Shown one piece after another: positions 1 through 55,633 of a stretch of 55,633 nt of DNA (position 1 is the stretch's first letter; every line of letters starts with the position of its first letter). The translations under genes were made by a program, and so were the position numbers. Origin of the DNA: an uncultured Candidatus Saccharibacteria bacterium (lineage in GTDB: Bacteria; Patescibacteriota; Minisyncoccia; Phycocordibacterales; UBA12445); contig CAZYTH010000008.1 of assembly GCA_964649715.1 (NCBI GenBank), positions 1 through 55,633 on the forward strand. The letters are read 5' to 3'. Below the pieces are notes generated by a model. The model saw only the letters and a program-made list of their open reading frames with translations. It was not told the origin of the DNA and did not search any database.

Positions 1-1
1 T

Positions 2-48
2 CTCAATCTGATTAAATAAAGAGTTCCAATTCCATCCCCGTAGGGTCA
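2..48 (+). repeat. Degenerate tRNA-3'-end-like repeat unit, copy 1
   Basis: CTCAATCT-N11-GAGTTCCAATTCCATCC-CCGTAGGGTCA recurs at 665-731 with the same spacing. The GTTC...TAGGGTCA part resembles a T-arm plus acceptor 3' strand (tRNA-Glu-like; inference). Confidence 0.55.
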
Positions 49-56
49 TAAAATAC

Positions 57-84
57 CAAAACAAGAGCGCAAGCTCTTGTTTTG
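57..84. terminator. Perfect 12-bp hairpin with GCAA tetraloop
   Basis: CAAAACAAGAGC-GCAA-GCTCTTGTTTTG followed by a T-rich run. Confidence 0.7.
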
Positions 85-94
85 TTGTATTTTT

Positions 95-236
95 TGATAC
101 TACAGAGAATCGAAAGACGGAGGCGGGCCCATTGCTGAAAGCAAGGGAGCCGAGTCGGGGCCGAGAGTACTTAGGCTTTTATAAGCGAAGCGAAATAAAA
201 GACTTAGTAACTCGTGGCCGAGACTCTGTATGGCCA
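95..236. repeat. Structured element bounded by imperfect inverted tRNA-arm-like ends
   Basis: Left end TGATACTACAGAGAATCGAA is the reverse complement of a TTCGA T-loop/3' end. Right end CGAGACTCTGTATGGCCA pairs with it (TACAGAG/CTCTGTA). Internal GC-rich hairpins; same layout as 44466-44580. Confidence 0.55.
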
Positions 237-325
237 TACTTGATATTATCTAAAAAAATAGTAGTCTATTGAACTAGATAGGTTTTTTGTTCTAGCTTAA
301 GGTTATTTGAAAAAGGAGAAATAAA

Positions 326-607
326 ATGGTTATTCTTCTAATTATTACAACAGCGGTAATTTTGGGTTTTTTCTTCTCGGTCCTTTCTTCAGCCCTTTCT
401 CTTTTCGAAAAAACAAGGAATACTGTTTACCACTGTCCGGAGCATGGTCACATCGGGAGAGCTGACCAGGGAAGAAAATACTGTTCCACGTGCGGAAATA
501 TTGGTAAAATACTGGTAAAATGCAAAAGATGCGGAAGTGCTGTGTGGCCGAACTGTCGACATTGCGATAAATGCGGAACTAAAAAAGAAACAACATACGA
601 AGAATAA
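326..607 (+). CDS. Membrane-anchored double zinc-ribbon protein
   Basis: AGGAG RBS, N-terminal hydrophobic helix, CPEH / CSTC / CKRC / CRHCDKC motifs, downstream terminator. Confidence 0.8.
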   Translation: MVILLIITTAVILGFFFSVLSSALSLFEKTRNTVYHCPEHGHIGRADQGRKYCSTCGNIGKILVKCKRCGSAVWPNCRHCDKCGTKKETTYEE

Positions 608-620
608 GCAACGCACCGGC

Positions 621-645
621 ACCTCCCTCATCGGGAGGTTTTTTT
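621..645 (+). terminator. Intrinsic terminator
   Basis: ACCTCCC-TCATC-GGGAGGT followed by a T run, just after the 326-607 stop. Confidence 0.75.
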
Positions 646-664
646 ACCCAAATCTCCAAATATC

Positions 665-731
665 CTCAATCTACACAATCACAGGGTTCCAATTCCGTCC
701 CTGCCTACCGGCAAGCAGGCCCATAGGCTCA
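665..731 (+). repeat. Degenerate tRNA-3'-end-like repeat unit, copy 2, with a 20-bp palindromic insert (701-720)
   Basis: CTCAATCT-N11-GGGTTCCAATTCCGTCC-[CTGCCTACCGGCAAGCAGGC]-CCATAGGCTCA, aligned to 2-48. Confidence 0.55.
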
Positions 732-821
732 AATTCCGAACTAGCTTATTTAACCTATATTTTGAACCAACTTTTATTTTGGAAAAATTAACCAATTAAA
801 ATATTCCGAATCAAAAGAAAA

Positions 822-842
822 ACACCCGCTTTTGACGGGTGT
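822..842. terminator. Intrinsic terminator hairpin
   Basis: ACACCCG-CTTTTGA-CGGGTGT with an A run on the left (U run on the minus strand), downstream of minus-strand CDS 854-1240. Confidence 0.65.
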
Positions 843-853
843 ATTTAATTTCA

Positions 854-1240
854 TCAGTTATTTTGTTTAGACTCTTGCAGTCTTGGATAAATTGTCTCTG
901 TTTCGGATATTTGCTCTGAAGTAGATGCGAGGCTTTTCATTTTAAGATATGCCGCGTTTCTTAATTCATACTCAGCAGCTCTTCTGACTTCATACCAGAC
1001 TCCTCCCTCCAGATTTGGAGTTAAGGTTCGATAAAGAAACACATTTTTAGCATCTTCAAAGGTTTTGCTTTCGAGAATTAGTTTATTTCGCTCAAAAATA
1101 CTCGCAACCGCTTTTTGAATTTCTTTTCTACTTTCTTGTTCCCAATTACTGTAGATTAATCCTTTATCACCATTGCATATATAAAGGAAAGAAATAATAA
1201 CAAAAGCACCGACCAATACACCAATTCCAAAATTTCTCAT
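854..1240 (-). CDS. Hypothetical protein with N-terminal membrane anchor
   Basis: ORF 854-1252. Start placed at the second ATG (1240), which has GGAGG upstream. Hydrophobic N-terminus. Confidence 0.7.
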   Translation of the reverse strand: MRNFGIGVLVGAFVIISFLYICNGDKGLIYSNWEQESRKEIQKAVASIFERNKLILESKTFEDAKNVFLYRTLTPNLEGGVWYEVRRAAEYELRNAAYLKMKSLASTSEQISETETIYPRLQESKQNN

Positions 1241-1499
1241 AAAAACCTCCATTTATTAAAGAACCAAAATCTTTAAATTCAAAATGAATACTATATTAAA
1301 TAGTCATTTTGTTCAAGAAAAAATATAGTGAATTGAGGCGAAGAGTAAATAGACATTATCTAGGATTAGACATCAAAATGTTTAATTCCTGAATACTGAA
1401 AACCACATCTTCCCCATACTTAACAAGTTCAGAAAGCCAGGTTGTAGGCCCATAACTTCGAGTTTGTCTAAACAAACTATTCAGCTTTAATTAAGGTTA

Positions 1500-2153
1500 C
1501 TACCTAATCCTCACCTTCATGCGGGTTATTGGCGCGAAAGCAAAAAATATTGCCGTGACAAAGAAAATCGCCGAAACTATACTGAAAGACCAAATTCCCC
1601 AAAATGTTCCCCATCTTTTATCGTCTGAATTCGAGCTGTAATAAACATCAACCTCGTCTCCGACTTTGTTTTTAAAAGAATTGCCACCCAAACAGGAATC
1701 TGACTTAAACTTAATTAAATTTGAGTTATTATCATGATATTCGATTATCGGACAATATGCCGGCGAACCATCGCTGAAATCTGTTGTAGATAACTCAACG
1801 ATTACGCCCCTTGTTTTAACTGAATTTTCTAAGAAATTAAAAGTATTCTTTGTGCTAAATATAAAAATTGTTAAGGGTATCAAAGAGATTATAATAAAAA
1901 AATTCCTTTTTATTTTTCCGATTTTCTCTAAAATATCATTTTGCCCTCTGGCAATTCCGTTGGTAAGAAAATCTTCGCCGCTTGCTCCTGTTTGCTCTTT
2001 TATGGTTTTCGCAGATTCTTTCTCGGTCCACGCGCCATTAACAAAAACAAAGCGACCATCATTGCTTAAATCTTTATCGATCTGCTCCCTTGTGGCCCCC
2101 TCATTTGTTCTTTTTTGAATAAAATCTATTAGTGTCTGGTTTTCCATCCCCAA
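1500..2153 (-). CDS. DUF3592-like membrane protein
   Basis: TM helix, then TRGVIVE...YCPIIEY...VGDEVDVYY, then a second TM helix. Confidence 0.7.
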   Translation of the reverse strand: MGMENQTLIDFIQKRTNEGATREQIDKDLSNDGRFVFVNGAWTEKESAKTIKEQTGASGEDFLTNGIARGQNDILEKIGKIKRNFFIIISLIPLTIFIFSTKNTFNFLENSVKTRGVIVELSTTDFSDGSPAYCPIIEYHDNNSNLIKFKSDSCLGGNSFKNKVGDEVDVYYSSNSDDKRWGTFWGIWSFSIVSAIFFVTAIFFAFAPITRMKVRIR

Positions 2154-2225
2154 ATTTTATCACAAAATCCCTTAAAAGATAAGATTATTTTTTATCTTTA
2201 TTGTTAAAAATGCTACAATATTTTC

Positions 2226-2810
2226 ATGAAAAAAATATTATATATAGCTGTGTTGTTCTTTTTAGTCTTTGGAGCTATGACACTCCAAAATTCCAAAGAA
2301 CAAAAGATTAAAAAAATAGTCACAGATGAAAAGAACGCTACTTATATCATTGACGGAAAGCCCACAACCCTAAAAGATGGTTTTTCTGAAGTAGCAGATA
2401 AAAATGGAGGGAATATGAAAATAGTTACTAAATATTTCGGAAATAAGGTAAGTCACGATTTAAATGATGATGGATTAGAAGATGTGGCATTTCTTTTGAC
2501 ACAAGAAACTGGTGGAAGTGGAACATTCTTTTATCTAGTAGGGGCACTCAATACATCTGAAGGTTATATCGGATCTCATGCATTCTATCTTGGTGATCGA
2601 ATCGCCCCACAAACAACCAACATAAACGAGGGTTCAACATCCAGAGAAACAAACAGAAAAAATGTAATTGTTGTTAATTTTGCAGAAAGATTACCGGAAG
2701 AGCCATTCACAACACAACCATCAATAGGGAAAAGCGTTTGGGTCAAACTTGACCCCATAACCATGCAATGGGGTGTTGTTGCATCAGACTTTGAAGGAGA
2801 ATCTCGGTAA
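2226..2810 (+). CDS. Secreted/surface hypothetical protein
   Basis: Signal-like N-terminus; DLNDDGLEDVA (calcium-loop-like) and GGSGTFFY motifs; 194-aa open frame. Confidence 0.75.
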   Translation: MKKILYIAVLFFLVFGAMTLQNSKEQKIKKIVTDEKNATYIIDGKPTTLKDGFSEVADKNGGNMKIVTKYFGNKVSHDLNDDGLEDVAFLLTQETGGSGTFFYLVGALNTSEGYIGSHAFYLGDRIAPQTTNINEGSTSRETNRKNVIVVNFAERLPEEPFTTQPSIGKSVWVKLDPITMQWGVVASDFEGESR

Positions 2811-3092
2811 CTATTTATTCTTACTTTTAAAGACTAATTAAAAAAAATATATTCAGAAATATGTGTTTTTTATTTAATCTATAAATTTCTTTAATATTTC
2901 TCATTAAAATTTTCCAAACCCATTCATTTAGATTCGACTCTTACATCCAGAAGGAAAATTAATCTTTAGCTACAATAACATGATTGCCTTCGTATATATT
3001 TCAAACCCAAATTTGACAAGAAGATTAATTCATTGTAAGCTTAAATAGTTCGTTCTTTCAGAATACAAAATTTAAATATCAGGAGGAATCTC

Positions 3093-3677
3093 GTGGCCAT
3101 TAACAAGGTTTCATTAGAAGACAAAGATATAAAAATAATTCTTTTGCAATTCTCCTTTTCGAATAAGTCGATTGTCCCCCTTGGAGTAAGATGGACAGCC
3201 AAAGAGACGAGTGAGGAAAGAGCGAAAAGAACCCAGAGGGCGATTAAGGGCATTTGTGTGATATCTCCAACTGAAAAAGTTTTTGTTGATATTTTTGAAG
3301 AAATTGAAAATATGGGCTTTGTTATGATCAATGCCTTCTACAAGCCAAGGATTGATCCCAAGGACGAAGATGATACGTATCAGATGGTACGATTCACCTT
3401 TGCAACAAATAGCCCTCAAGCTTTTTCAGAAAATTTCAAAAAAATTCAGGAATCTGCGAGGGAAGAACTCCGGAGGTTGTGCAACGAGTCTCTTTGGAGG
3501 GTTCGTGCATACCTCAATCCTTTTTTTTCCATGAATAAAATAATTGAGGGCAAAAAAGCCCTATCGATAAATATGGAAGTTAGGGGACCCCTTTTTCATA
3601 AAAACGGAAGTAAGACGGGTTTGGTGGAAACCCAAAAACTCAAAGTGGAGGATGGAGTCCTTCACCTCACCAAGTAA
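3093..3677 (+). CDS. Hypothetical protein
   Basis: AGGAGG RBS before a GTG start; 194 aa; terminator immediately downstream. Confidence 0.75.
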   Translation: MAINKVSLEDKDIKIILLQFSFSNKSIVPLGVRWTAKETSEERAKRTQRAIKGICVISPTEKVFVDIFEEIENMGFVMINAFYKPRIDPKDEDDTYQMVRFTFATNSPQAFSENFKKIQESAREELRRLCNESLWRVRAYLNPFFSMNKIIEGKKALSINMEVRGPLFHKNGSKTGLVETQKLKVEDGVLHLTK

Positions 3678-3684
3678 AGAATAA

Positions 3685-3714
3685 AAAACACCGGCACACA
3701 AAGTGCCGGTTTTT
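3685..3714 (+). terminator. Intrinsic terminator
   Basis: ACCGGCAC-ACAAA-GTGCCGGT followed by TTTT. Confidence 0.75.
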
Positions 3715-4095
3715 CATTGAATAATACTGAAACAAAGAACAAACCCCCCCCCCATTACTCAATTTTTTCTTATCTACCTAAAAACTCTAAAGATTATCAT
3801 CTTCTTCATCATTTGATATTGTAAAAACAAGAACAAAAAAAATAAGAAGTATCTGCAAGACAAAACCCATATGACCTCCTAATAAGAATTTCTTTGAATT
3901 AAACACTTTTAATAAAAATAGTCAATGTGAATTGTGATTTAAAGAACCTGGAAACAATTTGCACATTTGAGACACATAAATCCAAGTTTATTAAAATTGT
4001 CTCAAGAAGGTAAGAGCAAGCCAACTCGCGAGACAGAATATTAATCACCACAAAACAAAAACACCGAGATGTTGCATCCAAGTAGTTATTTTTTG

Positions 4096-4169
4096 TGGGC
4101 GACACAGGAATCGAACCTGTGACCTTTACAATGTCAATGTAACGCTCTAACCATCTGAGCTAGTCGCCC
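4096..4169 (-). tRNA. tRNA-Val(GAC)
   Basis: Acceptor GGGCGAC/GTCGCCC, anticodon arm TTACA-TTGACAT-TGTAA, T-loop GGTTCGATTCC. CCA not encoded. Confidence 0.97.
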
Positions 4170-4260
4170 CCCTATATTATTTTTTACAAAATACTCATTT
4201 TAAAACAACAATCCCTTTGTGTGTTTTTAAATTACGCCAACATATTTAACTATTTTTCTT

Positions 4261-4824
4261 TTATTTTTTCAACCCCCTCCTAATATCTATCTTCTCGCTA
4301 GGCAAACCGTCCTTTTTCCCTTCATATATTAAATAATCTATTTGTTCTTTTATTTTATCCGACAGACTATCAATATCTGACATATGCTTTTCTCCGCTGA
4401 TATTTACCGATGTTGTTACAAAGGGGATATTCGATTCTTTAATAACCTCCCAAAACCAATGATTCGGCATTCTTACCCCAACACTCATCTCTTTGGGATT
4501 TATTTCTCGAGACAAATGTGAGTTTTTTTTCATCTCAACAAAAAAGGTATATGGTCCGGGTAATTTTGATCTAATAAAAGAAAAATCATCTTCTTCGATA
4601 TCGCAATCGACAAGAACTCTTTCAAAACTAGGGAAAATAACAGAAAAAGGCTTTTCATCCCTCCTCTTTATTTCTCTTATTTTTCTTACAGATTCAGAAT
4701 TTTCAGCATTGGCCCCAAGTCCATATATCGTATCTGTCGGATAAACAAATATCTTTCCCTTCTTGATTTCGGATATTATTTCCCCTTTATTTATTAGCAC
4801 ATCCTCTCTGTTTAAAATATTCAT
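4261..4824 (-). CDS. tsaC: L-threonylcarbamoyladenylate synthase (Sua5/YrdC family)
   Basis: YPTDTIYGL, IKRR..KP, LPGPYT, VGVRMP and TTSVNISG motifs. Confidence 0.93.
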   Translation of the reverse strand: MNILNREDVLINKGEIISEIKKGKIFVYPTDTIYGLGANAENSESVRKIREIKRRDEKPFSVIFPSFERVLVDCDIEEDDFSFIRSKLPGPYTFFVEMKKNSHLSREINPKEMSVGVRMPNHWFWEVIKESNIPFVTTSVNISGEKHMSDIDSLSDKIKEQIDYLIYEGKKDGLPSEKIDIRRGLKK

Positions 4825-4940
4825 CTCTATTAAATACCATAAACAAATTTAAAAAACAAAAAAATGGAAATATATCTTTTTTTGATATAATATACATCTT
4901 ATTATGTTCCATAATGGAAAATTAAAAAAAATATAATAAA

Positions 4941-6107
4941 ATGAGGATTCTTGCCATAGAAACAAGTTGCGATGACACTGGAATAGCCGTTATTGAGGCA
5001 AAAGGGGGTCTAAAACGGCCCTTTTTCAAGATACTAGCCAACCTCACACACTCGCAAATAGAACTTCATTCTAAATGGAATGGCGTTGTTCCCTTTTTAG
5101 CAAAAAGAGAACATTCCAAAAATCTAATCCCTTTGCTCGAAAGGACCCTTGCCAAAGCAAAACTTCTAAAAGAAAATAAAAAAGGAACCCTGCTCAATAA
5201 AAACCTAGAAATTCTTCTCAACAGAGAACCCGAATTACTTTTTTCCCTAAAAAAATTTTTACAAAATTTCAAAACACCAAAGATAGATGTAATTGCCGTT
5301 ACATACGGACCAGGTCTTGAGCCCGCTTTGTGGACTGGCGTCAATCTCTCAAGGACTTTATCGCTAATATGGGAAAAGCCATTAATCCCGATCAACCACA
5401 TGGAAGGGCACATATTCTCAAGCTTCCTTGAAAAGAAAGATGCAAAAATAGATTTCCCTTCTCTCGCCTTACTCATATCCGGAGGACATACCGAGCTTGT
5501 CTTAATTAAAAACTGGATGAAATACAAAATCCTTGGAAGAACGCGAGACGATGCTGTCGGAGAAGCATTTGACAAGGTGGCAAGAATGATCGGACTTCCC
5601 TACCCTGGTGGACCCGGAATCTCAAGGCTTGCCGAAGAATTTATTCTTGCAAATAAAATCGGGCTCACCTTTCCGCGCCCAATGATAAATTCTAATGATT
5701 TTGATTTTTCTTTCTCCGGACTCAAAACAGCAGTTCTTTATAAAATAAAAGAGCTAGGTGAACTTACCGATAATATAAAAAAAGAAATAGCCTTCGAGTT
5801 TGAAGAATCTGTGGTGGATACGCTTATAAGCAAAACAAAAAAGGCTCTTAAAAAATATGGTGTAAAAACACTAATCATCGGAGGCGGAGTCTCTGCAAAT
5901 AAAAAAATACGAGAGACTTTCAGAAAAATGATAGATGAAGAATTCAGCGATTCAAAAATTTATATTCCGGAAAGAAGCTTTTCTGTTGACAACGCTGCCA
6001 TGATAGCCGTGGCCGGTTATTTTAGATACTTAAAGGACAAGACGAAATTCGAACCAATAAAAATTAAAAAACTTAAAGCTAGTGGTAATTTGACTTTGAG
6101 TAAATAA
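4941..6107 (+). CDS. tsaD: tRNA N6-adenosine threonylcarbamoyltransferase
   Basis: LAIETSCDDT, GPGL, NHMEGH, SGGHT, DDAVGEAFDK, FSFSGLKT, GGVSAN, DNAAMIA. Confidence 0.97.
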   Translation: MRILAIETSCDDTGIAVIEAKGGLKRPFFKILANLTHSQIELHSKWNGVVPFLAKREHSKNLIPLLERTLAKAKLLKENKKGTLLNKNLEILLNREPELLFSLKKFLQNFKTPKIDVIAVTYGPGLEPALWTGVNLSRTLSLIWEKPLIPINHMEGHIFSSFLEKKDAKIDFPSLALLISGGHTELVLIKNWMKYKILGRTRDDAVGEAFDKVARMIGLPYPGGPGISRLAEEFILANKIGLTFPRPMINSNDFDFSFSGLKTAVLYKIKELGELTDNIKKEIAFEFEESVVDTLISKTKKALKKYGVKTLIIGGGVSANKKIRETFRKMIDEEFSDSKIYIPERSFSVDNAAMIAVAGYFRYLKDKTKFEPIKIKKLKASGNLTLSK

Positions 6108-6198
6108 GAAAATAGAAAAAAACAAACAAATCTGTTAACATTTACAATACATGTCCTGCCAAAAAAGCATTCGCGAAAGGACAAAAATACAATAATCA

Positions 6199-8538
6199 AT
6201 GAAAAATAATAATATCCAAAACATAAGAGATGAGAGTACAGAAAAAACACAAACACATTCTGCCCTCAATGGGATAAATGATAAACTTTTAAAACCATAC
6301 GAACCACAGAGTACTGAACCGAGGATATATAAAGTATGGGAAGAAAGCGGTTTATTTAATCCCGACGTTTGTATAAAGAATGGACACACAAAACATGATG
6401 CTCCTGTTTTTTCAATGGTCTTGCCTCCTCCAAATGTCACTGGAACACTACATATGGGACACGCCTTAATGCTAACCATAGAAGATATAATGACCAGATA
6501 CAATAGAATGTCTGGTAAAAGAACTCTTTGGTTACCAGGCACAGATCATGCCGCGATAGCCACTCAATCAAGAGTCGAAAAAGACATCTATAAAAATGAA
6601 AAAAAGAATCGCTACGAAATAGGAAGAGAGGAACTTTTAAAAAGAATAAATGATTTTGCGAAAAACAGTCACGACACCATAATCAACCAACTAAAAATAA
6701 TGGGGGCTTCAGTAGATTGGAGCAGAGAGGCATACACGCTTGATGAAAAGAGAAATATTGCGGTAAAAACAGCATTCAAAAAAATGTATGATGATGGACT
6801 TATCTACAGAGGTCACAGAATAGTGAACTGGGATCCAAAGGGACAAACCACTGTTTCAGACGATGAAGTTGTTTATGAACAAAGAAAAGCAAAATTTTAT
6901 ACTTTCAAATATTCCAAAAATTTTCCCATATCGATATCAACGACTCGACCAGAAACCAAGGTTGGAGACACCGCTGTTGCAGTGCACCCAGAAGATGAAC
7001 GTTACAAAAAATTTGTGGGAAAAGAATATGATATTGAATTCTCTGGAGTAAAAATTCACATAAAAATAATAGCAGATGAAACCGTGGATAAAGATTTTGG
7101 AACCGGAGCACTTGGTGTCACCCCTGCACACAGTATGACCGACTGGGATATTGCAGAAAGACACGGACTTCCAAAGATCCAGGTCATAAACGAATACGCA
7201 AAAATGACCGTAGAAAATCCAGAATTAAAAGGAAAGAAAACAACAGAGGCAAGAGATATTATTATTGAATGGTTAAAAAAAGAAAATCTTTTAGAGAAGG
7301 AAGAAGATGTAGATCAAAATATATCTCTAGCAGAGAGAACTGGTGGAATAATAGAGCCATTACCAAAAATGCAATGGTTCGTTGATGTAAATAAAAAATT
7401 CAAGATCCCATCATCAAAAATAAACGGAATAAATTCTGGAGACGAAACGACCCTAAAAGAAATAATGAAAAAAACAGTTGAAAGTGGTCAAATAAAAATA
7501 ACGCCAGACCATTTTAACAAAACATATTTCCATTGGATAGAAAATCTTCGCGATTGGTGCATAAGTAGACAAATCTGGTTTGGACACAGAATACCTGTGT
7601 GGTATCGAGAAAAGACCGATGTTCAAAAAACCGAAATAAAAGAATCAACCGAACTAAACAACAAAAACGTAGAGATATATTGCGATATTAATCCGCCAGA
7701 AGGAGAGAATTGGAAACAAGACGAGGATACCCTAGATACTTGGTTCTCCTCTGGTTTATGGACTTTTAGCACACTTGGTTGGCCCGAACAAACAAGCGAT
7801 CTAAAAATATATCATCCAACAAACATGCTTGAGACTGGCTATGAAATTCTCTTTTTCTGGGTTGCAAGAATGATACTCATGACGGGATATCTAATAGGAG
7901 AAATACCATTTGAAAAAGTTTATCTTCATGGGACAGTAAGGGATTCCCGGGGCAGAAAAATGAGTAAATCCCTTGGAAATGGGATAGACCCGATGGATAT
8001 TGCAAATAAATATGGAGCAGATGCAGCAAGAATGTCTTTAATCGCGGGCGCAGGACCTGGCACAGACACAAGGGTGTATGAAGAAAAGATAAAAGGATAT
8101 AAAAATTTTGCCAATAAGATATGGAATGTGACTAGATTTATTCTGTCTAATGGTGATAAAACAATGATCGAGCCAGAAGAATATAGCGATGAAAATAAAA
8201 AGATATTTTCTGAATTCAATGAAACAGTAAAAAACATAAACACCAATATGGAAAACAACAAATTCCATATTGCAGCAGAGGAGATTTACCATTACTTCTG
8301 GCATATCTTTGCCGACAAAATAATTGAAGAATCAAAAAACAAAATAAATTTAGCAAATTCAAACAAAAAAGAAACTGAAGAAACCATATGGGTTTTAAGA
8401 AAGATACTGGAAACAAGCGTAAAGATTCTCCATCCCTTTATGCCTTTTGTCACAGAAGAAATTTGGAAATTATATAACGAACATTTTGAAAATAAAGAAT
8501 ATCATCTTATAATGATAGAACAATGGCCGAAAGTATAA
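6199..8538 (+). CDS. valS: Valine--tRNA ligase (no C-terminal coiled coil)
   Basis: PPPNVTGTLHMGH (HIGH motif), GTDHAAIATQ, TTRPET, DWCISRQIWFGHRIP, DTWFSSGLW, KMSKS. Confidence 0.97.
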   Translation: MKNNNIQNIRDESTEKTQTHSALNGINDKLLKPYEPQSTEPRIYKVWEESGLFNPDVCIKNGHTKHDAPVFSMVLPPPNVTGTLHMGHALMLTIEDIMTRYNRMSGKRTLWLPGTDHAAIATQSRVEKDIYKNEKKNRYEIGREELLKRINDFAKNSHDTIINQLKIMGASVDWSREAYTLDEKRNIAVKTAFKKMYDDGLIYRGHRIVNWDPKGQTTVSDDEVVYEQRKAKFYTFKYSKNFPISISTTRPETKVGDTAVAVHPEDERYKKFVGKEYDIEFSGVKIHIKIIADETVDKDFGTGALGVTPAHSMTDWDIAERHGLPKIQVINEYAKMTVENPELKGKKTTEARDIIIEWLKKENLLEKEEDVDQNISLAERTGGIIEPLPKMQWFVDVNKKFKIPSSKINGINSGDETTLKEIMKKTVESGQIKITPDHFNKTYFHWIENLRDWCISRQIWFGHRIPVWYREKTDVQKTEIKESTELNNKNVEIYCDINPPEGENWKQDEDTLDTWFSSGLWTFSTLGWPEQTSDLKIYHPTNMLETGYEILFFWVARMILMTGYLIGEIPFEKVYLHGTVRDSRGRKMSKSLGNGIDPMDIANKYGADAARMSLIAGAGPGTDTRVYEEKIKGYKNFANKIWNVTRFILSNGDKTMIEPEEYSDENKKIFSEFNETVKNINTNMENNKFHIAAEEIYHYFWHIFADKIIEESKNKINLANSNKKETEETIWVLRKILETSVKILHPFMPFVTEEIWKLYNEHFENKEYHLIMIEQWPKV

Positions 8539-9221
8539 CAGCGGGTACTATTTTTTTATCGTTAACAGCGGGAATAATACCACCACTTCTTTGGCTCTGG
8601 TTTTGGATAAGAGAAGACTCAAAAAATCCCGAACCAAGAAGACTGATACTTCTAACTTTTATTGCGGGAATGTTTTCTGTTATTCCGACTTTCTACATTC
8701 AACAATTTATCGGAAAATATACGACTACCGAATACGCGTTTATGGTCTTTTGGCCATTAACAGAAGAATTAGCAAAATTTACAGTAGCATACGTTATTGC
8801 CATTAGATCAAAAGAATACGACGAACCCATCGACGGATTAATCTACTTAATCACAGCCGCTCTTGGCTTTGCTGCTGCCGAAAATTTTCTATTTCTAGTG
8901 AAGCCAGATTTTTCAGCGTTAAGCATGCTTACCGCTAATATGCGTTTTGTCGGCGCTACGCTACTTCACCTTCTTTCGTCTTCGACTATCGGTATTTTTA
9001 TGGCTTTCGCTTTTTATAAGAATAAAATAACAAAGAATATAAACATTTTTTTGGGGTTATTCACAGCCACCACATTGCATAGTCTTTTTAATCTATTTAT
9101 AATTAAGGATGGAGGTAAAAACATTCTAAATGTTTTTACTGTCCTCTGGTCTCTTGCAGTCATTCTCGTTTTACTTTTTGAAAAAGTGAAAAGGATAGAC
9201 CAAACAAAAAATAATTTATAA
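8523..9221 (+). CDS. prsW: PrsW-family intramembrane metalloprotease
   Basis: EELAK, GFAAAEN, LLH...H motifs in a multi-TM protein. Confidence 0.88.
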   Translation: MAESITAGTIFLSLTAGIIPPLLWLWFWIREDSKNPEPRRLILLTFIAGMFSVIPTFYIQQFIGKYTTTEYAFMVFWPLTEELAKFTVAYVIAIRSKEYDEPIDGLIYLITAALGFAAAENFLFLVKPDFSALSMLTANMRFVGATLLHLLSSSTIGIFMAFAFYKNKITKNINIFLGLFTATTLHSLFNLFIIKDGGKNILNVFTVLWSLAVILVLLFEKVKRIDQTKNNL

Positions 9222-9232
9222 ATATAAAAAAT

Positions 9233-9682
9233 ATGAAAAATAATAAAATATCTTTTTTTGAAAAACTTACAGGAAACACAAGCGCCAGGAAAAAACCCGT
9301 TGAAGTGGAACATGAGGATGAACTAAATAATAGAATAATAGAAGAGCCCCAAGAGGCGGAATTAGCCATAGATATGTATCAAACCCCCACAGAAATAATA
9401 ATAAAAACAATGGTAGCAGGAGTTAAACCAGAAGATTTACAAATAGCAATCACAAGAGAAATGGTAACCATAAAAGGAACAAGGGAGGTTCACAATGATC
9501 TCAGCGACGGGGATTTCTTCGCACAAGAATTGTATTGGGGTTCATTCACAAGAAGCGTTATGTTGCCACAAGAAGTAGACTCAGAAAATGCAGAGGCGGT
9601 AGAGAGACATGGGTTATTGACGATAAAATTACCAAAGATTATAAAGGAAAGATCAAAGACGTTAAAGGTTAAATCAGTATAA
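9233..9682 (+). CDS. Hsp20/alpha-crystallin small heat shock protein
   Basis: AIDMYQT...AGVKPEDL...GSFTRSVMLP...GLLTIKLPK. Confidence 0.92.
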   Translation: MKNNKISFFEKLTGNTSARKKPVEVEHEDELNNRIIEEPQEAELAIDMYQTPTEIIIKTMVAGVKPEDLQIAITREMVTIKGTREVHNDLSDGDFFAQELYWGSFTRSVMLPQEVDSENAEAVERHGLLTIKLPKIIKERSKTLKVKSV

Positions 9683-9687
9683 TTTAG

Positions 9688-9710
9688 AAAAACCCCAAAA
9701 TGGGGTTTTT
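9688..9710. terminator. Bidirectional terminator
   Basis: AAAAACCCCA-AAA-TGGGGTTTTT between convergent genes. Confidence 0.75.
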
Positions 9711-9725
9711 AATTTCAGAGTGGTT

Positions 9726-9914
9726 TTAATAACGCGCAATCATTTCGCCGAATAATTTCGGCCTTTTCACCAAGATAAGACCAAGTATCACTTCTCTCTC
9801 TTCGACCGTTAGAACATCCTCGTGCTCATCGAAAAAAGAGAGAAAATTTGAATCTTTTATCTTAAAATCACCAACTCCTTCCTTCAAAAAACAAAAAATA
9901 TCTTTGTTCGACAT
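9726..9914 (-). CDS. Small hypothetical protein (62 aa)
   Basis: GAGGAGG RBS upstream of ATG; ends at the shared terminator. Confidence 0.6.
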   Translation of the reverse strand: MSNKDIFCFLKEGVGDFKIKDSNFLSFFDEHEDVLTVEEREVILGLILVKRPKLFGEMIARY

Positions 9915-9965
9915 CTTTGTTCCTCCTCATGTTTCAAACAACCAATTTCTAGAAAAAGATAACAT

Positions 9966-9974
9966 TTATACACA
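9966..9974 (+). promoter_or_regulatory. DnaA-box consensus match
   Basis: TTATACACA fits TT(A/T)TNCACA; intergenic. A single 9-mer may occur by chance. Confidence 0.35.
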
Positions 9975-10035
9975 AACCAGTCAACCTGTTGATTTTTATT
10001 CTATTTTTGTTACATTATTATAGACAATAGAAAAT

Positions 10036-10111
10036 GCCGAGGTAGCTCAGTTGGTAGAGCATGTGCCTGAAGAGCATGGGGTCGGCGGTTCGAGCCCGCC
10101 CCTCGGCACCA
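10036..10111 (+). tRNA. tRNA-Phe(GAA)
   Basis: GCCGAGG/CCTCGGC acceptor, CTGAAGA anticodon loop, GGTTCGAGCCC T arm, encoded CCA. Confidence 0.97.
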
Positions 10112-10114
10112 ATT

Positions 10115-10142
10115 AAAAAAGCGGATGTGAGTCCGCTTTTTT
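10115..10142. terminator. Bidirectional terminator
   Basis: AAAAAAGCGGA-TGTGAG-TCCGCTTTTTT. Confidence 0.75.
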
Positions 10143-10172
10143 ATTAACAAAAATTAAAAAGATTCCTATTGT

Positions 10173-10472
10173 CTAAAATTCCAGAGTATTCTTTATTTGT
10201 TCTATCGCATCTTTTGGAATAACCATAGAGTTGTTAACATCGTTAAGACTTCCCTTAACGCTATCTATATTATCAACTATACTATCATACGCACCAATGA
10301 GTGGCTCAAGCATGGGTTGAACATAGTAGTATGCTCCTAATACCGAGCCAATTATTACAAACCAGTATATCCATTGAAAAAATGATGACCACCTTTGACC
10401 ACTTCTCATGCCACGTAATATTTTATTATTCTCTCTTACTATTTTTAAAATTTCTTTTGTATCGTTGTCCAC
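10173..10472 (-). CDS. Hypothetical single-pass membrane protein
   Basis: GTG start, central TM helix (FFQWIYWFVIIGSVLGAYYYV); starts 6 nt after the upstream ORF stop. Confidence 0.7.
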   Translation of the reverse strand: MDNDTKEILKIVRENNKILRGMRSGQRWSSFFQWIYWFVIIGSVLGAYYYVQPMLEPLIGAYDSIVDNIDSVKGSLNDVNNSMVIPKDAIEQIKNTLEF

Positions 10473-10477
10473 GGTTT

Positions 10478-10894
10478 TTATTTATTTTTTTTATTTTCGT
10501 CTATGTATCTATCAAAATTCGCAATCGTTTCCCAATCAGCGTCTATCGGCAATCCCCTTTCAGAAGCAAGCTGTTTCCTTCTTTGATCAATCACTATTTG
10601 ATCTAGGGCAGTGGAATCTATGCCTTCGGGAAGCCCCATCGCCTTCGCAAACAATTTAGTTGCCTCTAAAGAATCTTTTCTTATGTCAAATCTCTTGATA
10701 TATTCTCCGTCTGCATCTCTTGGCAACCCTCTCTCAATAGCGCCTTTTTCTGTTTTTATTTTTTCTTTTGCCATTTGTATTACCTCCCAACTAACATGCG
10801 GAGGTAAACCCAAAGATTCAGCAACATGCTTTCTAAATTCCTCCGACTCTGGGCTTAACTCAATTGCTCTTTCTGAAAAATTTTTTTGATTCAT
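10478..10894 (-). CDS. Hypothetical protein with four GLP-containing repeats
   Basis: SLGLPPHVSWEVI, ERGLPRDADGEYI, AMGLPEGIDSTAL, ERGLPIDADWETI. Confidence 0.75.
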   Translation of the reverse strand: MNQKNFSERAIELSPESEEFRKHVAESLGLPPHVSWEVIQMAKEKIKTEKGAIERGLPRDADGEYIKRFDIRKDSLEATKLFAKAMGLPEGIDSTALDQIVIDQRRKQLASERGLPIDADWETIANFDRYIDENKKNK

Positions 10895-10960
10895 AATTTA
10901 ATTGTATCACATTTATTAACTCATAGACAAAAACCAATACTAAGGTCAACATTTTATTTA

Positions 10961-11032
10961 TGCCCTCACCATGAGTCGAACATGGATTTGCTCGTTAGGA
11001 GTGAGCTGTTCTGTCCATTGAACTATGAGGGC
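10961..11032 (-). tRNA. tRNA-Arg(CCT)
   Basis: GCCCTCA/TGAGGGC acceptor, CTCCTAA anticodon loop, CATG-TTCGACT-CATG T arm. Confidence 0.93.
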
Positions 11033-11072
11033 AAATGTTAATTAGAAAAATAACATAATATTAAAATAAAAT

Positions 11073-11357
11073 CTAGCCCAGGAGAACAGAGAGGTTGTCT
11101 TCAAAATTTGTTTTGTTCCTCTTCCCTTCTCCGCATTTTTCACATTTATGTATCAAAACAAACTTCCCTTTTTCACTTTCAACTCTTATCGGTTTCATTA
11201 AACCGCCACATTTATTCGCTCTGTCGCCAGGATAATTATCCACATGTTTGCCCCAAAGACACATGGGACAATGATTAGTATACCCCGTCCCAGAAACAAA
11301 ATTTCCGCATTTTTCACAAATAAAATCCTCTTTTTTCCTCTTAAATTTTTGCGACAT
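11073..11357 (-). CDS. RNHCP-domain zinc-binding protein
   Basis: FICEKCG...TNHCPMCLWGKHVD..PGDRAN.CGGLM.P...HKCEKCG. Start set at MSQK because the longer ORF runs through a terminator. Confidence 0.85.
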   Translation of the reverse strand: MSQKFKRKKEDFICEKCGNFVSGTGYTNHCPMCLWGKHVDNYPGDRANKCGGLMKPIRVESEKGKFVLIHKCEKCGEGKRNKTNFEDNLSVLLG

Positions 11358-11371
11358 GAGAAAAATATAAC

Positions 11372-11405
11372 AAAAAAATATCCGCACGACTAGTACGTGC
11401 GGATA
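11372..11405 (-). terminator. Intrinsic terminator of the candidate ncRNA
   Basis: TATCCGCACG-ACTAGTA-CGTGCGGATA (perfect 10 bp) with an A7 run on the left, i.e. a U tail on the minus strand. Confidence 0.75.
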
Positions 11406-11423
11406 AAACACAGAAAATATTTG

Positions 11424-11575
11424 CTCCGAGGCAATGGTTTCGTGGCCTGTCAGCCCAGAGTTGAGGTTTTAACACCCCACAGAGACCAACCGCTCCCGCT
11501 TGCATTCACGGGCCAATCAATCTCCTTAACTCCGAATTATACTAATACCAGAACCACAGACTATATTTCCTGAAG
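11424..11575 (-). ncRNA. Structured rod-like ncRNA, 6S RNA-like candidate
   Basis: Nested pairings: 11565-11575 with 11424-11435; 11549-11558 with 11441-11449; 11528-11534 with 11456-11462; 11514-11524 with 11482-11492. AU-rich internal bubble (GUAUUAGUAUAAUU), own terminator, no ORF. Confidence 0.55.
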
Positions 11576-11650
11576 GAAAGAACCCTTCTTCTAAAACTGT
11601 CTAAAAAGAATATATCAGAAACGCACAAATAAACAAGAAACTAATAGACT

Positions 11651-11699
11651 ATTTGTAGATAACAAAATCAAAGCTTACGCTTTGATTTTGTCTACAAAT
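11651..11699 (-). terminator. Long hairpin abutting the tRNA-Gly 3' end
   Basis: ATTTGTAGA..CAAAATCAAAGC-TTAC-GCTTTGATTTTG-TCTACAAAT. Confidence 0.65.
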
Positions 11700-11769
11700 G
11701 CGGGTAGCGAGAATCGAACTCGCGTCTCAACCTTGGGAAGGTCGCATTCTACCACTAAACCATACCCGC
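11699..11769 (-). tRNA. tRNA-Gly(CCC)
   Basis: GCGGGTA/TACCCGC acceptor, CGACC-TTCCCAA-GGTTG anticodon arm, GAGTTCGATTCTC T arm. Confidence 0.97.
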
Positions 11770-11821
11770 ATATTAAACATATTTTATTTTTATTTTAAAA
11801 ACAATCAAAGACTTTTTCTGT

Positions 11822-11873
11822 AGGTCGTGTTCGGACCCTGCCCGTCCTCTGGCGGGACTAAACCATACCCGCA
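11822..11873 (-). pseudogene. Degenerate 5'-half copy of tRNA-Gly interrupted by a 19-bp GC-rich palindrome
   Basis: 17-nt identity 11857-11873 with 11754-11770. AGGTCG..TTC..ACC (11822-11837) aligns to 11739-11753. Insert CTGCCCGTCCTCTGGCGGG at 11838-11856. Confidence 0.65.
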
Positions 11874-11945
11874 ACGATTGACCAATTTACAACAAAATTA
11901 ATCTTATACGATAAATAAAATTATGTCATCCCCTCTCTCGTGTCC

Positions 11946-12341
11946 TCAGAAACTAAGAGTTGCCATCATTTCTTTCCAGATAGAAGACCATACCGATTCT
12001 TTCTCTAAAACAATGGGTATTTCTTTCTTCTCCTCATCCTTATCCACTATTATTAATATTTGTTCACCCTCTTTTGCCACCTGAAATCTCCTTCTAAGTT
12101 CTTCTTCTACACCATCCTGACTCTGGAGTCTGTTTATTTCGTACTGTAAACTATTTTTCTTCTTTTCTAAAACATCAAACTCCTTTTTTATTTTAGCCCT
12201 ATTCTCTTGAGCTAATCTGTCTTTTTTATAAACATTAAAAACGCTCCCCCCCATCCAAAAAAATATTAAAAAAAGGAATAAGGCAAAATACCCTGATTTG
12301 AAAAAACTTTTTATCCTTTTTCTTCCTTGTAAAACAGCCAT
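11946..12341 (-). CDS. Septum formation initiator (FtsB/DivIC family)
   Basis: TM helix, coiled coil, and the GVEEELRRRFQVAKEGEQILIIV signature. Confidence 0.8.
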   Translation of the reverse strand: MAVLQGRKRIKSFFKSGYFALFLFLIFFWMGGSVFNVYKKDRLAQENRAKIKKEFDVLEKKKNSLQYEINRLQSQDGVEEELRRRFQVAKEGEQILIIVDKDEEKKEIPIVLEKESVWSSIWKEMMATLSF

Positions 12342-12473
12342 TTAAGTATTATATTACATAACATGATATTAAAAAAGAATAAAAAAAAGGTAAACAAAAT
12401 CTGGGCAATCATTTGCTTTATGATAATAATAAGCATGATTCTGCTATATATTCCTTCCTTTTTTGTATAAAAA

Positions 12474-14315
12474 CTAATCTTTCCCTTTCATAACTTTCAG
12501 AAAAACATCTGTGGGTATATTAACTGCGCCAAGTTTCTTCATTTTTTTCTTTCCTTTCTTTTGTTTTTCCCGAAGCTTCATTTTTCTTGTGATGTCGCCG
12601 CCGTAAAGATATCCAGCAACATCTTTTTTCATTCCTGATAAAGATCTCGAAGAAACGATTCGCCCGTCAATCCTTGCTTGTATCTTAAAATCAAACATCT
12701 GTCTTGGTAAAAGGTCTTTTAATTTCTCAACGATTTCGTTCGCCTCCTCCTCAATCCTTCTTGTTGAAATTATTTTGGAAAAAGCGCTTATTACCTCATT
12801 GGCAATAATAACATCCATTCTAGTTACGCTTGCCTGCCTATTACCAGCCAACTTATAAGAAAGGGAAGCAAACCCAGAAGAAACGCTCTTCAGTTCATCA
12901 AAAAAATTCCTCATTAGTTCTCTCAGCGGTATCTCAACAGAAAGACTATTCCTGCTATCCCCGAATATCTCAGTATCGCCAACGATAGCCTCGTGGTCAT
13001 ACAAAACCCTCATTATATCTCCCATATACTTAGGAGGCGTAATTATATTAGCAAAAACCCATGGTTCGTAAACCTGATCTATTTTCTCCTTATCTGGAAA
13101 ATTAGCCGCTGAATACATAAACTCCCTTCTTTCTGTTCCCTTACAAACAACCTCATATCCTACTGTTGGAGCTGCAATTATTATATTTATTTTATGTTCC
13201 CTCTTTAGTCTTTCTGTAATTATTTCAAGATGCAACATTCCCAAAAAACCACACTTAAAACCTCGCCCCAAAGAAGCTGATGTTTCTTCTTCAAAGCCAA
13301 GCGAAGAATCAGAAAGCTTTAATTTTTCAAGCGACTGTTTAAGAAGAGTAAAATCATCTTGGCTCTCCGGATAAATCGAAGCCCAAACAACTGGTTTTGG
13401 TTGCATATAACCATCAAGAGCATTCATTGGTCTAAAAAATTCAGTAATAGTATCTCCCACCGTAGCCTTGGTTAAATTTTTTATACCAGTAATAATATAT
13501 CCTATCTCCCCCGACCGAATTATCTCTGAACGCTTTTTTTCTGGCAAGAAAAACCCTACTTCCCCAGCTGTGAATCTTTCTTCTCCTGCAATAAAAAATA
13601 ACTCATCCCCCTTTTTTACAGATCCATCAAATACCCTCATATAGACAATTATCCCTTGGTGGTTTGAATATTCAAAATCAAAAATAAGCGCTCGTAAGCC
13701 ATTTCCTTCTGATAAATTACCACTAGGTGAGGGGACTTTTCTGACTATCTCGTCCAAAAGCTCTTTAACACCCACACCCGTCTTCCCTGAGACCTTAAAG
13801 ATATCCCCTCTTTCACAATTTAATATCTGGATTATTTCATCTTCCACTTCAGAAACATTTGCGGAAATTAAATCAATCTTGTTTATTACCGGAATTATTT
13901 TAACGCCGTACTCTCGCGCTATATTAAGCGTGGATATTGTCTGCGCTTGAACCCCCTGAGTAGCGTCCACAAGCAAAATAGTACCCTCTACGGCTTTTAG
14001 TGCTCTTGAAACTTCATAAGAGAAATCTATGTGTCCGGGCGTATCTATCAAATTCAAAACATAATCACGATTATCATAAAAATGCTTTATTCTAACTGGT
14101 TGCATTTTTATAGTAATCCCCCTCTCTCTCTCTAATTCCATGCTATCCAAAACCTGGTCTTTCATTTTTCTTTTTTCAACAGTATTCGTAATTTCAAGAA
14201 TTCTATCGGCAAGCGTGCTCTTCCCATGATCGATATGTGCTATTATAGAAAAATTTCTTATCCTTTCTAAAGGAAAATTATCTCCCGTATTATTTTCTTC
14301 TTTCTGGTTTTTCAT
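12474..14315 (-). CDS. lepA: Translation elongation factor 4
   Basis: IRNFSIIAHIDHGKSTLADR, LIDTPGHIDF, GFLGMLHLEI, YGGDITRKMKLREKQKKGKKKMK. Confidence 0.98.
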   Translation of the reverse strand: MKNQKEENNTGDNFPLERIRNFSIIAHIDHGKSTLADRILEITNTVEKRKMKDQVLDSMELERERGITIKMQPVRIKHFYDNRDYVLNLIDTPGHIDFSYEVSRALKAVEGTILLVDATQGVQAQTISTLNIAREYGVKIIPVINKIDLISANVSEVEDEIIQILNCERGDIFKVSGKTGVGVKELLDEIVRKVPSPSGNLSEGNGLRALIFDFEYSNHQGIIVYMRVFDGSVKKGDELFFIAGEERFTAGEVGFFLPEKKRSEIIRSGEIGYIITGIKNLTKATVGDTITEFFRPMNALDGYMQPKPVVWASIYPESQDDFTLLKQSLEKLKLSDSSLGFEEETSASLGRGFKCGFLGMLHLEIITERLKREHKINIIIAAPTVGYEVVCKGTERREFMYSAANFPDKEKIDQVYEPWVFANIITPPKYMGDIMRVLYDHEAIVGDTEIFGDSRNSLSVEIPLRELMRNFFDELKSVSSGFASLSYKLAGNRQASVTRMDVIIANEVISAFSKIISTRRIEEEANEIVEKLKDLLPRQMFDFKIQARIDGRIVSSRSLSGMKKDVAGYLYGGDITRKMKLREKQKKGKKKMKKLGAVNIPTDVFLKVMKGKD

Positions 14316-14332
14316 AATTTAGTGATATGTTT

Positions 14333-16027
14333 TTACTTTGTCTGTGATTCGTCTGGTCCAGGTATCATAACGGAAACTCTCCAGAACCTCTTGTGAAGCG
14401 AATCTGATATCTCTAACATCTCTTCATTCTTCAAAAAACTTAAAACAATTATATTCACAAAAATTCCAATCGCTGCTGCAAATAATCCTTGTAAAAATAT
14501 TAAAAACAAAGTGTCCACCTTAAAAAGTCCAGAAAGCCAGACAAGAGCAAAATAAGAAACCAAGCCCATAACAGAAGAAGCCACAATAGAATCAAAAAAT
14601 GTTTTTATAAAACTACGCGAAAAAGACCTAAAATCAAAAAAGAACAAAAGAACAAGAACAAGTAGATTAAATATTGAACCCAGAGAAAAAGCAAGTGGCA
14701 ACATGAGCATTTCTGTGCCAGGCAAACCCTCCACTCTTAGAATATACTCAACAAAAAATTTAAAATTTTGATCTGTTGTGAAGAGAAAACTAAAAAAATA
14801 ACCAGATATAATTATAACTGTGGATGATAAAAGTTTTGACACCACGGGTTTGGCTGTCTTTCCAGTTGCATAATAAACCCTATCAAGTAATTGAATTAGA
14901 TTTTGAGCGATAACTGATATTGAAAAAACAGCCAACGCAGCAATAGTCAATCTGGTATTTTCCCAGTTAAATTTTCCCGTTCCAAGTATGGTTCTAACAA
15001 TCTGTGCTCTTAAAACTATAAAAAGGACGGTTACTGGTATAGACCAAAAAACAATATGTTTAAAAGCTTTTTCTACAAATCTCACAAATTCAGAAATATT
15101 ATTTCGAGAAAATATTCTGCTCATTTCTGGAAGTGCGGCCACACCATAACTTACCCCAATTATAGCAAGCGGAACTGATTGCAAATTATAAGAAAAATTA
15201 AAAACAGAGACAGAACCATCCTTCATAAAAGAACCCTGCGCAACAAGAAACATAAGAGCGAGCTGGTTTACTCCCAAAGCCATAGTTCTTGGTAAAGAGA
15301 GAGAAGCAACTTTGTATATTTCACTTTTGTTTATGTTAGCGACTAATTTTGGCAACATACCCATTTGATATACAGTTGGTATCTGTATGACTAGATGCAT
15401 CAAGGCACCGAAAATAACTCCGTAAGCCAATCCATGCAAGCCAAAAATAGGATAAAAAAATACTATTCCTAATATTATACCAAAATTATAAAATATTGGA
15501 CTTAGAGCATAAACAAAAAATCTTTTAAACGACTGCGTTACACTTCCAAGTAAATTAGATAGGCCAAGCAAAAAAGGAGATAGCATCAATATTCTACTCA
15601 TATCAATAACGATTCTCCTCGCTTCTTCTCCAAATCCAGGAACAAGCACGTCCACAAGAAAAGGCATCAAAAATACAATAATTGCACTAATCACTGCCAT
15701 TATTAAAGAAAAAACAGTTAATATTTCGCTAAGAAATCTTACAGCTTTTTCTGTTTTGTTATCACTACTTTCTATTTTAGATATTATTATCGGTATTAAG
15801 ACGGTTACCGCTAAAAAAGAGCCGATGGAAACAAAAACAAGATCTGGTATCCTAAAAGAAGAATAATAAATATCCAATTCTCTACCAGCACCAAAATTAC
15901 CGGCCAACAATCTATCTCTCAAGAGAGCTAAAATCTGAGAGCCAAAAGAAGACAGACCAAGAAGAAAAGCGGCCTCATGGAGGCCGCTAATCTCTATATT
16001 AAGAATTCTTAATATTCTTTTGACCAT
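14333..16027 (-). CDS. murJ: Lipid II flippase MurJ (MviN)
   Basis: LALLRDRLLA..FGAG..LDIY..SFRIPDL; SPIFYNFGII; about 14 TM segments. Confidence 0.93.
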   Translation of the reverse strand: MVKRILRILNIEISGLHEAAFLLGLSSFGSQILALLRDRLLAGNFGAGRELDIYYSSFRIPDLVFVSIGSFLAVTVLIPIIISKIESSDNKTEKAVRFLSEILTVFSLIMAVISAIIVFLMPFLVDVLVPGFGEEARRIVIDMSRILMLSPFLLGLSNLLGSVTQSFKRFFVYALSPIFYNFGIILGIVFFYPIFGLHGLAYGVIFGALMHLVIQIPTVYQMGMLPKLVANINKSEIYKVASLSLPRTMALGVNQLALMFLVAQGSFMKDGSVSVFNFSYNLQSVPLAIIGVSYGVAALPEMSRIFSRNNISEFVRFVEKAFKHIVFWSIPVTVLFIVLRAQIVRTILGTGKFNWENTRLTIAALAVFSISVIAQNLIQLLDRVYYATGKTAKPVVSKLLSSTVIIISGYFFSFLFTTDQNFKFFVEYILRVEGLPGTEMLMLPLAFSLGSIFNLLVLVLLFFFDFRSFSRSFIKTFFDSIVASSVMGLVSYFALVWLSGLFKVDTLFLIFLQGLFAAAIGIFVNIIVLSFLKNEEMLEISDSLHKRFWRVSVMIPGPDESQTK

Positions 16028-16058
16028 TTACGCGAAATATATTTCTAAGATAAATGCT

Positions 16059-18473
16059 CTATTCACTCAACGGCAAATCATTTCTCTTATCCGGCTCAGC
16101 ACTATTATCATCAAAAGGGTCCCGACCTTGATTGAGGTTCTTTATTATTCCCTTAACCTCAGAATTATCAGGGTTATATTTTTCTATTTCTTTGAATTGA
16201 TTTAAGGCATCACTATTTCTTTTTAGCTTAGCATAAGACAACCCCAAAAAATATCTAGCGTTAGAGTATTGCGGATTTACAACAATCGCTCTCTCAAGTG
16301 GTGAAAGCGAACCTTCATAATCCTTATTTGTGAATTTAAGAAAACCCAATTGGAACAAAACGCCTAAATCATCTGGAGCAAGAAGATATGCTTGCTCTGA
16401 TCTATTTATGGCCTCCTTTAAATTACCTTGGCTTGCCTCAATTTGAGACAAAAGGTACAAGGCGGCTGTAAAATTCCTATTTTTTTCCAAAGAATTAGTC
16501 AAATATTCTTTAGCCCTTGCAACATTATTATTAGCTATTTCCAATCTGGCCATATTTAAAAGTATCATTGGATTGCTGGGATTTAATTCGATTGCCTTTT
16601 TATAGGAATCAACGGCTAATTCGTAAGACCCATCAACAACCTTAAGCGGAACAACAGCTTCTCCCACTCTCCCCAATGACATCCAGTTTAAATAATTTGT
16701 CCGATCAAGCTCTATAGACTTTCTTGCGCTTGCAGATGCTGTTACGATTATATCTTGTAATTTGGCAACCGCCTCCTTATCTTCTATTTTTCCTGCGGAA
16801 ATAAAATTACTCAGTTTAACAATATTTATTTCCGAAAGTGTTCGTTGATAAATATCTTGTTCGTCATAATCTATCGATGACTTTATAAGAGACTCTGCAG
16901 TTTCGATATCTCCAAGTGAACCAAGAACATAAGTACTCTTCTGATATAAATAATTCGCCATAAATTTCTTACCAATATGATATCCACCAGAAATGGTAGA
17001 TATTACAAGCAGAACCAAAACTAAAACAGACGCAAAACCAAGACGCGGATCATTCAAAAATGAAAATTCAAAATTTTTAACAGTTCCAGCCCTAGCAAGA
17101 GAGGCCACAAAAACACCCGTGACCATAAATGTCATACCATACAAGACAGTCTCTGTCACATAAATAATGGAAAACAACCAAAGATAAATAGTCCCAACAA
17201 AAGAAACGAATGTAATGAATTTAAGTGCCTTTGGTGCAGTAGAGTAAAGAACTGTCTTAAACCCATAGTACAAAACAAGACCGACAAAAACAAACCATGC
17301 CAATAATCCAAAAAGACCCATCGTCACAGAGGATGATGGAATTCTTCCTATTCCTGCATTAAAATCTATATTCCAAAAAATTGTATTATTGACAGCTTCA
17401 GGCTTAAACTTAACCCACTGAGAAGAGAAATTATTCGGTCCAGCTCCAAATATAAAATTCTTTGTACCCTCCCTCATTGTCTTCTGAGCGATATCAATAG
17501 TAGCCGAGAGAGAGGGTCTAACATCCATATTGATTATATTTTTCTTCGATAAAAATTCACCGATTTTAACCTGAGAAAAAAACAAAATCGCGCAAACAAC
17601 AATAACAAGCAAAGAGGGCTTTACCAGCTTTGCTCTCGAGTATCCTCCTATTAGCGTGTTTCCGTTAAAAAAGAAAAGGGAGTAGATAAAAACAAGTAGC
17701 GAGATGAATCCGACTGATAAAAATATAGGACTATAGTTCACAACACCAACCATGCCCAGAGACAGTAAAAGAGTTGACCACAATAAGACTTTCGGATATA
17801 GGCCCATCTCCAACAATTCAATTGCAGATAATGAAAGTATTGCGCCCAATCCAAAGAAAATTCCTAAATCGTTCCACTTCCCCACTAAGTTAGAAACTGC
17901 GCCACTTCCAATGATGATACCTCCTCCAGTATAAAGCTGTAAGATTTCTACGACCAAAACAACAATAAGAGAGGCGAGAAGTGCTACATAAAAATAAGAT
18001 AATCTTTTTATAGACTGATAAAATATTGACGAAAGAAACATTAAAACAAAAAGAGCAAAGGTCATTATCAGTGTGTCTGTATCATAGCCAGAGCCGAAAA
18101 TAGATTGATTTACAGATTTTTCTGTGTTTATCAACGCAAGAGAGGAAAAAGAATAAGCAGCAAATAAAAATATCCAACTTTTAAAGACCATCCCTCCCGG
18201 AAAAGATAATTTTCCCTCTTCAAACCTTGAAATCAACCAAAAAATAAGAGACAAAAAAGCAAAACCAAAAACAACAGCTTTTTTACTGAAATCAATAGCA
18301 AAACCAGCAAAAGGGGTGTATATCACAACGGGAAGCAAAAAAACAAGGCCAGTCAAAAACCAAAAAGATATCTTCTCGAAAAAAGATACTTTTAACCTTG
18401 CTGATGATAAATATTCTCTTTCTTCCCCACCATTATTTTCAAATTTAGGCTCTTCTATTTTGTGATTTTCCAT
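16059..18473 (-). CDS. Multi-pass membrane protein with O-antigen-ligase-like region and C-terminal TPR repeats
   Basis: Many TM helices, FGAGPNNF motif, then TPR-like helical repeats (AIELNPSNP, AYLLAPDD, AIVVNPQY). Start uncertain; ORF extends to 18551. Confidence 0.75.
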   Translation of the reverse strand: MENHKIEEPKFENNGGEEREYLSSARLKVSFFEKISFWFLTGLVFLLPVVIYTPFAGFAIDFSKKAVVFGFAFLSLIFWLISRFEEGKLSFPGGMVFKSWIFLFAAYSFSSLALINTEKSVNQSIFGSGYDTDTLIMTFALFVLMFLSSIFYQSIKRLSYFYVALLASLIVVLVVEILQLYTGGGIIIGSGAVSNLVGKWNDLGIFFGLGAILSLSAIELLEMGLYPKVLLWSTLLLSLGMVGVVNYSPIFLSVGFISLLVFIYSLFFFNGNTLIGGYSRAKLVKPSLLVIVVCAILFFSQVKIGEFLSKKNIINMDVRPSLSATIDIAQKTMREGTKNFIFGAGPNNFSSQWVKFKPEAVNNTIFWNIDFNAGIGRIPSSSVTMGLFGLLAWFVFVGLVLYYGFKTVLYSTAPKALKFITFVSFVGTIYLWLFSIIYVTETVLYGMTFMVTGVFVASLARAGTVKNFEFSFLNDPRLGFASVLVLVLLVISTISGGYHIGKKFMANYLYQKSTYVLGSLGDIETAESLIKSSIDYDEQDIYQRTLSEINIVKLSNFISAGKIEDKEAVAKLQDIIVTASASARKSIELDRTNYLNWMSLGRVGEAVVPLKVVDGSYELAVDSYKKAIELNPSNPMILLNMARLEIANNNVARAKEYLTNSLEKNRNFTAALYLLSQIEASQGNLKEAINRSEQAYLLAPDDLGVLFQLGFLKFTNKDYEGSLSPLERAIVVNPQYSNARYFLGLSYAKLKRNSDALNQFKEIEKYNPDNSEVKGIIKNLNQGRDPFDDNSAEPDKRNDLPLSE

Positions 18474-18675
18474 AAATTTATCTCTTTTTGCTTTTAAAAA
18501 CATCCAGTGCAACCAAACACTTGTTCGTCTCTTGGTTGTGTGTATTTCCAAAAACAGTAAAGAGAAATTAACACTCTAAAATTAATAATAAAGTACTCTC
18601 AATGAGTAATTTTAATATTTTAAGAAGATACTTACAAACTAGACACAACACAATAAGGTTTGTATAATAGTCAAA

Positions 18676-19036
18676 GTCTGTGTCGGACAACTGCTTCTAA
18701 TTCATTTTAGGGGAGGAAAGTCCGAACATTCATTAAAAACAGTGCTCACTAAATTAGTGAACACTAATAAGGTAGCGGGTAACACCCGCCTTGGGTAACC
18801 ATAGAGGTGCGAACAGAGACGTCAAGCTTCGAAAGGAGTTTGAGCGCTTCCGCAAGGATGCGTAGCTCCCGTAAAAATACGGGAGGTGCAACGGCAAAAC
18901 CCTTACTTGAATGCAAGGCCGTGATTTAACGAAAGTTAAATAGTGCCGCTAGAGCCAGGTAGTAATATTTGGCCCAGATAAATAGTTGTCTTCGCCGTTT
19001 ATTCGGCGAAACAGAATTCGGCTTATAGGCACAGAC
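18676..19036 (+). ncRNA. rnpB: RNase P RNA
   Basis: P4 signatures GAGGAAAGTCC and ACAGAATTCGGCTTA; P1 GTCTGTGTC/GGCACAGAC; TATAAT at 18663-18668. Confidence 0.95.
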
Positions 19037-19079
19037 AATATAAAAACCCGTTCTTATGAACGGGTTTTTATATTGTCTG
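19032..19079. terminator. Perfect 22-bp hairpin between convergent rnpB and nrdJ
   Basis: CAGACAATATAAAAACCCGTTC-TTAT-GAACGGGTTTTTATATTGTCTG. Confidence 0.8.
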
Positions 19080-19146
19080 ATTAAAAGTAAAAAGTTATAA
19101 AGTTTGTAAAGTTAAAAAGTCTAATATTAATCTTAGAAAATTTTTA

Positions 19147-21453
19147 CTATTTATCCTTTGGCATTGGCTCTATTTCACAAAGTCCAGCGGTACAAGCAAG
19201 TTCTTTTGAACCCTTCGTCTGATCATCATATTCATAAAGAACAAGTTTGGAAAAATCTATCACAGGAAAAGAAGCCATTCTATCTTTATACTCCTTCTCT
19301 GTTATCTCTTCGTATGGAGCAAGCCTGTAAACATGTTCGTCCCTCGGCAAAAAAGATAGACCTCCAACCATGTCCCAATTGTCGTAAACAGCACTCCCAA
19401 CCTTTAGCCACTCCTCACTTCCAATTGAAATGGTTATAGAAGGATTGTGCTCCGTATAATGTGTTTTAAGCATTTTCCAATAATCAAACTGGTCTATAGC
19501 AGTAAGATCATTTTTGACCACAGAACCGTCCGGTGACTTTATGGGAAATTCGAGAACATAGGTTTTAGCGTTTGATTCGTCTTGACCGACTTCCGGCTGA
19601 TAAGGAACTCCCATATCTTTAAGCATCATGAATATAGGATTATGATTCTCAATCCTAACTCTTCTAATATAATACTTAGAGTGTCTGGGGTGACATCCGG
19701 ATGAGGAATCAAAAAGCTGAGAACCATTACCTGACGGCTTAACACACGTAACAGCAGTGGCCGGATTTATACCAAATCTCTTTGCGTATTTTTTGTTTGT
19801 TTCAATAGCCACTTTCCTCATTTTCTCAAGCGTCTGAGGATTTCTAAGCGCCTTACAATCCCACTGACCTGTTATAGAAACACCAAGAAGTGCCTCTTCT
19901 TCACAATTCTTTTTCCACTCCTTAGAAAGATATGGGAATTTAGTTAAGGTGGCCTGATATGTTCCGAGCATTGAAGCAACTCTTGCCTTTTCAAGGAGCG
20001 TCTTTTCGGTATCCTCTTTCCTTGCAACAATCTCGCTCAAGTTACAAAATTGTTTTGATTTTAAAATTATCTCACCACAAGGATTTATTCCACAATCTTC
20101 CGCATCTTTTTCAAACTTTGCCCACCTTCTCTCCGGTAGCTGTTTATTCAAGCTACCCCTATTAAATATTCCCCTCTCTCCAGATCCCGACCTTAAAAGA
20201 TTTAACCACTCTTCCATAAATTGCTCTACAGTAGGTTTTTCATTATAGACTACAGAATTATTTGCCATACTTCTCTCTGGATTAGAAAGATAGAACTGAC
20301 CATTCTTAGCATCTCTCATCTCAGGATCGTCCAGTTCTGAAAGAGATATGAGGGCACTTCTTCTAACACCACCCATGACCACAACCTCTCCTATTTTACA
20401 AACAATATCGTGAACATCGAGTGTAGTTAAGTGTCTACCCTGCCTTGAGATCATTTTCCCTCTAGCAAAATCAAGCAAAGCCTTTAATGGTTCCGGACCG
20501 GAAGCCCTTCCACCCATTGTGTTCAATCTGGCACCCTGTGGTCTTATCTTTGAATAATCAAAATCCATATCCCCTCCCTCAGACCATGTCCTCAACCCAA
20601 GAACTGTCGCCTCCGCCCAACCCTCTTTACTGTCCTCTATAACATGCTTTGGACTTTTCTTGCCTGTGCTTCTTTTTATTATAGGGAGCACTTCTACATT
20701 TTGTCTCTCAACAGAAAAACCAATACCCGTTCCACACATGAGCACATACATTATCTCTCCAAAATCTCGCCAACACTTAGGGGCAATGAATGCGCAATTA
20801 TAGGCTGCAACATTTGTAGACCTCGATGCTGCTCCTGCTGCCCAAAAAAGCCTCATCGAACCCATTGTCTTCATCTGTAGCATATAGTCTCTTACCTCTT
20901 CACACTCGGCATCGGTAATCTTCTTTCCAAGATTTTCCTTCATAAATACAATGTATCTATCAACTGTTTCCAACCACGTCTCTCTTCTTCCTTTCTCAGG
21001 CATCCACCTTGAATAAGAGCTATAAAAAACAAACTCCGAAAGAGGATTTCTGAAATATTTTTTACTTTCTGTCACAAATTTTCGAACTTCCTCGCTAACA
21101 ACAACCCCACTGTGTCTTCTTGCCTCCGCTCTCTTTTCTCTATATAAAATATATGCCTTTGCCGTCTTCGGATAACTCATTAAAATAAGCTCATTCTCAA
21201 TTATATCCTGAATATCCTCAACCGTTGGCACGTAATCCTTGTCTTCTGAAATTGTCTTCAGAATCTCCTTAACAACGGAGTGTGCAACATACCTTGCCTC
21301 GTCTTCCTTGCCCTCCCCAGAGACGTTCATGGCCTTTGCAATAGCTCCCGTTATTCTATTCATATCAAAATCAACCGTTGTTCCATCTCTCTTCATAATC
21401 TTTGTCGGCATCTTAGCCAGTCTCTTGTTTTGTTTTCTTTTTTCTTCGGGCAT
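19147..21453 (-). CDS. nrdJ: Class II (adenosylcobalamin-dependent) ribonucleotide reductase with N-terminal ATP-cone
   Basis: IMKRDG ATP-cone, RRSALI, NPCGEI, TCVKPSG, C-terminal CTAGLC redox pair. Confidence 0.92.
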   Translation of the reverse strand: MPEEKRKQNKRLAKMPTKIMKRDGTTVDFDMNRITGAIAKAMNVSGEGKEDEARYVAHSVVKEILKTISEDKDYVPTVEDIQDIIENELILMSYPKTAKAYILYREKRAEARRHSGVVVSEEVRKFVTESKKYFRNPLSEFVFYSSYSRWMPEKGRRETWLETVDRYIVFMKENLGKKITDAECEEVRDYMLQMKTMGSMRLFWAAGAASRSTNVAAYNCAFIAPKCWRDFGEIMYVLMCGTGIGFSVERQNVEVLPIIKRSTGKKSPKHVIEDSKEGWAEATVLGLRTWSEGGDMDFDYSKIRPQGARLNTMGGRASGPEPLKALLDFARGKMISRQGRHLTTLDVHDIVCKIGEVVVMGGVRRSALISLSELDDPEMRDAKNGQFYLSNPERSMANNSVVYNEKPTVEQFMEEWLNLLRSGSGERGIFNRGSLNKQLPERRWAKFEKDAEDCGINPCGEIILKSKQFCNLSEIVARKEDTEKTLLEKARVASMLGTYQATLTKFPYLSKEWKKNCEEEALLGVSITGQWDCKALRNPQTLEKMRKVAIETNKKYAKRFGINPATAVTCVKPSGNGSQLFDSSSGCHPRHSKYYIRRVRIENHNPIFMMLKDMGVPYQPEVGQDESNAKTYVLEFPIKSPDGSVVKNDLTAIDQFDYWKMLKTHYTEHNPSITISIGSEEWLKVGSAVYDNWDMVGGLSFLPRDEHVYRLAPYEEITEKEYKDRMASFPVIDFSKLVLYEYDDQTKGSKELACTAGLCEIEPMPKDK

Positions 21454-21682
21454 TTCTTTTTTTTATTGATAAACTTTTAAACTAAGTATAATTTTAAACA
21501 AAAACAACAAAAATAAAAATAAAAAAGGGGATAACTTTTCTAAAAAAAATATAATGTAACAAAAAATAATTATGTAAAAAAAATACCCAGAAAAACCTTA
21601 TTTTAAGTATTTTTTACACTTTCAAAAACAACGAGGAATAAACAATTTTTTCTATTAACGTCAAAAACAGAAAAATGTAAAG

Positions 21683-22342
21683 CTACTCAACCCTAATGGA
21701 ACTTATCTTCTTTTCTCTCGGCTCTCCACGCGTAAAAGCAAAAGCGAAGTTAAGCCAAAACCATCCCAACAAATAAGCTGACAAAACATCACTCAGATAA
21801 TGTACCCCAAGGTAAAGCCGACTAAATCCGATAAATATTATCAATACCGAGAGAAAAAAAGTGATCAAATATTTTTTATTTCTACCAATATCTAAATAAT
21901 TAAATGCTAAAAAAGAAAGATATCCATAAATAAAAAAAGAAGCTATTGAGTGTCCACTGGGGAATGAATAAGTGAAACCTTCATAAAGCTCGGCGCCAAG
22001 AGGTCTATCTCTTTCTACAATATTTTTGAGAACCCACCCAGTACCAACGTTTGCAAAAAAAGAAAACAAAAAAACCTGAAGATTAATAATTTTTACTTTA
22101 GACCTACCCCACAAAAAGAAAAAGACGACAACAACCAAAAAAGACACAAAATATTTACCACCCAAAAAAGTTATCTTGTTCCAAAAATTTATCCCATTCT
22201 CGCTACGAAAAGAAGAAATAAAATTATCAAAAGCGCCATCAACATTTATTATGTACTCCGAAAAAACAAAACCCATCGCAATAACCGTTGCAATTATGAT
22301 TGCTACCTTTAAAATATTAAATGATTTAAACATGTGATTCAT
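21683..22342 (-). CDS. PAP2-family membrane phosphatase
   Basis: K..V.R.RP, SFPSGHS, SRLYLGVHYLSDV. Confidence 0.9.
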   Translation of the reverse strand: MNHMFKSFNILKVAIIIATVIAMGFVFSEYIINVDGAFDNFISSFRSENGINFWNKITFLGGKYFVSFLVVVVFFFLWGRSKVKIINLQVFLFSFFANVGTGWVLKNIVERDRPLGAELYEGFTYSFPSGHSIASFFIYGYLSFLAFNYLDIGRNKKYLITFFLSVLIIFIGFSRLYLGVHYLSDVLSAYLLGWFWLNFAFAFTRGEPREKKISSIRVE

Positions 22343-22476
22343 CTTACCAGTAAAAAATGAGACTTTCCAGTCTTTTATAAATAAAACATGTGCGAGGTTG
22401 GCATTTTTCCATAAATCATAAAGGTTACTGATGTTTCTTTCAATTTTAATAAAAATGAACTAAAATATCTAAAAAA

Positions 22477-23343
22477 ATGACAAAAATAAACAAAATATCA
22501 ATATTCAAAAGAAACGATAATAAAAAAGCGATCATTTGGGAAGAAAAAATAACTAAATGGCTTACAGAAAAACATCCAGAAATAAAAATAATACCCTTAC
22601 CAAAAAATTCAAATGTGTGTTCTATCTTTCCTGATGTGATCATCGTTCTTGGTGGAGACGGAACGATAATAGAAATGGCCCAGAGACACAATCGGTGCAA
22701 CTCACTTATAATGGGATTAAATTTGGGACACATAGGTTTTATGGCCTCAATAAGAAATCAGAAAGAATTTATTTCTGGAATCAGCAAACTATTAAAAGGA
22801 AAATACAGAATTGACGAAAGAATAAAGATAAAAGCAGAAATAATAAGGGGTGGTAAAAAATATTCAGAATTATCCGCAGTAAATGAAATAACTGTTCAGA
22901 GTCTTTTTGGTATTGTGGAATTAAAAATTGAAATAGAAAAACATCCTTTTCAGTATATAAGAGGAAATGGTGTGATGGTCTCTACTGCAAGTGGTTCAAC
23001 TGCTTACAACCTATCGGCACACGGCCCAATAATAATGCCGGATATAAAATGTTTTATTATCACGGAGCTACTTGATCACAATCTTCCCACGCCGAGTGTT
23101 GTTATAAAAGAAGACAAAACGCTATCTGTGACCATAGAAGATTTCCGAAAGAATGATAAATTTACGATAACAAAGACAGGCGAAAAGGCTGATGTCATAA
23201 TAACGTCTGACGGAACAGAAATAATTTCTCTAAAAAAGGGAGATAAGATAATAATAAAAAGCTCAGATGATTTGGTTAAATTCGTAGAAATAAAACCCAA
23301 TTACTTTCTAAAAAGCCTAAAAGAAAAATTTGCCTTTAGGTAA
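22477..23343 (+). CDS. nadK: NAD(+) kinase
   Basis: VLGGDGT, NLGHIGF, AVNE, STASGSTAYNLSAHGP. Confidence 0.92.
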   Translation: MTKINKISIFKRNDNKKAIIWEEKITKWLTEKHPEIKIIPLPKNSNVCSIFPDVIIVLGGDGTIIEMAQRHNRCNSLIMGLNLGHIGFMASIRNQKEFISGISKLLKGKYRIDERIKIKAEIIRGGKKYSELSAVNEITVQSLFGIVELKIEIEKHPFQYIRGNGVMVSTASGSTAYNLSAHGPIIMPDIKCFIITELLDHNLPTPSVVIKEDKTLSVTIEDFRKNDKFTITKTGEKADVIITSDGTEIISLKKGDKIIIKSSDDLVKFVEIKPNYFLKSLKEKFAFR

Positions 23344-23398
23344 TTCGAACTTTGTCGACTTTTTACAAAATGTTATTTTTCTAAACAAAAAAAAACAC

Positions 23399-23422
23399 TG
23401 TGTGTGTTTTAAAACGCACACA
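23399..23422. terminator. Inverted repeat between nadK and a convergent small ORF
   Basis: TGTGTGTGTTTT/AAAACGCACACA (one G-U pair). Confidence 0.5.
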
Positions 23423-23459
23423 AACTAGGCACTATTTAATTGATTAAAAATAATTAAAG

Positions 23460-23609
23460 CTAATTTGCAGTAATATCATCACTGTCCAATGCGTCGTAAT
23501 CCAACTCTTCATCTTTGTCTTTAAATTCTTCTTCAGAATCTATATCCATATCTTCTAACAGATCCAATGGCTCGCCGTTTTCGTCTAGTTTATCCCTCTT
23601 TTTATTCAA
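23460..23609 (-). CDS. Small highly acidic protein (49 aa), absent from the ORF track
   Basis: Hand translation from TTG: MNKKRDKLDENGEPLDLLEDMDIDSEEEFKDKDEELDYDALDSDDITAN; 21 of 49 residues are D/E. Confidence 0.55.
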   Translation of the reverse strand: MNKKRDKLDENGEPLDLLEDMDIDSEEEFKDKDEELDYDALDSDDITAN

Positions 23610-23670
23610 AGTTTTTTTATAAATTAATAAGTCTAAATAAAATTATATTAAAATTTGAAAAAAAACAAAA

Positions 23671-23688
23671 CCCGGGAAAATTCCCGGG
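23671..23688 (-). terminator. Intrinsic terminator after the HD-domain gene
   Basis: CCCGGGAA-AA-TTCCCGGG with an A run on the left. Confidence 0.7.
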
Positions 23689-23708
23689 TGATAAATTTTA
23701 ATTTATTC

Positions 23709-24338
23709 TTATTTTTTATTCGTTGGATTTACCCAATGTTTATCTTTCTTGTCCCGAAACCACCAATGATCAAAATCGGTCTCTAGTATGGCGTTAGCGA
23801 GTCTAACGCTCTCTTCTGTTTTTAGTCGTTGGAGTAGTGAGGGAATCCAACTTCTTGCTCGCTCGTTACCTATATCTATCATTTCTTTCAAAGAAAGTAA
23901 CAACTCAATTTGATCAGCATCTCTTGCTATCTGTGCCTCAAGAGTCTCTCCTTTTTCGAATTCCTTAAGAAGACAGAGCATTCTTTTTCCAAATGGGACA
24001 GTTTTAGCCAGATCCATCCTAGCCCTCTTCTCAGCCAGGCTTTTATCTCTAAAATATTTTTGACTCAAATAATTTAGATCAGAAATACGCGCCTCAGAAA
24101 GATCGTGGAAAAGACACATTTCGATAACTTTTCCAATATTTGCGCCCATCATAAATGCCAGCGAAAAACCAATAAAAGAAGTCCGACATGTGTGTTCGGC
24201 ATCATTTTGTTTATGAGTCCCAAGTGCCACATGAGGAAATCCACTTCTCGGTGTATGTGCAAGCATCCCCGCTTCAAATAGAAAATCAGCGATTCCTTCA
24301 AAAACAAAATCCCCTGTCTTTTCTTTTGGTTTTTTCAA
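23709..24338 (-). CDS. HD-domain phosphohydrolase (YfbR/HDDC2-like 5'-deoxynucleotidase)
   Basis: RSGF...AEHT.R...FHDLSEARISD...DADQIELL; GGAGG RBS. Confidence 0.85.
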   Translation of the reverse strand: MKKPKEKTGDFVFEGIADFLFEAGMLAHTPRSGFPHVALGTHKQNDAEHTCRTSFIGFSLAFMMGANIGKVIEMCLFHDLSEARISDLNYLSQKYFRDKSLAEKRARMDLAKTVPFGKRMLCLLKEFEKGETLEAQIARDADQIELLLSLKEMIDIGNERARSWIPSLLQRLKTEESVRLANAILETDFDHWWFRDKKDKHWVNPTNKK

Positions 24339-24450
24339 AAAGCATCCTCCTAATTCTAAAGAACTGTTATTAAGATGATACTATTCTAAAAAAAATAAAT
24401 ATCAAGCTTCATTTATCTTCCCAAAAAAGCTAGAATTAAAAAGAAACCCA

Positions 24451-26292
24451 ATGAAAAAAAAATTATTTTTATTTGTACTGCTTCTTACCTCCTCTATAAT
24501 GGGTTTATTCTTTATATTTGAAATAAAATATAAAGGAAAATTTTATCCTGGAATTAACATAAACAACACTTTTGTTTCTGGAAAAAATTTTGAAGAAATA
24601 ATGGGAATGTATTCATCTAAGATAGATAAGATATCTTTTGAGGGAATAAAAATTATTATAAAAAGAAAAGAAGGGGAAAAAGAAATAAGAATACCAATGT
24701 ATGCAAGCGGAAAGAATCCCGATGAGGTTGTAGAATATTTTTCTTTTGGCGATTGGAAGAATACCATAAAAAAAGGATATGAATACGGAAGAACTGGTGG
24801 CACAATTGGGCAACTTTTCCAAAAAATATCTATTTTATTTTTTAAACCAAAAAATTTTAATTTACCTGTTGTCTATCAAAATGAAGCCATGGATTCTTTT
24901 TATTACCGAGAACTAAAAAGTTTCTTAAAAGAACCGTTACCAGCTACTTTTTTGTACAAAAACTCAAAAGTATCTATTTCAAAGGAAATGATTGGCGAAA
25001 AAATAGATAAAGAAGAAATAAAAGAGGAAATAACAAAAAAATTAACCTCCCTAGACACCTCACCCATACTAATAAAAACCACGGAAAGCTTTCCTGATGT
25101 TACTGAAGAAAAACTCTCCTCTTATCTTCCTTTGGCAAAAGAAATATCCCAAGGAATAAATATTACTTTTAAATACTCAAACTATGAATGGAGCGTTAGC
25201 GGGAAAAAACTTATTACGTGGTTAACATTAAATAAAAAAGGAAGACTCGCAATAGATCCAGAAAAACTAGAGGCCTTTCTATATGGCAACATTATTCCGA
25301 TAATAGACAACCCACCCATAAGCAGTAGGTTTGAAATAATAAACGGAAAATTAACTGAAACCTTTCCAGGAAAAAATGGAAACATGGTTGATGTTTTAAA
25401 AACAGTAGCAAAAACTGAGAGAGCCATATTTGGAATGGACAGATCTCTCGGTTTAAAGGACAAACTGTTGGCCTCTGTAGGAAACATTGCTCATGAAAAT
25501 TTTGAAATAAAAAACAATTCCATCATTATACCAATAGAGATAACCGAAACCCCACCAAAAGTAACACTAGACACTATCTTAGAATATGAAATAAGGGATA
25601 TCGTTGGCTCTTCAACCACCAACTTCAAGGGAAGTAGTGAGGACAGGATATATAACATAAAAACAGGGGTTTCAAAAATAACAGGTCGGCTGATAGCACC
25701 AAATGAAGAATTCTCAACAGTTTTTGCGATAGGAACAACAAGCGAACAAGCTGGTTTTCTTAAGGAATTTGTAATAAAAGATAATAGAAGCGTCAAAGAG
25801 TCTGGAGGCGGGCTCTGTCAAATAGCAACCACACTGTTCAGGCTCGCTCTTGATGCAGGACTTCCAATCACAGAAAGAGTTAACCACAGATACGTTGTTG
25901 GATATTATGGAGCTGGTTTAGATGCAACCATATATGACCCACACCCAGACTTTCGTTTTTTAAATGATACAAACAACTATCTTTTGCTTCAAGGGGAGGT
26001 GGTTGGAAACGAGATAACATTCAAGTTATTCGGCCTAAAAGATGGTAGAAAAGTATCAATATCAAAACCAACATTGAAAGACGAAAAACCAGCCCCAGAA
26101 GTAAAATATTTTATGAGCGAAGAAGTCCAATATGCGACTATGGAATGTAGCGAAACACCAAGAAAAGGAATCACCGCCGAGGTAAAATACAAAGTTGAAT
26201 ACCGAAACGGAGAAACGAAAGAACAGACCTTCAAAAGCGTCTATCAACCGTGGGGTAAAATATGTCTTATAGGCCTTAAAAAAACAAATTAA
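24451..26292 (+). CDS. VanW-family surface protein with peptidoglycan-binding and G5-like regions
   Basis: N-terminal TM; R.YNIK...GGGLCQIATTLFR...ERVNH.Y..Y...G.DATI..P..DFRF.N. Confidence 0.88.
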   Translation: MKKKLFLFVLLLTSSIMGLFFIFEIKYKGKFYPGININNTFVSGKNFEEIMGMYSSKIDKISFEGIKIIIKRKEGEKEIRIPMYASGKNPDEVVEYFSFGDWKNTIKKGYEYGRTGGTIGQLFQKISILFFKPKNFNLPVVYQNEAMDSFYYRELKSFLKEPLPATFLYKNSKVSISKEMIGEKIDKEEIKEEITKKLTSLDTSPILIKTTESFPDVTEEKLSSYLPLAKEISQGINITFKYSNYEWSVSGKKLITWLTLNKKGRLAIDPEKLEAFLYGNIIPIIDNPPISSRFEIINGKLTETFPGKNGNMVDVLKTVAKTERAIFGMDRSLGLKDKLLASVGNIAHENFEIKNNSIIIPIEITETPPKVTLDTILEYEIRDIVGSSTTNFKGSSEDRIYNIKTGVSKITGRLIAPNEEFSTVFAIGTTSEQAGFLKEFVIKDNRSVKESGGGLCQIATTLFRLALDAGLPITERVNHRYVVGYYGAGLDATIYDPHPDFRFLNDTNNYLLLQGEVVGNEITFKLFGLKDGRKVSISKPTLKDEKPAPEVKYFMSEEVQYATMECSETPRKGITAEVKYKVEYRNGETKEQTFKSVYQPWGKICLIGLKKTN

Positions 26293-26297
26293 CAATT

Positions 26298-26864
26298 TTA
26301 AGAAAAAATCCAATCAAGCAATTCCTCTTTTCCTTCTTTTGTTTTTGCAGAACAGGAAATAACTCGAATCCCAGGAAAAACATTACTTATTTTTTTAAGA
26401 CCAATACTTCTGTCTCTTTGGTTTAACGTATCCGCCTTGTTGGCTGCTATTAAAAATTCCTCTCCTTGATTTTTTATTATTTTAGATATTTCGGTATCCA
26501 TTTCGTTTGGTCCAACCTTTATATCCACAACAATTACTGTTTTTCTATTTGGAACACTTTCTAAAAAATACCACTGTATCATTTTAGCGATCTGTTCTCT
26601 CATTTTGATTGGTAATTTTGCATAACCATATCCAGGAAGATCTACAAAATATCTATCCTCATTCACTAAAAAAAAATTAATTTCTCTTGTCTTCCCAGGC
26701 ATCTTTCCTGAACGAACCAAATCTTTGGTCCCCAAAAGACAATTCATTAAGCTAGATTTTCCAACATTAGAACGCCCCGCAAAAGCAATTTGAGGACTAA
26801 CATCATACAAAATATTATTCGTACCCCGTATCCCCTTTTTAAATATTGCGCTTTTTATTTTCAT
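26298..26864 (-). CDS. ysxC: Ribosome biogenesis GTPase YsxC/EngB
   Basis: AFAGRSNVGKSSL, PGKTREINFF, VDLPGYGYA, NKAD. Confidence 0.95.
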   Translation of the reverse strand: MKIKSAIFKKGIRGTNNILYDVSPQIAFAGRSNVGKSSLMNCLLGTKDLVRSGKMPGKTREINFFLVNEDRYFVDLPGYGYAKLPIKMREQIAKMIQWYFLESVPNRKTVIVVDIKVGPNEMDTEISKIIKNQGEEFLIAANKADTLNQRDRSIGLKKISNVFPGIRVISCSAKTKEGKEELLDWIFS

Positions 26865-26923
26865 TTATATTTTAAAAATTAAAAAATATCTCTGTAAAAA
26901 ACGCAACGTAGAAAAAACTCTTT

Positions 26924-27328
26924 CTATTTCTTTGTTCCGAGAATATCTATCAAAACATCCATCTTAGAAGATATTTCCATGAGCTTTTCTTTAATTTGAG
27001 AAAAGTCCAAACTACTATCTTTTTTAAAATCAGACGATGGCCTCCTTTCCCTACTTCCGCCAAAATTTCCCCGAAAGCTACTTCTGCCACCCTCTTCCTT
27101 ACCCCCGAAACATTCACTACAAAAAACTTTTCTATCTCCAGAAGGACGAAACGGAACTTCACAATTCTTACCACAATCTGAACAAATCACCTTATGCATT
27201 TCAGGCTTTCCATCCCTGTCACCAAAACTCTTTCTACCCCCAGAAGAATATCCCCCAGTCGTTCTTCTCTCTCCACCAAACCTTCCTCTCCCCATACCGA
27301 CTTTCTGTTTAAAATCTCCCATATACAT
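26924..27328 (-). CDS. CxxC-x17-CxxC domain protein
   Basis: EMHKVICSDCGKNCEVPFRPSGDRKVFCSECF flanked by RGG-rich segments. Confidence 0.88.
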   Translation of the reverse strand: MYMGDFKQKVGMGRGRFGGERRTTGGYSSGGRKSFGDRDGKPEMHKVICSDCGKNCEVPFRPSGDRKVFCSECFGGKEEGGRSSFRGNFGGSRERRPSSDFKKDSSLDFSQIKEKLMEISSKMDVLIDILGTKK

Positions 27329-27445
27329 TTCTATCTTAATTTTTAATTATCACATAAAACCTACTCACAAGAGAGTTTGTACTATTATTGACAAAAACGC
27401 AAGTAAATGTAACTTTAATAAAAAAATATTTTTAAAAAATAAAAT

Positions 27446-27937
27446 CTAGTTATTGCTGAAATCACAATTACATTTAGGAAAAGGTTCGTTGTGAATAGCA
27501 AGCATCCATCTTATTTTGCCATCTCTGGGACCTCGCCATCTTTTTAAGAATTCTTTTTTATCTAGACGAAAATCTCCTCCATTCCATGGATCATTAAATA
27601 TGATCTTCTTTGGCGAGAATCCAATAACTACGGCGTAATGACTCTCTTCGTCTGTGGGTTCAACATAATTAACAATAACAGGTATCTTCTTTCTAATAAG
27701 ACTGTCCAGCTCTTTAAGCGTTGCATTTGTTTTAGCACAATAATGAAAACCACTCTTCTTAACGGTACGTATCATTCTCTTCTTCTTCGTTCCGATATCC
27801 TCATCTGTTTTCATTTTCTTTGCCAAAAACTCCTGGTCTGTATCAAAATCAAAATAAGAAAAAACCATCTGAAGAGAAGCAGGTCCGCAAAAATAATCAT
27901 TTTTTTGTTTTACAAAAGGAATATCTATTTTGCTCAT
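27446..27937 (-). CDS. C39-like cysteine peptidase
   Basis: QKNDYFCGPASL, HYAVVIG, FNDP catalytic pattern. Confidence 0.85.
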   Translation of the reverse strand: MSKIDIPFVKQKNDYFCGPASLQMVFSYFDFDTDQEFLAKKMKTDEDIGTKKKRMIRTVKKSGFHYCAKTNATLKELDSLIRKKIPVIVNYVEPTDEESHYAVVIGFSPKKIIFNDPWNGGDFRLDKKEFLKRWRGPRDGKIRWMLAIHNEPFPKCNCDFSNN

Positions 27938-28227
27938 TTTGTTTCATGTTATTTAGATAAAAGTCTTATGTTAAGTATATCATAAAAAATTATATTTGAC
28001 AAGCTAGTATATTTCATATGTAATAAAAAACTAGTAGCGCCAAGATACTTCTACTCTTTTTTGTTTTCTAGCAAACAAAAAACAAAAAGCGCATATTTGT
28101 GCACTTTTTCTAATAACCTAAATTGAATATTAAAATTCCACAATAAACACTTATTTTAGCTCCCATCATACATAAAAATATCTAAAGCGAATTATTTAGC
28201 ACAAAAACAAATTCCTATTTATTCATA

Positions 28228-29631
28228 TTAAAAAAAGGTTTTATGAATAATAAATAAAGAAAAAATAATATAAAAAACAGAGGCGACAAATAACATTAAA
28301 TTAGTAAAATATCCAGGACGGAAATTTTTAGGTAATTTAAAATTATTCATATACAAAAGAAGCGGTGTGTATATCGCCATTGTCATACCTCCCAAAACAG
28401 CACTTAGTGTGAGGAGCGTTAATGGTTGCTTAAATGGAAGCAATATTGCACTGGAAAAAACAATCACAACAAACAAAAAATAGTACATCTTACTCTCGGA
28501 AATATTCTTTATTGGCTGAAGAAATAACTTAAAGGGACCGCTTCTTGAGTTTACATACAAAATATCACTAACTATTCTCGTGAACGCATCGAAAATCGTC
28601 CACATTACGGAAAAAAGCATCAAAAAAGCCATTATTAAAAATGAATTAAAACCAAGACTCCCCCACCTTTCTCCAAATATATGAGCCTGGGACACAGCAA
28701 CATTAAGACCTTCTGGAACAATGCCCATCGGAGTTAAAACAACATATGCATTCAAGCTCAACATAATAAGAGTCAAAAGACCAAGGAAAAAGAAAATAAC
28801 CCCCTGATCTATACGAACGAACCTCATCCATCTTTTCCATTCGATAATATTTTTCTCATTTTCTTCTATCTGAAAACCACTGGAAGATATAGACTCTTCT
28901 TTTCCTGAAATAGGATTTACTATTCTTCCCGCATACTTACCCATACCAAACCTTTTGTCGCGATACCAAAGAGAAACACAGAGATTAAGAAGGCCTCCCG
29001 CTCCGGCAAAAACTATTGCACCAAGTAAAGTTTGCATATTTATATCTGGAGGTAAATAACCAAAATTAAACAAACCAATTATTGCCGATTTAATATCATT
29101 CACAGAAATTATCAAAAAACTGTTAACCAAAAGTAAGATAAAAAAAGTCGGAACAATTATTTTTAAAGAACGCTCTAATATGACATAAGCAACCCGCCCG
29201 CTAAAAGTTATAATAAGAGCAAATAACATACTTAGTAGTGCCCAGTATTTGTAATCTCCAAAACCAAAAAGCTCCCTGAGTATTGTGCCGATGGCACTAG
29301 CCCATCCTGGCCAGATGTACAACATAACCGCAGAAAAAAGCCAAAATGGAGCAAACCACTTACAAACTCTTGACGACGAAGTGAAGAAGCTTTCACCAGT
29401 TGCTATCTCATGTCTAGCAACCTCTTGATTGATAAAATATTGAAATGTTATACCAAGAAGAGCAGTCCAAAAAATTCCCAATCCGTGCTTCACAATTAGG
29501 TGTGGCCAAAGGATTAGCTCGCCTGTACCGATTGCAAGTCCCATAACGACGATGCCTACACCAAAAGCATCTGACCAATGTGGTGCTTTTGGCAATTCTC
29601 GATATTCTCTTTCCGAATATTTTTCTTCCAT
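28228..29631 (-). CDS. Nramp-like (SLC11-related) membrane transporter
   Basis: GLAIGTGELILWP, QYFINQEVARHEIATGE; 11-12 TM segments. Confidence 0.75.
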   Translation of the reverse strand: MEEKYSEREYRELPKAPHWSDAFGVGIVVMGLAIGTGELILWPHLIVKHGLGIFWTALLGITFQYFINQEVARHEIATGESFFTSSSRVCKWFAPFWLFSAVMLYIWPGWASAIGTILRELFGFGDYKYWALLSMLFALIITFSGRVAYVILERSLKIIVPTFFILLLVNSFLIISVNDIKSAIIGLFNFGYLPPDINMQTLLGAIVFAGAGGLLNLCVSLWYRDKRFGMGKYAGRIVNPISGKEESISSSGFQIEENEKNIIEWKRWMRFVRIDQGVIFFFLGLLTLIMLSLNAYVVLTPMGIVPEGLNVAVSQAHIFGERWGSLGFNSFLIMAFLMLFSVMWTIFDAFTRIVSDILYVNSRSGPFKLFLQPIKNISESKMYYFLFVVIVFSSAILLPFKQPLTLLTLSAVLGGMTMAIYTPLLLYMNNFKLPKNFRPGYFTNLMLFVASVFYIIFSLFIIHKTFF

Positions 29632-29637
29632 GATAAA

Positions 29638-30042
29638 TTAACGATTTAAATAAGTTACAGTCAGCTGCAAGACTGTAGCAAAAAGTCCCCAAATCAAATA
29701 TGGAATATTTGCATAAACTATCCACTTGGCATGAGGAAATATGGAATAAAGACCCCATAAAAGAGTACCAACTGTAAACAAAATATCAATCGAGGCCAAA
29801 AGGTTGTTTTGAAGACCAAACTGTATCGGACTAAATGCAAAATTAAACACAAGGTTCAATGCAAAAGGAAGAAGCACAACGAAGGGTATCCTCCCCTTTA
29901 TATACATAAAAAACACATAACCGTAAGATATCGCTATTATTGTATAAAGCACGGACCAGACAGGACCGAAGACCCAAGCAGGAGGAGACCATGATGGTTT
30001 TATTAAGCTTGTGTACCACTCAAAAGTTGGTGTATTTTTCAT
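29638..30042 (-). CDS. tspO: TspO/MBR family protein
   Basis: WYTSLIKPSWSPPAWVFGPVW...PYLIWGLFATVL. Confidence 0.92.
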   Translation of the reverse strand: MKNTPTFEWYTSLIKPSWSPPAWVFGPVWSVLYTIIAISYGYVFFMYIKGRIPFVVLLPFALNLVFNFAFSPIQFGLQNNLLASIDILFTVGTLLWGLYSIFPHAKWIVYANIPYLIWGLFATVLQLTVTYLNR

Positions 30043-30053
30043 AATTTAAAATT

Positions 30054-30518
30054 TTATATTATTATTTTATCTCCTATTTGAATATTATTTTCTTCAATAA
30101 ACCCAGAAGATGTCTCCAAGACAAACTTAGAAAAAAAACCTTCACCCAAAAAATCAGGATAATTATCGGGAGAAACATTTTTCTCGAGCCAAACCACCTC
30201 TCCTTCTGAGTTTAACCACAAAACATCAATAGAAAATTTCATATCTTTCATCCAAATTGTATGTTCCGCCTCTTCAGAAAAAACAAATAGCATCCCTGTA
30301 TCTTTCGTAGTTTTTTTTCTTCCAGAGAGGCCAAGTGTCCTCTTGCAATCACTGTCTGCAACCTCAACTTCTAATTTTTTATCGAATATTGTCAACTGCC
30401 TTCTTTCGTACCCTCCACAATCTTTGACGGTGGGAGAAGTTTCATTCTTAAACAGAAAAAAACCAACCGTAAAGATAAATAATAAAAATATAAGGGTTGA
30501 AGAAATTTCTCTCGTCAT
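30054..30518 (-). CDS. DUF192 family protein
   Basis: VEVADS...GLSGR...GMLFVF...WMKDMKFSIDVLW...VLE...G. Confidence 0.9.
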   Translation of the reverse strand: MTREISSTLIFLLFIFTVGFFLFKNETSPTVKDCGGYERRQLTIFDKKLEVEVADSDCKRTLGLSGRKKTTKDTGMLFVFSEEAEHTIWMKDMKFSIDVLWLNSEGEVVWLEKNVSPDNYPDFLGEGFFSKFVLETSSGFIEENNIQIGDKIII

Positions 30519-30527
30519 GATTATTCT

Positions 30528-31466
30528 TTAAGAAAACAACGCTTGTCCAATAAGAAACACTGCGTAATATGCCAAAAGAGCATAACCCTCTTTTCTTGTA
30601 AGTGCTCGATCGCTTTTATAGAAAATTAGAAAACTAAAAATCACAATAGCTAACGACGTCAGTAAAAAATAAAAGGAAGTATCTTTTTCAACCTTAACGG
30701 ATTTTGTCATCACTATAAAGCCAAGAATAAAATTATTTGCCAACACGGAACCAAAGATGTGACTCAATGATAAATCTCCTGCGTTTTGTTTCCATGATCT
30801 TATTGAAACCATCAACTCGGGAAGATTAGTTCCAACAGCGAACACAACGAGACCCATCACAAAAGTTCCTATATTTATTTCGCTAATAATCTCCATAGCA
30901 ACCCTCACAATGACGTTAGAAGTAATAACCACCAAAATTGCCCCACTTATTATCCATATCACCTCTTTCCATATTTTAGAGAATTCTACCCTTATCGTCT
31001 TAAATTTTTCAGGATAAGAAACATCTCCCATAAATTTATACCTCAAAAGAAGAATGTAAAATAATACCAGGAGGATACCATCAAAAAAACCAAGCTCTCC
31101 ATCTAGACTCAACAAAAGAGGAGATAACAAATAAAGAGCTGTGGGGATATAAGAAAAAGCTCGTCCGTCAGTTGAAATGCTTCTGTTCAGCACCAAGCTT
31201 ATCCCAAGCACCAAACAAAAAAGAACAATAATTCCCCCCATAAGATTTCCAAAAGCGATTTCCGGCTCTCCTATCACCACAGAATTAAAACCAATAGATA
31301 ACTCCGGTAGGGTTGTAAAAAGACCGAGCAAAACTCCTATCGTAGCAATATTCATACCTAACAAAATGGACAAACTTTTTATTTTCGATACCACAAGGTC
31401 AGCAACACGACTCAAAAAATAGAAGAGAGGGATTAGTAAAAAGAAAAGTAATATTGGAGAAAACAT
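30528..31466 (-). CDS. Na+/Ca2+ (CaCA) exchanger family protein
   Basis: Two alpha repeats: TTLPEL...GN..G and GTNLPEL...GS..AN. Confidence 0.88.
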   Translation of the reverse strand: MFSPILLFFLLIPLFYFLSRVADLVVSKIKSLSILLGMNIATIGVLLGLFTTLPELSIGFNSVVIGEPEIAFGNLMGGIIVLFCLVLGISLVLNRSISTDGRAFSYIPTALYLLSPLLLSLDGELGFFDGILLVLFYILLLRYKFMGDVSYPEKFKTIRVEFSKIWKEVIWIISGAILVVITSNVIVRVAMEIISEINIGTFVMGLVVFAVGTNLPELMVSIRSWKQNAGDLSLSHIFGSVLANNFILGFIVMTKSVKVEKDTSFYFLLTSLAIVIFSFLIFYKSDRALTRKEGYALLAYYAVFLIGQALFS

Positions 31467-31651
31467 TTTTAAATTTTTTCTAACAGTTAATAACTAAGAT
31501 TATATAATAAATTTAAAAATTAATCCCCTTTCTATGATATAGACTTTATTAAATAAATACATTATATTGTCTTTAAACTGACCTGTTCGGTATTAAACAC
31601 GAATACAAATCAGTTAAGGTGTACATCGTTAGAAGTAAATTTAAAAAATAA

Positions 31652-31736
31652 GGAGGGTTCGCATAGCGGTCTAGTGCGCACGCTTGGAAAGCGTGTGTGG
31701 GGCAACCCACCGAGAGTTCGAATCTCTCACCCTCCG
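31652..31736 (+). tRNA. tRNA-Ser(GGA)
   Basis: GGAGGGT/ACCCTCC acceptor, CACGC-TTGGAAA-GCGTG anticodon arm, long variable arm GTGG-GGCAAC-CCAC, GAGAG-TTCGAAT-CTCTC T arm. Confidence 0.98.
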
Positions 31737-32086
31737 CACTTAGTTTTTATTATCGGAAGACCCTAAGTCCTTAAACCGATACATAGCAAAAAACACCCTA
31801 TTTACAAAAGGTGTTTTTTCTATTTATTTAAAAAATATTCTTTTTACACTATCTAAAAAATGGTAAAATGTAAGTATGAATTAAAAATTCACCATAGACA
31901 TTAAAGCTTTTGGCCCACAGTGTTTATGTGGGTTTTTTAATTCATTTGGGCGTTTAAATTGAATAGGTATACCTTCCAAAAAACGCCGCGTCGATTATTC
32001 GATATAGCTGTGAGTAAACAAGTAAAGCCTCAAGAACCTTACTTTATCATAACTAGCGCCCTATTACCAACCAGCTTAATATTTCA

Positions 32087-32245
32087 ATGAGTAAAGGATC
32101 AAAAACATTCCCGCTTGGCAGAGACTCTAAAACCGGAGAATTCATACCAGTAAAAGAGGCCCTCCGTCGCCCAAACACCACAACGGTTGAGAGGATTCCA
32201 AAATCCGGAAATGGGGACACAGGCAGAGGTGGGAAAAGAAGATAG
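32087..32245 (+). CDS. Small basic protein (52 aa) with a GRDSKTG motif, absent from the ORF track
   Basis: Hand translation: MSKGSKTFPLGRDSKTGEFIPVKEALRRPNTTTVERIPKSGNGDTGRGGKRR. Co-directional, 32 nt before the GIY-YIG gene. Confidence 0.7.
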   Translation: MSKGSKTFPLGRDSKTGEFIPVKEALRRPNTTTVERIPKSGNGDTGRGGKRR

Positions 32246-32277
32246 TAAAAATGGTCGCTCCTGCTCATTAGCTATAT

Positions 32278-32628
32278 ATGCAACCTTTATGGCAAAAGTG
32301 CCTAGGAAATATATGGGGTTCTTTAGTGAATGTTGATTTGAGTCACCCTCATTTTAATAATCTAGAAGGAGTCTATATTATTTGGCAAGGAAACGGCCCC
32401 GTAATTAGGATTGGGCAGGGCATCATTCGAGATCGCCTCGCGGCACACCGAAGAGATCCAGCAATCACCCGATATTCTAATCTCTATGTAACATGGGCGC
32501 CGGTTTCCGATTTTTATCGTGACGGAATAGAGAGATATCTTGCAAATATTCTGAGACCAGTCGTCGGTGATGCGTTTCCAAATGTGTCACCCATACCGGT
32601 ATCTCTTCCTTGGGCTTGGCAAGCATAA
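32278..32628 (+). CDS. Stand-alone GIY-YIG-like nuclease
   Basis: GVYIIW...IRIGQG..RDRL..H...IERYL matches the GIY-YIG core with its Arg and Glu. Confidence 0.7.
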   Translation: MQPLWQKCLGNIWGSLVNVDLSHPHFNNLEGVYIIWQGNGPVIRIGQGIIRDRLAAHRRDPAITRYSNLYVTWAPVSDFYRDGIERYLANILRPVVGDAFPNVSPIPVSLPWAWQA

Positions 32629-32646
32629 AATATCGTTAAAATTAAT

Positions 32647-32677
32647 AAAATCACCCGCTGGAAGGTCGGGTGATTTT
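32647..32677. terminator. Bidirectional terminator
   Basis: AAAATCACCCG-N9-CGGGTGATTTT between the GIY-YIG gene and the recombinase. Confidence 0.75.
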
Positions 32678-34013
32678 AGTTTTGTTCAATCTCCACAATT
32701 CTTCTTGTAATTTTTATTTTAGATTTAAAGCATCCCATTAACTCTCGCTTCTCCTCATTCGCACCTTCGAGTAGGACATATTTGGCATAAGTTTTGAGAT
32801 CTATGTCCTCATGTTTTTCCCCTGAACCAGAGATGCCGAGAACACCTTTTCTAAATCTGTTGAATCTTTTAAGCTCTTCCTCGAATTTATATTTTATTCC
32901 AGCCTCGTTTAGATCTATCTTATCCATGAGTTTTACGAGTTGTTCTATTAAATCTTCTTCTCTTAAATACATACTTTTACAGTGACGGTCCTTGGATCTA
33001 CCACAACCGTAATAAATATATCTAGCGGTCGTTCCGTTTTTAAGTGGCTTATATTTTTCCTCAGCAGATATTCCTGAGCCGCAGAGACCGCAGATCATAA
33101 GCTTAGTAAAGGCGAATTCTTTATTCTGCCGGTGAATGTCGTCCCTTTTGAGTTGTTCTTGAACCTTATCGAATAATTCTTTTGTAACTATTGTTTCGTG
33201 TTTTCCTGTATACCAGTTTCCGGATTTTTTCGGATATTCAAAGACTCCATAATAAAAAGGGTTAGATAAGGTCCTATAAATATTTCCGAGCGCAATATTA
33301 TAATTTCCGACGGATTTAAAATTCAATTCAAATTTTAGCCAATGATATATCTTCCTACCGGACCATTTATCATTGGCTACTTTCTCATACATCTTCTTTA
33401 CTATCGGCGCGCGGTCGGGATCTATAATGACCTGACACTTCTTATCCATATGTTTCTGATTTAAGTATCCCAGGGGAGCTATCCCTGGCCACAAACCCAT
33501 TTCTACACGAGCTCGTAGTCCTCGTCTTACATTCACGCCTCTATTATCATTCTCAAGTTTCGCTTGAGAACCAAGAATCATTAGGAGAAATTTTTCGTTT
33601 GGATTATTCGTAAATCGTTGTCCGTAGGTTCTGATTTCTAGAAGCAACTTCTGATCCATCAGGTCCACAATTCTTCCGAGATCTCCTCCGTTCCTGGAGA
33701 TACGATCCGGCGCCCACGTTAGAAGTCCGTTGTATTTTCCGGTTTTAATATCCTCGACAATTTCATTAAAGACGGGTCTTTGTCCGGTCTCTTTAGCAGA
33801 ATGACTTTCTCTTTTTATCTCTACGACCTCCAAATTTTCCCGCTCTGCCACCTGAAGCATCTCCTTTATTTGAGAATCGATGCTCAAAATCTGCCTCTCC
33901 GAATCCTCGGTACTTTTGCGAGCATATAAGCAAAAGCGAATTTTAATTGGCTCTTTATTTTCCTTATTTTGGTGATTAAACCCCACCAGGGCGTTGATTG
34001 CGCTTGTTTCCAT
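32676..34013 (-). CDS. Large serine recombinase (resolvase + recombinase + zinc ribbon)
   Basis: CLYARKST (catalytic Ser), PDRISRN, APLGY, NPFYYG, CGLCG...YYGC. Confidence 0.93.
   Translation of the reverse strand: METSAINALVGFNHQNKENKEPIKIRFCLYARKSTEDSERQILSIDSQIKEMLQVAERENLEVVEIKRESHSAKETGQRPVFNEIVEDIKTGKYNGLLTWAPDRISRNGGDLGRIVDLMDQKLLLEIRTYGQRFTNNPNEKFLLMILGSQAKLENDNRGVNVRRGLRARVEMGLWPGIAPLGYLNQKHMDKKCQVIIDPDRAPIVKKMYEKVANDKWSGRKIYHWLKFELNFKSVGNYNIALGNIYRTLSNPFYYGVFEYPKKSGNWYTGKHETIVTKELFDKVQEQLKRDDIHRQNKEFAFTKLMICGLCGSGISAEEKYKPLKNGTTARYIYYGCGRSKDRHCKSMYLREEDLIEQLVKLMDKIDLNEAGIKYKFEEELKRFNRFRKGVLGISGSGEKHEDIDLKTYAKYVLLEGANEEKRELMGCFKSKIKITRRIVEIEQN
33987..34002 (+). repeat. 16-bp direct repeat, copy 1 (inside the recombinase 5' coding region)
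   Basis: CAGGGCGTTGATTGCG, identical to 39313-39328. Confidence 0.8.
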
Positions 34014-34144
34014 ACACACACAATGAATGACGCATACCGCCCAACAAGTCTAGCTTGGTTGACCATTTATTGACTGAATGTCGTGTTCAAATTTATATGT
34101 TTTGGTCGATTGTTAAAAAATAAATATAACTATATATTTTATTT

Positions 34145-34867
34145 ATGAAATTGTTATTTATAGATGAAATATCTGGCAATAAAGAGATAAATAAAGATCT
34201 TTTTGGTTTGAGCGTCATCCAAATAGATCTGACAAAATATTCAAAAATTTGCAAAGAATTTAACGACTGTCTGAAAAAATATAATTGGCCGCAAGACGAA
34301 GAATTAAAAGGTCGCTACTTATTCAGCAGAGACCCCGCTGGACAAAAGAAAACACCCGACGAAATGGTCGCAATGACCGACGAGATAGTGGGTTCACTAG
34401 TTAGCGATAAGAACGCCAGAGGTAACGTTTTATTTTATTATAACTATAATGGAAATAATTTTGATAATTATCTAAAACTACTCAATAAAGCGATAAACGA
34501 CCTGCAGAAATGTGGCAAATGTAATGGTGGTAAAAATTTAGCGATGGTCTTTTTAGATTATTCTGATTATTTATTCAAGAATATCGACAGACTTAATTCG
34601 GAAACATGCATCTCTCTTAAAAAGAGGAATTATGCCCTTCTTGAAAAGATGGTTACCCTAGTTAGCTCCTCAAATAATGCTGTGGGAATTGTCTATGCGG
34701 ATGTTTTAGCCTATATCTGCCGTTGGTTCATTGAAAATCCGAAAAACAACGATCTTACGTTATTTGATTTTGGAAACGACTACAATTTAAAGAGGAAAAT
34801 AACGACCATTTATGGGATTGTTAATAAAATCAAAAGTATAAAATTAGTTGAGCTTAAACAACCTTAA
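34145..34867 (+). CDS. DUF3800-like (RNase H-like fold) protein
   Basis: FIDE.SG, ELKG, FLD, SS...GIVYADVLAY acidic motif pattern. Confidence 0.65.
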   Translation: MKLLFIDEISGNKEINKDLFGLSVIQIDLTKYSKICKEFNDCLKKYNWPQDEELKGRYLFSRDPAGQKKTPDEMVAMTDEIVGSLVSDKNARGNVLFYYNYNGNNFDNYLKLLNKAINDLQKCGKCNGGKNLAMVFLDYSDYLFKNIDRLNSETCISLKKRNYALLEKMVTLVSSSNNAVGIVYADVLAYICRWFIENPKNNDLTLFDFGNDYNLKRKITTIYGIVNKIKSIKLVELKQP

Positions 34868-35233
34868 TGTGTTTAATCTTAAATCGTGTTCCCAAACTCT
34901 TATTATCTTCCACCCAATACTTTTATAATATTTATTAACCTCTTTATCTCTTCTCTTATTATTTTCTATTTTCTGAGACCAAAATTTATTTCTTGTTTTT
35001 GGAATAGTTTTGTGCTTCTTACATCCATGCCAAAAACAGCCATCTACGAAGACCGCTGTCTTTTCTTTTTTAAAAACAAAATCTGGGTGTCCGTATAAAG
35101 GTGAATTTCTACGCCAACCGGAAATTTTATTTAAACGGAGAAATTTTATAAATTGAAGTTCGGTTGTTTTGTTGCCTCCGGCTTTAATCGCCGCCATATT
35201 GCGACTTCTCGCTTCTTTTGAAATACGATCCAT
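34844..35233 (-). CDS. vsr: Very short patch repair endonuclease
   Basis: MDRIS...RSRNMAAIK, PDFVF, FVDGCFWHGC, W..KIENNKRRD, WEHD. Confidence 0.95.
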   Translation of the reverse strand: MDRISKEARSRNMAAIKAGGNKTTELQFIKFLRLNKISGWRRNSPLYGHPDFVFKKEKTAVFVDGCFWHGCKKHKTIPKTRNKFWSQKIENNKRRDKEVNKYYKSIGWKIIRVWEHDLRLNTLRLFKLN

Positions 35234-35234
35234 A

Positions 35235-36359
35235 TTATTTAAAACGGACTTGAAGATTTAGACGAAAGATATTTTTGTCGTCTTCTTTTGCCGCCGTTCC
35301 ATAACCATGCCTTGTTGTGCTCGGTGATTCAAATCTGGTATTTTCATATAAATAATCAAGGAATTTTTCCCTATTATACAAATGGAAACACACCAAGTCC
35401 CCATCTTCTTTGACAACAATATATCCACCCTGCGCTTCAGCTCTACCACTCCATGGTTTTGCCGGAGTCATTCCTAAGGCAACAGCCTCCAAAAATTGTT
35501 TTACTTTATACTGATAGTCGCCGAGATTTAAGTTATATCGGGTCAATGAAGGGTCTCCCGGCAGCGATTGAACCAACTCCTTAACAGATGTTCCCGTGCC
35601 CCTGAAAAAATTTGCCAGCATGGTGGCTATAATTTCCGGCATAACATAATCGATGCGAGCCAAATTACTTCTAAAGACATCGCTTTCCATCCTTGCAAAT
35701 TTCAAAGTTCCGCCTGTTCTATAAACCTCATTTGCACGATCTTTTACTACATTCTTGGTCGGAACAGCATTTAGCGTGTCGGAATCCAACTCGCCGGTAA
35801 TTTCATAGACAAAACTCGTATTACTTTTAGACGCGTTAAGAAGTGTCGGGGATGATCCGATTTCCGATTTAATACTAAAGCCCGACTCTACTTCTGTCGG
35901 GGAAAATCTATCGTGAACAATAAGACGAATATCCGATTTATCGGAGCTTGAGGCTTTTATCTGTTCGCAAAGTAGTAGATTCATAAATTTTTCAGCCTCG
36001 GGGATAGAAGTTTTTCCCTTCCCGATATTTTTTATAGATTCAAAGATTCTACGTACTCCATTTTTTAAATCAGAAATATCTATTGCGACAATTTTTTGGC
36101 CATCGATATTAAAAATCGAAACCTCATTGCCGTCTTTGGCGGTTGTAAGATCATAAACTTTTTTCTCTTTCTTTCCTGTAATTCTACTCTTTTCTTCGCG
36201 GATAATTTTTAAAACATCAAGATATTTATCCTCTATCTTATTGAGATTCTCATCGGCAGCGTATAAAACTTTATCGGAAAGTATTTTTAAGAATGCGTAT
36301 ATTTCACTCCATTCTCCTTTATTTCCTTTGCGAATTTTTTGGATAGAATTATTTATCAT
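35235..36359 (-). CDS. Type II restriction endonuclease, HpaII family
   Basis: GNKGEWSEIY, SDKSDI...GFSIKS, PTLLNAS, FESPSTTRH; sits between a C5 MTase and vsr. Confidence 0.8.
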   Translation of the reverse strand: MINNSIQKIRKGNKGEWSEIYAFLKILSDKVLYAADENLNKIEDKYLDVLKIIREEKSRITGKKEKKVYDLTTAKDGNEVSIFNIDGQKIVAIDISDLKNGVRRIFESIKNIGKGKTSIPEAEKFMNLLLCEQIKASSSDKSDIRLIVHDRFSPTEVESGFSIKSEIGSSPTLLNASKSNTSFVYEITGELDSDTLNAVPTKNVVKDRANEVYRTGGTLKFARMESDVFRSNLARIDYVMPEIIATMLANFFRGTGTSVKELVQSLPGDPSLTRYNLNLGDYQYKVKQFLEAVALGMTPAKPWSGRAEAQGGYIVVKEDGDLVCFHLYNREKFLDYLYENTRFESPSTTRHGYGTAAKEDDKNIFRLNLQVRFK

Positions 36360-37233
36360 ATTTTTCTAAGGTATCAATTATTTCTTTCGCGACAGCGGAA
36401 ATAGCGGGTACAATAACTGCATTACCGAGTTGCTTCATCGCCTGCGAGTTTGTGACGGGGAAATTGTAATTCTTAGGGAAACCCATCATCTTTTTTCCTT
36501 CTTCCGGAGTTAATCGTCTTTCTTTTCCGGATACCAGATAAGAATCCCAATTTCTTCGATCTCCTAAGCCAGATCCGCGACCACCTACACGTAATGTAAA
36601 ACCAACCTTACGAGAGCATTCTTCACCGAAAATATCGGACATCGTCCTTTTTAATGGAATCGGATCCGGAAATTTGAAAGGAATAAACTTGTCTCTAAAA
36701 CCAACCATATATAAACGAGGGCGATGTTGGGGTACATTAAAATCTGTTCCACGTACGATTTTATAATGAAAAGAGTATCCCAGGTCATCTTCGATAACAC
36801 TTTTAATTTTTGCGAAAGTTCTTCCGTCGTCATGTTTAAATAAGTGACTGACGTTTTCAATGAAATAAGCCTTAGGTTTTTTCTCTTTTATTATTCTGGC
36901 AATATCATAAAACAAAGTTCCTCGTGTCTCACTAAAACCTTTTTTATATCCGGCATTACTGAACGGCTGACATGGAAATCCTCCCGTGAGAATATCGAAG
37001 TCGGGAATATCTTTTTCGTTTACTTTTGTTATATCACCGGCAAATCTGTTTTCCGAGAAAATATGAGGCGAGATCTTTTTAAAATTTTTTTCGTACGTTG
37101 TTCTCGCATGCTTGTCCCATTCACTTACAAATTCGCATTGAGCTCCGTGTTTATGAAAAGCGAGATGGAAGCCCCCGATACCTGCGAATAAATCTATGAA
37201 AGTTATCGGTTTTTTGTTCTTTTTCGGATTCAT
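36349..37233 (-). CDS. DNA (cytosine-5) methyltransferase, cognate to the REase
   Basis: FIDLFAGIGG, GGFPCQPFS, ENV, PQHRPRLY, RRLTPEE, QLGNAV. Confidence 0.96.
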   Translation of the reverse strand: MNPKKNKKPITFIDLFAGIGGFHLAFHKHGAQCEFVSEWDKHARTTYEKNFKKISPHIFSENRFAGDITKVNEKDIPDFDILTGGFPCQPFSNAGYKKGFSETRGTLFYDIARIIKEKKPKAYFIENVSHLFKHDDGRTFAKIKSVIEDDLGYSFHYKIVRGTDFNVPQHRPRLYMVGFRDKFIPFKFPDPIPLKRTMSDIFGEECSRKVGFTLRVGGRGSGLGDRRNWDSYLVSGKERRLTPEEGKKMMGFPKNYNFPVTNSQAMKQLGNAVIVPAISAVAKEIIDTLEKYDK

Positions 37234-37243
37234 ATTATACAGA

Positions 37244-37903
37244 TTATATTAACCCTTTTTGACTGAAACTCCAATATTGCGATCCAGTTAAAATAATATG
37301 GTCTTTTAGTTCAATCCCAAGAATACTTCCGGCTTCTTTTATGCGATCGGTAATCATCCGATCTTCATCTGACGGGCTTACTTCTCCTGAAGGATGATTA
37401 TGTACAACAATAATAGAACAAGCACCATTTTGAAGCGCTGATTCAAAAATCTCACGTGGGTTAGCTATTCCCTCATTCAGGGTGCCGATAGAGATAATCT
37501 CCCGTTTTATTAGAAAATTTCTGGAATTTATAAGGAAAACAGCAAAGTGCTCTCTTTTTTGGTCGCGAATGTCTGAGCATAGTTCAAATATTTTTTCGGG
37601 AGTAAGTATTATTTCCGGCTGTTTATAATATAATCTCCTTCCAATTTCTATCGCGGAAATAATTTTAGCTGACTTAATCTTTCCCAAACCCTTAATCTTC
37701 GCCAGTTCGTTGACAGTGATTTTTTCCGGTCCTATTTCTTTTATCACTTCTATGATTTTTTTAGAAAGAGAAACAACATTTATGCCTTTAATTCCTGTCC
37801 CGATAATAGTCGCTAGTAATTCGTGATCCATTAGTTTTATGAGGCCGTATCTTTCCAGTTTTTCCCTCGGGCGTTCTAATTTTGGTAAATCTTTTATTTT
37901 CAT
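37244..37903 (-). CDS. radC: RadC-family JAB domain protein
   Basis: PREKL, KGLG..K HhH, PREIF, HNHPSG...S..D...DHII. Start set at MKIKD. Confidence 0.93.
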   Translation of the reverse strand: MKIKDLPKLERPREKLERYGLIKLMDHELLATIIGTGIKGINVVSLSKKIIEVIKEIGPEKITVNELAKIKGLGKIKSAKIISAIEIGRRLYYKQPEIILTPEKIFELCSDIRDQKREHFAVFLINSRNFLIKREIISIGTLNEGIANPREIFESALQNGACSIIVVHNHPSGEVSPSDEDRMITDRIKEAGSILGIELKDHIILTGSQYWSFSQKGLI

Positions 37904-38006
37904 ATTGTTAATTATTTGCTCTACCGAATATACCGCAAATATGAAGTTAAGGCCACTTCGCAACTTGTTCTTTTTAAGTTAATATGATTAATTCTAAATT
38001 AAAAAC

Positions 38007-38438
38007 ATGCACGATATTTTTATTAGAAATTTACCCGTTCAATTATCTTCTTCCATACAAGAACAATATAACGCACTCTTACCGGTGTTTAAATCCTATG
38101 CACAGGGAAAGAATGGTAAATATTACTCGGCTGTAAATAATAATTACGATATTGGTTGTTTCATGCTTGGATTAGCAATTATATATAAAACCATGATTAT
38201 ACCTCTCGCGGGTGCAAACTTGTGCCTTGATGATTTTAGGCGCAGAAAAAGTATCGATAAAATCAAAATAGGAAAATACTTTTTTTCGAGTAGAGATCAT
38301 CAAAAAATCGGAAATATGCTCAATGATTTAAATAAAATATTGATTAAATATAGTATTCCGGAAAATATTTTACTTTTCAGCGATGTAAAAGAATTTGCAA
38401 GAAATTTGAATGTCTATTTACTCAATAAAAATGGCTAA
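38007..38438 (+). CDS. Hypothetical protein
   Basis: 143-aa ORF whose stop overlaps the next start (ATGGCTAA). Confidence 0.65.
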   Translation: MHDIFIRNLPVQLSSSIQEQYNALLPVFKSYAQGKNGKYYSAVNNNYDIGCFMLGLAIIYKTMIIPLAGANLCLDDFRRRKSIDKIKIGKYFFSSRDHQKIGNMLNDLNKILIKYSIPENILLFSDVKEFARNLNVYLLNKNG

Positions 38439-39156
38439 TAATAAAACTCCATTTAAAGATGCTTCTAAATTTATCAAAGATATTGATTCTTTTTTAACTA
38501 AACATTCTGCATTATTCAGATTTCAAGGTAGTCGCATCAGTCATTTTTTTGAAATTACTTGCTACAATGATGTTGTAAAATTTTACGAAAATAACGGATT
38601 TGTCGCTTCACCCAAAAATCTCAACAAAGATGTCTTCTTGTATAAAATATCAGCAGCGGGAAATACTGATAATTTTTCATATTTTATCGTAAGTAAAAAA
38701 ATTAAAGGCACTTTGTATGAATTTGAGGTACACCACAACCTATCAATTGAATGCGCACACGAAAGAGATATTTTTTATACCGCCGACATTTCTGTGATAA
38801 AAAAAGATTCGGTAGAGAGAATTGATCCCCCCACCTATTCCCAAAAGAGAAGTTGTTGCAGGGCGAAAAACTTAGAAACTTTCTTTGAAGTCAAACATTT
38901 ATCTCCTTTCCCAGAATTATTATTTTCATTTACCGGATTTCCTGATAATTTTTTTATAAAAGAAGGAAGAAAGAGAATAATCACACACCTTGCTCCCTCG
39001 CTTTTAATATCAGGGAGGACTAATTACCACGCCAAAAAGATCAAAGAATATATAGAGAACCGTTTTGGAGTCAACATAATAGCCAATCTTTTTGGGACAC
39101 CGTCTGCCGTATATTCAAAAAAATATCCGAAGAAAAAGATAGGCACTCTGCCTTAG
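38431..39156 (+). CDS. Putative PD-(D/E)xK nuclease-fold protein
   Basis: FFEI...TADISVI...FFEVKH spacing resembles E...D...ExK; coupled to the upstream gene. Confidence 0.5.
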   Translation: MANNKTPFKDASKFIKDIDSFLTKHSALFRFQGSRISHFFEITCYNDVVKFYENNGFVASPKNLNKDVFLYKISAAGNTDNFSYFIVSKKIKGTLYEFEVHHNLSIECAHERDIFYTADISVIKKDSVERIDPPTYSQKRSCCRAKNLETFFEVKHLSPFPELLFSFTGFPDNFFIKEGRKRIITHLAPSLLISGRTNYHAKKIKEYIENRFGVNIIANLFGTPSAVYSKKYPKKKIGTLP

Positions 39157-39286
39157 CCTCATCGAGTGACGACATTATAAAGGACCTTCGCAAAACCTAT
39201 CTTTTAAGCTATTATGTATAAACAATTAAATATCGATATCGAGTGACCTAAACCTCTCAAAGAACTTGTGGGGCATGGTCCAAAAT

Positions 39287-39423
39287 CGCAATCAACATAA
39301 AGAACCCGACATCAGGGCGTTGATTGCGTCATATTGGGAAACCAATATGTGGGCCTAAAAACCCTCCTGGTGCCGGGCTTTTTCTGTCTCTGCACCGGGA
39401 ATTATAAATAAAACGCAATCAAC
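39287..39423. repeat. Repeat cluster: direct-repeat copy 2 (39313-39328) plus inverted CGCAATCAAC copies (39287-39296, 39414-39423)
   Basis: Exact matches read from the sequence; also a CATATTGG-GAAA-CCAATATG hairpin at 39330-39349. Confidence 0.75.
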
Positions 39424-39425
39424 AA

Positions 39426-40118
39426 ATGAATATTGAAAATAATTCCCTTGGGAGATTACTGAGAAGTATATTCTTAGCATTTATCTTTATTGTTCTGCTT
39501 ACAGCTATTTCAGATAGCCCTGCCTTCGGTTTTTGGATGGGAATAATTATGACGGTGATAGTAATATCGTTTTCTCGTAAACAAGATCAGCAGAGAAAAC
39601 AACAGAAAAAAGAAAAGTTGGCCAAAGAGGCGGAGGTCTATTTTTCCAAAATAAACAAAGATAAGAAGTTGATCGAGATTCCAAGTTCTATATTTCTCGA
39701 AAAAGGCGAAAAACTTCTTGTTGAAAACAAAACAGCCTTGATGGAAACCAAATCAGTCAGAAGTAGCTCGGGTGGTTTCGGTGGTGTCAGTATCGTAAAG
39801 GGGGTAAGGGTGGGTGGATACTCTGGTACTTCTAGCAGTTCTCTCGAATGGAAGGTGCTTGATTCCGGTTTTGTTTATCTAACGACGAAGAGAATTATTT
39901 TCAGGGGCAATAAAGAAAATAGAAATATAGAATTAAAAGATATTTTTGCTTTTGACTCTTATTCAGAAAGTATAGGTTTAAGCCTTAATTCCAAATCAAA
40001 GAACTTGAGATTTGTTGTGGATAATCCTCTAATCTGGTCAGGGCTTGTAAATATACTCAAATCCGTAGAAAATCCTGAAGATCTTAGTGAAATTAATTTA
40101 AATTTAAAGTTTGAATAA
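39426..40118 (+). CDS. Membrane protein with two N-terminal TM helices and a C-terminal PH-like domain
   Basis: Two hydrophobic helices, charged linker, G.VYLTTKRIIF.G motif. Confidence 0.7.
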   Translation: MNIENNSLGRLLRSIFLAFIFIVLLTAISDSPAFGFWMGIIMTVIVISFSRKQDQQRKQQKKEKLAKEAEVYFSKINKDKKLIEIPSSIFLEKGEKLLVENKTALMETKSVRSSSGGFGGVSIVKGVRVGGYSGTSSSSLEWKVLDSGFVYLTTKRIIFRGNKENRNIELKDIFAFDSYSESIGLSLNSKSKNLRFVVDNPLIWSGLVNILKSVENPEDLSEINLNLKFE

Positions 40119-40547
40119 CTATAAAGTCGAGATGCGATCGAATCCTAGCTCATCTTTCTTTCTTCCCGCTTCAATCTCTCTTTTATCTTCATCTGTAAGA
40201 GGTCTCGGCCCGATTATTTCTACCTTGATTCCCTCGACCTTCGAATCGTTTGCGAATACGTTTATCGGTCTTGGACGAATATATCTCTTGCAATTATTAT
40301 CGAGATAATATTTTATCGCCTTAAAATCTCCCTTTTTGATCATACCGAACATTTGACCTTCACACATATCTACAAACAAACTCCTGCCCATACCAAGAGC
40401 CTCTTCCATTTTCACCGCGAAGCTTTTACTCTTCCTCCATCGGTAAATGGTCGCTTTTGCAATCCCGCATCTTTTGGCGGCGACAGACACAAGAGGAATT
40501 TCCTCCAGAGTCTCCAAAAATTTTTGTTTATCATTATTGGACCTCAT
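40119..40547 (-). CDS. HTH protein resembling phage small terminase subunits (phBC6A51-like HTH)
   Basis: KFLETLEE..LVSVAAKRCGIAKATIYRWRK followed by helical E..L...I.KGD..AI.YYL; overlaps the ParB-methylase stop. Confidence 0.55.
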   Translation of the reverse strand: MRSNNDKQKFLETLEEIPLVSVAAKRCGIAKATIYRWRKSKSFAVKMEEALGMGRSLFVDMCEGQMFGMIKKGDFKAIKYYLDNNCKRYIRPRPINVFANDSKVEGIKVEIIGPRPLTDEDKREIEAGRKKDELGFDRISTL

Positions 40548-41871
40548 TTATTTTAACGGCTTTTTTACCTGTGAGGTTTTCCCACCTCTTTTTAATGACC
40601 TCGGCATAGATCGGTTGCTTTTCCATGATGAAGCACCTTCTTTTTAGTTTAACCGAGGCTATTAAAGTGGAACCGCTTCCTCCGAAAGGTTCGACCACAA
40701 TATCATCTCTCTTTGTCAGTACTTTTATATACGGAATCAAGATTTCTATCGGTTTTGTTCCGAATATAATTCCTTGTCCCGAGGACTTTTCATCGGATGC
40801 TACATGTTCAATAAAGTCGGTCGGACATATCGTTTTACCTTTCTCATATCCTTCCCAGTGTGGTTTACCGGAAGTCGCAAATAAAGCAGTCTCATATTCT
40901 TCTTGGAGCAACGGATCTTCTTCGGGCTCAGTGTTCAATTCTGTATTACCTGAAGTGCCAACCATAGCAAAATCAAATTTATTGAAGAATTTGTACTTTG
41001 CACTGAATCCCTGAACCCTATTCGGAATATGCCAAATTATCGTATTTCTGTACTTCCAGTGTTTTTCTAACTCATTCCAAATCGTTCTCAAATTTTTAGG
41101 ATTCTCATAAACAATTATTGAGAAGTCGGGTTTCTGAATCTCAACCATATTATTCATCCAAAGTTCCGTAAAATTATCGGGCAAAGTTTCTGTACCGATA
41201 TATACTCTGTCTCTTTTTAACCCGAACCCTTCAGTCACTTCACTGTCCTTTTTCTTTTTACCTTTTAAATAATCTAAAAGGTAAGGAGGGTCTGTCATGA
41301 CCATACTGGCTTTCTCATCTCCCATTAATGCCAGAACGTCAGACTCGACAGTACTATCTCCGATCATCAACCTCGAACCGTCTAAATCATATATCTCTCC
41401 GCTTTTAACATTTACCCCATTTATATTTAACTTATCCAACTCTTCCTCTATATTAAAAACCTCCGGAGTTTCTTCCTCTTTGAAGATGTCGTCTAGTTCT
41501 TCGCTCGAGAATCCGATGTCCCCAAGGAGATTCTCGTCAAATTCGGACAACAGTTCCAGATCAAATTCCCCCGTGTTTTTGTTTAGTCGGAGGTTCAACT
41601 CTTTTTCTTTTTCAATATCCGGAATATTTACATAGACCACCGGTACTGTGGTCATGCTTAATTCTTTCGCAATTTCGAGTCTGAAGTGGCCCCCAATCAC
41701 AATATTCTTTCTTTCAAGGGCACTGTTGCATATAACAGGATCGACCATACCGAATCTAACAACAGACTCTTTAAGTTGCTCGGCTTGCTCCTTAGAGTGC
41801 TTTCTCGGATTATATTCCGAGGGTAGAAGTTCATTTGTTGGAACTTCAACAACAGTGATGTTTTTATCCAT
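40534..41871 (-). CDS. ParB-N-terminal domain fused to an amino (N6A/N4C) DNA methyltransferase, beta class
   Basis: L.PSEYNPRKH...IGGHFRL (ParB-N), then TDPPY (motif IV) before EPFGGSGSTL (motif I). Confidence 0.88.
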   Translation of the reverse strand: MDKNITVVEVPTNELLPSEYNPRKHSKEQAEQLKESVVRFGMVDPVICNSALERKNIVIGGHFRLEIAKELSMTTVPVVYVNIPDIEKEKELNLRLNKNTGEFDLELLSEFDENLLGDIGFSSEELDDIFKEEETPEVFNIEEELDKLNINGVNVKSGEIYDLDGSRLMIGDSTVESDVLALMGDEKASMVMTDPPYLLDYLKGKKKKDSEVTEGFGLKRDRVYIGTETLPDNFTELWMNNMVEIQKPDFSIIVYENPKNLRTIWNELEKHWKYRNTIIWHIPNRVQGFSAKYKFFNKFDFAMVGTSGNTELNTEPEEDPLLQEEYETALFATSGKPHWEGYEKGKTICPTDFIEHVASDEKSSGQGIIFGTKPIEILIPYIKVLTKRDDIVVEPFGGSGSTLIASVKLKRRCFIMEKQPIYAEVIKKRWENLTGKKAVKINEVQ

Positions 41872-41960
41872 CTTATTTTATTGTTAATTAATAAAGCCAT
41901 GACACTTGGTCATGACTTAATTAGAACATTATTTATTTTGACTATTTGGAACTCAACAGG

Positions 41961-42776
41961 CTATTCAGTTCCAAATCTCTTAATTCTTAGTTTCTTCAAT
42001 CTTCTTGTACTGTCATAAACCTTTTGCCCGTTCTTTTTATTTCCGATTACGTTTTCTGAAATTTCTTTTGCCGTAATTTTATATTTCTTGTCTTCAGCTT
42101 CGTTGTATCTTTCTTTGCTTTTATTCCATTTATCTAACTCTATCGTCGTATCCAGATCTTTTATATCTCCATACGCACATACTCGTTTTGAAATTACTTT
42201 ATTTACAATTTTTTTAATATCGGTAAGTTCTTTGTCGGTCAGCGGAGCATACACTTTGATTTGAACAGAGGTCTGTTCATAAGACTTTTTCTTCGGATCG
42301 GGATAAAGATTAATTCCATAGTTATCTAGAGGGGCGTTTATTTGTCCAAAAAATATATACTGTCTCAATTGGTAATCAAAATGCGCGGGTAATCTAAATT
42401 TCTTGATTATATATTCGACGGCATGAGAAAGATAATTCCACGGAAGTTTGGTATTTCCCAAGAGCTCTGACTGTTTTTTGGCGGTAGATAAATTGATTTC
42501 TTCCTTATTTAATTTATCTCTTATGCCGTCAATCTGTTTTTTATATTCTTCTGATTCAATAATATCATCAGATCTATCGCTCATTTTCTCGGTCCAGGCT
42601 TCCGGGTCTTTCAGCCCGTCTTCCTTAATATCTAAAAACTTACGCGTATCTTTTATTATCTGCTGAAATAGCGAAGAAGTTGCGAGAAGCTTCATGGTGT
42701 CAATATTTCTCTTGCCCGTCGGATATCGTTTAAGAATATTCTGTTGTCGTTTGTTATTTTTACTATTATTTATCAT
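41961..42776 (-). CDS. Hypothetical protein with a basic, possibly HTH-like C-terminus
   Basis: 271-aa ORF; ITAKEISE...KVYDSTRRLKKLR; upstream of and co-directional with the ParB-methylase. Confidence 0.7.
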   Translation of the reverse strand: MINNSKNNKRQQNILKRYPTGKRNIDTMKLLATSSLFQQIIKDTRKFLDIKEDGLKDPEAWTEKMSDRSDDIIESEEYKKQIDGIRDKLNKEEINLSTAKKQSELLGNTKLPWNYLSHAVEYIIKKFRLPAHFDYQLRQYIFFGQINAPLDNYGINLYPDPKKKSYEQTSVQIKVYAPLTDKELTDIKKIVNKVISKRVCAYGDIKDLDTTIELDKWNKSKERYNEAEDKKYKITAKEISENVIGNKKNGQKVYDSTRRLKKLRIKRFGTE

Positions 42777-42812
42777 TTGAATATAATTTATTCCTGTTAT
42801 AGAGTTGAGTCA

Positions 42813-43382
42813 ATGAAAAATATTTGGACAAACACACTTAAAAATATAAAAGGGGCTTTTAGTAAAGAAAATAGAAAAGAGAACCTAAAGAGACTATTTA
42901 TTCTTTCAATATTATTCCTTTTAATATTTGCTGTCCCTTGGTTTTTTGGAATAAGTAACGAAACTGTTCTGGGGATCCTTTTCTTGATCCTTGTTTTTAT
43001 AACTTGGTTTATGGCCGGTTTTACCGTATTTAAATCACTCTTCACAATCGGCGCCGGTTTTTCTTTAATAATCTTTATCGCTAAATCTTATTGTGATCTG
43101 CCGGAAATTTTACACATATCAGATAATTCTCTAAAAGGTCTGTTGTCATTTGGATTTGTGTACATAGTCATTCTTTTTTCTAGGGCACTAACAGTTGAAA
43201 TATGGGGAGACAAAAAAGAAAATAAGGGGATGTTTAAAATGATTGAAGAGATATACAGAGGAGAAAAACCTTTTACTATTGTCAGTTTGTATTTATCTTT
43301 TATTGTTTTGTTTTTAATTCAACTTTTCCAGGTAATTGTTCCGATAATATTGGGACTCTGTGTATATAAACAGATGCTATGA
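42813..43382 (+). CDS. Multi-pass membrane protein of unknown function
   Basis: About five hydrophobic segments; ATGA overlap with the next gene; start set at MKNIW. Confidence 0.7.
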   Translation: MKNIWTNTLKNIKGAFSKENRKENLKRLFILSILFLLIFAVPWFFGISNETVLGILFLILVFITWFMAGFTVFKSLFTIGAGFSLIIFIAKSYCDLPEILHISDNSLKGLLSFGFVYIVILFSRALTVEIWGDKKENKGMFKMIEEIYRGEKPFTIVSLYLSFIVLFLIQLFQVIVPIILGLCVYKQML

Positions 43383-44236
43383 ACATAGATGAAAGATTAA
43401 AGGAGGGTTTTAAAGGATATGATAAAAAAAACGATAATTTTATCGAATGGCTAAACATCGTAAAAAAAATAGACAATGAATGTTTCTTGGCCATTAGAAA
43501 TATAATGCCAATATTTGAAGGTTTTACAAAAGGACACGCACACCCAAAAACACATTTTGCTTTTCTTAATTTTGTAATACATTTAAATACTATAAAAAAC
43601 GGAATAATTGATTTAGCGGAAACAGATAATGTTTATGGGGTACACATACTTTATAGGGTTTTTCTTGAACACTGGCTAAAAGGTATTTACATATGGACTA
43701 GATATTTAAAAGAGAAAACAGATGAAGTAGGCGTCGAATATATAGACACAGGAAGGATTGGCGATGATTTAAAATATGGCGATTCTATTAAAAAAATTTC
43801 CAAAATATTGGAAGCAGAGGAAAATAAAAAATCAGTCTGGGGTGTAATGTGTGAATTCAACCCCAAATTAAAAAAAATAAACCAGAGTGATCTAGAAAAC
43901 AAAATAAAGAAATTTGAATACAGGAGAATTGTTAAATATCTTGTAGATAACAATGCTCCGGGGAGCGATCTGGCTTTATCTATAATATCTGAATATTCAG
44001 AATTATCTGCTTATATACACGGTAGCCCAAGAGCGGCAGATTACTATGGTTTAAAGACCATTAATCATGATCAATTTGAGGAATACAAGGGAATGATTAG
44101 ATTTTCTTTTAATATGAGTCGGTCTTATGCTTTTTCTGTATTTTCCTTAATGCTTACTAATTTAGATGATAAAAATAAAAAGATTTTATTACCGTTATTA
44201 TTAAAGCTTAAAGAAAATAACGAGGAGATATATTAA
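43379..44236 (+). CDS. DUF5677-like helical protein
   Basis: RVFLE...Y and YSELSAYIHG motifs. Confidence 0.55.
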   Translation: MNIDERLKEGFKGYDKKNDNFIEWLNIVKKIDNECFLAIRNIMPIFEGFTKGHAHPKTHFAFLNFVIHLNTIKNGIIDLAETDNVYGVHILYRVFLEHWLKGIYIWTRYLKEKTDEVGVEYIDTGRIGDDLKYGDSIKKISKILEAEENKKSVWGVMCEFNPKLKKINQSDLENKIKKFEYRRIVKYLVDNNAPGSDLALSIISEYSELSAYIHGSPRAADYYGLKTINHDQFEEYKGMIRFSFNMSRSYAFSVFSLMLTNLDDKNKKILLPLLLKLKENNEEIY

Positions 44237-44432
44237 TCTTAATGAGACTGTCTCATTTGTCTCATTTTTGTCGGAATAACCTTATTCTTCAATAAATCGA
44301 TACCGACTCACAGACCTCAATTTTAGAGATGTTAAAATTTCCCAAAGGCCTTTGCGGTGACTGAAGGTGGTGGGTACTTAACTCTAGTGGCCCGCATCTT
44401 AAAAATCCGCCCAAAAGGCGTGATTTTTTTTA

Positions 44433-44764
44433 TGCGGAGGGTAGCAAGCCATCTATATGGCTTGCGTGAGAGATTCGAAGTCCGATTGAGCAGCTTTTGC
44501 GAGCATATGGCGAACAAAAACGCGAGGCGGTGCCCAGGCAAATTTTTCGGAAGAAAAATTTAGCCGCGGGCGAATCTCTCAAAAAATCCATCGGTGGGTA
44601 CCCGCCCGACTGAACGAATTCAGTCGTTCGGGCGGGCTGGTCCTGTAAGGACCGAATCTCTCCACAGCCCACCCAGACGAGAAGCGTCTGGGTGATTTAC
44701 CATTACGCAAAAGTGAGAGATTCGTGATTGAATCTCTCACTTTTGCTTCTGCGATAGATTCGAA
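44433..44764. repeat. Cluster of tRNA-Ser T-arm-derived inverted repeats and GC-rich hairpins
   Basis: Inverted copy of tRNA 31717-31738 split by a hairpin (44433-44479). CGAATCTCTC at 44571 and 44653. 17-bp perfect palindrome 44707-44746. Hairpins 44601-44636 and 44670-44694. Confidence 0.8.
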
Positions 44765-44907
44765 GCCCCGATGAAGGAATAACGTATTTGTTTAGGCAGG
44801 CAATCTCATCTTCTGTGTTCTTGCCATCACCACCACCCATATGCTAATCTCTGATCAGCAAAGACTTTGTTTCTTTGACATATTCCAAAATCAGTGAGGA
44901 GTTATCT

Positions 44908-45264
44908 ATGTCGCCAACAGAAGAAGCAAGAGGACGACTACAAGGAGTTTTAGAAAAAACCAAAAAGGAAAGGGATGAGATTCTGGGGGAAATTCAAAAG
45001 GATGCCCTTCATGAGTCGGAAGCAGGATTCAATCCGTCTGAGCTTTCTCCATTACAAGAAAAACTATTCAAACAATTATTAGAAAAAGAATTACTGATTG
45101 AAGGTCTTAACGATCTCTTAAAAGATTCCCCAATCCTTATAAAAAGAGAGGGAGTTTTACTTGCAAAGATATCTGTTCTTAATCACGAAATAAAAACTCA
45201 CAAAGAGATACTTGATCTTATATTCTCAACACAAAAAAAGATCTGTCTTATTTTACACCAATAG
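44908..45264 (+). CDS. Hypothetical coiled-coil protein
   Basis: GAGGAG RBS before the ATG at 44908; heptad-like Leu pattern; hairpin at 45285-45303 downstream. Confidence 0.65.
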   Translation: MSPTEEARGRLQGVLEKTKKERDEILGEIQKDALHESEAGFNPSELSPLQEKLFKQLLEKELLIEGLNDLLKDSPILIKREGVLLAKISVLNHEIKTHKEILDLIFSTQKKICLILHQ

Positions 45265-45398
45265 GACTCAACTCCCCGCCGTTGCCCGCACAAAATGTGC
45301 GGGATTTTATTTACCGCCAAAACTTGCCACGGCTATCCCCAATGTGTTAACCTCTCTTCAGTAATTAGTTTATTTGAAAATTAAAAGGAGGATTTCAA

Positions 45399-45614
45399 AT
45401 GCTTACTGTGCACTGTGTTGTGGTTTATCGAAACAAAAAAGATTCAACCAAATACATGATGTCATCTCACACGATTGCCTGTGAAATTGGTGAAAAAATT
45501 TCCAAAAGAATGGAAACTGTTGTAACGGTTGAGGCAAGTAGCTGGGCAAAAGAATGGGAATTGGTAAACTTTTCACATTCATTTTTGCCGTTTAACGTAG
45601 GATATCAAATCTGA
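45399..45614 (+). CDS. Small hypothetical protein (71 aa)
   Basis: AGGAGG RBS; terminator at 45628-45650. Confidence 0.65.
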   Translation: MLTVHCVVVYRNKKDSTKYMMSSHTIACEIGEKISKRMETVVTVEASSWAKEWELVNFSHSFLPFNVGYQI

Positions 45615-45627
45615 ATAGTGTAAAGCA

Positions 45628-45655
45628 AACCCCGATAGTCGTCGGGGTTTTTTAT
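45628..45655. terminator. Bidirectional terminator
   Basis: AAACCCCGA-N5-TCGGGGTTT followed by a T run. Confidence 0.75.
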
Positions 45656-45665
45656 TTCAAAAAAA

Positions 45666-46547
45666 TTATCTCCCCATATCTCTTAAAAGTTTTACGCGAT
45701 CCTCTATCGGTGGATGTGTAGAAAAAAGTTTATGCATCCCCTTAATGGCACCGACTCCGAAAGGATTTGAAATAAAAAGATGGGCGGTTGCATCATTCGC
45801 GTAATTCATTCTGCCCGAGTATCTTCCGATCTTTTCAAGCGCACTGGCAAGTCCCTCGGGGTATCTTGTGAGGAGTGCGCCAGATGCATCAGCGAGAAAC
45901 TCTCTCTTCCTTGAAATCGCAAGGTGTATCAGACTCGCAATAAGTGGGGAAAGAATTGCAAAAAAAATTCCAAGTATAACAAAAACTCCATTTCTATTAT
46001 TCCTATTGTCACCACCAAAAACTCTACCTGTTCTTAAAAACCAATTAGATATAATAGAAACAAAACCGACAAGAACCACAACAATAGTAGATAACAAAAT
46101 ATCTCTATTACCAATATGTGACAGTTCGTGAGCTACCACACCCTCAAGCTCACTTTTATTAAGCATCCCCAAAAGACCAGTTGTAAAACAAACAACGGCA
46201 TGGTCTTTATCTCTGCCAGTTGCAAAAGCATTTGGAGCAGGATCGTTTATTACATAAACTTTCGGCATCGGAAGCCCTGCTGTTATTGAAAGATTTTCAA
46301 CAGAATTGTAGAGATCAAAAAATTCTTCTCTTTTTGCGGGCACAGCACCAGACAAAGAAAGGACTATTTTGTCTGAAAACCAATAACTAAATATATTAGA
46401 TAACGTAGCAAAAATTATACCGATATAGAGGATGAGATCATTTCCATAAGCTTCAGAAAATATCCAAGAAACAAAAATAATGAAGGATAAAAATATACCC
46501 ATCAAAAACCATGTCCTCCTAGTATTTCTATCTTGTTCTCTATACAT
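45666..46547 (-). CDS. htpX: Zinc metalloprotease HtpX (M48)
   Basis: PNAFATG, HELSH, SRKREFLADA, FSTHPP. Confidence 0.95.
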   Translation of the reverse strand: MYREQDRNTRRTWFLMGIFLSFIIFVSWIFSEAYGNDLILYIGIIFATLSNIFSYWFSDKIVLSLSGAVPAKREEFFDLYNSVENLSITAGLPMPKVYVINDPAPNAFATGRDKDHAVVCFTTGLLGMLNKSELEGVVAHELSHIGNRDILLSTIVVVLVGFVSIISNWFLRTGRVFGGDNRNNRNGVFVILGIFFAILSPLIASLIHLAISRKREFLADASGALLTRYPEGLASALEKIGRYSGRMNYANDATAHLFISNPFGVGAIKGMHKLFSTHPPIEDRVKLLRDMGR

Positions 46548-46661
46548 ATTTATTTTAAGCTTCTAATTACCTATTAAAATAATAAACCAGCATTAACGAA
46601 TTCTAACAGATTTTATCCATAAAATTAAGGGTATTTTAAAAAACAAAAGATACCGTGAGGC

Positions 46662-46670
46662 TGTGGATAA
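46662..46670 (-). promoter_or_regulatory. Perfect DnaA box upstream of htpX
   Basis: TGTGGATAA (= TTATCCACA), with a one-mismatch box at 46613-46621. Confidence 0.45.
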
Positions 46671-46968
46671 CTTTTCTTCCATTATTATTCTAAAGTAGTA
46701 TAATAATATCAGATAAAAGTTCATTGAAAAAGTCTAGGAAAATTAGGCGATTAGAATAGTGTTGCTTTGCAACCTGTCTAGTCTAAAGATGACAAGATAC
46801 GACCCATAAAATGTTATTGTAAATTACGGCGTTGTGCTAAACACGACACGACCCAAAGAATATAAATAAAATACCGCTTTCAAAAGCAAAGCACAACCAC
46901 ACTTATCCGTAAAAATATAAACAACACCAAAGCAACAAACCCAATCAATTCTTCGCCTACTCCTCGCA

Positions 46969-47050
46969 AAAATCCCTCTCACTCGAGAGGGATTTTCTCT
47001 TACCAAAAAAATTAAATTAAAAAATATCCCCTTGCAAGGGGATATTTTTT
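46969..47050. terminator. Two tandem perfect hairpins downstream of lemA
   Basis: AAAATCCCTCTC-ACTC-GAGAGGGATTTT and AAAAAATATCCCCT-TGCA-AGGGGATATTTTTT. Confidence 0.7.
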
Positions 47051-47051
47051 C

Positions 47052-47597
47052 TTAGAATTTTACATCAACTGGTTCTTTTTGTTTTTCTTCACTTAGTTCA
47101 AAAAATTCCATTTTTAAAAAACCAAACATCGAGGCAACAATATTTCCCGGAAACATTGAAATAGAGATATTTAACTCTCTCACATTTCCATTATAAAATC
47201 TCCTAGCTGACATTATTTTATTTTCGGTATCAGATAACTCTTCCTGAAGCTTCATAAAATTCTGATTGGATTTCAATTCAGGGTAAGCTTCAGCAACTGC
47301 AAAAAGAGTTTTTAATGTTCCAGAAAGATTCAACTCCGCCTCTCCCTTTGCTTCGGGTGTTGTGGCTCCCATAGAGACAGCTCTCGCCTTTGTTACATTC
47401 TCAAAAACCTCTTTCTCTTGTTTCGCATACCCCTGAACCGTGTTCACCAAATTCGGGATAAGATCATATCTTCTTTTGAGCTGAACATCGATATCAGACC
47501 AAGCCTCTCTTGCTCTGTTTACAAGCCTAACGAAACTGTTGTAGTAAAAAATAATGACTAATACGACAACAATGGCTATTCCCAAAAATATCTCCAT
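47052..47597 (-). CDS. lemA: LemA family protein
   Basis: YNSFV...WSDIDVQLKRRYDLIPNLV...EAYPELKSNQNF...ARRFYN. Confidence 0.96.
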   Translation of the reverse strand: MEIFLGIAIVVVLVIIFYYNSFVRLVNRAREAWSDIDVQLKRRYDLIPNLVNTVQGYAKQEKEVFENVTKARAVSMGATTPEAKGEAELNLSGTLKTLFAVAEAYPELKSNQNFMKLQEELSDTENKIMSARRFYNGNVRELNISISMFPGNIVASMFGFLKMEFFELSEEKQKEPVDVKF

Positions 47598-47674
47598 CTT
47601 AATTTAATATTAATTAATAATTTATCCTCTTAATTTTTTATAACAAAAAAGAGGTCCTTCGATACTATAATACC

Positions 47675-48820
47675 CTATCTCAGACAATCATTCCAACTCC
47701 TTGCATACATCTCTAAATATTCGTCTTTACTCAAAACAGGAACTTTTGTTTGTTTTGCTCCATCCTTAACTCTCTTTCTTAATTCATTGTCTCCAAGAAA
47801 CTCTATCATTGCGCTTGAAAGTTCTTTCTTACCCGCAACTGGAATTATAAAACCATTTTTGCCTTGAATTATCATCTCCCTTGCACAACCCACATCTGTC
47901 GTTAAAACAGGCATTCCTGCAGACAATGCTTCCACAATAGTTCTTCCATACCCCTCATAATTTGAGGTGTTTATAAAAAGATCACCTGTTTTATAATAAG
48001 AAACAAGATCGTCTGACCATTTTTCCAAAATAATATTTTCGGCAAGCCCATATGATCTTATCAGTGATTGAAGATAATTATACATTGGTCCCTCGCCAAC
48101 AATAATAAGACCTGTTTTCGGAAATCTTTTTACAACATTTTTCATAGCTGTTATCGCCATGGTAATATTTTTCTCAATGGTCATTCTTGACGCCATTAGA
48201 AAAAAAGTATCAAATTGCGGATAATTTTCTTTTATCCCGACCGTTATTTTATTTTCTTTTATAAAATCGATATCCACTCTAACGGGAAGTAAAAACGGTT
48301 CTATCTTTATGGCAACTTCTCTTTTGAGCGAATCTAATATTCTCTTTGAAACAACTCTTATTCCATTAGACTTGGGCAAAAGACGACGTGCCATAAAAAC
48401 CTTTACTCTGTTATAAAAAGATTCTCTCTTAAAATATGGACTAAATATATCTGTATGTATTTGTATATGTAGTGGCGCTCTTAACCATTTCGCCAAACTA
48501 TATGATATATAACCGAGAACAAAAGGATCCTGAGACGTGACCATATCTATTTTGTGATTTAGAACAAAAGACAACTTTTGTGTATTAACATGAAATAAAG
48601 ACAAGAGACCCAAAAAAGAACGTGGGTAAGCAAAAACATTATGGGATATCTCATAAGCATCATCAGAAATTCCGAATATCTTTCCGTTATAAATTGCAAT
48701 ATCTAATCTATTTACCAATCTCCCGTAATCCTTCATCCTTTGGTTGGGCTCGCTACCATCTTTTAAAATATTCATATCGCTACCAAGCATAAGGACATTT
48801 ACACCTTTTGAGATTTTCAT
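47675..48820 (-). CDS. Glycosyltransferase family 4 (GT-B)
   Basis: SNYEGYGRTIVEAL..G.PVLTTDVG. Confidence 0.9.
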   Translation of the reverse strand: MKISKGVNVLMLGSDMNILKDGSEPNQRMKDYGRLVNRLDIAIYNGKIFGISDDAYEISHNVFAYPRSFLGLLSLFHVNTQKLSFVLNHKIDMVTSQDPFVLGYISYSLAKWLRAPLHIQIHTDIFSPYFKRESFYNRVKVFMARRLLPKSNGIRVVSKRILDSLKREVAIKIEPFLLPVRVDIDFIKENKITVGIKENYPQFDTFFLMASRMTIEKNITMAITAMKNVVKRFPKTGLIIVGEGPMYNYLQSLIRSYGLAENIILEKWSDDLVSYYKTGDLFINTSNYEGYGRTIVEALSAGMPVLTTDVGCAREMIIQGKNGFIIPVAGKKELSSAMIEFLGDNELRKRVKDGAKQTKVPVLSKDEYLEMYARSWNDCLR

Positions 48821-48823
48821 TAT

Positions 48824-50428
48824 TTAAATGATTTTCTTAAACAATTTTATATGCATTCTAATTATATCATCCCATGTCATATTGTTCGAATCTTTTATCG
48901 CCCGAGAAAGTTCCCCAGGAAAGCTACCCCGCAATCTCATAACCGATTTAATTTTTTCTTTTAAATCTACCTCATTGGAAATATCAATCAAAAACTTATC
49001 TGGTAATTTAACAGAAAGTCCATTCTCCTTAGTTATGAGTATGGGACGACCAAAAGAAAGACATTCTAAAATAAAATTAGGATTAAATTCTGTAGAAGCG
49101 GGTCCGACACACATATATGAAGAATCTATTTCTCTCCGAAGAAGCTCTTGGGACATTTTTGATTTGAATAATACATTATTCTCCATGCCTAGTTCTTTCG
49201 TGATTATTTCAAGTCTTTTTTTCTCTGGGCCATCTCCGATAAGTATCAATTTTGCTGGTCTTATTTCCTCATATATTTCAGAAAAAACTTTTATAAGCTT
49301 ATCTAAGTTTTTATATTTTACAAATCTTCCAGCAAAAACAATATTACTATCAGTGGAATTTTTTATATCGGAATATTTTGGAATTTCTATCTTTATGGGA
49401 TTTTTTATTACCATGATTTTTTCTTCTGGTATTCCATAGTGAACCCTGTAGATATCAGCAAGCAATTGTGTGGGAACAATTATCTTTTCTGCACGAGAAA
49501 GCACAGAAACACCTATATGATATAAAATATATTTAAAATAAAAACCCTTATCATAAAAAACAACAGCGGACAAGTTTGTTCTCCCCTTTTCTGCTAAACG
49601 CTCCCAAAGAATATCTCCACCGATCCTTATAAAAAATCTTCTTTTAATAAACTTAGAAACCAGCATAGCGGGAATCCCTGTGGCTGAAATATCTTGAGCA
49701 TAAATAATTTCATATTTCAAAGAAGCAATCATGAGTCTTAAAAAATAGACGAGGTGCCGGACACCAAAAGGAATCCTTCTGGAAACTCTCTCTATGTCAT
49801 ATTCGTTATCAATCTCATTAAATTTCCCAACATCAGAATAAGTAACGACCCCCGTCTTTATCCCTTTTTCCGAAAATCCTCTTAAAAAATGTTCGGAATG
49901 TATTGAGGGGCCACCTATATCTGGCGGGAAAATTCCAGAGGCAAGCATAATGCTACCCCTTACCATGAGAGAATTTCTAAAGACAAATCGATTGTAAAGA
50001 ATAAAACTCAAACCAGCTAAAAATGCACCGGAAATTATTTGCGCCCATAAATACCATAGATAGAAAAACTCCACCAAAATAATAACAATAAAAAGGTTGA
50101 GACCAAGATTTAATATCGCTATCGATATATAAACCGCCAGCTGTCCGCCGACATGATCTAGCTTTCTATCTCCAAATGTCCAAAATTTCTGTAGAAAAAA
50201 ACTGGAGAAAAAAGCGAGGATAAAGGCCAAAGAAACAGATAAGACATATAAATCAAAAGAAAAGACATGCTCGTTTAAAATATAAAGGGCAGTCAAATCA
50301 ACAGAAGTGGCAAAAATACCAGACAGTATATATTTGATTATCAAGCGGTTCCTCTTAAGAATCAAATATATTTTTGGCGCCTTGGCCTCAAAATCATTTT
50401 TTATTTTTCTGTAATGTTGTGTGAACAT
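48824..50428 (-). CDS. GtrA-like membrane domain fused to a GT4 glycosyltransferase
   Basis: N-terminal KYILSGIFATSVDL...SFFLQKFWTF four-TM GtrA pattern, then FPPDIGGP and FAGRFVKYKN...IGDGP. Confidence 0.82.
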   Translation of the reverse strand: MFTQHYRKIKNDFEAKAPKIYLILKRNRLIIKYILSGIFATSVDLTALYILNEHVFSFDLYVLSVSLAFILAFFSSFFLQKFWTFGDRKLDHVGGQLAVYISIAILNLGLNLFIVIILVEFFYLWYLWAQIISGAFLAGLSFILYNRFVFRNSLMVRGSIMLASGIFPPDIGGPSIHSEHFLRGFSEKGIKTGVVTYSDVGKFNEIDNEYDIERVSRRIPFGVRHLVYFLRLMIASLKYEIIYAQDISATGIPAMLVSKFIKRRFFIRIGGDILWERLAEKGRTNLSAVVFYDKGFYFKYILYHIGVSVLSRAEKIIVPTQLLADIYRVHYGIPEEKIMVIKNPIKIEIPKYSDIKNSTDSNIVFAGRFVKYKNLDKLIKVFSEIYEEIRPAKLILIGDGPEKKRLEIITKELGMENNVLFKSKMSQELLRREIDSSYMCVGPASTEFNPNFILECLSFGRPILITKENGLSVKLPDKFLIDISNEVDLKEKIKSVMRLRGSFPGELSRAIKDSNNMTWDDIIRMHIKLFKKII

Positions 50429-51615
50429 ATTTCATTAAATAAAGAGTTCATCTCTGTCGCTATCTTTCTCCAGTCATATTTTTTCTTAACCATTTCTAAA
50501 GCATTTTTAACTATCTCTTTTCGAAGACTCGGTTCTTCATCTAATCTTTTTACCGACTCGGCAATGCTTTTTGGATTATTAACTTCACAAAATAGACCTG
50601 TCGGAGTAATACCATCTTTGTTGCCTGGCGGAAACAAAAAATCTGAGATACCTCCAACGTCTGTAGCGATAACTGGTATCTCCGCCGCCATTGCCTCAAT
50701 AAAAGAATTTCCCATTCCTTCAGAAAGAGATGGCCTCACAAAAACGCTACACGCCTTTAAGTATTTTGGAATATCTTTTTGATTTTTATATCCCAAAAAG
50801 TTAACCCTATCCTCAAGGAGATTGTCGCGCGCAACCTTTTTTAAATACTCCTCCTGAGGGCCATCTCCTATGATTACAAATTCATAGTTATTGGGCAAAT
50901 AGAGAAGCGACTTTATTACATCATCGATAGCATTTTTAACAACAAGCCGAGAGGTTGTAATTATAAATTTTTTTTCTGTAGATGAATTTAATATATTTAT
51001 TTCCTTATCCGAATGTTTTTTTGAAAAATTCTCGATATCTACACCATTTGGTATTACCACTACCTTTCCTGTAAAACCCATATCTTTCGCAAAATCGGCC
51101 AAATAATTTGAAATTGCCTGAATTGTGTCAGCTTTAGCAAATATATTTTTAAATATTGGATAAACCAAACTCACCCTTTTCTTAATATAAGGTATTGGAT
51201 CACCCTCCTGAAGAGTCAAAAGATATTTAGCTTTAGGATAAAAATATTTAAAAAAAAGAGCCCCAAATCCAGCATAATTAGCCATCATCGCCCAAATAAA
51301 ACAATATTTCCTTTCTTTGTTTAATTTAACTGCCTTAAAAAAAGAGAGGAACGGAAATAAATACTTATTTAAAAAAAGTGGAAATTTAAAAAAATCAGAT
51401 ACTTTTGCACCTTTTTTTGAAAATCCAACCCTGTAAACATTAATGTTGCCTATTTTCTCAAATTTAGGCAATTCACTTTTTGATCTCAAGGTTATCATGT
51501 CAAACTCAACATCGTTTCCAGACACTCTATCCGTTATCTCTTTTATTGCCACCTCAGCACCACCGACCAAATCGGGATAGTATGCTAATGAAAAAATTAA
51601 TATCCTTTTGGGCAT
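50401..51615 (-). CDS. Glycosyltransferase family 4 (GT-B)
   Basis: YYPDLVGGAE, SRLVVKN, SEGMGNSFIEAMA..PVIATDVGGI. Confidence 0.92.
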   Translation of the reverse strand: MPKRILIFSLAYYPDLVGGAEVAIKEITDRVSGNDVEFDMITLRSKSELPKFEKIGNINVYRVGFSKKGAKVSDFFKFPLFLNKYLFPFLSFFKAVKLNKERKYCFIWAMMANYAGFGALFFKYFYPKAKYLLTLQEGDPIPYIKKRVSLVYPIFKNIFAKADTIQAISNYLADFAKDMGFTGKVVVIPNGVDIENFSKKHSDKEINILNSSTEKKFIITTSRLVVKNAIDDVIKSLLYLPNNYEFVIIGDGPQEEYLKKVARDNLLEDRVNFLGYKNQKDIPKYLKACSVFVRPSLSEGMGNSFIEAMAAEIPVIATDVGGISDFLFPPGNKDGITPTGLFCEVNNPKSIAESVKRLDEEPSLRKEIVKNALEMVKKKYDWRKIATEMNSLFNEICSHNITEK

Positions 51616-51684
51616 TTGTTATTTAAGAATCTTGCAATATTCCAAAAACATTTTTTATTTCAAAAGAGAAACAAGAACTTAGGT

Positions 51685-53565
51685 TTATTCATCAGTTTTC
51701 AAAATATTTCTTAAAATATCTTCTGGGACTTCTTTCGGAACGTGCGTTTCTTTTTTATCGTTCTTGATTATTTGCTGTTCGGGATCGTTAATTTCATATT
51801 TCGTACTTGGTGTTATGTTTTTTACTTGTAACGCGGGTTTTTCTTCTTTTTTCTTATCTGTTTTGCCCAAGACAAAACCTCCGCTATTGGAATTTAGCGC
51901 AGTTGAAATAATGCTTTTTAGTTCACCGATATTTTTACCCGTGGATTTATTGTCCTGAACCTTTTCTTTTTTTAGTGATTCAAGAGAGAACTTTTTTGGA
52001 GCCTCTTCCTTTACAACTACTTGATTTGGTATTTTGTTACTCTCTTTTTCTAATTCAGCCGCCTTTATGGTTTTTTTAATTTCTTCTCCAAGATTCAAGC
52101 CTTTAGGTGTGCTTATATTTCTCCCATCCTGCGTATTTTTAAAAGGGGCATAAAGAGATTTTTTTTCATAGAAAGGTTTTTTGTTGGGGTATCCAATTTC
52201 TGTATCTTTTTCTTTTGAAACAAATTTGGAACTACCCTTCACGAAACCGTTGGTCTCTATTCTCTCTTGTGTTACAGGTTCCGCTTCGTGCCATTTACTT
52301 ATTTCCGCCTCAACAACGTCTCGTTTCTTTGCATAAACCCTTCTTGATTCCTCAATTATTTCATCTGTGAATTTTTCCACAGGTAATGGTATTGGTGGCA
52401 TTGTTTTCGCTGAAAAGGGCTGAGAACCAACTCCATCTATCATTAAAGTGAGATATATCTGCGCAAAACCAAGATTTACAATATCTTCAGCAGTAAACTT
52501 TGGGGCAAATATTTTTTCTAAAACCTCAGCATCGAAAGGGCCGACACGAAAGGCAATAGTTGTTCCAACATTTCCAAAAACTGCATTTCTAACTGTTTCT
52601 GGCATTTGCTCTATATATTGATGCGCAATAGTAAGGTTTAATTTATACTTTCTGGCTTCTGAAAGGATATCGGCAAAAGAATCATTCACAAAAGACTGAA
52701 ACTCATCAACATATGTATAAAAATTTGGTAACTTTTTTAATTCCGTGTCAGAGACTCTGGCGCGAGACATTGCCGCTAGATATATCTTAGTGATAAGCAT
52801 TCCTCCTATCAAATTCGTATTTATCTCCCCCATTCTACCCTTAGAAAGATTAGCGATAAATATTTTCTTGTTATCCATCAAATCTCTTAAGTCAAAAGAG
52901 GACTTAGTTTGACCGATAATATTTCTTATTAGTGGGTTGGAAGAAAATTGACCGAATTTGTTTTGTATTGAAGCGCCAGCTTCAACCATTATTTTATCGC
53001 TATATTTTGCGAATTCGTTGACCCAGAAAGACTTAACGGAAGGATCAGTTATATTAGCGACGACCTTCTTTCTGTAATCTTTATCAGAAAGCATTCTGTT
53101 TATCCCAAGAAGAGTCGATCCAGGATACTCAAGAAGGGCCAAGATAATGTTCATTGAGATGTACTCCATTCTCGCAGACCAAACATCTGGCCATATTTTT
53201 TTAAAAGATGCCATCAGCCCATTCGCCACTAAGTGCCTTTGATCCTTGCCAACATCCTCCATGACATTAAAAGACACCGGGTAATCTACATCGTGAGGTG
53301 CAAAATATATAACATCTTTTATTCTTTCTTTTGGCACATAGTCCAAAAGAAGCTCCGCCGATTTACCGTGCGGGTCTATGAAAGACAAACCATTTCCATT
53401 CTTTATGTCTTGGACAGCAAGATTTTCTAAAAGAGTTGACTTACCCATTCCTGTCTTGCCGATAATATACATGTGTCTTGTTCTGTCGGATGTTTTTATC
53501 CCAAAAGGAGTCCTCTTGTTTCTAAAATCTGTCTCAGCAAAATAAGTAATATCTTTATTATCCAT
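51685..53565 (-). CDS. VirD4/TraG/HerA-like P-loop ATPase (coupling-protein-like)
   Basis: GKTGMGKST, IDPHG, YVDEFQ, EARKY...AHQY; charged low-complexity C-terminal tail. Confidence 0.85.
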   Translation of the reverse strand: MDNKDITYFAETDFRNKRTPFGIKTSDRTRHMYIIGKTGMGKSTLLENLAVQDIKNGNGLSFIDPHGKSAELLLDYVPKERIKDVIYFAPHDVDYPVSFNVMEDVGKDQRHLVANGLMASFKKIWPDVWSARMEYISMNIILALLEYPGSTLLGINRMLSDKDYRKKVVANITDPSVKSFWVNEFAKYSDKIMVEAGASIQNKFGQFSSNPLIRNIIGQTKSSFDLRDLMDNKKIFIANLSKGRMGEINTNLIGGMLITKIYLAAMSRARVSDTELKKLPNFYTYVDEFQSFVNDSFADILSEARKYKLNLTIAHQYIEQMPETVRNAVFGNVGTTIAFRVGPFDAEVLEKIFAPKFTAEDIVNLGFAQIYLTLMIDGVGSQPFSAKTMPPIPLPVEKFTDEIIEESRRVYAKKRDVVEAEISKWHEAEPVTQERIETNGFVKGSSKFVSKEKDTEIGYPNKKPFYEKKSLYAPFKNTQDGRNISTPKGLNLGEEIKKTIKAAELEKESNKIPNQVVVKEEAPKKFSLESLKKEKVQDNKSTGKNIGELKSIISTALNSNSGGFVLGKTDKKKEEKPALQVKNITPSTKYEINDPEQQIIKNDKKETHVPKEVPEDILRNILKTDE

Positions 53566-53654
53566 ATTGCGTAATTATATTACAATTACGAGGAAAAAAG
53601 AAGATACAAAATCTTAAATCAGACGGCCAGCACAAAGCTTATACTGAAAAATAT

Positions 53655-54083
53655 TTATGCTTGACTCATCTTGTTTCTAAAATAATCACCAAATTTTTCT
53701 TCTATTCCTGCAAAGCCCATCATCCAATAAGAAAACATATTGGCACCTATTTCTTCCATTTCTACGGTTTCCAAAGAATCTTTCAACCCAAATATATTTT
53801 TATATTCCTCTCTATCCGTATTCCTCAAAAAATAATGACCATATTCATGAAAAACAATATGCTCTATTGTGCCTCCCGATAACTTAGATGAAATAATTAT
53901 TTTACCGTTGCTCTCATTTCCAAAATCTAAATAACATCCTCCTATCTCTTCTTTTGAATCAACACGACAAACATCTAAAAGATTGTCTGCAACTAAAAAG
54001 TCAGGCATTTTAGCAAAAACAGGAGAAACACAACTGAACAATATTCCCAAAAATAATGATATATTTATTATTATCTTTTTCAT
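53655..54083 (-). CDS. Secreted zincin-like metallopeptidase candidate
   Basis: Signal peptide, HEYGH motif, downstream E..AN..; start set at MKKII. Confidence 0.6.
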   Translation of the reverse strand: MKKIIINISLFLGILFSCVSPVFAKMPDFLVADNLLDVCRVDSKEEIGGCYLDFGNESNGKIIISSKLSGGTIEHIVFHEYGHYFLRNTDREEYKNIFGLKDSLETVEMEEIGANMFSYWMMGFAGIEEKFGDYFRNKMSQA

Positions 54084-54473
54084 CTGATTCAAATAAGGCG
54101 TTAACGATTCAAATACAAATTTTATCTGTATTAAAATCATTAAAACTTGACAAATACCTTATATATTATTTAATAGATATTAAAGAAATATACACATTCT
54201 GAGGATTTTGTCAAGCCCAAGTTGGGCATAAGTCCAAGAAATAATTGCAATGCACGAAAAAAAAGAGAATATGCCTGATAAAAAAAGTTAACAAATAAAC
54301 AAAAAACCGCTTGATATTTAAAACCAAACGGAGTTTTGTTTGAGGCGAAACAATCACCATAATGACGTTCCCCCACCGTAACCTTTTTCTTAACTAATTT
54401 TCAGATAGAAAAATGAACGTCTTTCCATCTGAACAACAAAATCACTTACTCAACAACACTAAACTAAATAATT

Positions 54474-55633
54474 TTACTGTTGCGAAAGAGCAAATTTGGC
54501 TAGTAGATCATTTAAAATTGACTGAAGTTTAACTATCAAACCCTCAAGTTGTTCTGTTGTCATTTTATCTATATCAAGAAGAAGGTCTTCTGTCTCAAAA
54601 ATCTTTTTGCTACTATTTAATTTTTCAATTGTCAGAGGGCCGATATTTCCTGTTTGGATAATTCCATTATTTGCCTGATATTTTTTTACTCCCACCAGTG
54701 TTAAATTTCCAAAAAATCCAGTAATCGGTCCAGAATAAACACCTTCTTCGGTCAATCTTTTTTGCAAATTAATAACATTTTCCCCCTTGTCTCCAAAGAA
54801 AATATTTTTTGTAAATATATATCTAGTCTGAACACTTGCGGGGGTTACAAAATTTTCAGTACTTTGCATTCCTGCTGGTTTACTTTCGGTGCCAGAATAA
54901 ACTCTAGTAAAGCCAACCGCATCAGGACCCGAACCAACGATTCCACCTCCACCACCGTTAGAATCTTGAGAATCTTCTTCATATCCAAAAAACACAGTAA
55001 GGTGTTTTGTCCAAATTACCAAGTCTCTTCCTATGGTTATCTTACACGCGTTATTCTCTAGGAGAGCATCTCCTGCGGTTTGTGTATCACTAGAACAACG
55101 AGCCGTTATCTCATTGAAATCAGTACCCTCAACTGTTTGTGAGTATCCCGCTCTCTTTCCTCCTTCGCCCGGTATCAATAATCTTGCTGCTTTGCTTAAA
55201 GATAATGGTGTTTCATTTGATCCTATCTTTACAACGTTTGAAAAAGTTCTAGGTCCTTTTCTATAATTACCAGACACAAATTCAGGGAGTTTAAACACTC
55301 CATCCCATGCCGTACTGTCTCCTGTTATCTCGACTCCCGATGGCATCGTTAACGCCACTGTCCCAAGGGGTGTAACACCCGTTGCTTCTACAGAAAACGC
55401 AAGTATTGCCTTTTTTTCTGTTCCCGCCACAGAAGATAAATCATTAATATCTATCTTCGGATCTGTCACATCCACGGGGGATTCTATGGTTATAGTTGAC
55501 TCTCCTGATGTATTTGCCCCGGTCAAAACGGCAGTTGAGTCTGACGGAGTCAAAACATAAGATCTAACTACCTGACTTTCAGCTATCACCAACGCACTTG
55601 TTGGTGTTCCTGCATTATGTGTATCTGTTTCAG
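54474..55633 (-). CDS. Large surface protein with a C-terminal peptidoglycan-binding (PG_binding_1) domain; 5' part probably outside the window
   Basis: GDKGENVINLQKRL...TGFFG.LT..GVKKYQ..NGI..TG.IGPLT. The frame appears open to the window end; the ORF track starts it at 55592. Confidence 0.8.
   Translation of the reverse strand, partial: ETDTHNAGTPTSALVIAESQVVRSYVLTPSDSTAVLTGANTSGESTITIESPVDVTDPKIDINDLSSVAGTEKKAILAFSVEATGVTPLGTVALTMPSGVEITGDSTAWDGVFKLPEFVSGNYRKGPRTFSNVVKIGSNETPLSLSKAARLLIPGEGGKRAGYSQTVEGTDFNEITARCSSDTQTAGDALLENNACKITIGRDLVIWTKHLTVFFGYEEDSQDSNGGGGGIVGSGPDAVGFTRVYSGTESKPAGMQSTENFVTPASVQTRYIFTKNIFFGDKGENVINLQKRLTEEGVYSGPITGFFGNLTLVGVKKYQANNGIIQTGNIGPLTIEKLNSSKKIFETEDLLLDIDKMTTEQLEGLIVKLQSILNDLLAKFALSQQ

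Follow-up and report, generated by a model that had tools for sequence, protein, structure and literature searches.

The DNA analysed here (the window, 55,633 nt in length) comes from a Patescibacteria (CPR) genome of 35% GC and carries, besides genes for tRNA-Gly(CCC) and tRNA-Ser(GGA), four GC-rich hairpins that are the subject of this analysis. An earlier note on the same DNA had taken three of them (cases 1 to 3) to be palindromes inserted into tRNA-derived fragments and had pointed to the fourth, which we call pal36, as related. Its positions for all four sequences (CTGCCTACCGGCAAGCAGGC, CTGCCCGTCCTCTGGCGGG, AGCAAGCCATCTATATGGCTTGC and CCCGCC...GGCGGG at 44601-44636) were exact, and it was also correct that cases 1 and 2 both follow CC and start with CTGCC. 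The features are listed in Table 1, in which several are assigned to an element that we term T3E (tRNA-3′-end element). The four hairpins fell into at least three unrelated sequence families, and no common alignment was found for them.

Table 1. Features of the window and the elements to which they are assigned
Feature	Position	Strand	Remark
Decayed partial T3E-like copy 1 (case 1 repeat, without internal hairpin)	2..57	+	Cut by window start
Complete type-A T3E unit	102..237	+	Four family motifs co-occurring only here in the window
Decayed partial T3E-like copy 2 (case 1 repeat)	665..745	+	Repeat D13
Case 1, imperfect GC-rich hairpin CTGCCTACCGGCAAGCAGGC, 20 nt	701..720	+	At the position of variable internal hairpin 1
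Intact tRNA-Gly(CCC)	11698..11770	-	ARAGORN and Rfam
tRNA-Gly 5′ fragment	11820..11873	-	49 nt upstream of the intact gene
Case 2, palindrome CCTGCCCGTCCTCTGGCGGG, 20 nt (19-nt CTGCCCGTCCTCTGGCGGG at 11838-11856)	11837..11856		Member of a dispersed family
tRNA-Ser(GGA), cognate of the T3E array at 44.4 kb	31652..31737	+	Last 22 nt = arms at 44434-44479
Island of about 12.7 kb between tRNA-Ser and terminator plus T3E array	31738..44395		Pfam, Rfam
Bidirectional terminator-like hairpin (A run, CGCC/GGCG stem, T run)	44400..44431		Usual tRNA/T3E spacer
T3E unit 1, antisense tRNA-Ser acceptor 3′ strand, GCGGAGGGT	44434..44442	+	
Case 3, T3E stub hairpin A-GCAAGCCAT-CTAT-ATGGCTTGC-GT	44443..44467	+	AGCAAGCCATCTATATGGCTTGC = 44443-44465
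T3E unit 1, antisense tRNA-Ser T-stem 3′ strand and T loop, GTGAGAGATTCGAA	44466..44479	+	E=0.013
T3E unit 1, type-B internal domain ..GCGAACAAAAACGCGAGGCGGTGCCCAGGC, AT hairpin with GGAA loop, GCCGCGGG	44480..44570	+	
T3E unit 1, sense arm CGAATCTCTCA	44571..44581	+	Acceptor part lost, A run after
pal36 copy, CCCGCC...GGCGGG	44601..44636		Within second, partial T3E unit
Partial unit 2, distal end: small hairpin GGTCC-TGTAA-GGACC, then sense arm (C)GAATCTCTC	44639..44662	+	
Further decayed T3E pieces	44663..44800	+	
Decayed pieces: hairpin; 17-bp palindrome of two inverted T arms	44670-44694; 44707-44746		
Decayed piece: antisense T arm and internal start GATAGATTCGAAGCCCCGATGAAGG	44753-44777	+	

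tRNA-like sequences in the window

Near the window start, copy 1 (bp 2-38) and copy 2 (bp 665-701) formed a direct repeat family, D13, with 76% identity, and the case 1 hairpin, which occurred once in the window, was present in copy 2 and missing from copy 1. The proposal that case 1 interrupts a tRNA-derived repeat was correct as to this difference between the copies, but the tRNA origin is not demonstrable, with no match of the tRNA model in bp 1-860 at E≤10. Copy 1 (GAGTTCCAATTCCATCC..CCGTAGGG) resembled the antisense T arm and the start of the internal domain of type-B T3E units, to which it may be weakly homologous. The order seen in copy 2, a hairpin (GCCTACCGGCA..) followed by CATA(T)GGC, was also found in a related metagenomic contig, directly 5′ of a homologue of bp 44503-44578, and a 12-nt core of case 1 (TGCCTACCGGCA) was common to a hairpin at the equivalent place of another unit (metagenomic run X1). 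Judging from these short similarities, case 1 is probably the variable internal hairpin of a decayed T3E copy. Upstream of case 1, the sole contig with the small ORF begins at window position 49.

The complete unit at bp 102-237 begins with an antisense T arm, ACAGAGAATCGAA (bp 102-114), continues with an internal domain that includes CGGAG, GAGTCGGGGCCGAGAG and a long hairpin with a AAGCGAAGCGAA cap, and ends with a distal part in which CGTGGCCGA is followed by the sense arm GAGACTCTGTATGGCCA (approximately bp 219-237). It had neither a stub hairpin nor an antisense acceptor arm, and its cognate tRNA was absent from the window. Alignment to CPR and Elusimicrobia units revealed 37 pairs, 23 compensatory, with G.U in 6/6 at one pair, and the z score of the fold was -4.9.

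Case 2 was confirmed to interrupt a tRNA-Gly copy. Nucleotides 1-17 of tRNA-Gly(CCC) were repeated exactly at bp 11873-11857 on the minus strand (blastn-short, E=1.8e-4), followed by the palindrome and then by the diverged rest of the D arm and the 5′ strand of the anticodon stem (GGTCCGAACACGACCT vs GGTAGAATGCGACCT). The same layout, consisting of a 5′ fragment, a D-arm palindrome, a spacer of 30-50 nt and an intact tRNA, was repeated in loci L036/L289, L288, L302 and L306, and the geometry of case 2 was that of several pal36 copies. An archaeal-type bulge-helix-bulge tRNA intron was rejected because the palindrome-bearing copies were truncated 5′ fragments or had no matching acceptor strand. 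These copies adjoined an intact copy, and the L036 copy, after removal of pal36, still gave no tRNA call.

At 44.4 kb, GCGGAGGGT and GTGAGAGATTCGAA together represented an inverted 3′ end of tRNA-Ser(GGA), separated by 23 nt, and case 3 was situated exactly at the acceptor/T-stem junction. The island between this array and its cognate tRNA carried genes for a large serine recombinase (bp 32676-34019, minus strand), Vsr, an HpaII-type endonuclease, a C5 methylase, RadC, a ParB-methylase and DUF5677, as well as a LOOT RNA. In about 25 other loci, T3E was located only 13-90 nt past its tRNA; the 12.7-kb island probably inserted between tRNA-Ser(GGA) and its array. A degenerate tRNA-end copy (AACTCTAGTGGCCCGCA) was located at bp 44376-44392, and spacers equivalent to the terminator-like hairpin next to it were found in L143, L203 and L059. 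The internal domain of unit 1 was homologous to those of L038, L056 and L073, and its sub-segment at bp 44503-44578 appeared at several-fold higher depth and in other contexts in wastewater and landfill runs. The hairpin module of unit 2, whose stem covaried around a constant NGTAA loop, was also found in L079, L180, L053, L059 and L166, and in run X1 a variant of the GATAGATTCGAAGCCCCGATGAAGG piece was preceded by a hairpin, GAAAGCCAT-TACCC-ATGGCTTTC. We regard bp 44432-44800 as an array of decaying T3E units for tRNA-Ser(GGA), now split from the tRNA by the island. Inversion or att debris left by the large serine recombinase was rejected as the main cause, as the same antisense-arm architecture was present in about 25 loci without a recombinase.

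It might be argued that such hairpins are no more than ordinary terminators, or palindromes present by chance where intergenic DNA decays, with coincidental similarity to tRNA. The window had about 25 perfect GC-rich hairpins, many of them terminators, and of the three cases only case 3 was a strong palindrome (9-bp perfect stem), cases 1 and 2 being imperfect. However, the tRNA matches were significant (17 nt in case 2, 9+14 nt in case 3), no T run followed the hairpin in cases 2 and 3, and identical or homologous hairpins lay in the same context in other phyla. We consider this explanation, which is refuted by the recurrence across genomes, to be hardly credible.

A structured element downstream of tRNA genes

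Case 3 belongs to a recurrent element with a defined architecture, covarying helices and an asymmetry between the strands. T3E is a non-coding sequence of 150-250 nt located directly downstream of a tRNA gene, from which a short hairpin or terminator separates it. Read along the tRNA-sense strand, it contains 1) the antisense acceptor 3′ strand, 2) a conserved 9-bp stub hairpin, 3) the antisense T-stem 3′ strand and T loop, 4) an internal domain, also conserved, with two or three helices, and 5) a sense T-loop/T-stem/acceptor end. The arms are copies of the last approximately 20 nt of the upstream tRNA. They pair with each other into a fold mimicking the acceptor-T minihelix, from which the stub hairpin projects at the point taken by the D and anticodon arms in a real tRNA; as both arms are copied from one tRNA, their complementarity is in part automatic.

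A scan for the hairpin plus T arm pattern revealed L142-L144, in which the arms matched tRNA-Ser, tRNA-Thr and another tRNA end with the hairpin unchanged. Scanning for the hairpin only gave approximately 25 members behind tRNA-Ser, Thr, Val, Phe, Leu, Lys, Gln and Ala, many members having been retrieved with patterns that fix part of the sequence. The hosts were CPR, Elusimicrobia, the betaproteobacterium Undibacterium and Chlamydiae-labelled MAGs, the labels of MAGs (Nitrospira, Chlamydiae) being possible binning errors. Among 85 tRNAs in loci fetched via the unrelated gene htpX, 15 were followed within 200 nt by their own T arm in antisense, vs about 2 expected by chance (p=2.6e-9). In related CPR genomes, about one in six tRNA genes was followed by T3E.

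The consensus of the stub hairpin was A-GCRAG-NNNN-loop-NNNN-CTYGC-G, with a loop of 3 to 5 nt. In 16 units, 95.8% of the cells were paired and compensatory changes occurred in 7/9 pairs, a result equalled by 0/500 shuffles, and G.U/U.G pairs were found on the tRNA-sense strand only. On the same strand, the consensus fold of the whole unit had 52 pairs, 23 compensatory, and an invariant G.U pair. The stub hairpin is not obligatory, because the units in L002, L050 and L062 were without it. The earlier note was right in placing case 3 within an inverted tRNA-Ser end, but the hairpin is the native, covarying stub of T3E and not an insertion in a dead tRNA piece; the flanking GT, described there as duplicated, is a conserved linker and not a target-site duplication, as the bases around the stub (A...G-Y) were conserved in the element in other genomes.

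The distal end of T3E was a sense copy of the tRNA end in L142, L153, L238, L244 and, in the window, at bp 44571-44581 and 44653-44662. Three further arrangements are signs of an insertion. Tandem units were found in L238, each terminating in the 17-nt end of the tRNA, and in L238 and L241 the encoded CCA was kept in the distal copy and missing in the gene-proximal copy. Near-identical internal domains were located behind tRNA-Val, Gln and Ala in L153, L244 and L254, with arms matching the respective tRNA. No ORF or integrase was found in the units, and the neighbours in L142-L144 were housekeeping genes. Neither T3E nor pal36 was found linked to a recombinase or HUH enzyme, the sole recombinase of the window being part of the separate island.

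The repetition of the tRNA 3′ end in direct orientation, the restored tRNA, the tandem or stacked units (L238, L174, L157 and bp 44432-44800 of the window), the recombinase island at the same tRNA in the window, and the tRNA T loops, which are classical crossover sites of integrases, would all be expected if T3E were a DNA-level att scar of tRNA-targeting integrative elements using tyrosine or serine recombinases, with the hairpin serving as a protein-binding palindrome and no function of the folded strand. On the other hand, about 25 small units had no integrase inside or adjoining them, and these units of 150-250 nt were conserved across phyla. The covariation of the stem, together with its loop of 3 to 5 nt, fits a folded hairpin and not a duplex dimer site, and the internal helices had many compensatory changes and strand-specific G.U pairs. 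An att scar is thus unlikely.

A resident, vertically inherited and non-mobile ncRNA gene, in which a minihelix mimic like the tRNA-like domains of tmRNA or YrlA arose by partial duplication of the tRNA end and is kept matched by gene conversion, is a possible alternative, although we do not favour it. It would account for the covariation and the G.U asymmetry on the tRNA-sense strand, for the orthologous position (htpX, tRNA-Ser, element) in many CPR species, for the element at tRNA-Val in four Elusimicrobia, and for the mutual divergence of units within one genome (L011, L180). However, the unit was often separated from its tRNA by a terminator, no promoter could be made out clearly, no RNA run contained the locus, and the arrays of decaying units and the near-identical cores behind different tRNAs fit insertion more easily.

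GAUUCGA-like motifs and an ANKN... frame had prompted us to consider T3E as a tmRNA or split tRNA, which was rejected on the negative results of ARAGORN and Rfam. ARAGORN detected no tmRNA in the window, and the permuted tmRNA model scored 11.8 bits vs a gathering score of 47. On direct reading of the sequence, the candidate tag frame had an atypical end, and the 'D-analogue' motif of T3E varied with the T loop of the tRNA, which also counts against tmRNA. No Rfam family covered T3E or pal36; searches with Rfam 15 at the gathering score and at E≤10 gave nothing relevant in bp 1-860 and 44200-44900 of the window, L011 (bp 5300-5650) and L153 (bp 7270-7570). We found no description of T3E or pal36 in the literature searched, the pal36 sequence itself having been included, and T3E is apparently undescribed.

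Dispersed GC-rich mini-palindromes

In pal36, an outer stem of 7 bp is followed inwards by GTTC bulging out on the 3′ side, an inner stem of 7 bp and a loop of 4 nt. Matches were found in at least 119 genome contigs of several phyla and in two IMG/VR contigs. Exactly 36 nt was the length of 83/124 copies; the loops varied and 30-nt forms existed. One copy was present in the 55 kb of the window, and several MAGs had 3-5 contigs carrying it. It was absent from phage and plasmid collections, and among 60 matches of viral contigs to a loose pattern, two were true copies. A CRISPR repeat or a library adapter was rejected, as the spacing was not array-like, the loops were variable and the assemblies came from many sources.

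Twenty-eight of the 124 copies (23%) were inside tRNA-derived sequence, vs 18 of 600 controls (3%; Fisher p=4.6e-12). Most of these sites were D loops, others being T loops and loops of other hairpins. The insertion was clean, in either orientation and without target duplication, as in L036, L302 and L306 on comparison with the adjacent intact tRNA, and about 21 alignments continued straight through the insertion point. No conserved flanking head of the GTAG type was found, only a weak T at -2 and A at +2. It was also rejected that pal36 represents the back-to-back ends of a larger transposon, as no half-site stood alone among some 120 loci, the longest of 8 kb; no related autonomous element was found in them. 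The over-representation in tRNA-derived DNA could reflect targeting, or instead survival or co-duplication.

The family of case 2 had the pattern CCTGCCCG(N2-3)TCTGGCGGG. Six identical copies of the 20-mer were found elsewhere, in low-GC metagenomic contigs, and the 19-nt form CCTGCCCGCCTCTGGCGGG accounted for 61/125 matches; in L355, it adjoined pal36 inside a tRNA D arm. The suggested preference for tRNA-like sequence was thus supported for pal36 but not for this family, of which 3/125 matches vs 5/600 controls were in such sequence (p=0.14). A generic screen of unbiased loci for GC-rich perfect hairpins within tRNA-like DNA returned anticodon arms and terminators only.

If one REP/RAYT-like process inserted GC-rich palindromes into tRNA-derived fragments, with all three cases as its products, pal36 would be behaving accordingly. 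The CCTGCC start common to cases 1 and 2, the case-1-like and case-2-like palindromes adjoining pal36 in L270, L343 and L355, and the several different hairpins present in T3E units and dead tRNA copies are consistent with such a process. This explanation is nevertheless quite improbable, more so than an att scar, and for case 3 it is refuted, since that hairpin covaries within a larger structure and its tRNA flanks vary with the neighbouring tRNA. Nor could the four hairpins be aligned as one family, the case 2 family was not enriched, the GT of case 3 is a linker, and no HUH/RAYT gene was found among the 58 ORFs of the 55-kb window. No empty/filled allele pair was seen at any site, cases 2 and 3 having been compared with wastewater and landfill contigs that were short and chiefly showed sub-segments recurring elsewhere. 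The insertion idea of the earlier note is therefore partly supported, and its single process is replaced by at least three families, one native to T3E.

In our preferred reading, which as a whole has a probability of about 0.6, two separate phenomena are overlaid at tRNA genes: T3E, to which case 3 and, on the similarities described, case 1 are assigned, and dispersed GC-rich mini-palindromes conserved in sequence, two of which are case 2 and bp 44601-44636. In the same reading, pal36 and the case 2 family are non-autonomous hairpin repeats.

Relation to known systems and implications

REP/REPIN sequences are imperfect palindromes of 20-40 nt with a conserved 5′ GTAG-like tetranucleotide head, present in tens to hundreds of extragenic copies in genomes that carry a RAYT gene (Y1 HUH, IS200/IS605-like), usually flanked by REPs. 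The families of pal36 and case 2 are similar in being short, imperfect, GC-rich conserved palindromes with a bulge, which are non-coding, multi-copy and dispersed in intergenic DNA, and presumably in acting as single-strand hairpins mobilised in trans. They differ in having no GTAG-type head, and no RAYT was found in the window; pal36 differs further in being one nearly invariant 36-mer across phyla instead of a species-specific family and in its marked presence in tRNA-derived sequence and hairpin loops. The lack of a target-site duplication also sets pal36 apart from MITEs. Yeast mitochondrial GC clusters, fungal double-hairpin elements and Rickettsia palindromic elements are GC-rich hairpins that invade AT-rich reduced genomes and also insert in structured RNA genes, and they are not known to have an enzyme. 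From these mini-palindromes, pal36 differs in sequence, hosts and size and in having no duplicated target.

T3E resembles tRNA-targeting integrative elements in its position at the tRNA 3′ end, the restored tRNA, the displaced direct copy of the end and the tandem stacking, but it is only 150-250 nt long and has no integrase, a hairpin divides its additional, inverted copy of the target, and its internal structure covaries. With the forked attP hairpin of CTX phage and integron attC it shares inverted target-like arms, tens of nt apart, that fold into a mimic of the target, extra-helical features giving polarity, and an integrated order of sense copy, loop, inverted copy, cargo and sense copy, which was seen in all T3E units. 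Here the targets are tRNA ends instead of dif/attI and the cargo is a structured core of about 100 nt; the resemblance is architectural only and does not extend to Xer or IntI. Like tmRNA, bacterial Y RNA YrlA, viral 3′ tRNA-like structures and mascRNA, T3E has a coaxial acceptor/T-stem helix with the rest of the tRNA replaced, but there is no true T loop, as the T-loop halves pair together, and its arms copy one specific neighbouring tRNA. Rfam gave no match of T3E to any of these families.

We infer that T3E could be a small, non-autonomous element whose entry into the 3′ end of a tRNA restores that tRNA and produces a direct repeat. The active form would be a single strand of RNA or ssDNA, folded into a mimic of its own target, and a recombinase, if any, would be supplied in trans. 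It may also, or instead, be a stable tRNA-like RNA. Similarly, pal36 would depend on mobilisation in trans where DNA is single-stranded or prone to form hairpins, and would survive only in non-functional tRNA copies and T3E units. Tentatively, and with clearly less confidence than in the two overlaid phenomena themselves, T3E might be a mobile element, or a mobile RNA gene, of a new class that is small, non-coding and equipped with a folded target mimic, in which changes of the arms re-target it to other tRNAs, and pal36 a structure-seeking hairpin transposon across bacterial phyla, perhaps also in DPANN archaea, that lands in cloverleaf or hairpin loops. Together they would make the tRNA genes of reduced genomes a specialised habitat for selfish non-coding elements.

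If confirmed, much of the Patescibacteria would have an unannotated structured element with tRNA-end arms behind about one-sixth of its tRNA genes, and other phyla would have one behind some of theirs. For annotation this matters in that T3E looks like tRNA fragments or pseudogenes and can break island finders based on tRNA. In tRNA biology, RNase P, the CCA-adding enzyme or tRNA-targeting toxins might act on it as a substrate or be misled by it as a decoy. Among mobile elements, it may be a case in which a folded single strand mimics the target, with apparently re-programmable arms, and the near-invariant pal36, concentrated in tRNA loops across phyla, suggests that a novel enzyme supplied in trans recognises the structure of DNA or RNA. 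One T3E carrier, Undibacterium terreum CGMCC 1.10998 (locus L157), in which the unit follows tRNA-Ser(GCT), can be cultured and opens the element to experiment.

A composite element at tRNA 3' ends

All palindrome strings quoted in the earlier note were found where it had placed them, and its observation that they split tRNA-derived sequence was partly confirmed. In case 3 (44443-44465), the 3' end of tRNA-Ser(GGA) was present in inverted form as GCGGAGGGT and GTGAGAGATTCGAA, with a perfect 9-bp-stem hairpin between them. When one genome per species was scanned for a hairpin, a short gap and AGATTCGAA, three true matches came up (L142, L143 and L144). Their hairpin flanks were antisense either to the 3' end of the tRNA directly upstream or to a tRNA end copied nearby; the tRNAs matched were tRNA-Ser, tRNA-Thr and another one, respectively. 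Scanning by the hairpin alone gave about 25 further members, located after tRNA-Ser, Thr, Val, Phe, Leu, Lys, Gln and Ala in CPR bacteria, Elusimicrobia, Undibacterium terreum and Chlamydiae-labelled MAGs. All had their parts in one constant order. The tRNA and then a short hairpin or terminator come first, followed by the acceptor 3' strand in antisense, the hairpin, and the T-stem 3' strand with the T loop, again in antisense. An internal region of 60-170 nt and, at the distal end, a sense copy of the tRNA T-loop/T-stem/acceptor end complete the series. Case 3 is part of this composite element (T3E), being its stub hairpin and not a separately inserted mini-palindrome as the earlier note had proposed.

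Loci were also fetched via htpX, a criterion independent of T3E, and searched for an antisense copy of 11 nt of each tRNA's own T arm (up to 2 mismatches, within 200 nt downstream). Such copies followed 15 of the 85 tRNAs, against a chance expectation of about 2 (p=2.6e-9), which shows that T3E is frequent and that its recurrence does not stem from the way it was searched for. The stub hairpins of these loci varied in sequence and kept the form A-GCRAG-NNNN-loop-NNNN-CTYGC-G. In 16 distinct units, whose loops measured 3 to 5 nt, 95.8% of the stub-hairpin cells were paired, which was not approached by any of 500 shuffles or any slid register, and two-sided changes occurred at 7 of the 9 pairs; the wobble pairs read in the stems were G.U or U.G on the tRNA-sense strand. 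Seven Elusimicrobia units behind tRNA-Val, Gln and Ala were aligned with MAFFT without fitting, and RNAalifold then gave 52 pairs, including 23 with compensatory changes and one invariant G.U, arranged as acceptor-like and T-like closing helices with three internal helices. Pairing of the arms puts the stub hairpin at the acceptor/T-stem junction, the exit point of nucleotides 8-48 in a real tRNA. These pairing patterns indicate that T3E folds, and does so on the tRNA-sense strand.

A strong rival explanation is that T3E is a resident tRNA-like RNA gene. On the other hand, the tandem units of L238 each terminate in the 17-nt end of the tRNA, near-identical cores stand behind different tRNAs with arms matching each, and the encoded CCA is kept in the distal copy of the tRNA end and absent from the gene-proximal one. 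With these features fits the entry of T3E into tRNA 3' ends, which we infer; the active form would be a folded single strand mimicking its target. Integration at a folded hairpin site by CTX phage or integron cassettes yields a sense copy, a loop, an inverted copy, a core and a sense copy; this order is the same as in T3E, and the likeness is architectural only.

It was also observed that the motif GAGCGAAGCGA(G) caps AT-rich stems at 160-215 in the window and in the spacers and apical loops of many T3E units (L010, L011, L079 and L144). GCGAAGC is an unusually stable DNA mini-hairpin, and the motif may point to a role as single-stranded DNA.

T3E units and the neighbouring island

Features located in the window
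Feature	Position	Strand	Remarks
Case-1 repeat copies	2-57 and 665-745		
Second T3E unit, type A	102-237		Four family motifs co-occurring nowhere else in the window
tRNA-Gly(CCC)	11698-11770	-	
Bacterial RNase P RNA	18675-19041		
tRNA-Ser(GGA) gene	31652-31737		
Island beside tRNA-Ser(GGA)	31738-44395		12.7 kb
Large serine recombinase of island	32676-34019	-	
LOOT RNA	39245-39365	+	Rfam RF03000, 75.9 bits; within the island
Well-kept type-B T3E unit	44432-44581		
Distal end of another T3E unit	44585-44662		TGTAA-loop hairpin as in L079, L180 and L053
Further decayed T3E pieces	up to about 44800		

The RNA genes of the window (GC 35%) are a class-A RNase P RNA, five tRNAs and one LOOT RNA. Among one-per-species reference genomes, identities of its HtpX to proteins on Patescibacteria/Paceibacteria MAG contigs do not exceed 65%, and in a wider protein search relatives of 88-92% were found only on contigs of about 2 kb; wastewater and landfill metagenomes contain DNA near-identical to the window. 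These data place the host among the uncultured CPR bacteria.

The segment 44237-44874, rich in hairpins and devoid of ORFs, is an array of T3E units for tRNA-Ser, and 44420-44800 folded far better than shuffles did (z -11.5 and -9.3). When the type-A unit was aligned to CPR and Elusimicrobia units, 23 of 37 pairs were compensated and a G.U pair was present in 6/6 sequences; its fold was also better than shuffles (z = -4.9). In other loci the array directly follows its tRNA, whereas here the island intervenes, which was probably inserted between tRNA-Ser and its T3E. The cargo comprises Vsr, an HpaII-type endonuclease with a C5 methylase, RadC, an HTH protein, the LOOT RNA, a ParB-N6/N4 methylase and DUF5677, and GC reaches 40% at 32-34 kb. 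Just upstream of the terminator and array, 103-104 nt (44268-44373) were skipped in two contigs of a metagenome run (X1), which indicates a population length variant at the right island edge.

The palindromes of cases 1 and 2

The 20-mer of case 1 (701-720) is present only in the second copy of a repeat (76% identity), for which no tRNA model gave a match. Both copies look like the part of type-B units that comprises the antisense T arm and the beginning of the internal domain, and the 20-mer occupies the position of the variable first hairpin of those units. In a related contig of run X1, a hairpin with a common 12-nt core (TGCCTACCGGCA) immediately precedes the homologue of 44503-44578; the sequence after the hairpin is CATATGGC there and CCATAGGC in case 1. 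Assignment of case 1 to T3E, suggested by these sequence likenesses, is the weakest link, and the copy difference is compatible with insertion in one copy or deletion in the other. A small ORF between the copies (326-607, + strand) encodes 93 aa, with a membrane helix at the N terminus and a tail that is rich in cysteine and resembles a zinc ribbon; it had no Pfam match and was found on just one other short contig.

In case 2 (11837-11856), nt 1-17 of tRNA-Gly(CCC) are repeated exactly at 11873-11857 (E=1.8e-4), followed by the 19-20-nt imperfect palindrome and a diverged remainder reaching the anticodon-stem 5' strand; the distance from this fragment to the intact gene downstream is 49 nt. 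Scanning metagenomes with CCTGCCCG(N2-3)TCTGGCGGG gave at least 125 matches. Among those listed, the 19-mer CCTGCCCGCCTCTGGCGGG accounted for 61/125 and six, mostly on low-GC contigs, were exactly the window 20-mer, which belongs to a real dispersed family. Its flanks were not enriched in tRNA-like sequence (3/125 matches listed versus 5/600 controls, p=0.14), although one member (L355) lies in a tRNA D arm next to pal36, the 36-nt palindrome at 44601-44636 in the window. The geometry of case 2 exactly matches that of tRNA copies which carry pal36 and often lie 30-50 nt upstream of an intact one (L036, L288, L302 and L306).

pal36 and its excess in tRNA-derived DNA

Near-identical copies of pal36 were first noticed in two IMG/VR contigs and other CPR loci, and a scan with 28 fixed bases matched at least 119 contigs. 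The matches listed came from Patescibacteria, Bacteroidota, Ignavibacteria, one Bdellovibrionales MAG and one Nanoarchaeota MAG, with 3-5 bearing contigs in each of several MAGs. Among the 124 distinct copies listed, 83 were exactly 36 nt, and neither solitary half-sites nor a conserved flanking motif were found; pal36 was also not found in cultured-phage or plasmid collections. After removal of the palindrome and joining of 45 nt from each side, 28 of the 124 copies matched a tRNA at E<1e-3; for random 90-mers taken from these loci the figure was 18 of 600 (odds ratio 9.4, p=4.6e-12). About 21 of these alignments, read by eye, span the insertion point; therefore the insertion was clean, without duplication. 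Most insertions lay between the D loop and the D-stem 3' strand, in both orientations, and some in T loops (L357 and L374) or in loops of other hairpins, including the T3E stub hairpin in L276. The tRNA copies concerned were fragments or lacked a matching acceptor strand. In L357 (2332-4983), nine tandem 327-bp units each carry pal36 in the T loop of a tRNA-Arg(CCT) 3' fragment.

Other small oddities were seen beside tRNA genes. In L027 (~5030-5330) and L065 (~5975-6270), a tRNA-Ser anticodon loop is split by an insert of about 250 nt that includes a complete replacement tRNA-Ser(GGA); their left junctions are alike (TTGTTCCCGATTT..), and this looks like a different small element targeting tRNA genes. 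L058 (~5630-5960) has a GIY-YIG-like ORF between a 13-nt tRNA-Ser 5' fragment, followed by hairpins TGCGCC..GGCGCA and CCCGCC-GAAGA-GGCGGG, and an intact tRNA-Ser. In L036 (7395-7500), a 24-nt tRNA-Met 5' fragment is followed, 103 nt further downstream, by the intact gene, with an antisense copy of the tRNA-Met anticodon arm and no palindrome between them.

The earlier interpretation, a single process inserting mini-palindromes into tRNA-like DNA and compared with REP/RAYT systems, is partly supported, as pal36 agrees with it in spirit. No HUH/RAYT or transposase gene was present among the 58 ORFs of the window, no empty allele was seen in the wastewater and landfill contigs compared with cases 2 and 3, and the locus was found in no RNA run. 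Mobilisation of pal36 might occur in trans, at DNA that is single-stranded or prone to form hairpins, and its survival may be restricted to non-functional copies. Neither T3E nor pal36 matched an Rfam 15 family, and no description of them was found in the full-text literature, searched for pal36 also by sequence. Mini-palindromic repeats, tRNA-end integrating elements and tRNA-like RNAs are kinds already known, of which T3E and pal36 appear to be unrecorded variants.

What the first reader, a model, noticed from the sequence alone, without database searches (positions are those of the whole stretch)
44392..44764. Dense cluster of tRNA-Ser T-arm echoes 12.7 kb from the tRNA
Seen: the reverse complement of tRNA bases 31717-31738 is present at 44433-44479, split by a 9-bp-stem hairpin with a GT duplication. 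T-arm fragments recur at 44571, 44653, twice in a perfect 17-bp palindrome (44707-44746), and at 44756. Inference: before island insertion this cluster lay directly behind tRNA-Ser, which supports the boundary call. It could fold back on the pre-tRNA, act as decoy att sites, or record repeated integration/excision. An inverted rather than direct tRNA copy is not the textbook attR.
Basis: partly seen in the sequence, partly recalled or inferred. Interest (0 to 1): 0.7.

Follow-up and report, generated by a model that had tools for sequence, protein, structure and literature searches.

The report
tRNA-end-mimicking trailer modules, displaced by island
The "tRNA echoes" are real: they are one nearly complete and two partial copies of a widespread, uncatalogued structured module that normally lies directly behind tRNA genes in candidate-phyla-radiation bacteria, resembles the E. 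coli RtT repeats, and was moved 12.7 kb from its tRNA-Ser here by an inserted gene island.

Summary
The 10-mer GAGAGATTCG occurs four times exactly and twice with one mismatch in 44468-44762. Its only other exact copy in the window is inside tRNA-Ser(GGA).

It is not a pile of att scars. It is a mosaic of "tRNA-trailer units". Each unit is built in this order:
- a spacer hairpin;
- the reverse complement of the tRNA's acceptor 3' strand;
- a conserved hairpin, H1;
- the reverse complement of the T stem and T loop;
- a structured three-way-junction domain;
- a direct copy of the tRNA 3' end.

In related Patescibacteria (Parcubacteria group) the same unit lies 18-58 nt behind tRNA-Ser(GGA). It also follows other tRNA-Ser genes and tRNA-Val, Leu, Pro, Asp, Cys, Glu, Gly, Trp, Arg and Asn. 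Each time it is matched to that tRNA, and it is often in tandem arrays.

A covariance model built from relatives hits 44468-44582 (38 bits, E = 5.6e-9) and a second unit at 103-230.

The sense strand folds better than the antisense strand, and a G-U pair is conserved. Both point to an RNA, or another single-stranded sense molecule.

The closest known thing is E. coli RtT (RF00391), which works on the same principle but does not match in sequence.

Expression and function remain untested.

The parts
31652..31737 (+). tRNA-Ser(GGA), the gene whose 3' end is echoed. Its 3' end reads GTTCGAATCTCTCACCCTCCG followed by CA, and no CCA is encoded.
   Evidence: ARAGORN, Rfam tRNA 54.3 bits, sequence.
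31739..44391 (.). Inserted island of about 12.65 kb that separates the tRNA from its trailer unit. It carries a large serine recombinase (32676-34019, - strand), Vsr, HpaII restriction enzyme with a C5 methylase, RadC, a LOOT RNA, a ParB-methylase and a DUF5677 protein. It is flanked by CCGCA at 31734-31738 and 44392-44396.
   Evidence: Pfam scans. Homology to L187 starts exactly at CCGCA. Serine recombinases recur next to tRNA-Ser in relatives. Relatives have no such stretch between the tRNA and the unit.
44397..44432 (+). Spacer hairpin of the unit (AAAAATCCGCCC aaaa GGCGTGATTTTT). It looks like a bidirectional intrinsic terminator.
   Evidence: (I4). The same kind of spacer is seen in 64 of 105 distinct units. 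It is almost identical in L187.
44433..44442 (+). a' acceptor part: TGCGGAGGGT, the reverse complement of tRNA bases 31729-31738.
   Evidence: In 36 of 56 distinct tRNA/unit pairs this segment together with the T part is 12/12 identical to the complement of the resident tRNA's 3' strands.
44443..44465 (+). Hairpin H1 (AGCAAGCC ATCTAT ATGGCTTGC), the conserved scaffold hairpin of the family, placed between the acceptor and T parts.
   Evidence: nhmmer with an H1 profile hits 44443-44467. The H1 helix is 99% paired across 47 units, with 5 of its 9 pairs changed on both sides.
44466..44479 (+). Linker plus a' T part: GT GAGAG ATTCGAA, the reverse complement of tRNA bases 31717-31730. It is the 5' strand of closing helix P0.
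   Evidence: covariance model alignment.
44480..44570 (+). Structured domain of unit 1, a three-way junction homologous to the domains of L075, L040 and L058.
   Evidence: BLAST to L075, alignment A1, model R1 hit at 44468-44582 with 38.0 bits and E = 5.6e-9, against only 12 bits on the antisense strand.
44571..44581 (+). Direct copy of the tRNA T loop and T stem 3' strand (CGAATCTCTCA). It is the 3' strand of closing helix P0 of unit 1. The acceptor part expected after it is missing.
   Evidence: (I2, I7).
44582..44662 (+). 3' half of a second unit of another domain type: AAAAAATCCATCGG..GGGTAC..CTGGTCCTGTAAGGAC CGAATCTCTC. It ends in the second direct T copy (44653-44662) and is interrupted by hairpin H3.
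   Evidence: Comparison with L161, L116 and L081. A landfill contig carries these pieces in another order.
44601..44636 (+). Hairpin H3 (CCCGCCCGACTGAACGAATTCAGTCGTTCGGGCGGG), an inserted hairpin that also occurs in many unrelated contexts elsewhere.
   Evidence: Many contigs with unrelated flanks in landfill, peat, groundwater, marine sediment and wastewater RNA runs. It also lies in a high-GC viral contig at L002:12245-12278.
44670..44694 (+). Hairpin H4 (CACCCAGACG agaag CGTCTGGGTG), probably the spacer hairpin between units.
   Evidence: (I10) and the folds. That it is a spacer is my inference.
44707..44746 (+). Perfect palindrome H5: GCAAAAGTGAGAGATTC gtgatt GAATCTCTCACTTTTGC. It is an inverted T copy paired directly with a direct T copy, that is, a closing helix with no domain inside.
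   Evidence: I1. Model R1 gives only weak hits, to P0 alone, on both strands (14.4 and 13 bits).
44751..44777 (+). Degenerate 5' part of a third unit: GCGATAGATTCGAA GCCCCGATGAAGG (compare L161, GAGGGATTCGAAGCCTCGATGAGCA). It is truncated.
   Evidence: Direct repeat family D2 and comparison with L161.
103..230 (+). A second, independent unit of the same family near the left edge of the window. It is preceded by a spacer hairpin (58-84) and a degenerate tRNA-end-like stretch.
   Evidence: Model R1, 57.4 bits, E = 1.2e-14; sequence.

Best explanation
The cluster is one nearly complete and two partial copies of a conserved 'tRNA-trailer unit'.

What a unit is. It is a 70-230-nt module that normally begins 18-58 nt after a tRNA gene. 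Its closing helix reproduces that tRNA's own acceptor stem and T stem. The 5' strand is the complement of the tRNA's 3' strands, usually interrupted by hairpin H1 at the acceptor/T junction. The 3' strand is a direct copy of the tRNA from the T loop to the discriminator. Between the two strands lies a variable, structured three-way-junction domain.

How it most likely works (inferred). The unit is read in the tRNA's direction, as a 3' trailer or read-through transcript. It folds into a tRNA-minihelix-like RNA. It is cut out by the enzymes that mature tRNA ends, as RtT RNA is cut from the E. coli tyrT transcript.

How it spreads (inferred). The 17-20-nt tRNA-end repeats let units multiply into arrays. 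They also let units pass between genomes by recombination, with the tRNA gene itself serving as homology. Correction between the inverted copies would keep them matched to the resident tRNA.

What happened in this window. The unit lay directly behind tRNA-Ser(GGA). A 12.65-kb serine-recombinase island then inserted at the tRNA's last bases (CCGCA) and cut the unit off from its tRNA. The unit array here is a mosaic and is partly decayed.

Shown: family membership, structure, covariation with the tRNA, strand bias and ancestral adjacency. Inferred: transcription, processing and function.
For: Family membership and position.
- Relatives have tRNA-Ser(GGA) beside the M48 gene, followed directly by the same unit.
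- A metagenome scan found more than 120 contigs holding 130 units. Most lie 18-58 nt behind a tRNA-Ser of any anticodon.
- The same scaffold follows tRNA-Val, Leu, Pro, Asp, Cys, Glu, Gly, Trp, Arg and Asn, with echoes matched to each tRNA.
- The covariance model hits the window at 44468-44582 (E = 5.6e-9) and 103-230 (E = 1.2e-14), and hits sequences in relatives that were not used to build it.

Structure.
- 94% of cells are paired and 154 cells are changed on both sides, with 0 of 500 shuffles reaching that.
- The domain consensus has covarying helices P1 and P3.

A single-stranded sense molecule.
- The tRNA-sense strand is more stable than the antisense strand in 33 of 37 units, by 6.8 kcal/mol on average. 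There are more G-U pairs on the sense strand (87 against 54 in the folds).
- GNRA-type loops (GCGA, GTGA, GGAA) recur on the sense strand in the unit sequences I read.
- A G-U pair is kept in 19 of 21 sequences.
- The model scores 38 bits on the sense strand against 12 bits on the antisense strand.

Precedent.
- Each E. coli RtT repeat ends in the tRNA-Tyr 3' end and contains its complement. Rfam pairs the two.
- RtT is expressed and varies in copy number (PMC4147364, PMC2658671).

Arrays and copy-number differences between related contigs: L153 has 3 copies against 1 in L183; L182 has 3 against 2 in L161.

Hint of RNA: metatranscriptome assemblies hold contigs identical over 57 nt to the a'-H1 module of L121.
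Against: - No RNA data exist for this organism. The metatranscriptome contigs could be DNA carry-over.
- In 64 of 105 distinct units the spacer between the tRNA and the unit looks like an intrinsic terminator. That would limit co-transcription.
- In the window, the direct copies have lost the acceptor part and the unit is 12.7 kb from any tRNA promoter, so this copy may be inert.
- In 19 of 46 units the last direct copy carries CCA, while the tRNA in front usually does not. This shows that units entered tRNA genes as DNA and fits a mobile DNA element equally well.
- RF00391 does not match the units. The likeness to RtT is therefore one of design and is not shown to be homology.
- Strand bias and G-T pairs would also be expected for a folded single-stranded DNA intermediate.
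Confidence: 0.55

Rival explanations
1. A non-autonomous mobile DNA module. On this reading the unit is the recombination end of small insertion elements, with or without cargo, that enter tRNA genes at the T loop and bring a replacement 3' end. The inverted and direct copies would fold in single-stranded DNA into a duplex that imitates the target. This is comparable to integron attC sites or the CTX phage attP hairpin. A recombinase supplied in trans would act on it.
For: - The terminal direct copy carries the original CCA in 19 of 46 units, while the tRNA and the internal copies lack it. That is an insertion signature.
- Arrays consist of identical [spacer + unit] copies.
- Cargo of 0.7-12.7 kb lies between the tRNA and the unit in L164, L149, L137, L109, L142 and the window. 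This is the topology of a gene cassette followed by its attC site.
- The same scaffold is found behind many different tRNAs, which implies spread.
- The modules are shuffled between units.
Against: - No recombinase is consistently linked to units. Most units have none nearby, and cargo carries a serine recombinase, a tyrosine integrase or neither.
- Cargo junctions lie at the tRNA's extreme 3' end (CCGCA), not at the T loop where the repeat begins. Islands and units therefore seem to be separate events.
- No unit was found in viral contigs.
- The recurring sense-strand GNRA-type loops, the conserved G-U pair and the conserved junction nucleotides are more typical of RNA.
- Homologous recombination, using the tRNA and the 17-nt copy as homology, explains the CCA pattern without a dedicated enzyme.
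Confidence: 0.25
2. Neutral by-product of palindrome-driven replication errors. Template switching at two natural hairpins, the terminator behind the tRNA and the T arm, would create and keep correcting inverted and direct copies of the tRNA end. Further hairpins would then accumulate in the loops. On this reading the structure has no function of its own.
For: - The tRNA 3' end, the spacer hairpin and the inverted copy together form one long near-perfect palindrome centred on the spacer hairpin.
- The inverted and direct copies form a second palindrome centred on the palindromic T-loop sequence ATTCGAAT.
- The echoes always match the adjacent tRNA, whatever its identity.
- Minimal units without H1 or a large domain exist (L004, L064).
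- Hairpin H3 behaves as a dispersed insert.
Against: - Independent errors would not produce the same H1 and the same domain, with conserved junction nucleotides and a conserved G-U pair, behind many tRNAs in organisms whose G+C content ranges from below 0.40 to 0.68.
- H1 always lies at the acceptor/T junction.
- Strand asymmetry is not expected for purely double-stranded palindromes.
Confidence: 0.1
3. One reading: remnants or decoys of attachment sites left by repeated integrase-mediated integration and excision at tRNA-Ser.
For: - tRNA-Ser genes are integration hot spots in these genomes. Classical displaced tRNA 3' fragments occur in L067, L021, L030 and L080.
- Recombinase genes lie next to tRNA-Ser in the window, L109, L032, L017, L046, L068 and L142.
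Against: - The island here shares only CCGCA with its far end.
- The echoes form covarying helices of a conserved module that also exists where there is no island and no integrase.
- Inverted copies, H1 and the domain are not products of att recombination.
- The covariance model recognises the region as a structured family member.
Confidence: 0.05

Closest known systems
RtT RNA / rtT repeats of the E. coli tyrT-tyrV operon (Rfam RF00391; gene rttR)
   Same: - It lies directly 3' of a tRNA gene.
- Each roughly 178-nt unit ends with a direct copy of the tRNA 3' end starting in the T loop (AATCCTTCCCCCACCACCA).
- Each unit contains the complement (GGGGAAGGAT), and the Rfam consensus pairs it with that copy as the closing helix.
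- Units occur in tandem, 3 behind tyrV and 1 between tyrT and tyrV, and vary in number between strains (PMC2658671).
- It is annotated and detected as an expressed RNA (PMC4147364; 10.1101/2024.07.17.603846).
   Different: - RF00391 does not hit the window even at E <= 10, nor 12 unit-bearing loci at its gathering score.
- The units here cover the whole acceptor strand plus the whole T loop, 17-22 nt against about 10 nt in RtT.
- They carry hairpin H1 at the acceptor/T junction and have different interior domains.
- They usually lack CCA and usually follow a terminator-like spacer.
- They accompany many tRNA species across many uncultured lineages. In the E. coli locus I examined, RtT accompanies only tRNA-Tyr.
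attL/attR repeats of tRNA-integrating islands (direct repeat running from the T loop or anticodon loop to the tRNA 3' end). The defining features are taken from my own knowledge of tyrosine-integrase elements.
   Same: - A direct copy of the tRNA from the T loop to the discriminator lies downstream of an intact tRNA.
- The displaced copy often keeps the original CCA.
- Islands do lie at these tRNAs.
   Different: - The segment between the repeats is usually only 100-200 nt, with no integrase.
- It contains an inverted copy, H1 and a conserved structured domain.
- The real island in the window is bounded by 5 nt only and carries a serine, not a tyrosine, recombinase.
Integron attC sites and cassette arrays. 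The comparison rests on my own knowledge and on PMC5737381, which notes that single-stranded DNA and RNA motifs cannot be told apart by sequence analysis.
   Same: - An imperfect hairpin whose two arms flank a variable terminal structure.
- Strand-biased folding.
- Tandem arrays at one primary site.
- Optional cargo placed in front of the hairpin.
   Different: - No IntI-type integrase or attI was seen next to the units examined.
- The arms are copies of the adjacent tRNA rather than R/L boxes.
- The recurring GNRA-type loops and the conserved G-U pair point to RNA.
REP/BIME-type mosaic palindromic repeats (from my own knowledge)
   Same: - GC-rich hairpin modules sit between genes in a mosaic, shuffled order.
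- Individual modules, such as H3, are dispersed in many contexts.
   Different: - Units are tied to tRNA 3' ends and carry tRNA-specific sequence.
- None of the modules is repeated elsewhere in this 55-kb window, apart from the second unit at 103-230.

Membership tests
RtT RNA (RF00391) | Matches the Rfam covariance model at its gathering score | tested here: not met
   There is no RF00391 hit in the window at gathering score or at E <= 10 in 44100-45000, and none in 12 unit-bearing loci. As a control, the model finds 4 copies in E. coli L205 at 133-137 bits.
RtT RNA (RF00391) | Lies directly downstream of a tRNA gene and ends with a direct copy of that tRNA's 3' end | tested here: met
   This holds for the family. 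In the window the T part is kept (44571-44581, 44653-44662) but the acceptor part is lost, and the tRNA is now 12.7 kb away.
RtT RNA (RF00391) | An internal segment complementary to the tRNA-end copy forms the closing helix | tested here: met
   One search shows this for RtT. Searches show it for the units.
RtT RNA (RF00391) | Released as a stable RNA from the tRNA transcript | not testable with these tools
   No RNA run holds the window's region. Metatranscriptome contigs matching a related unit give only a hint.
tRNA-trailer unit family defined here (model R1; a'-H1-T'-domain-a) | Significant match to the covariance model built from relatives, on the tRNA-sense strand | tested here: met
   44468-44582(+) scores 38.0 bits, E = 5.6e-9, against 12 bits on the antisense strand. 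103-230(+) scores 57.4 bits. Family members not used to build the model score 23-53 bits.
tRNA-trailer unit family defined here (model R1; a'-H1-T'-domain-a) | Inverted acceptor and T segments match the resident tRNA, with H1 at their junction | tested here: met
   44433-44442 and 44466-44479 are a perfect complement of 31717-31738, and H1 lies at 44443-44465.
tRNA-trailer unit family defined here (model R1; a'-H1-T'-domain-a) | Begins within about 60 nt of the tRNA 3' end | tested here: not met
   The unit is 12.7 kb away in the window. This is explained by the island insertion. Six further loci show the same separation by 0.7-5.9 kb.
attR of a tRNA-integrating island | A direct repeat of the tRNA 3' segment (about 15-50 nt) lies exactly at the far island boundary | tested here: not met
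   Only CCGCA is shared at 31734-31738 and 44392-44396. The sequence to the left of it at the far end (GGGTACTTAACTCTAGTGGC) is island DNA, also seen at the cargo end in L139.
attR of a tRNA-integrating island | A tyrosine integrase gene lies beside the tRNA | tested here: not met
   The recombinase is a large serine recombinase with Resolvase, Recombinase and Zn_ribbon_recom domains.
Integron attC / cassette array | An IntI integrase and attI next to the array; R''/L''-L'/R' boxes | not tested
   I ran no dedicated search for an integron integrase. In the sequences I read, the arms of the hairpin are tRNA-derived rather than R/L boxes. The window's neighbouring genes gave no tyrosine integrase hit in Pfam.
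tmRNA / true tRNA gene on the minus strand | Recognised by ARAGORN or the Rfam tRNA/tmRNA models | tested here: not met
   Searches report nothing at 44392-44800.

The most novel reading that the evidence does not exclude
Candidate-phyla-radiation and other uncultured bacteria carry a large, uncatalogued class of structured RNAs that are rebuilt for each tRNA gene. A constant scaffold (H1 plus a three-way-junction domain with a conserved G-U pair) is clamped by a helix that copies the neighbouring tRNA's acceptor and T stems. If so, each tRNA has a private minihelix mimic, released by the tRNA-processing enzymes. Such a mimic could act as a decoy or regulator for enzymes, toxins or phage factors that recognise tRNA ends. 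RtT of E. coli would be one outlying member of a much wider phenomenon.
Probability: 0.3. Interest if true: 0.75.

Novelty: new variant of a known kind. Interest (0 to 1): 0.6.

Why it matters
RtT has stood for decades as an isolated oddity of enterobacterial tRNA-Tyr operons with no agreed function. The same design turns up here behind many different tRNAs in hundreds of uncultured genomes: a tRNA-end copy paired with its complement around a structured core. This suggests a general and recurrent biology of tRNA trailers.

It gives covariation-supported structures and a model (R1) with which to annotate them. It also explains GC-rich "islands" of structure in AT-rich CPR intergenic regions.

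It has a practical use for genome annotation. The units mark the original 3' flank of a tRNA, so they fix the far boundary of islands inserted at tRNA genes, as they do in this window.

If the units are RNAs processed by RNase P and RNase Z, they are natural minihelix substrates and possible regulators. If they are DNA elements, they are a new kind of tRNA-targeting insertion module.

Tried and rejected
- Known RNA families. Rfam at gathering score and at E <= 10 gave nothing relevant at 44100-45000; the best match was a spurious SpF25 hit below threshold. It also gave nothing over units in 12 other loci.
- A tmRNA or an interrupted tRNA gene on the minus strand. Rejected.
- Repeats of the modules elsewhere in the window. 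BLAST found none. Only the covariance model later found the second unit at 103-230.
- Phage origin. Three viral-contig scans found no unit. The two pattern hits were ordinary tRNA-fragment att sites beside integrases, and one hit was hairpin H3 alone.
- Exact-protein look-ups for the neighbouring genes. These gave only a 1-kb contig.
- An island-free variant in the source populations. Laying contigs of four runs on 31400-44950 showed no 31739-to-44391 joint. Coverage was too low to exclude one.
- RNA evidence. No RNA run holds the window's region. Runs found for L153 covered only its tRNAs. Runs found for L121 gave a 57-nt identical match to the a'-H1 module. The same runs do not contain the window's organism.
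- A primer-binding-site reading (complement of the mature tRNA 3' end including CCA). Rejected because the bases 5' of CGGAG do not complement CCA.
- A serine-recombinase attB formed by the two inverted copies. Rejected because the copies are 18-58 nt apart and the cargo junction is at CCGCA.
- Literature. Searches for CPR tRNA-like RNAs, Patescibacteria tRNA-Ser and miniature tRNA-integrating elements found no description of this family. The 2017 survey of 224 motifs does not mention it.
Full report
**1. The observation**

ARAGORN finds tRNA-Ser(GGA) at 31652-31737. Its 3' end reads GAGAG TTCGAAT CTCTC ACCCTCC G, followed by CA.

In the finding's region, 44433-44442 (TGCGGAGGGT) and 44466-44479 (GTGAGAGATTCGAA) together are the exact reverse complement of tRNA bases 31717-31738. 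They are separated by a hairpin with a 9-bp stem at 44443-44465.

The 10-mer GAGAGATTCG is exact at 44468(+), 44571(-), 44653(-) and 44715(+). It has one mismatch at 44729(-) and 44753(+). Its only other exact copy in the window is the tRNA itself.

The region has 42-45% G+C against 30-36% in its flanks. It folds far better than shuffled sequence, with z = -9.4 and -11.4 on the two strands. In those folds the "echoes" are not scattered. The inverted and direct copies pair with each other as the closing helices of multi-branched domains.

**2. The organism and the ancestral arrangement**

The window comes from a wastewater organism.

The M48 peptidase gene 0.9 kb to the right of the cluster has its best relatives (56-65% identity) in Patescibacteria of the Parcubacteria group. 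In these relatives tRNA-Ser(GGA) lies right beside the M48 gene.

In about 15 of 50 such loci the tRNA is followed within 25-60 nt by the same arrangement as in the window:
- a spacer hairpin;
- the complement of the tRNA's acceptor 3' strand;
- a hairpin with the H1 consensus AGCRAGC...GCTYGC;
- the complement of the T stem and T loop;
- a structured domain;
- a direct copy of the tRNA from the T loop to the discriminator.

L081 and L075 are the clearest cases.

The echo sequences change with each genome's tRNA. L075 has GGAGCCG, L012 and L013 have CCCTCCCTCTCCG, and L040 and L058 have CTCCTACCCTCTG and CTCGTACCCTCTG. The direct copy is usually identical at 17-18 of 18 positions.

No island lies between the tRNA and the unit in these loci.

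**3. The island**

Between the tRNA and the cluster lie these genes:
- a large serine recombinase (32676-34019);
- Vsr;
- an HpaII restriction enzyme with a C5 methylase;
- RadC;
- a LOOT RNA;
- a ParB-methylase;
- a DUF5677 protein.

The closest relative of the window's unit, L187, matches the window from exactly CCGCATCTTAAAAATCC onward. Upstream of that point it differs completely. The insertion point is therefore at the tRNA's last bases, and CCGCA is present at both ends (31734-31738 and 44392-44396).

Six other loci also have 0.7-5.9 kb of cargo between a tRNA-Ser and its unit. The cargo includes a serine recombinase, a tyrosine integrase, or only restriction-modification genes. Serine recombinases recur next to tRNA-Ser genes, and the one in L068 is 63% identical to the window's.

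I read the islands and the units as separate events at the same hot spot.

I found no island-free variant in the source metagenomes, but coverage was too low to exclude one.

**4. The family**

Most units lie 18-58 nt behind a tRNA-Ser with anticodon GGA, TGA, GCT, CGA or ACT.

That pattern was biased towards serine acceptor stems. An unbiased look at all 248 tRNAs in the fetched DNA shows the same scaffold behind tRNA-Val, Leu, Pro, Asp, Cys, Glu, Gly, Trp, Arg and Asn. The flanking segments are re-matched to each tRNA.

Other features of the family:
- H1 is optional. A minimal unit is only 69 nt (L004).
- Tandem arrays of identical [spacer + unit] copies occur: three copies in L153 and L182, two in L161, L165 and L121. 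Copy number differs between related contigs.
- In 19 of 46 well-preserved units the last direct copy is followed by CCA. The tRNA in front of a unit usually lacks CCA (62 of 74). Units therefore entered CCA-encoding tRNA genes as DNA and brought a replacement 3' end.
- Unit-bearing contigs range from below 0.40 to 0.68 G+C.

**5. Structure and strand**

I cut the variable domain out of 47 non-redundant units and counted pairs. The acceptor-like helix, H1 and the T-like helix are 94.1% paired, and 154 cells are changed on both sides. None of 500 shuffles reaches this, and sliding the partner columns drops pairing to 34-51%.

One caveat applies to that count. I picked the 3' strand by its complementarity, so helices 1 and 3 are partly circular evidence. 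The inner pairs of H1 were not constrained in that way, and they show 24, 4 and 10 double changes.

For the commonest domain type, RNAalifold on 21 sequences gives a three-way junction:
- P0: GATTCG / CGAATC.
- P1: covarying.
- P3: GGTCG / TGACC plus a covarying extension, with a G-U pair kept in 19 of 21 sequences.

The tRNA-sense strand folds better than the antisense strand in 33 of 37 units, by 6.8 kcal/mol on average, and has more G-U pairs in the folds (87 against 54). GNRA-type loops such as GCGA, GTGA and GGAA recur on the sense strand in the unit sequences I read.

A covariance model built from these relatives (R1) gives these results:
- It hits the window at 44468-44582 on the + strand with 38.0 bits, E = 5.6e-9, against 12 bits on the antisense strand.
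- It reveals a second unit at 103-230 with 57.4 bits.
- It recovers family members in 80 related loci that were not used to build it.

These features favour a molecule that acts single-stranded in the tRNA's sense, most simply an RNA.

**6. Parsing the window's cluster**

- Unit 1 (44433-44581) is nearly complete and homologous to the units of L075, L040 and L058. Its direct copy keeps only the T part (CGAATCTCTCA).
- 44582-44662 follows at once. It is the 3' half of a unit of another domain type (compare L161, L116 and L081). It is interrupted by hairpin H3 (44601-44636) and ends in the second direct copy.
- H4 (44670-94) looks like a spacer hairpin.
- The perfect palindrome 44707-44746 is an inverted T copy paired directly with a direct T copy, with no domain inside.
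- 44751-44777 is the degenerate start of a third unit.

A landfill contig carries two of these pieces in the opposite order. Pieces are therefore shuffled between units.

**7. Comparison with what is known**

No Rfam family covers the region or the units in 12 other loci.

The closest known thing is RtT of E. coli. I checked this on the K-12 sequence.
- Behind tyrV, and between tyrT and tyrV, each roughly 178-nt repeat ends in AATCCTTCCCCCACCACCA, the tRNA-Tyr 3' end starting in the T loop.
- Each repeat contains GGGGAAGGAT, and Rfam's RF00391 consensus pairs this with the 3'-end copy as the closing helix.
- RtT is annotated as an expressed RNA next to tRNA-Tyr and varies in copy number (PMC4147364, PMC2658671, 10.1101/2024.07.17.603846).

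From memory, not checked here: work from the 1980s-90s reported that rtT RNA is released by processing of the tyrT transcript.

The principle is the same. The sequence, the extent of mimicry, H1, the interior domains, the lack of CCA, the terminator-like spacer and the range of tRNAs all differ. I therefore file the units as working like RtT, not as members of RF00391.

**8. Mechanism, and what is uncertain**

My best reading has two parts.
- The unit is an RtT-like trailer RNA. Its closing helix imitates the acceptor/T minihelix of its tRNA, so that tRNA-end enzymes can release it.
- Its tRNA-end repeats drive array expansion and recombinational spread.

Four things count against this:
- 64 of 105 distinct spacers look like intrinsic terminators.
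- There is no RNA evidence for this organism.
- The only hint of RNA is that wastewater metatranscriptome assemblies hold 151-195-nt contigs identical over 57 nt to the inverted module of L121. This could be DNA carry-over.
- The CCA pattern shows entry as DNA.

A mobile DNA module that folds as single-stranded DNA, in the manner of attC or the CTX hairpin, therefore remains a serious rival. A purely neutral origin by template switching is less likely, given the shared scaffold and the conserved G-U pair. The att-scar reading is largely refuted.

The copy in this window, cut off from its tRNA and partly decayed, may itself be inert.

**9. Verdict**

The att-scar interpretation is not supported. 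The object is a new, widespread variant of the RtT kind of tRNA-trailer element.

Noticed in passing
window 103-230 (+), with hairpin 58-84: A second trailer unit of the same family (model R1, 57.4 bits, E = 1.2e-14) lies at the left edge of the window. It is preceded by a terminator-like hairpin and a degenerate tRNA-end-like stretch (GAGTTCCAATTCCATCCCC). Its tRNA is not in the window.
   Followed up: partly
window 44601-44636; L002:12245-12278: The 36-nt hairpin CCCGCCCGACTGAACGAATTCAGTCGTTCGGGCGGG occurs with unrelated flanks in landfill, peat, groundwater, marine-sediment and wastewater-RNA assemblies. It also appears to be inserted in a coding region of a high-GC viral contig, next to another hairpin. 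It behaves like a small dispersed palindromic insert.
   Followed up: partly
window 39245-39365 (+): A LOOT RNA (RF03000, 75.9 bits) lies inside the island, between unannotated ORFs.
   Followed up: no
window 32676-37233: The island's left part carries a large serine recombinase, a Vsr mismatch endonuclease, an HpaII-type restriction enzyme and a C5 cytosine methylase. It is a mobile restriction-modification island. L068 has a recombinase 63% identical to this one about 4 kb from its tRNA-Ser(GGA).
   Followed up: partly
window 44369-44377 and 44593-44601; L139 cargo end: GGTGGGTAC occurs at the island's right end and again inside the second unit, at the exact point where hairpin H3 is inserted. 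The island end GGGTACTTAACTC is shared with the cargo end in L139. This may be a recombinase half-site. It is unexplained.
   Followed up: no
window 18675-19041 (+): A bacterial class A RNase P RNA is present (118 bits). The enzyme that would process tRNA-like ends is therefore encoded nearby.
   Followed up: no
L109:4557-6149, L032:12561-14123: In these loci the large serine recombinase reading frame runs into the tRNA-Ser gene on the opposite strand, and its last residues are encoded by the tRNA's T arm.
   Followed up: no
spacers of many units (e.g. L081:11151-11183, L012, L153, L182): Recurrent spacer motifs contain GCGAAGC or GCGAAGTGAG and GAGCGAAGCGAnTATAAT. The first is the sequence of a very stable DNA mini-hairpin (from memory). 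The second contains a -10-like TATAAT 7-8 nt ahead of the unit's first G, so some units may have their own promoter.
   Followed up: no
L013 (16.9-kb contig): Four tRNA genes on one contig (Val, Leu, Pro, Ser) are each followed by an echo of their own 3' end. In some genomes a large share of tRNA genes may therefore be accompanied by a unit. In this window only tRNA-Ser is.
   Followed up: partly
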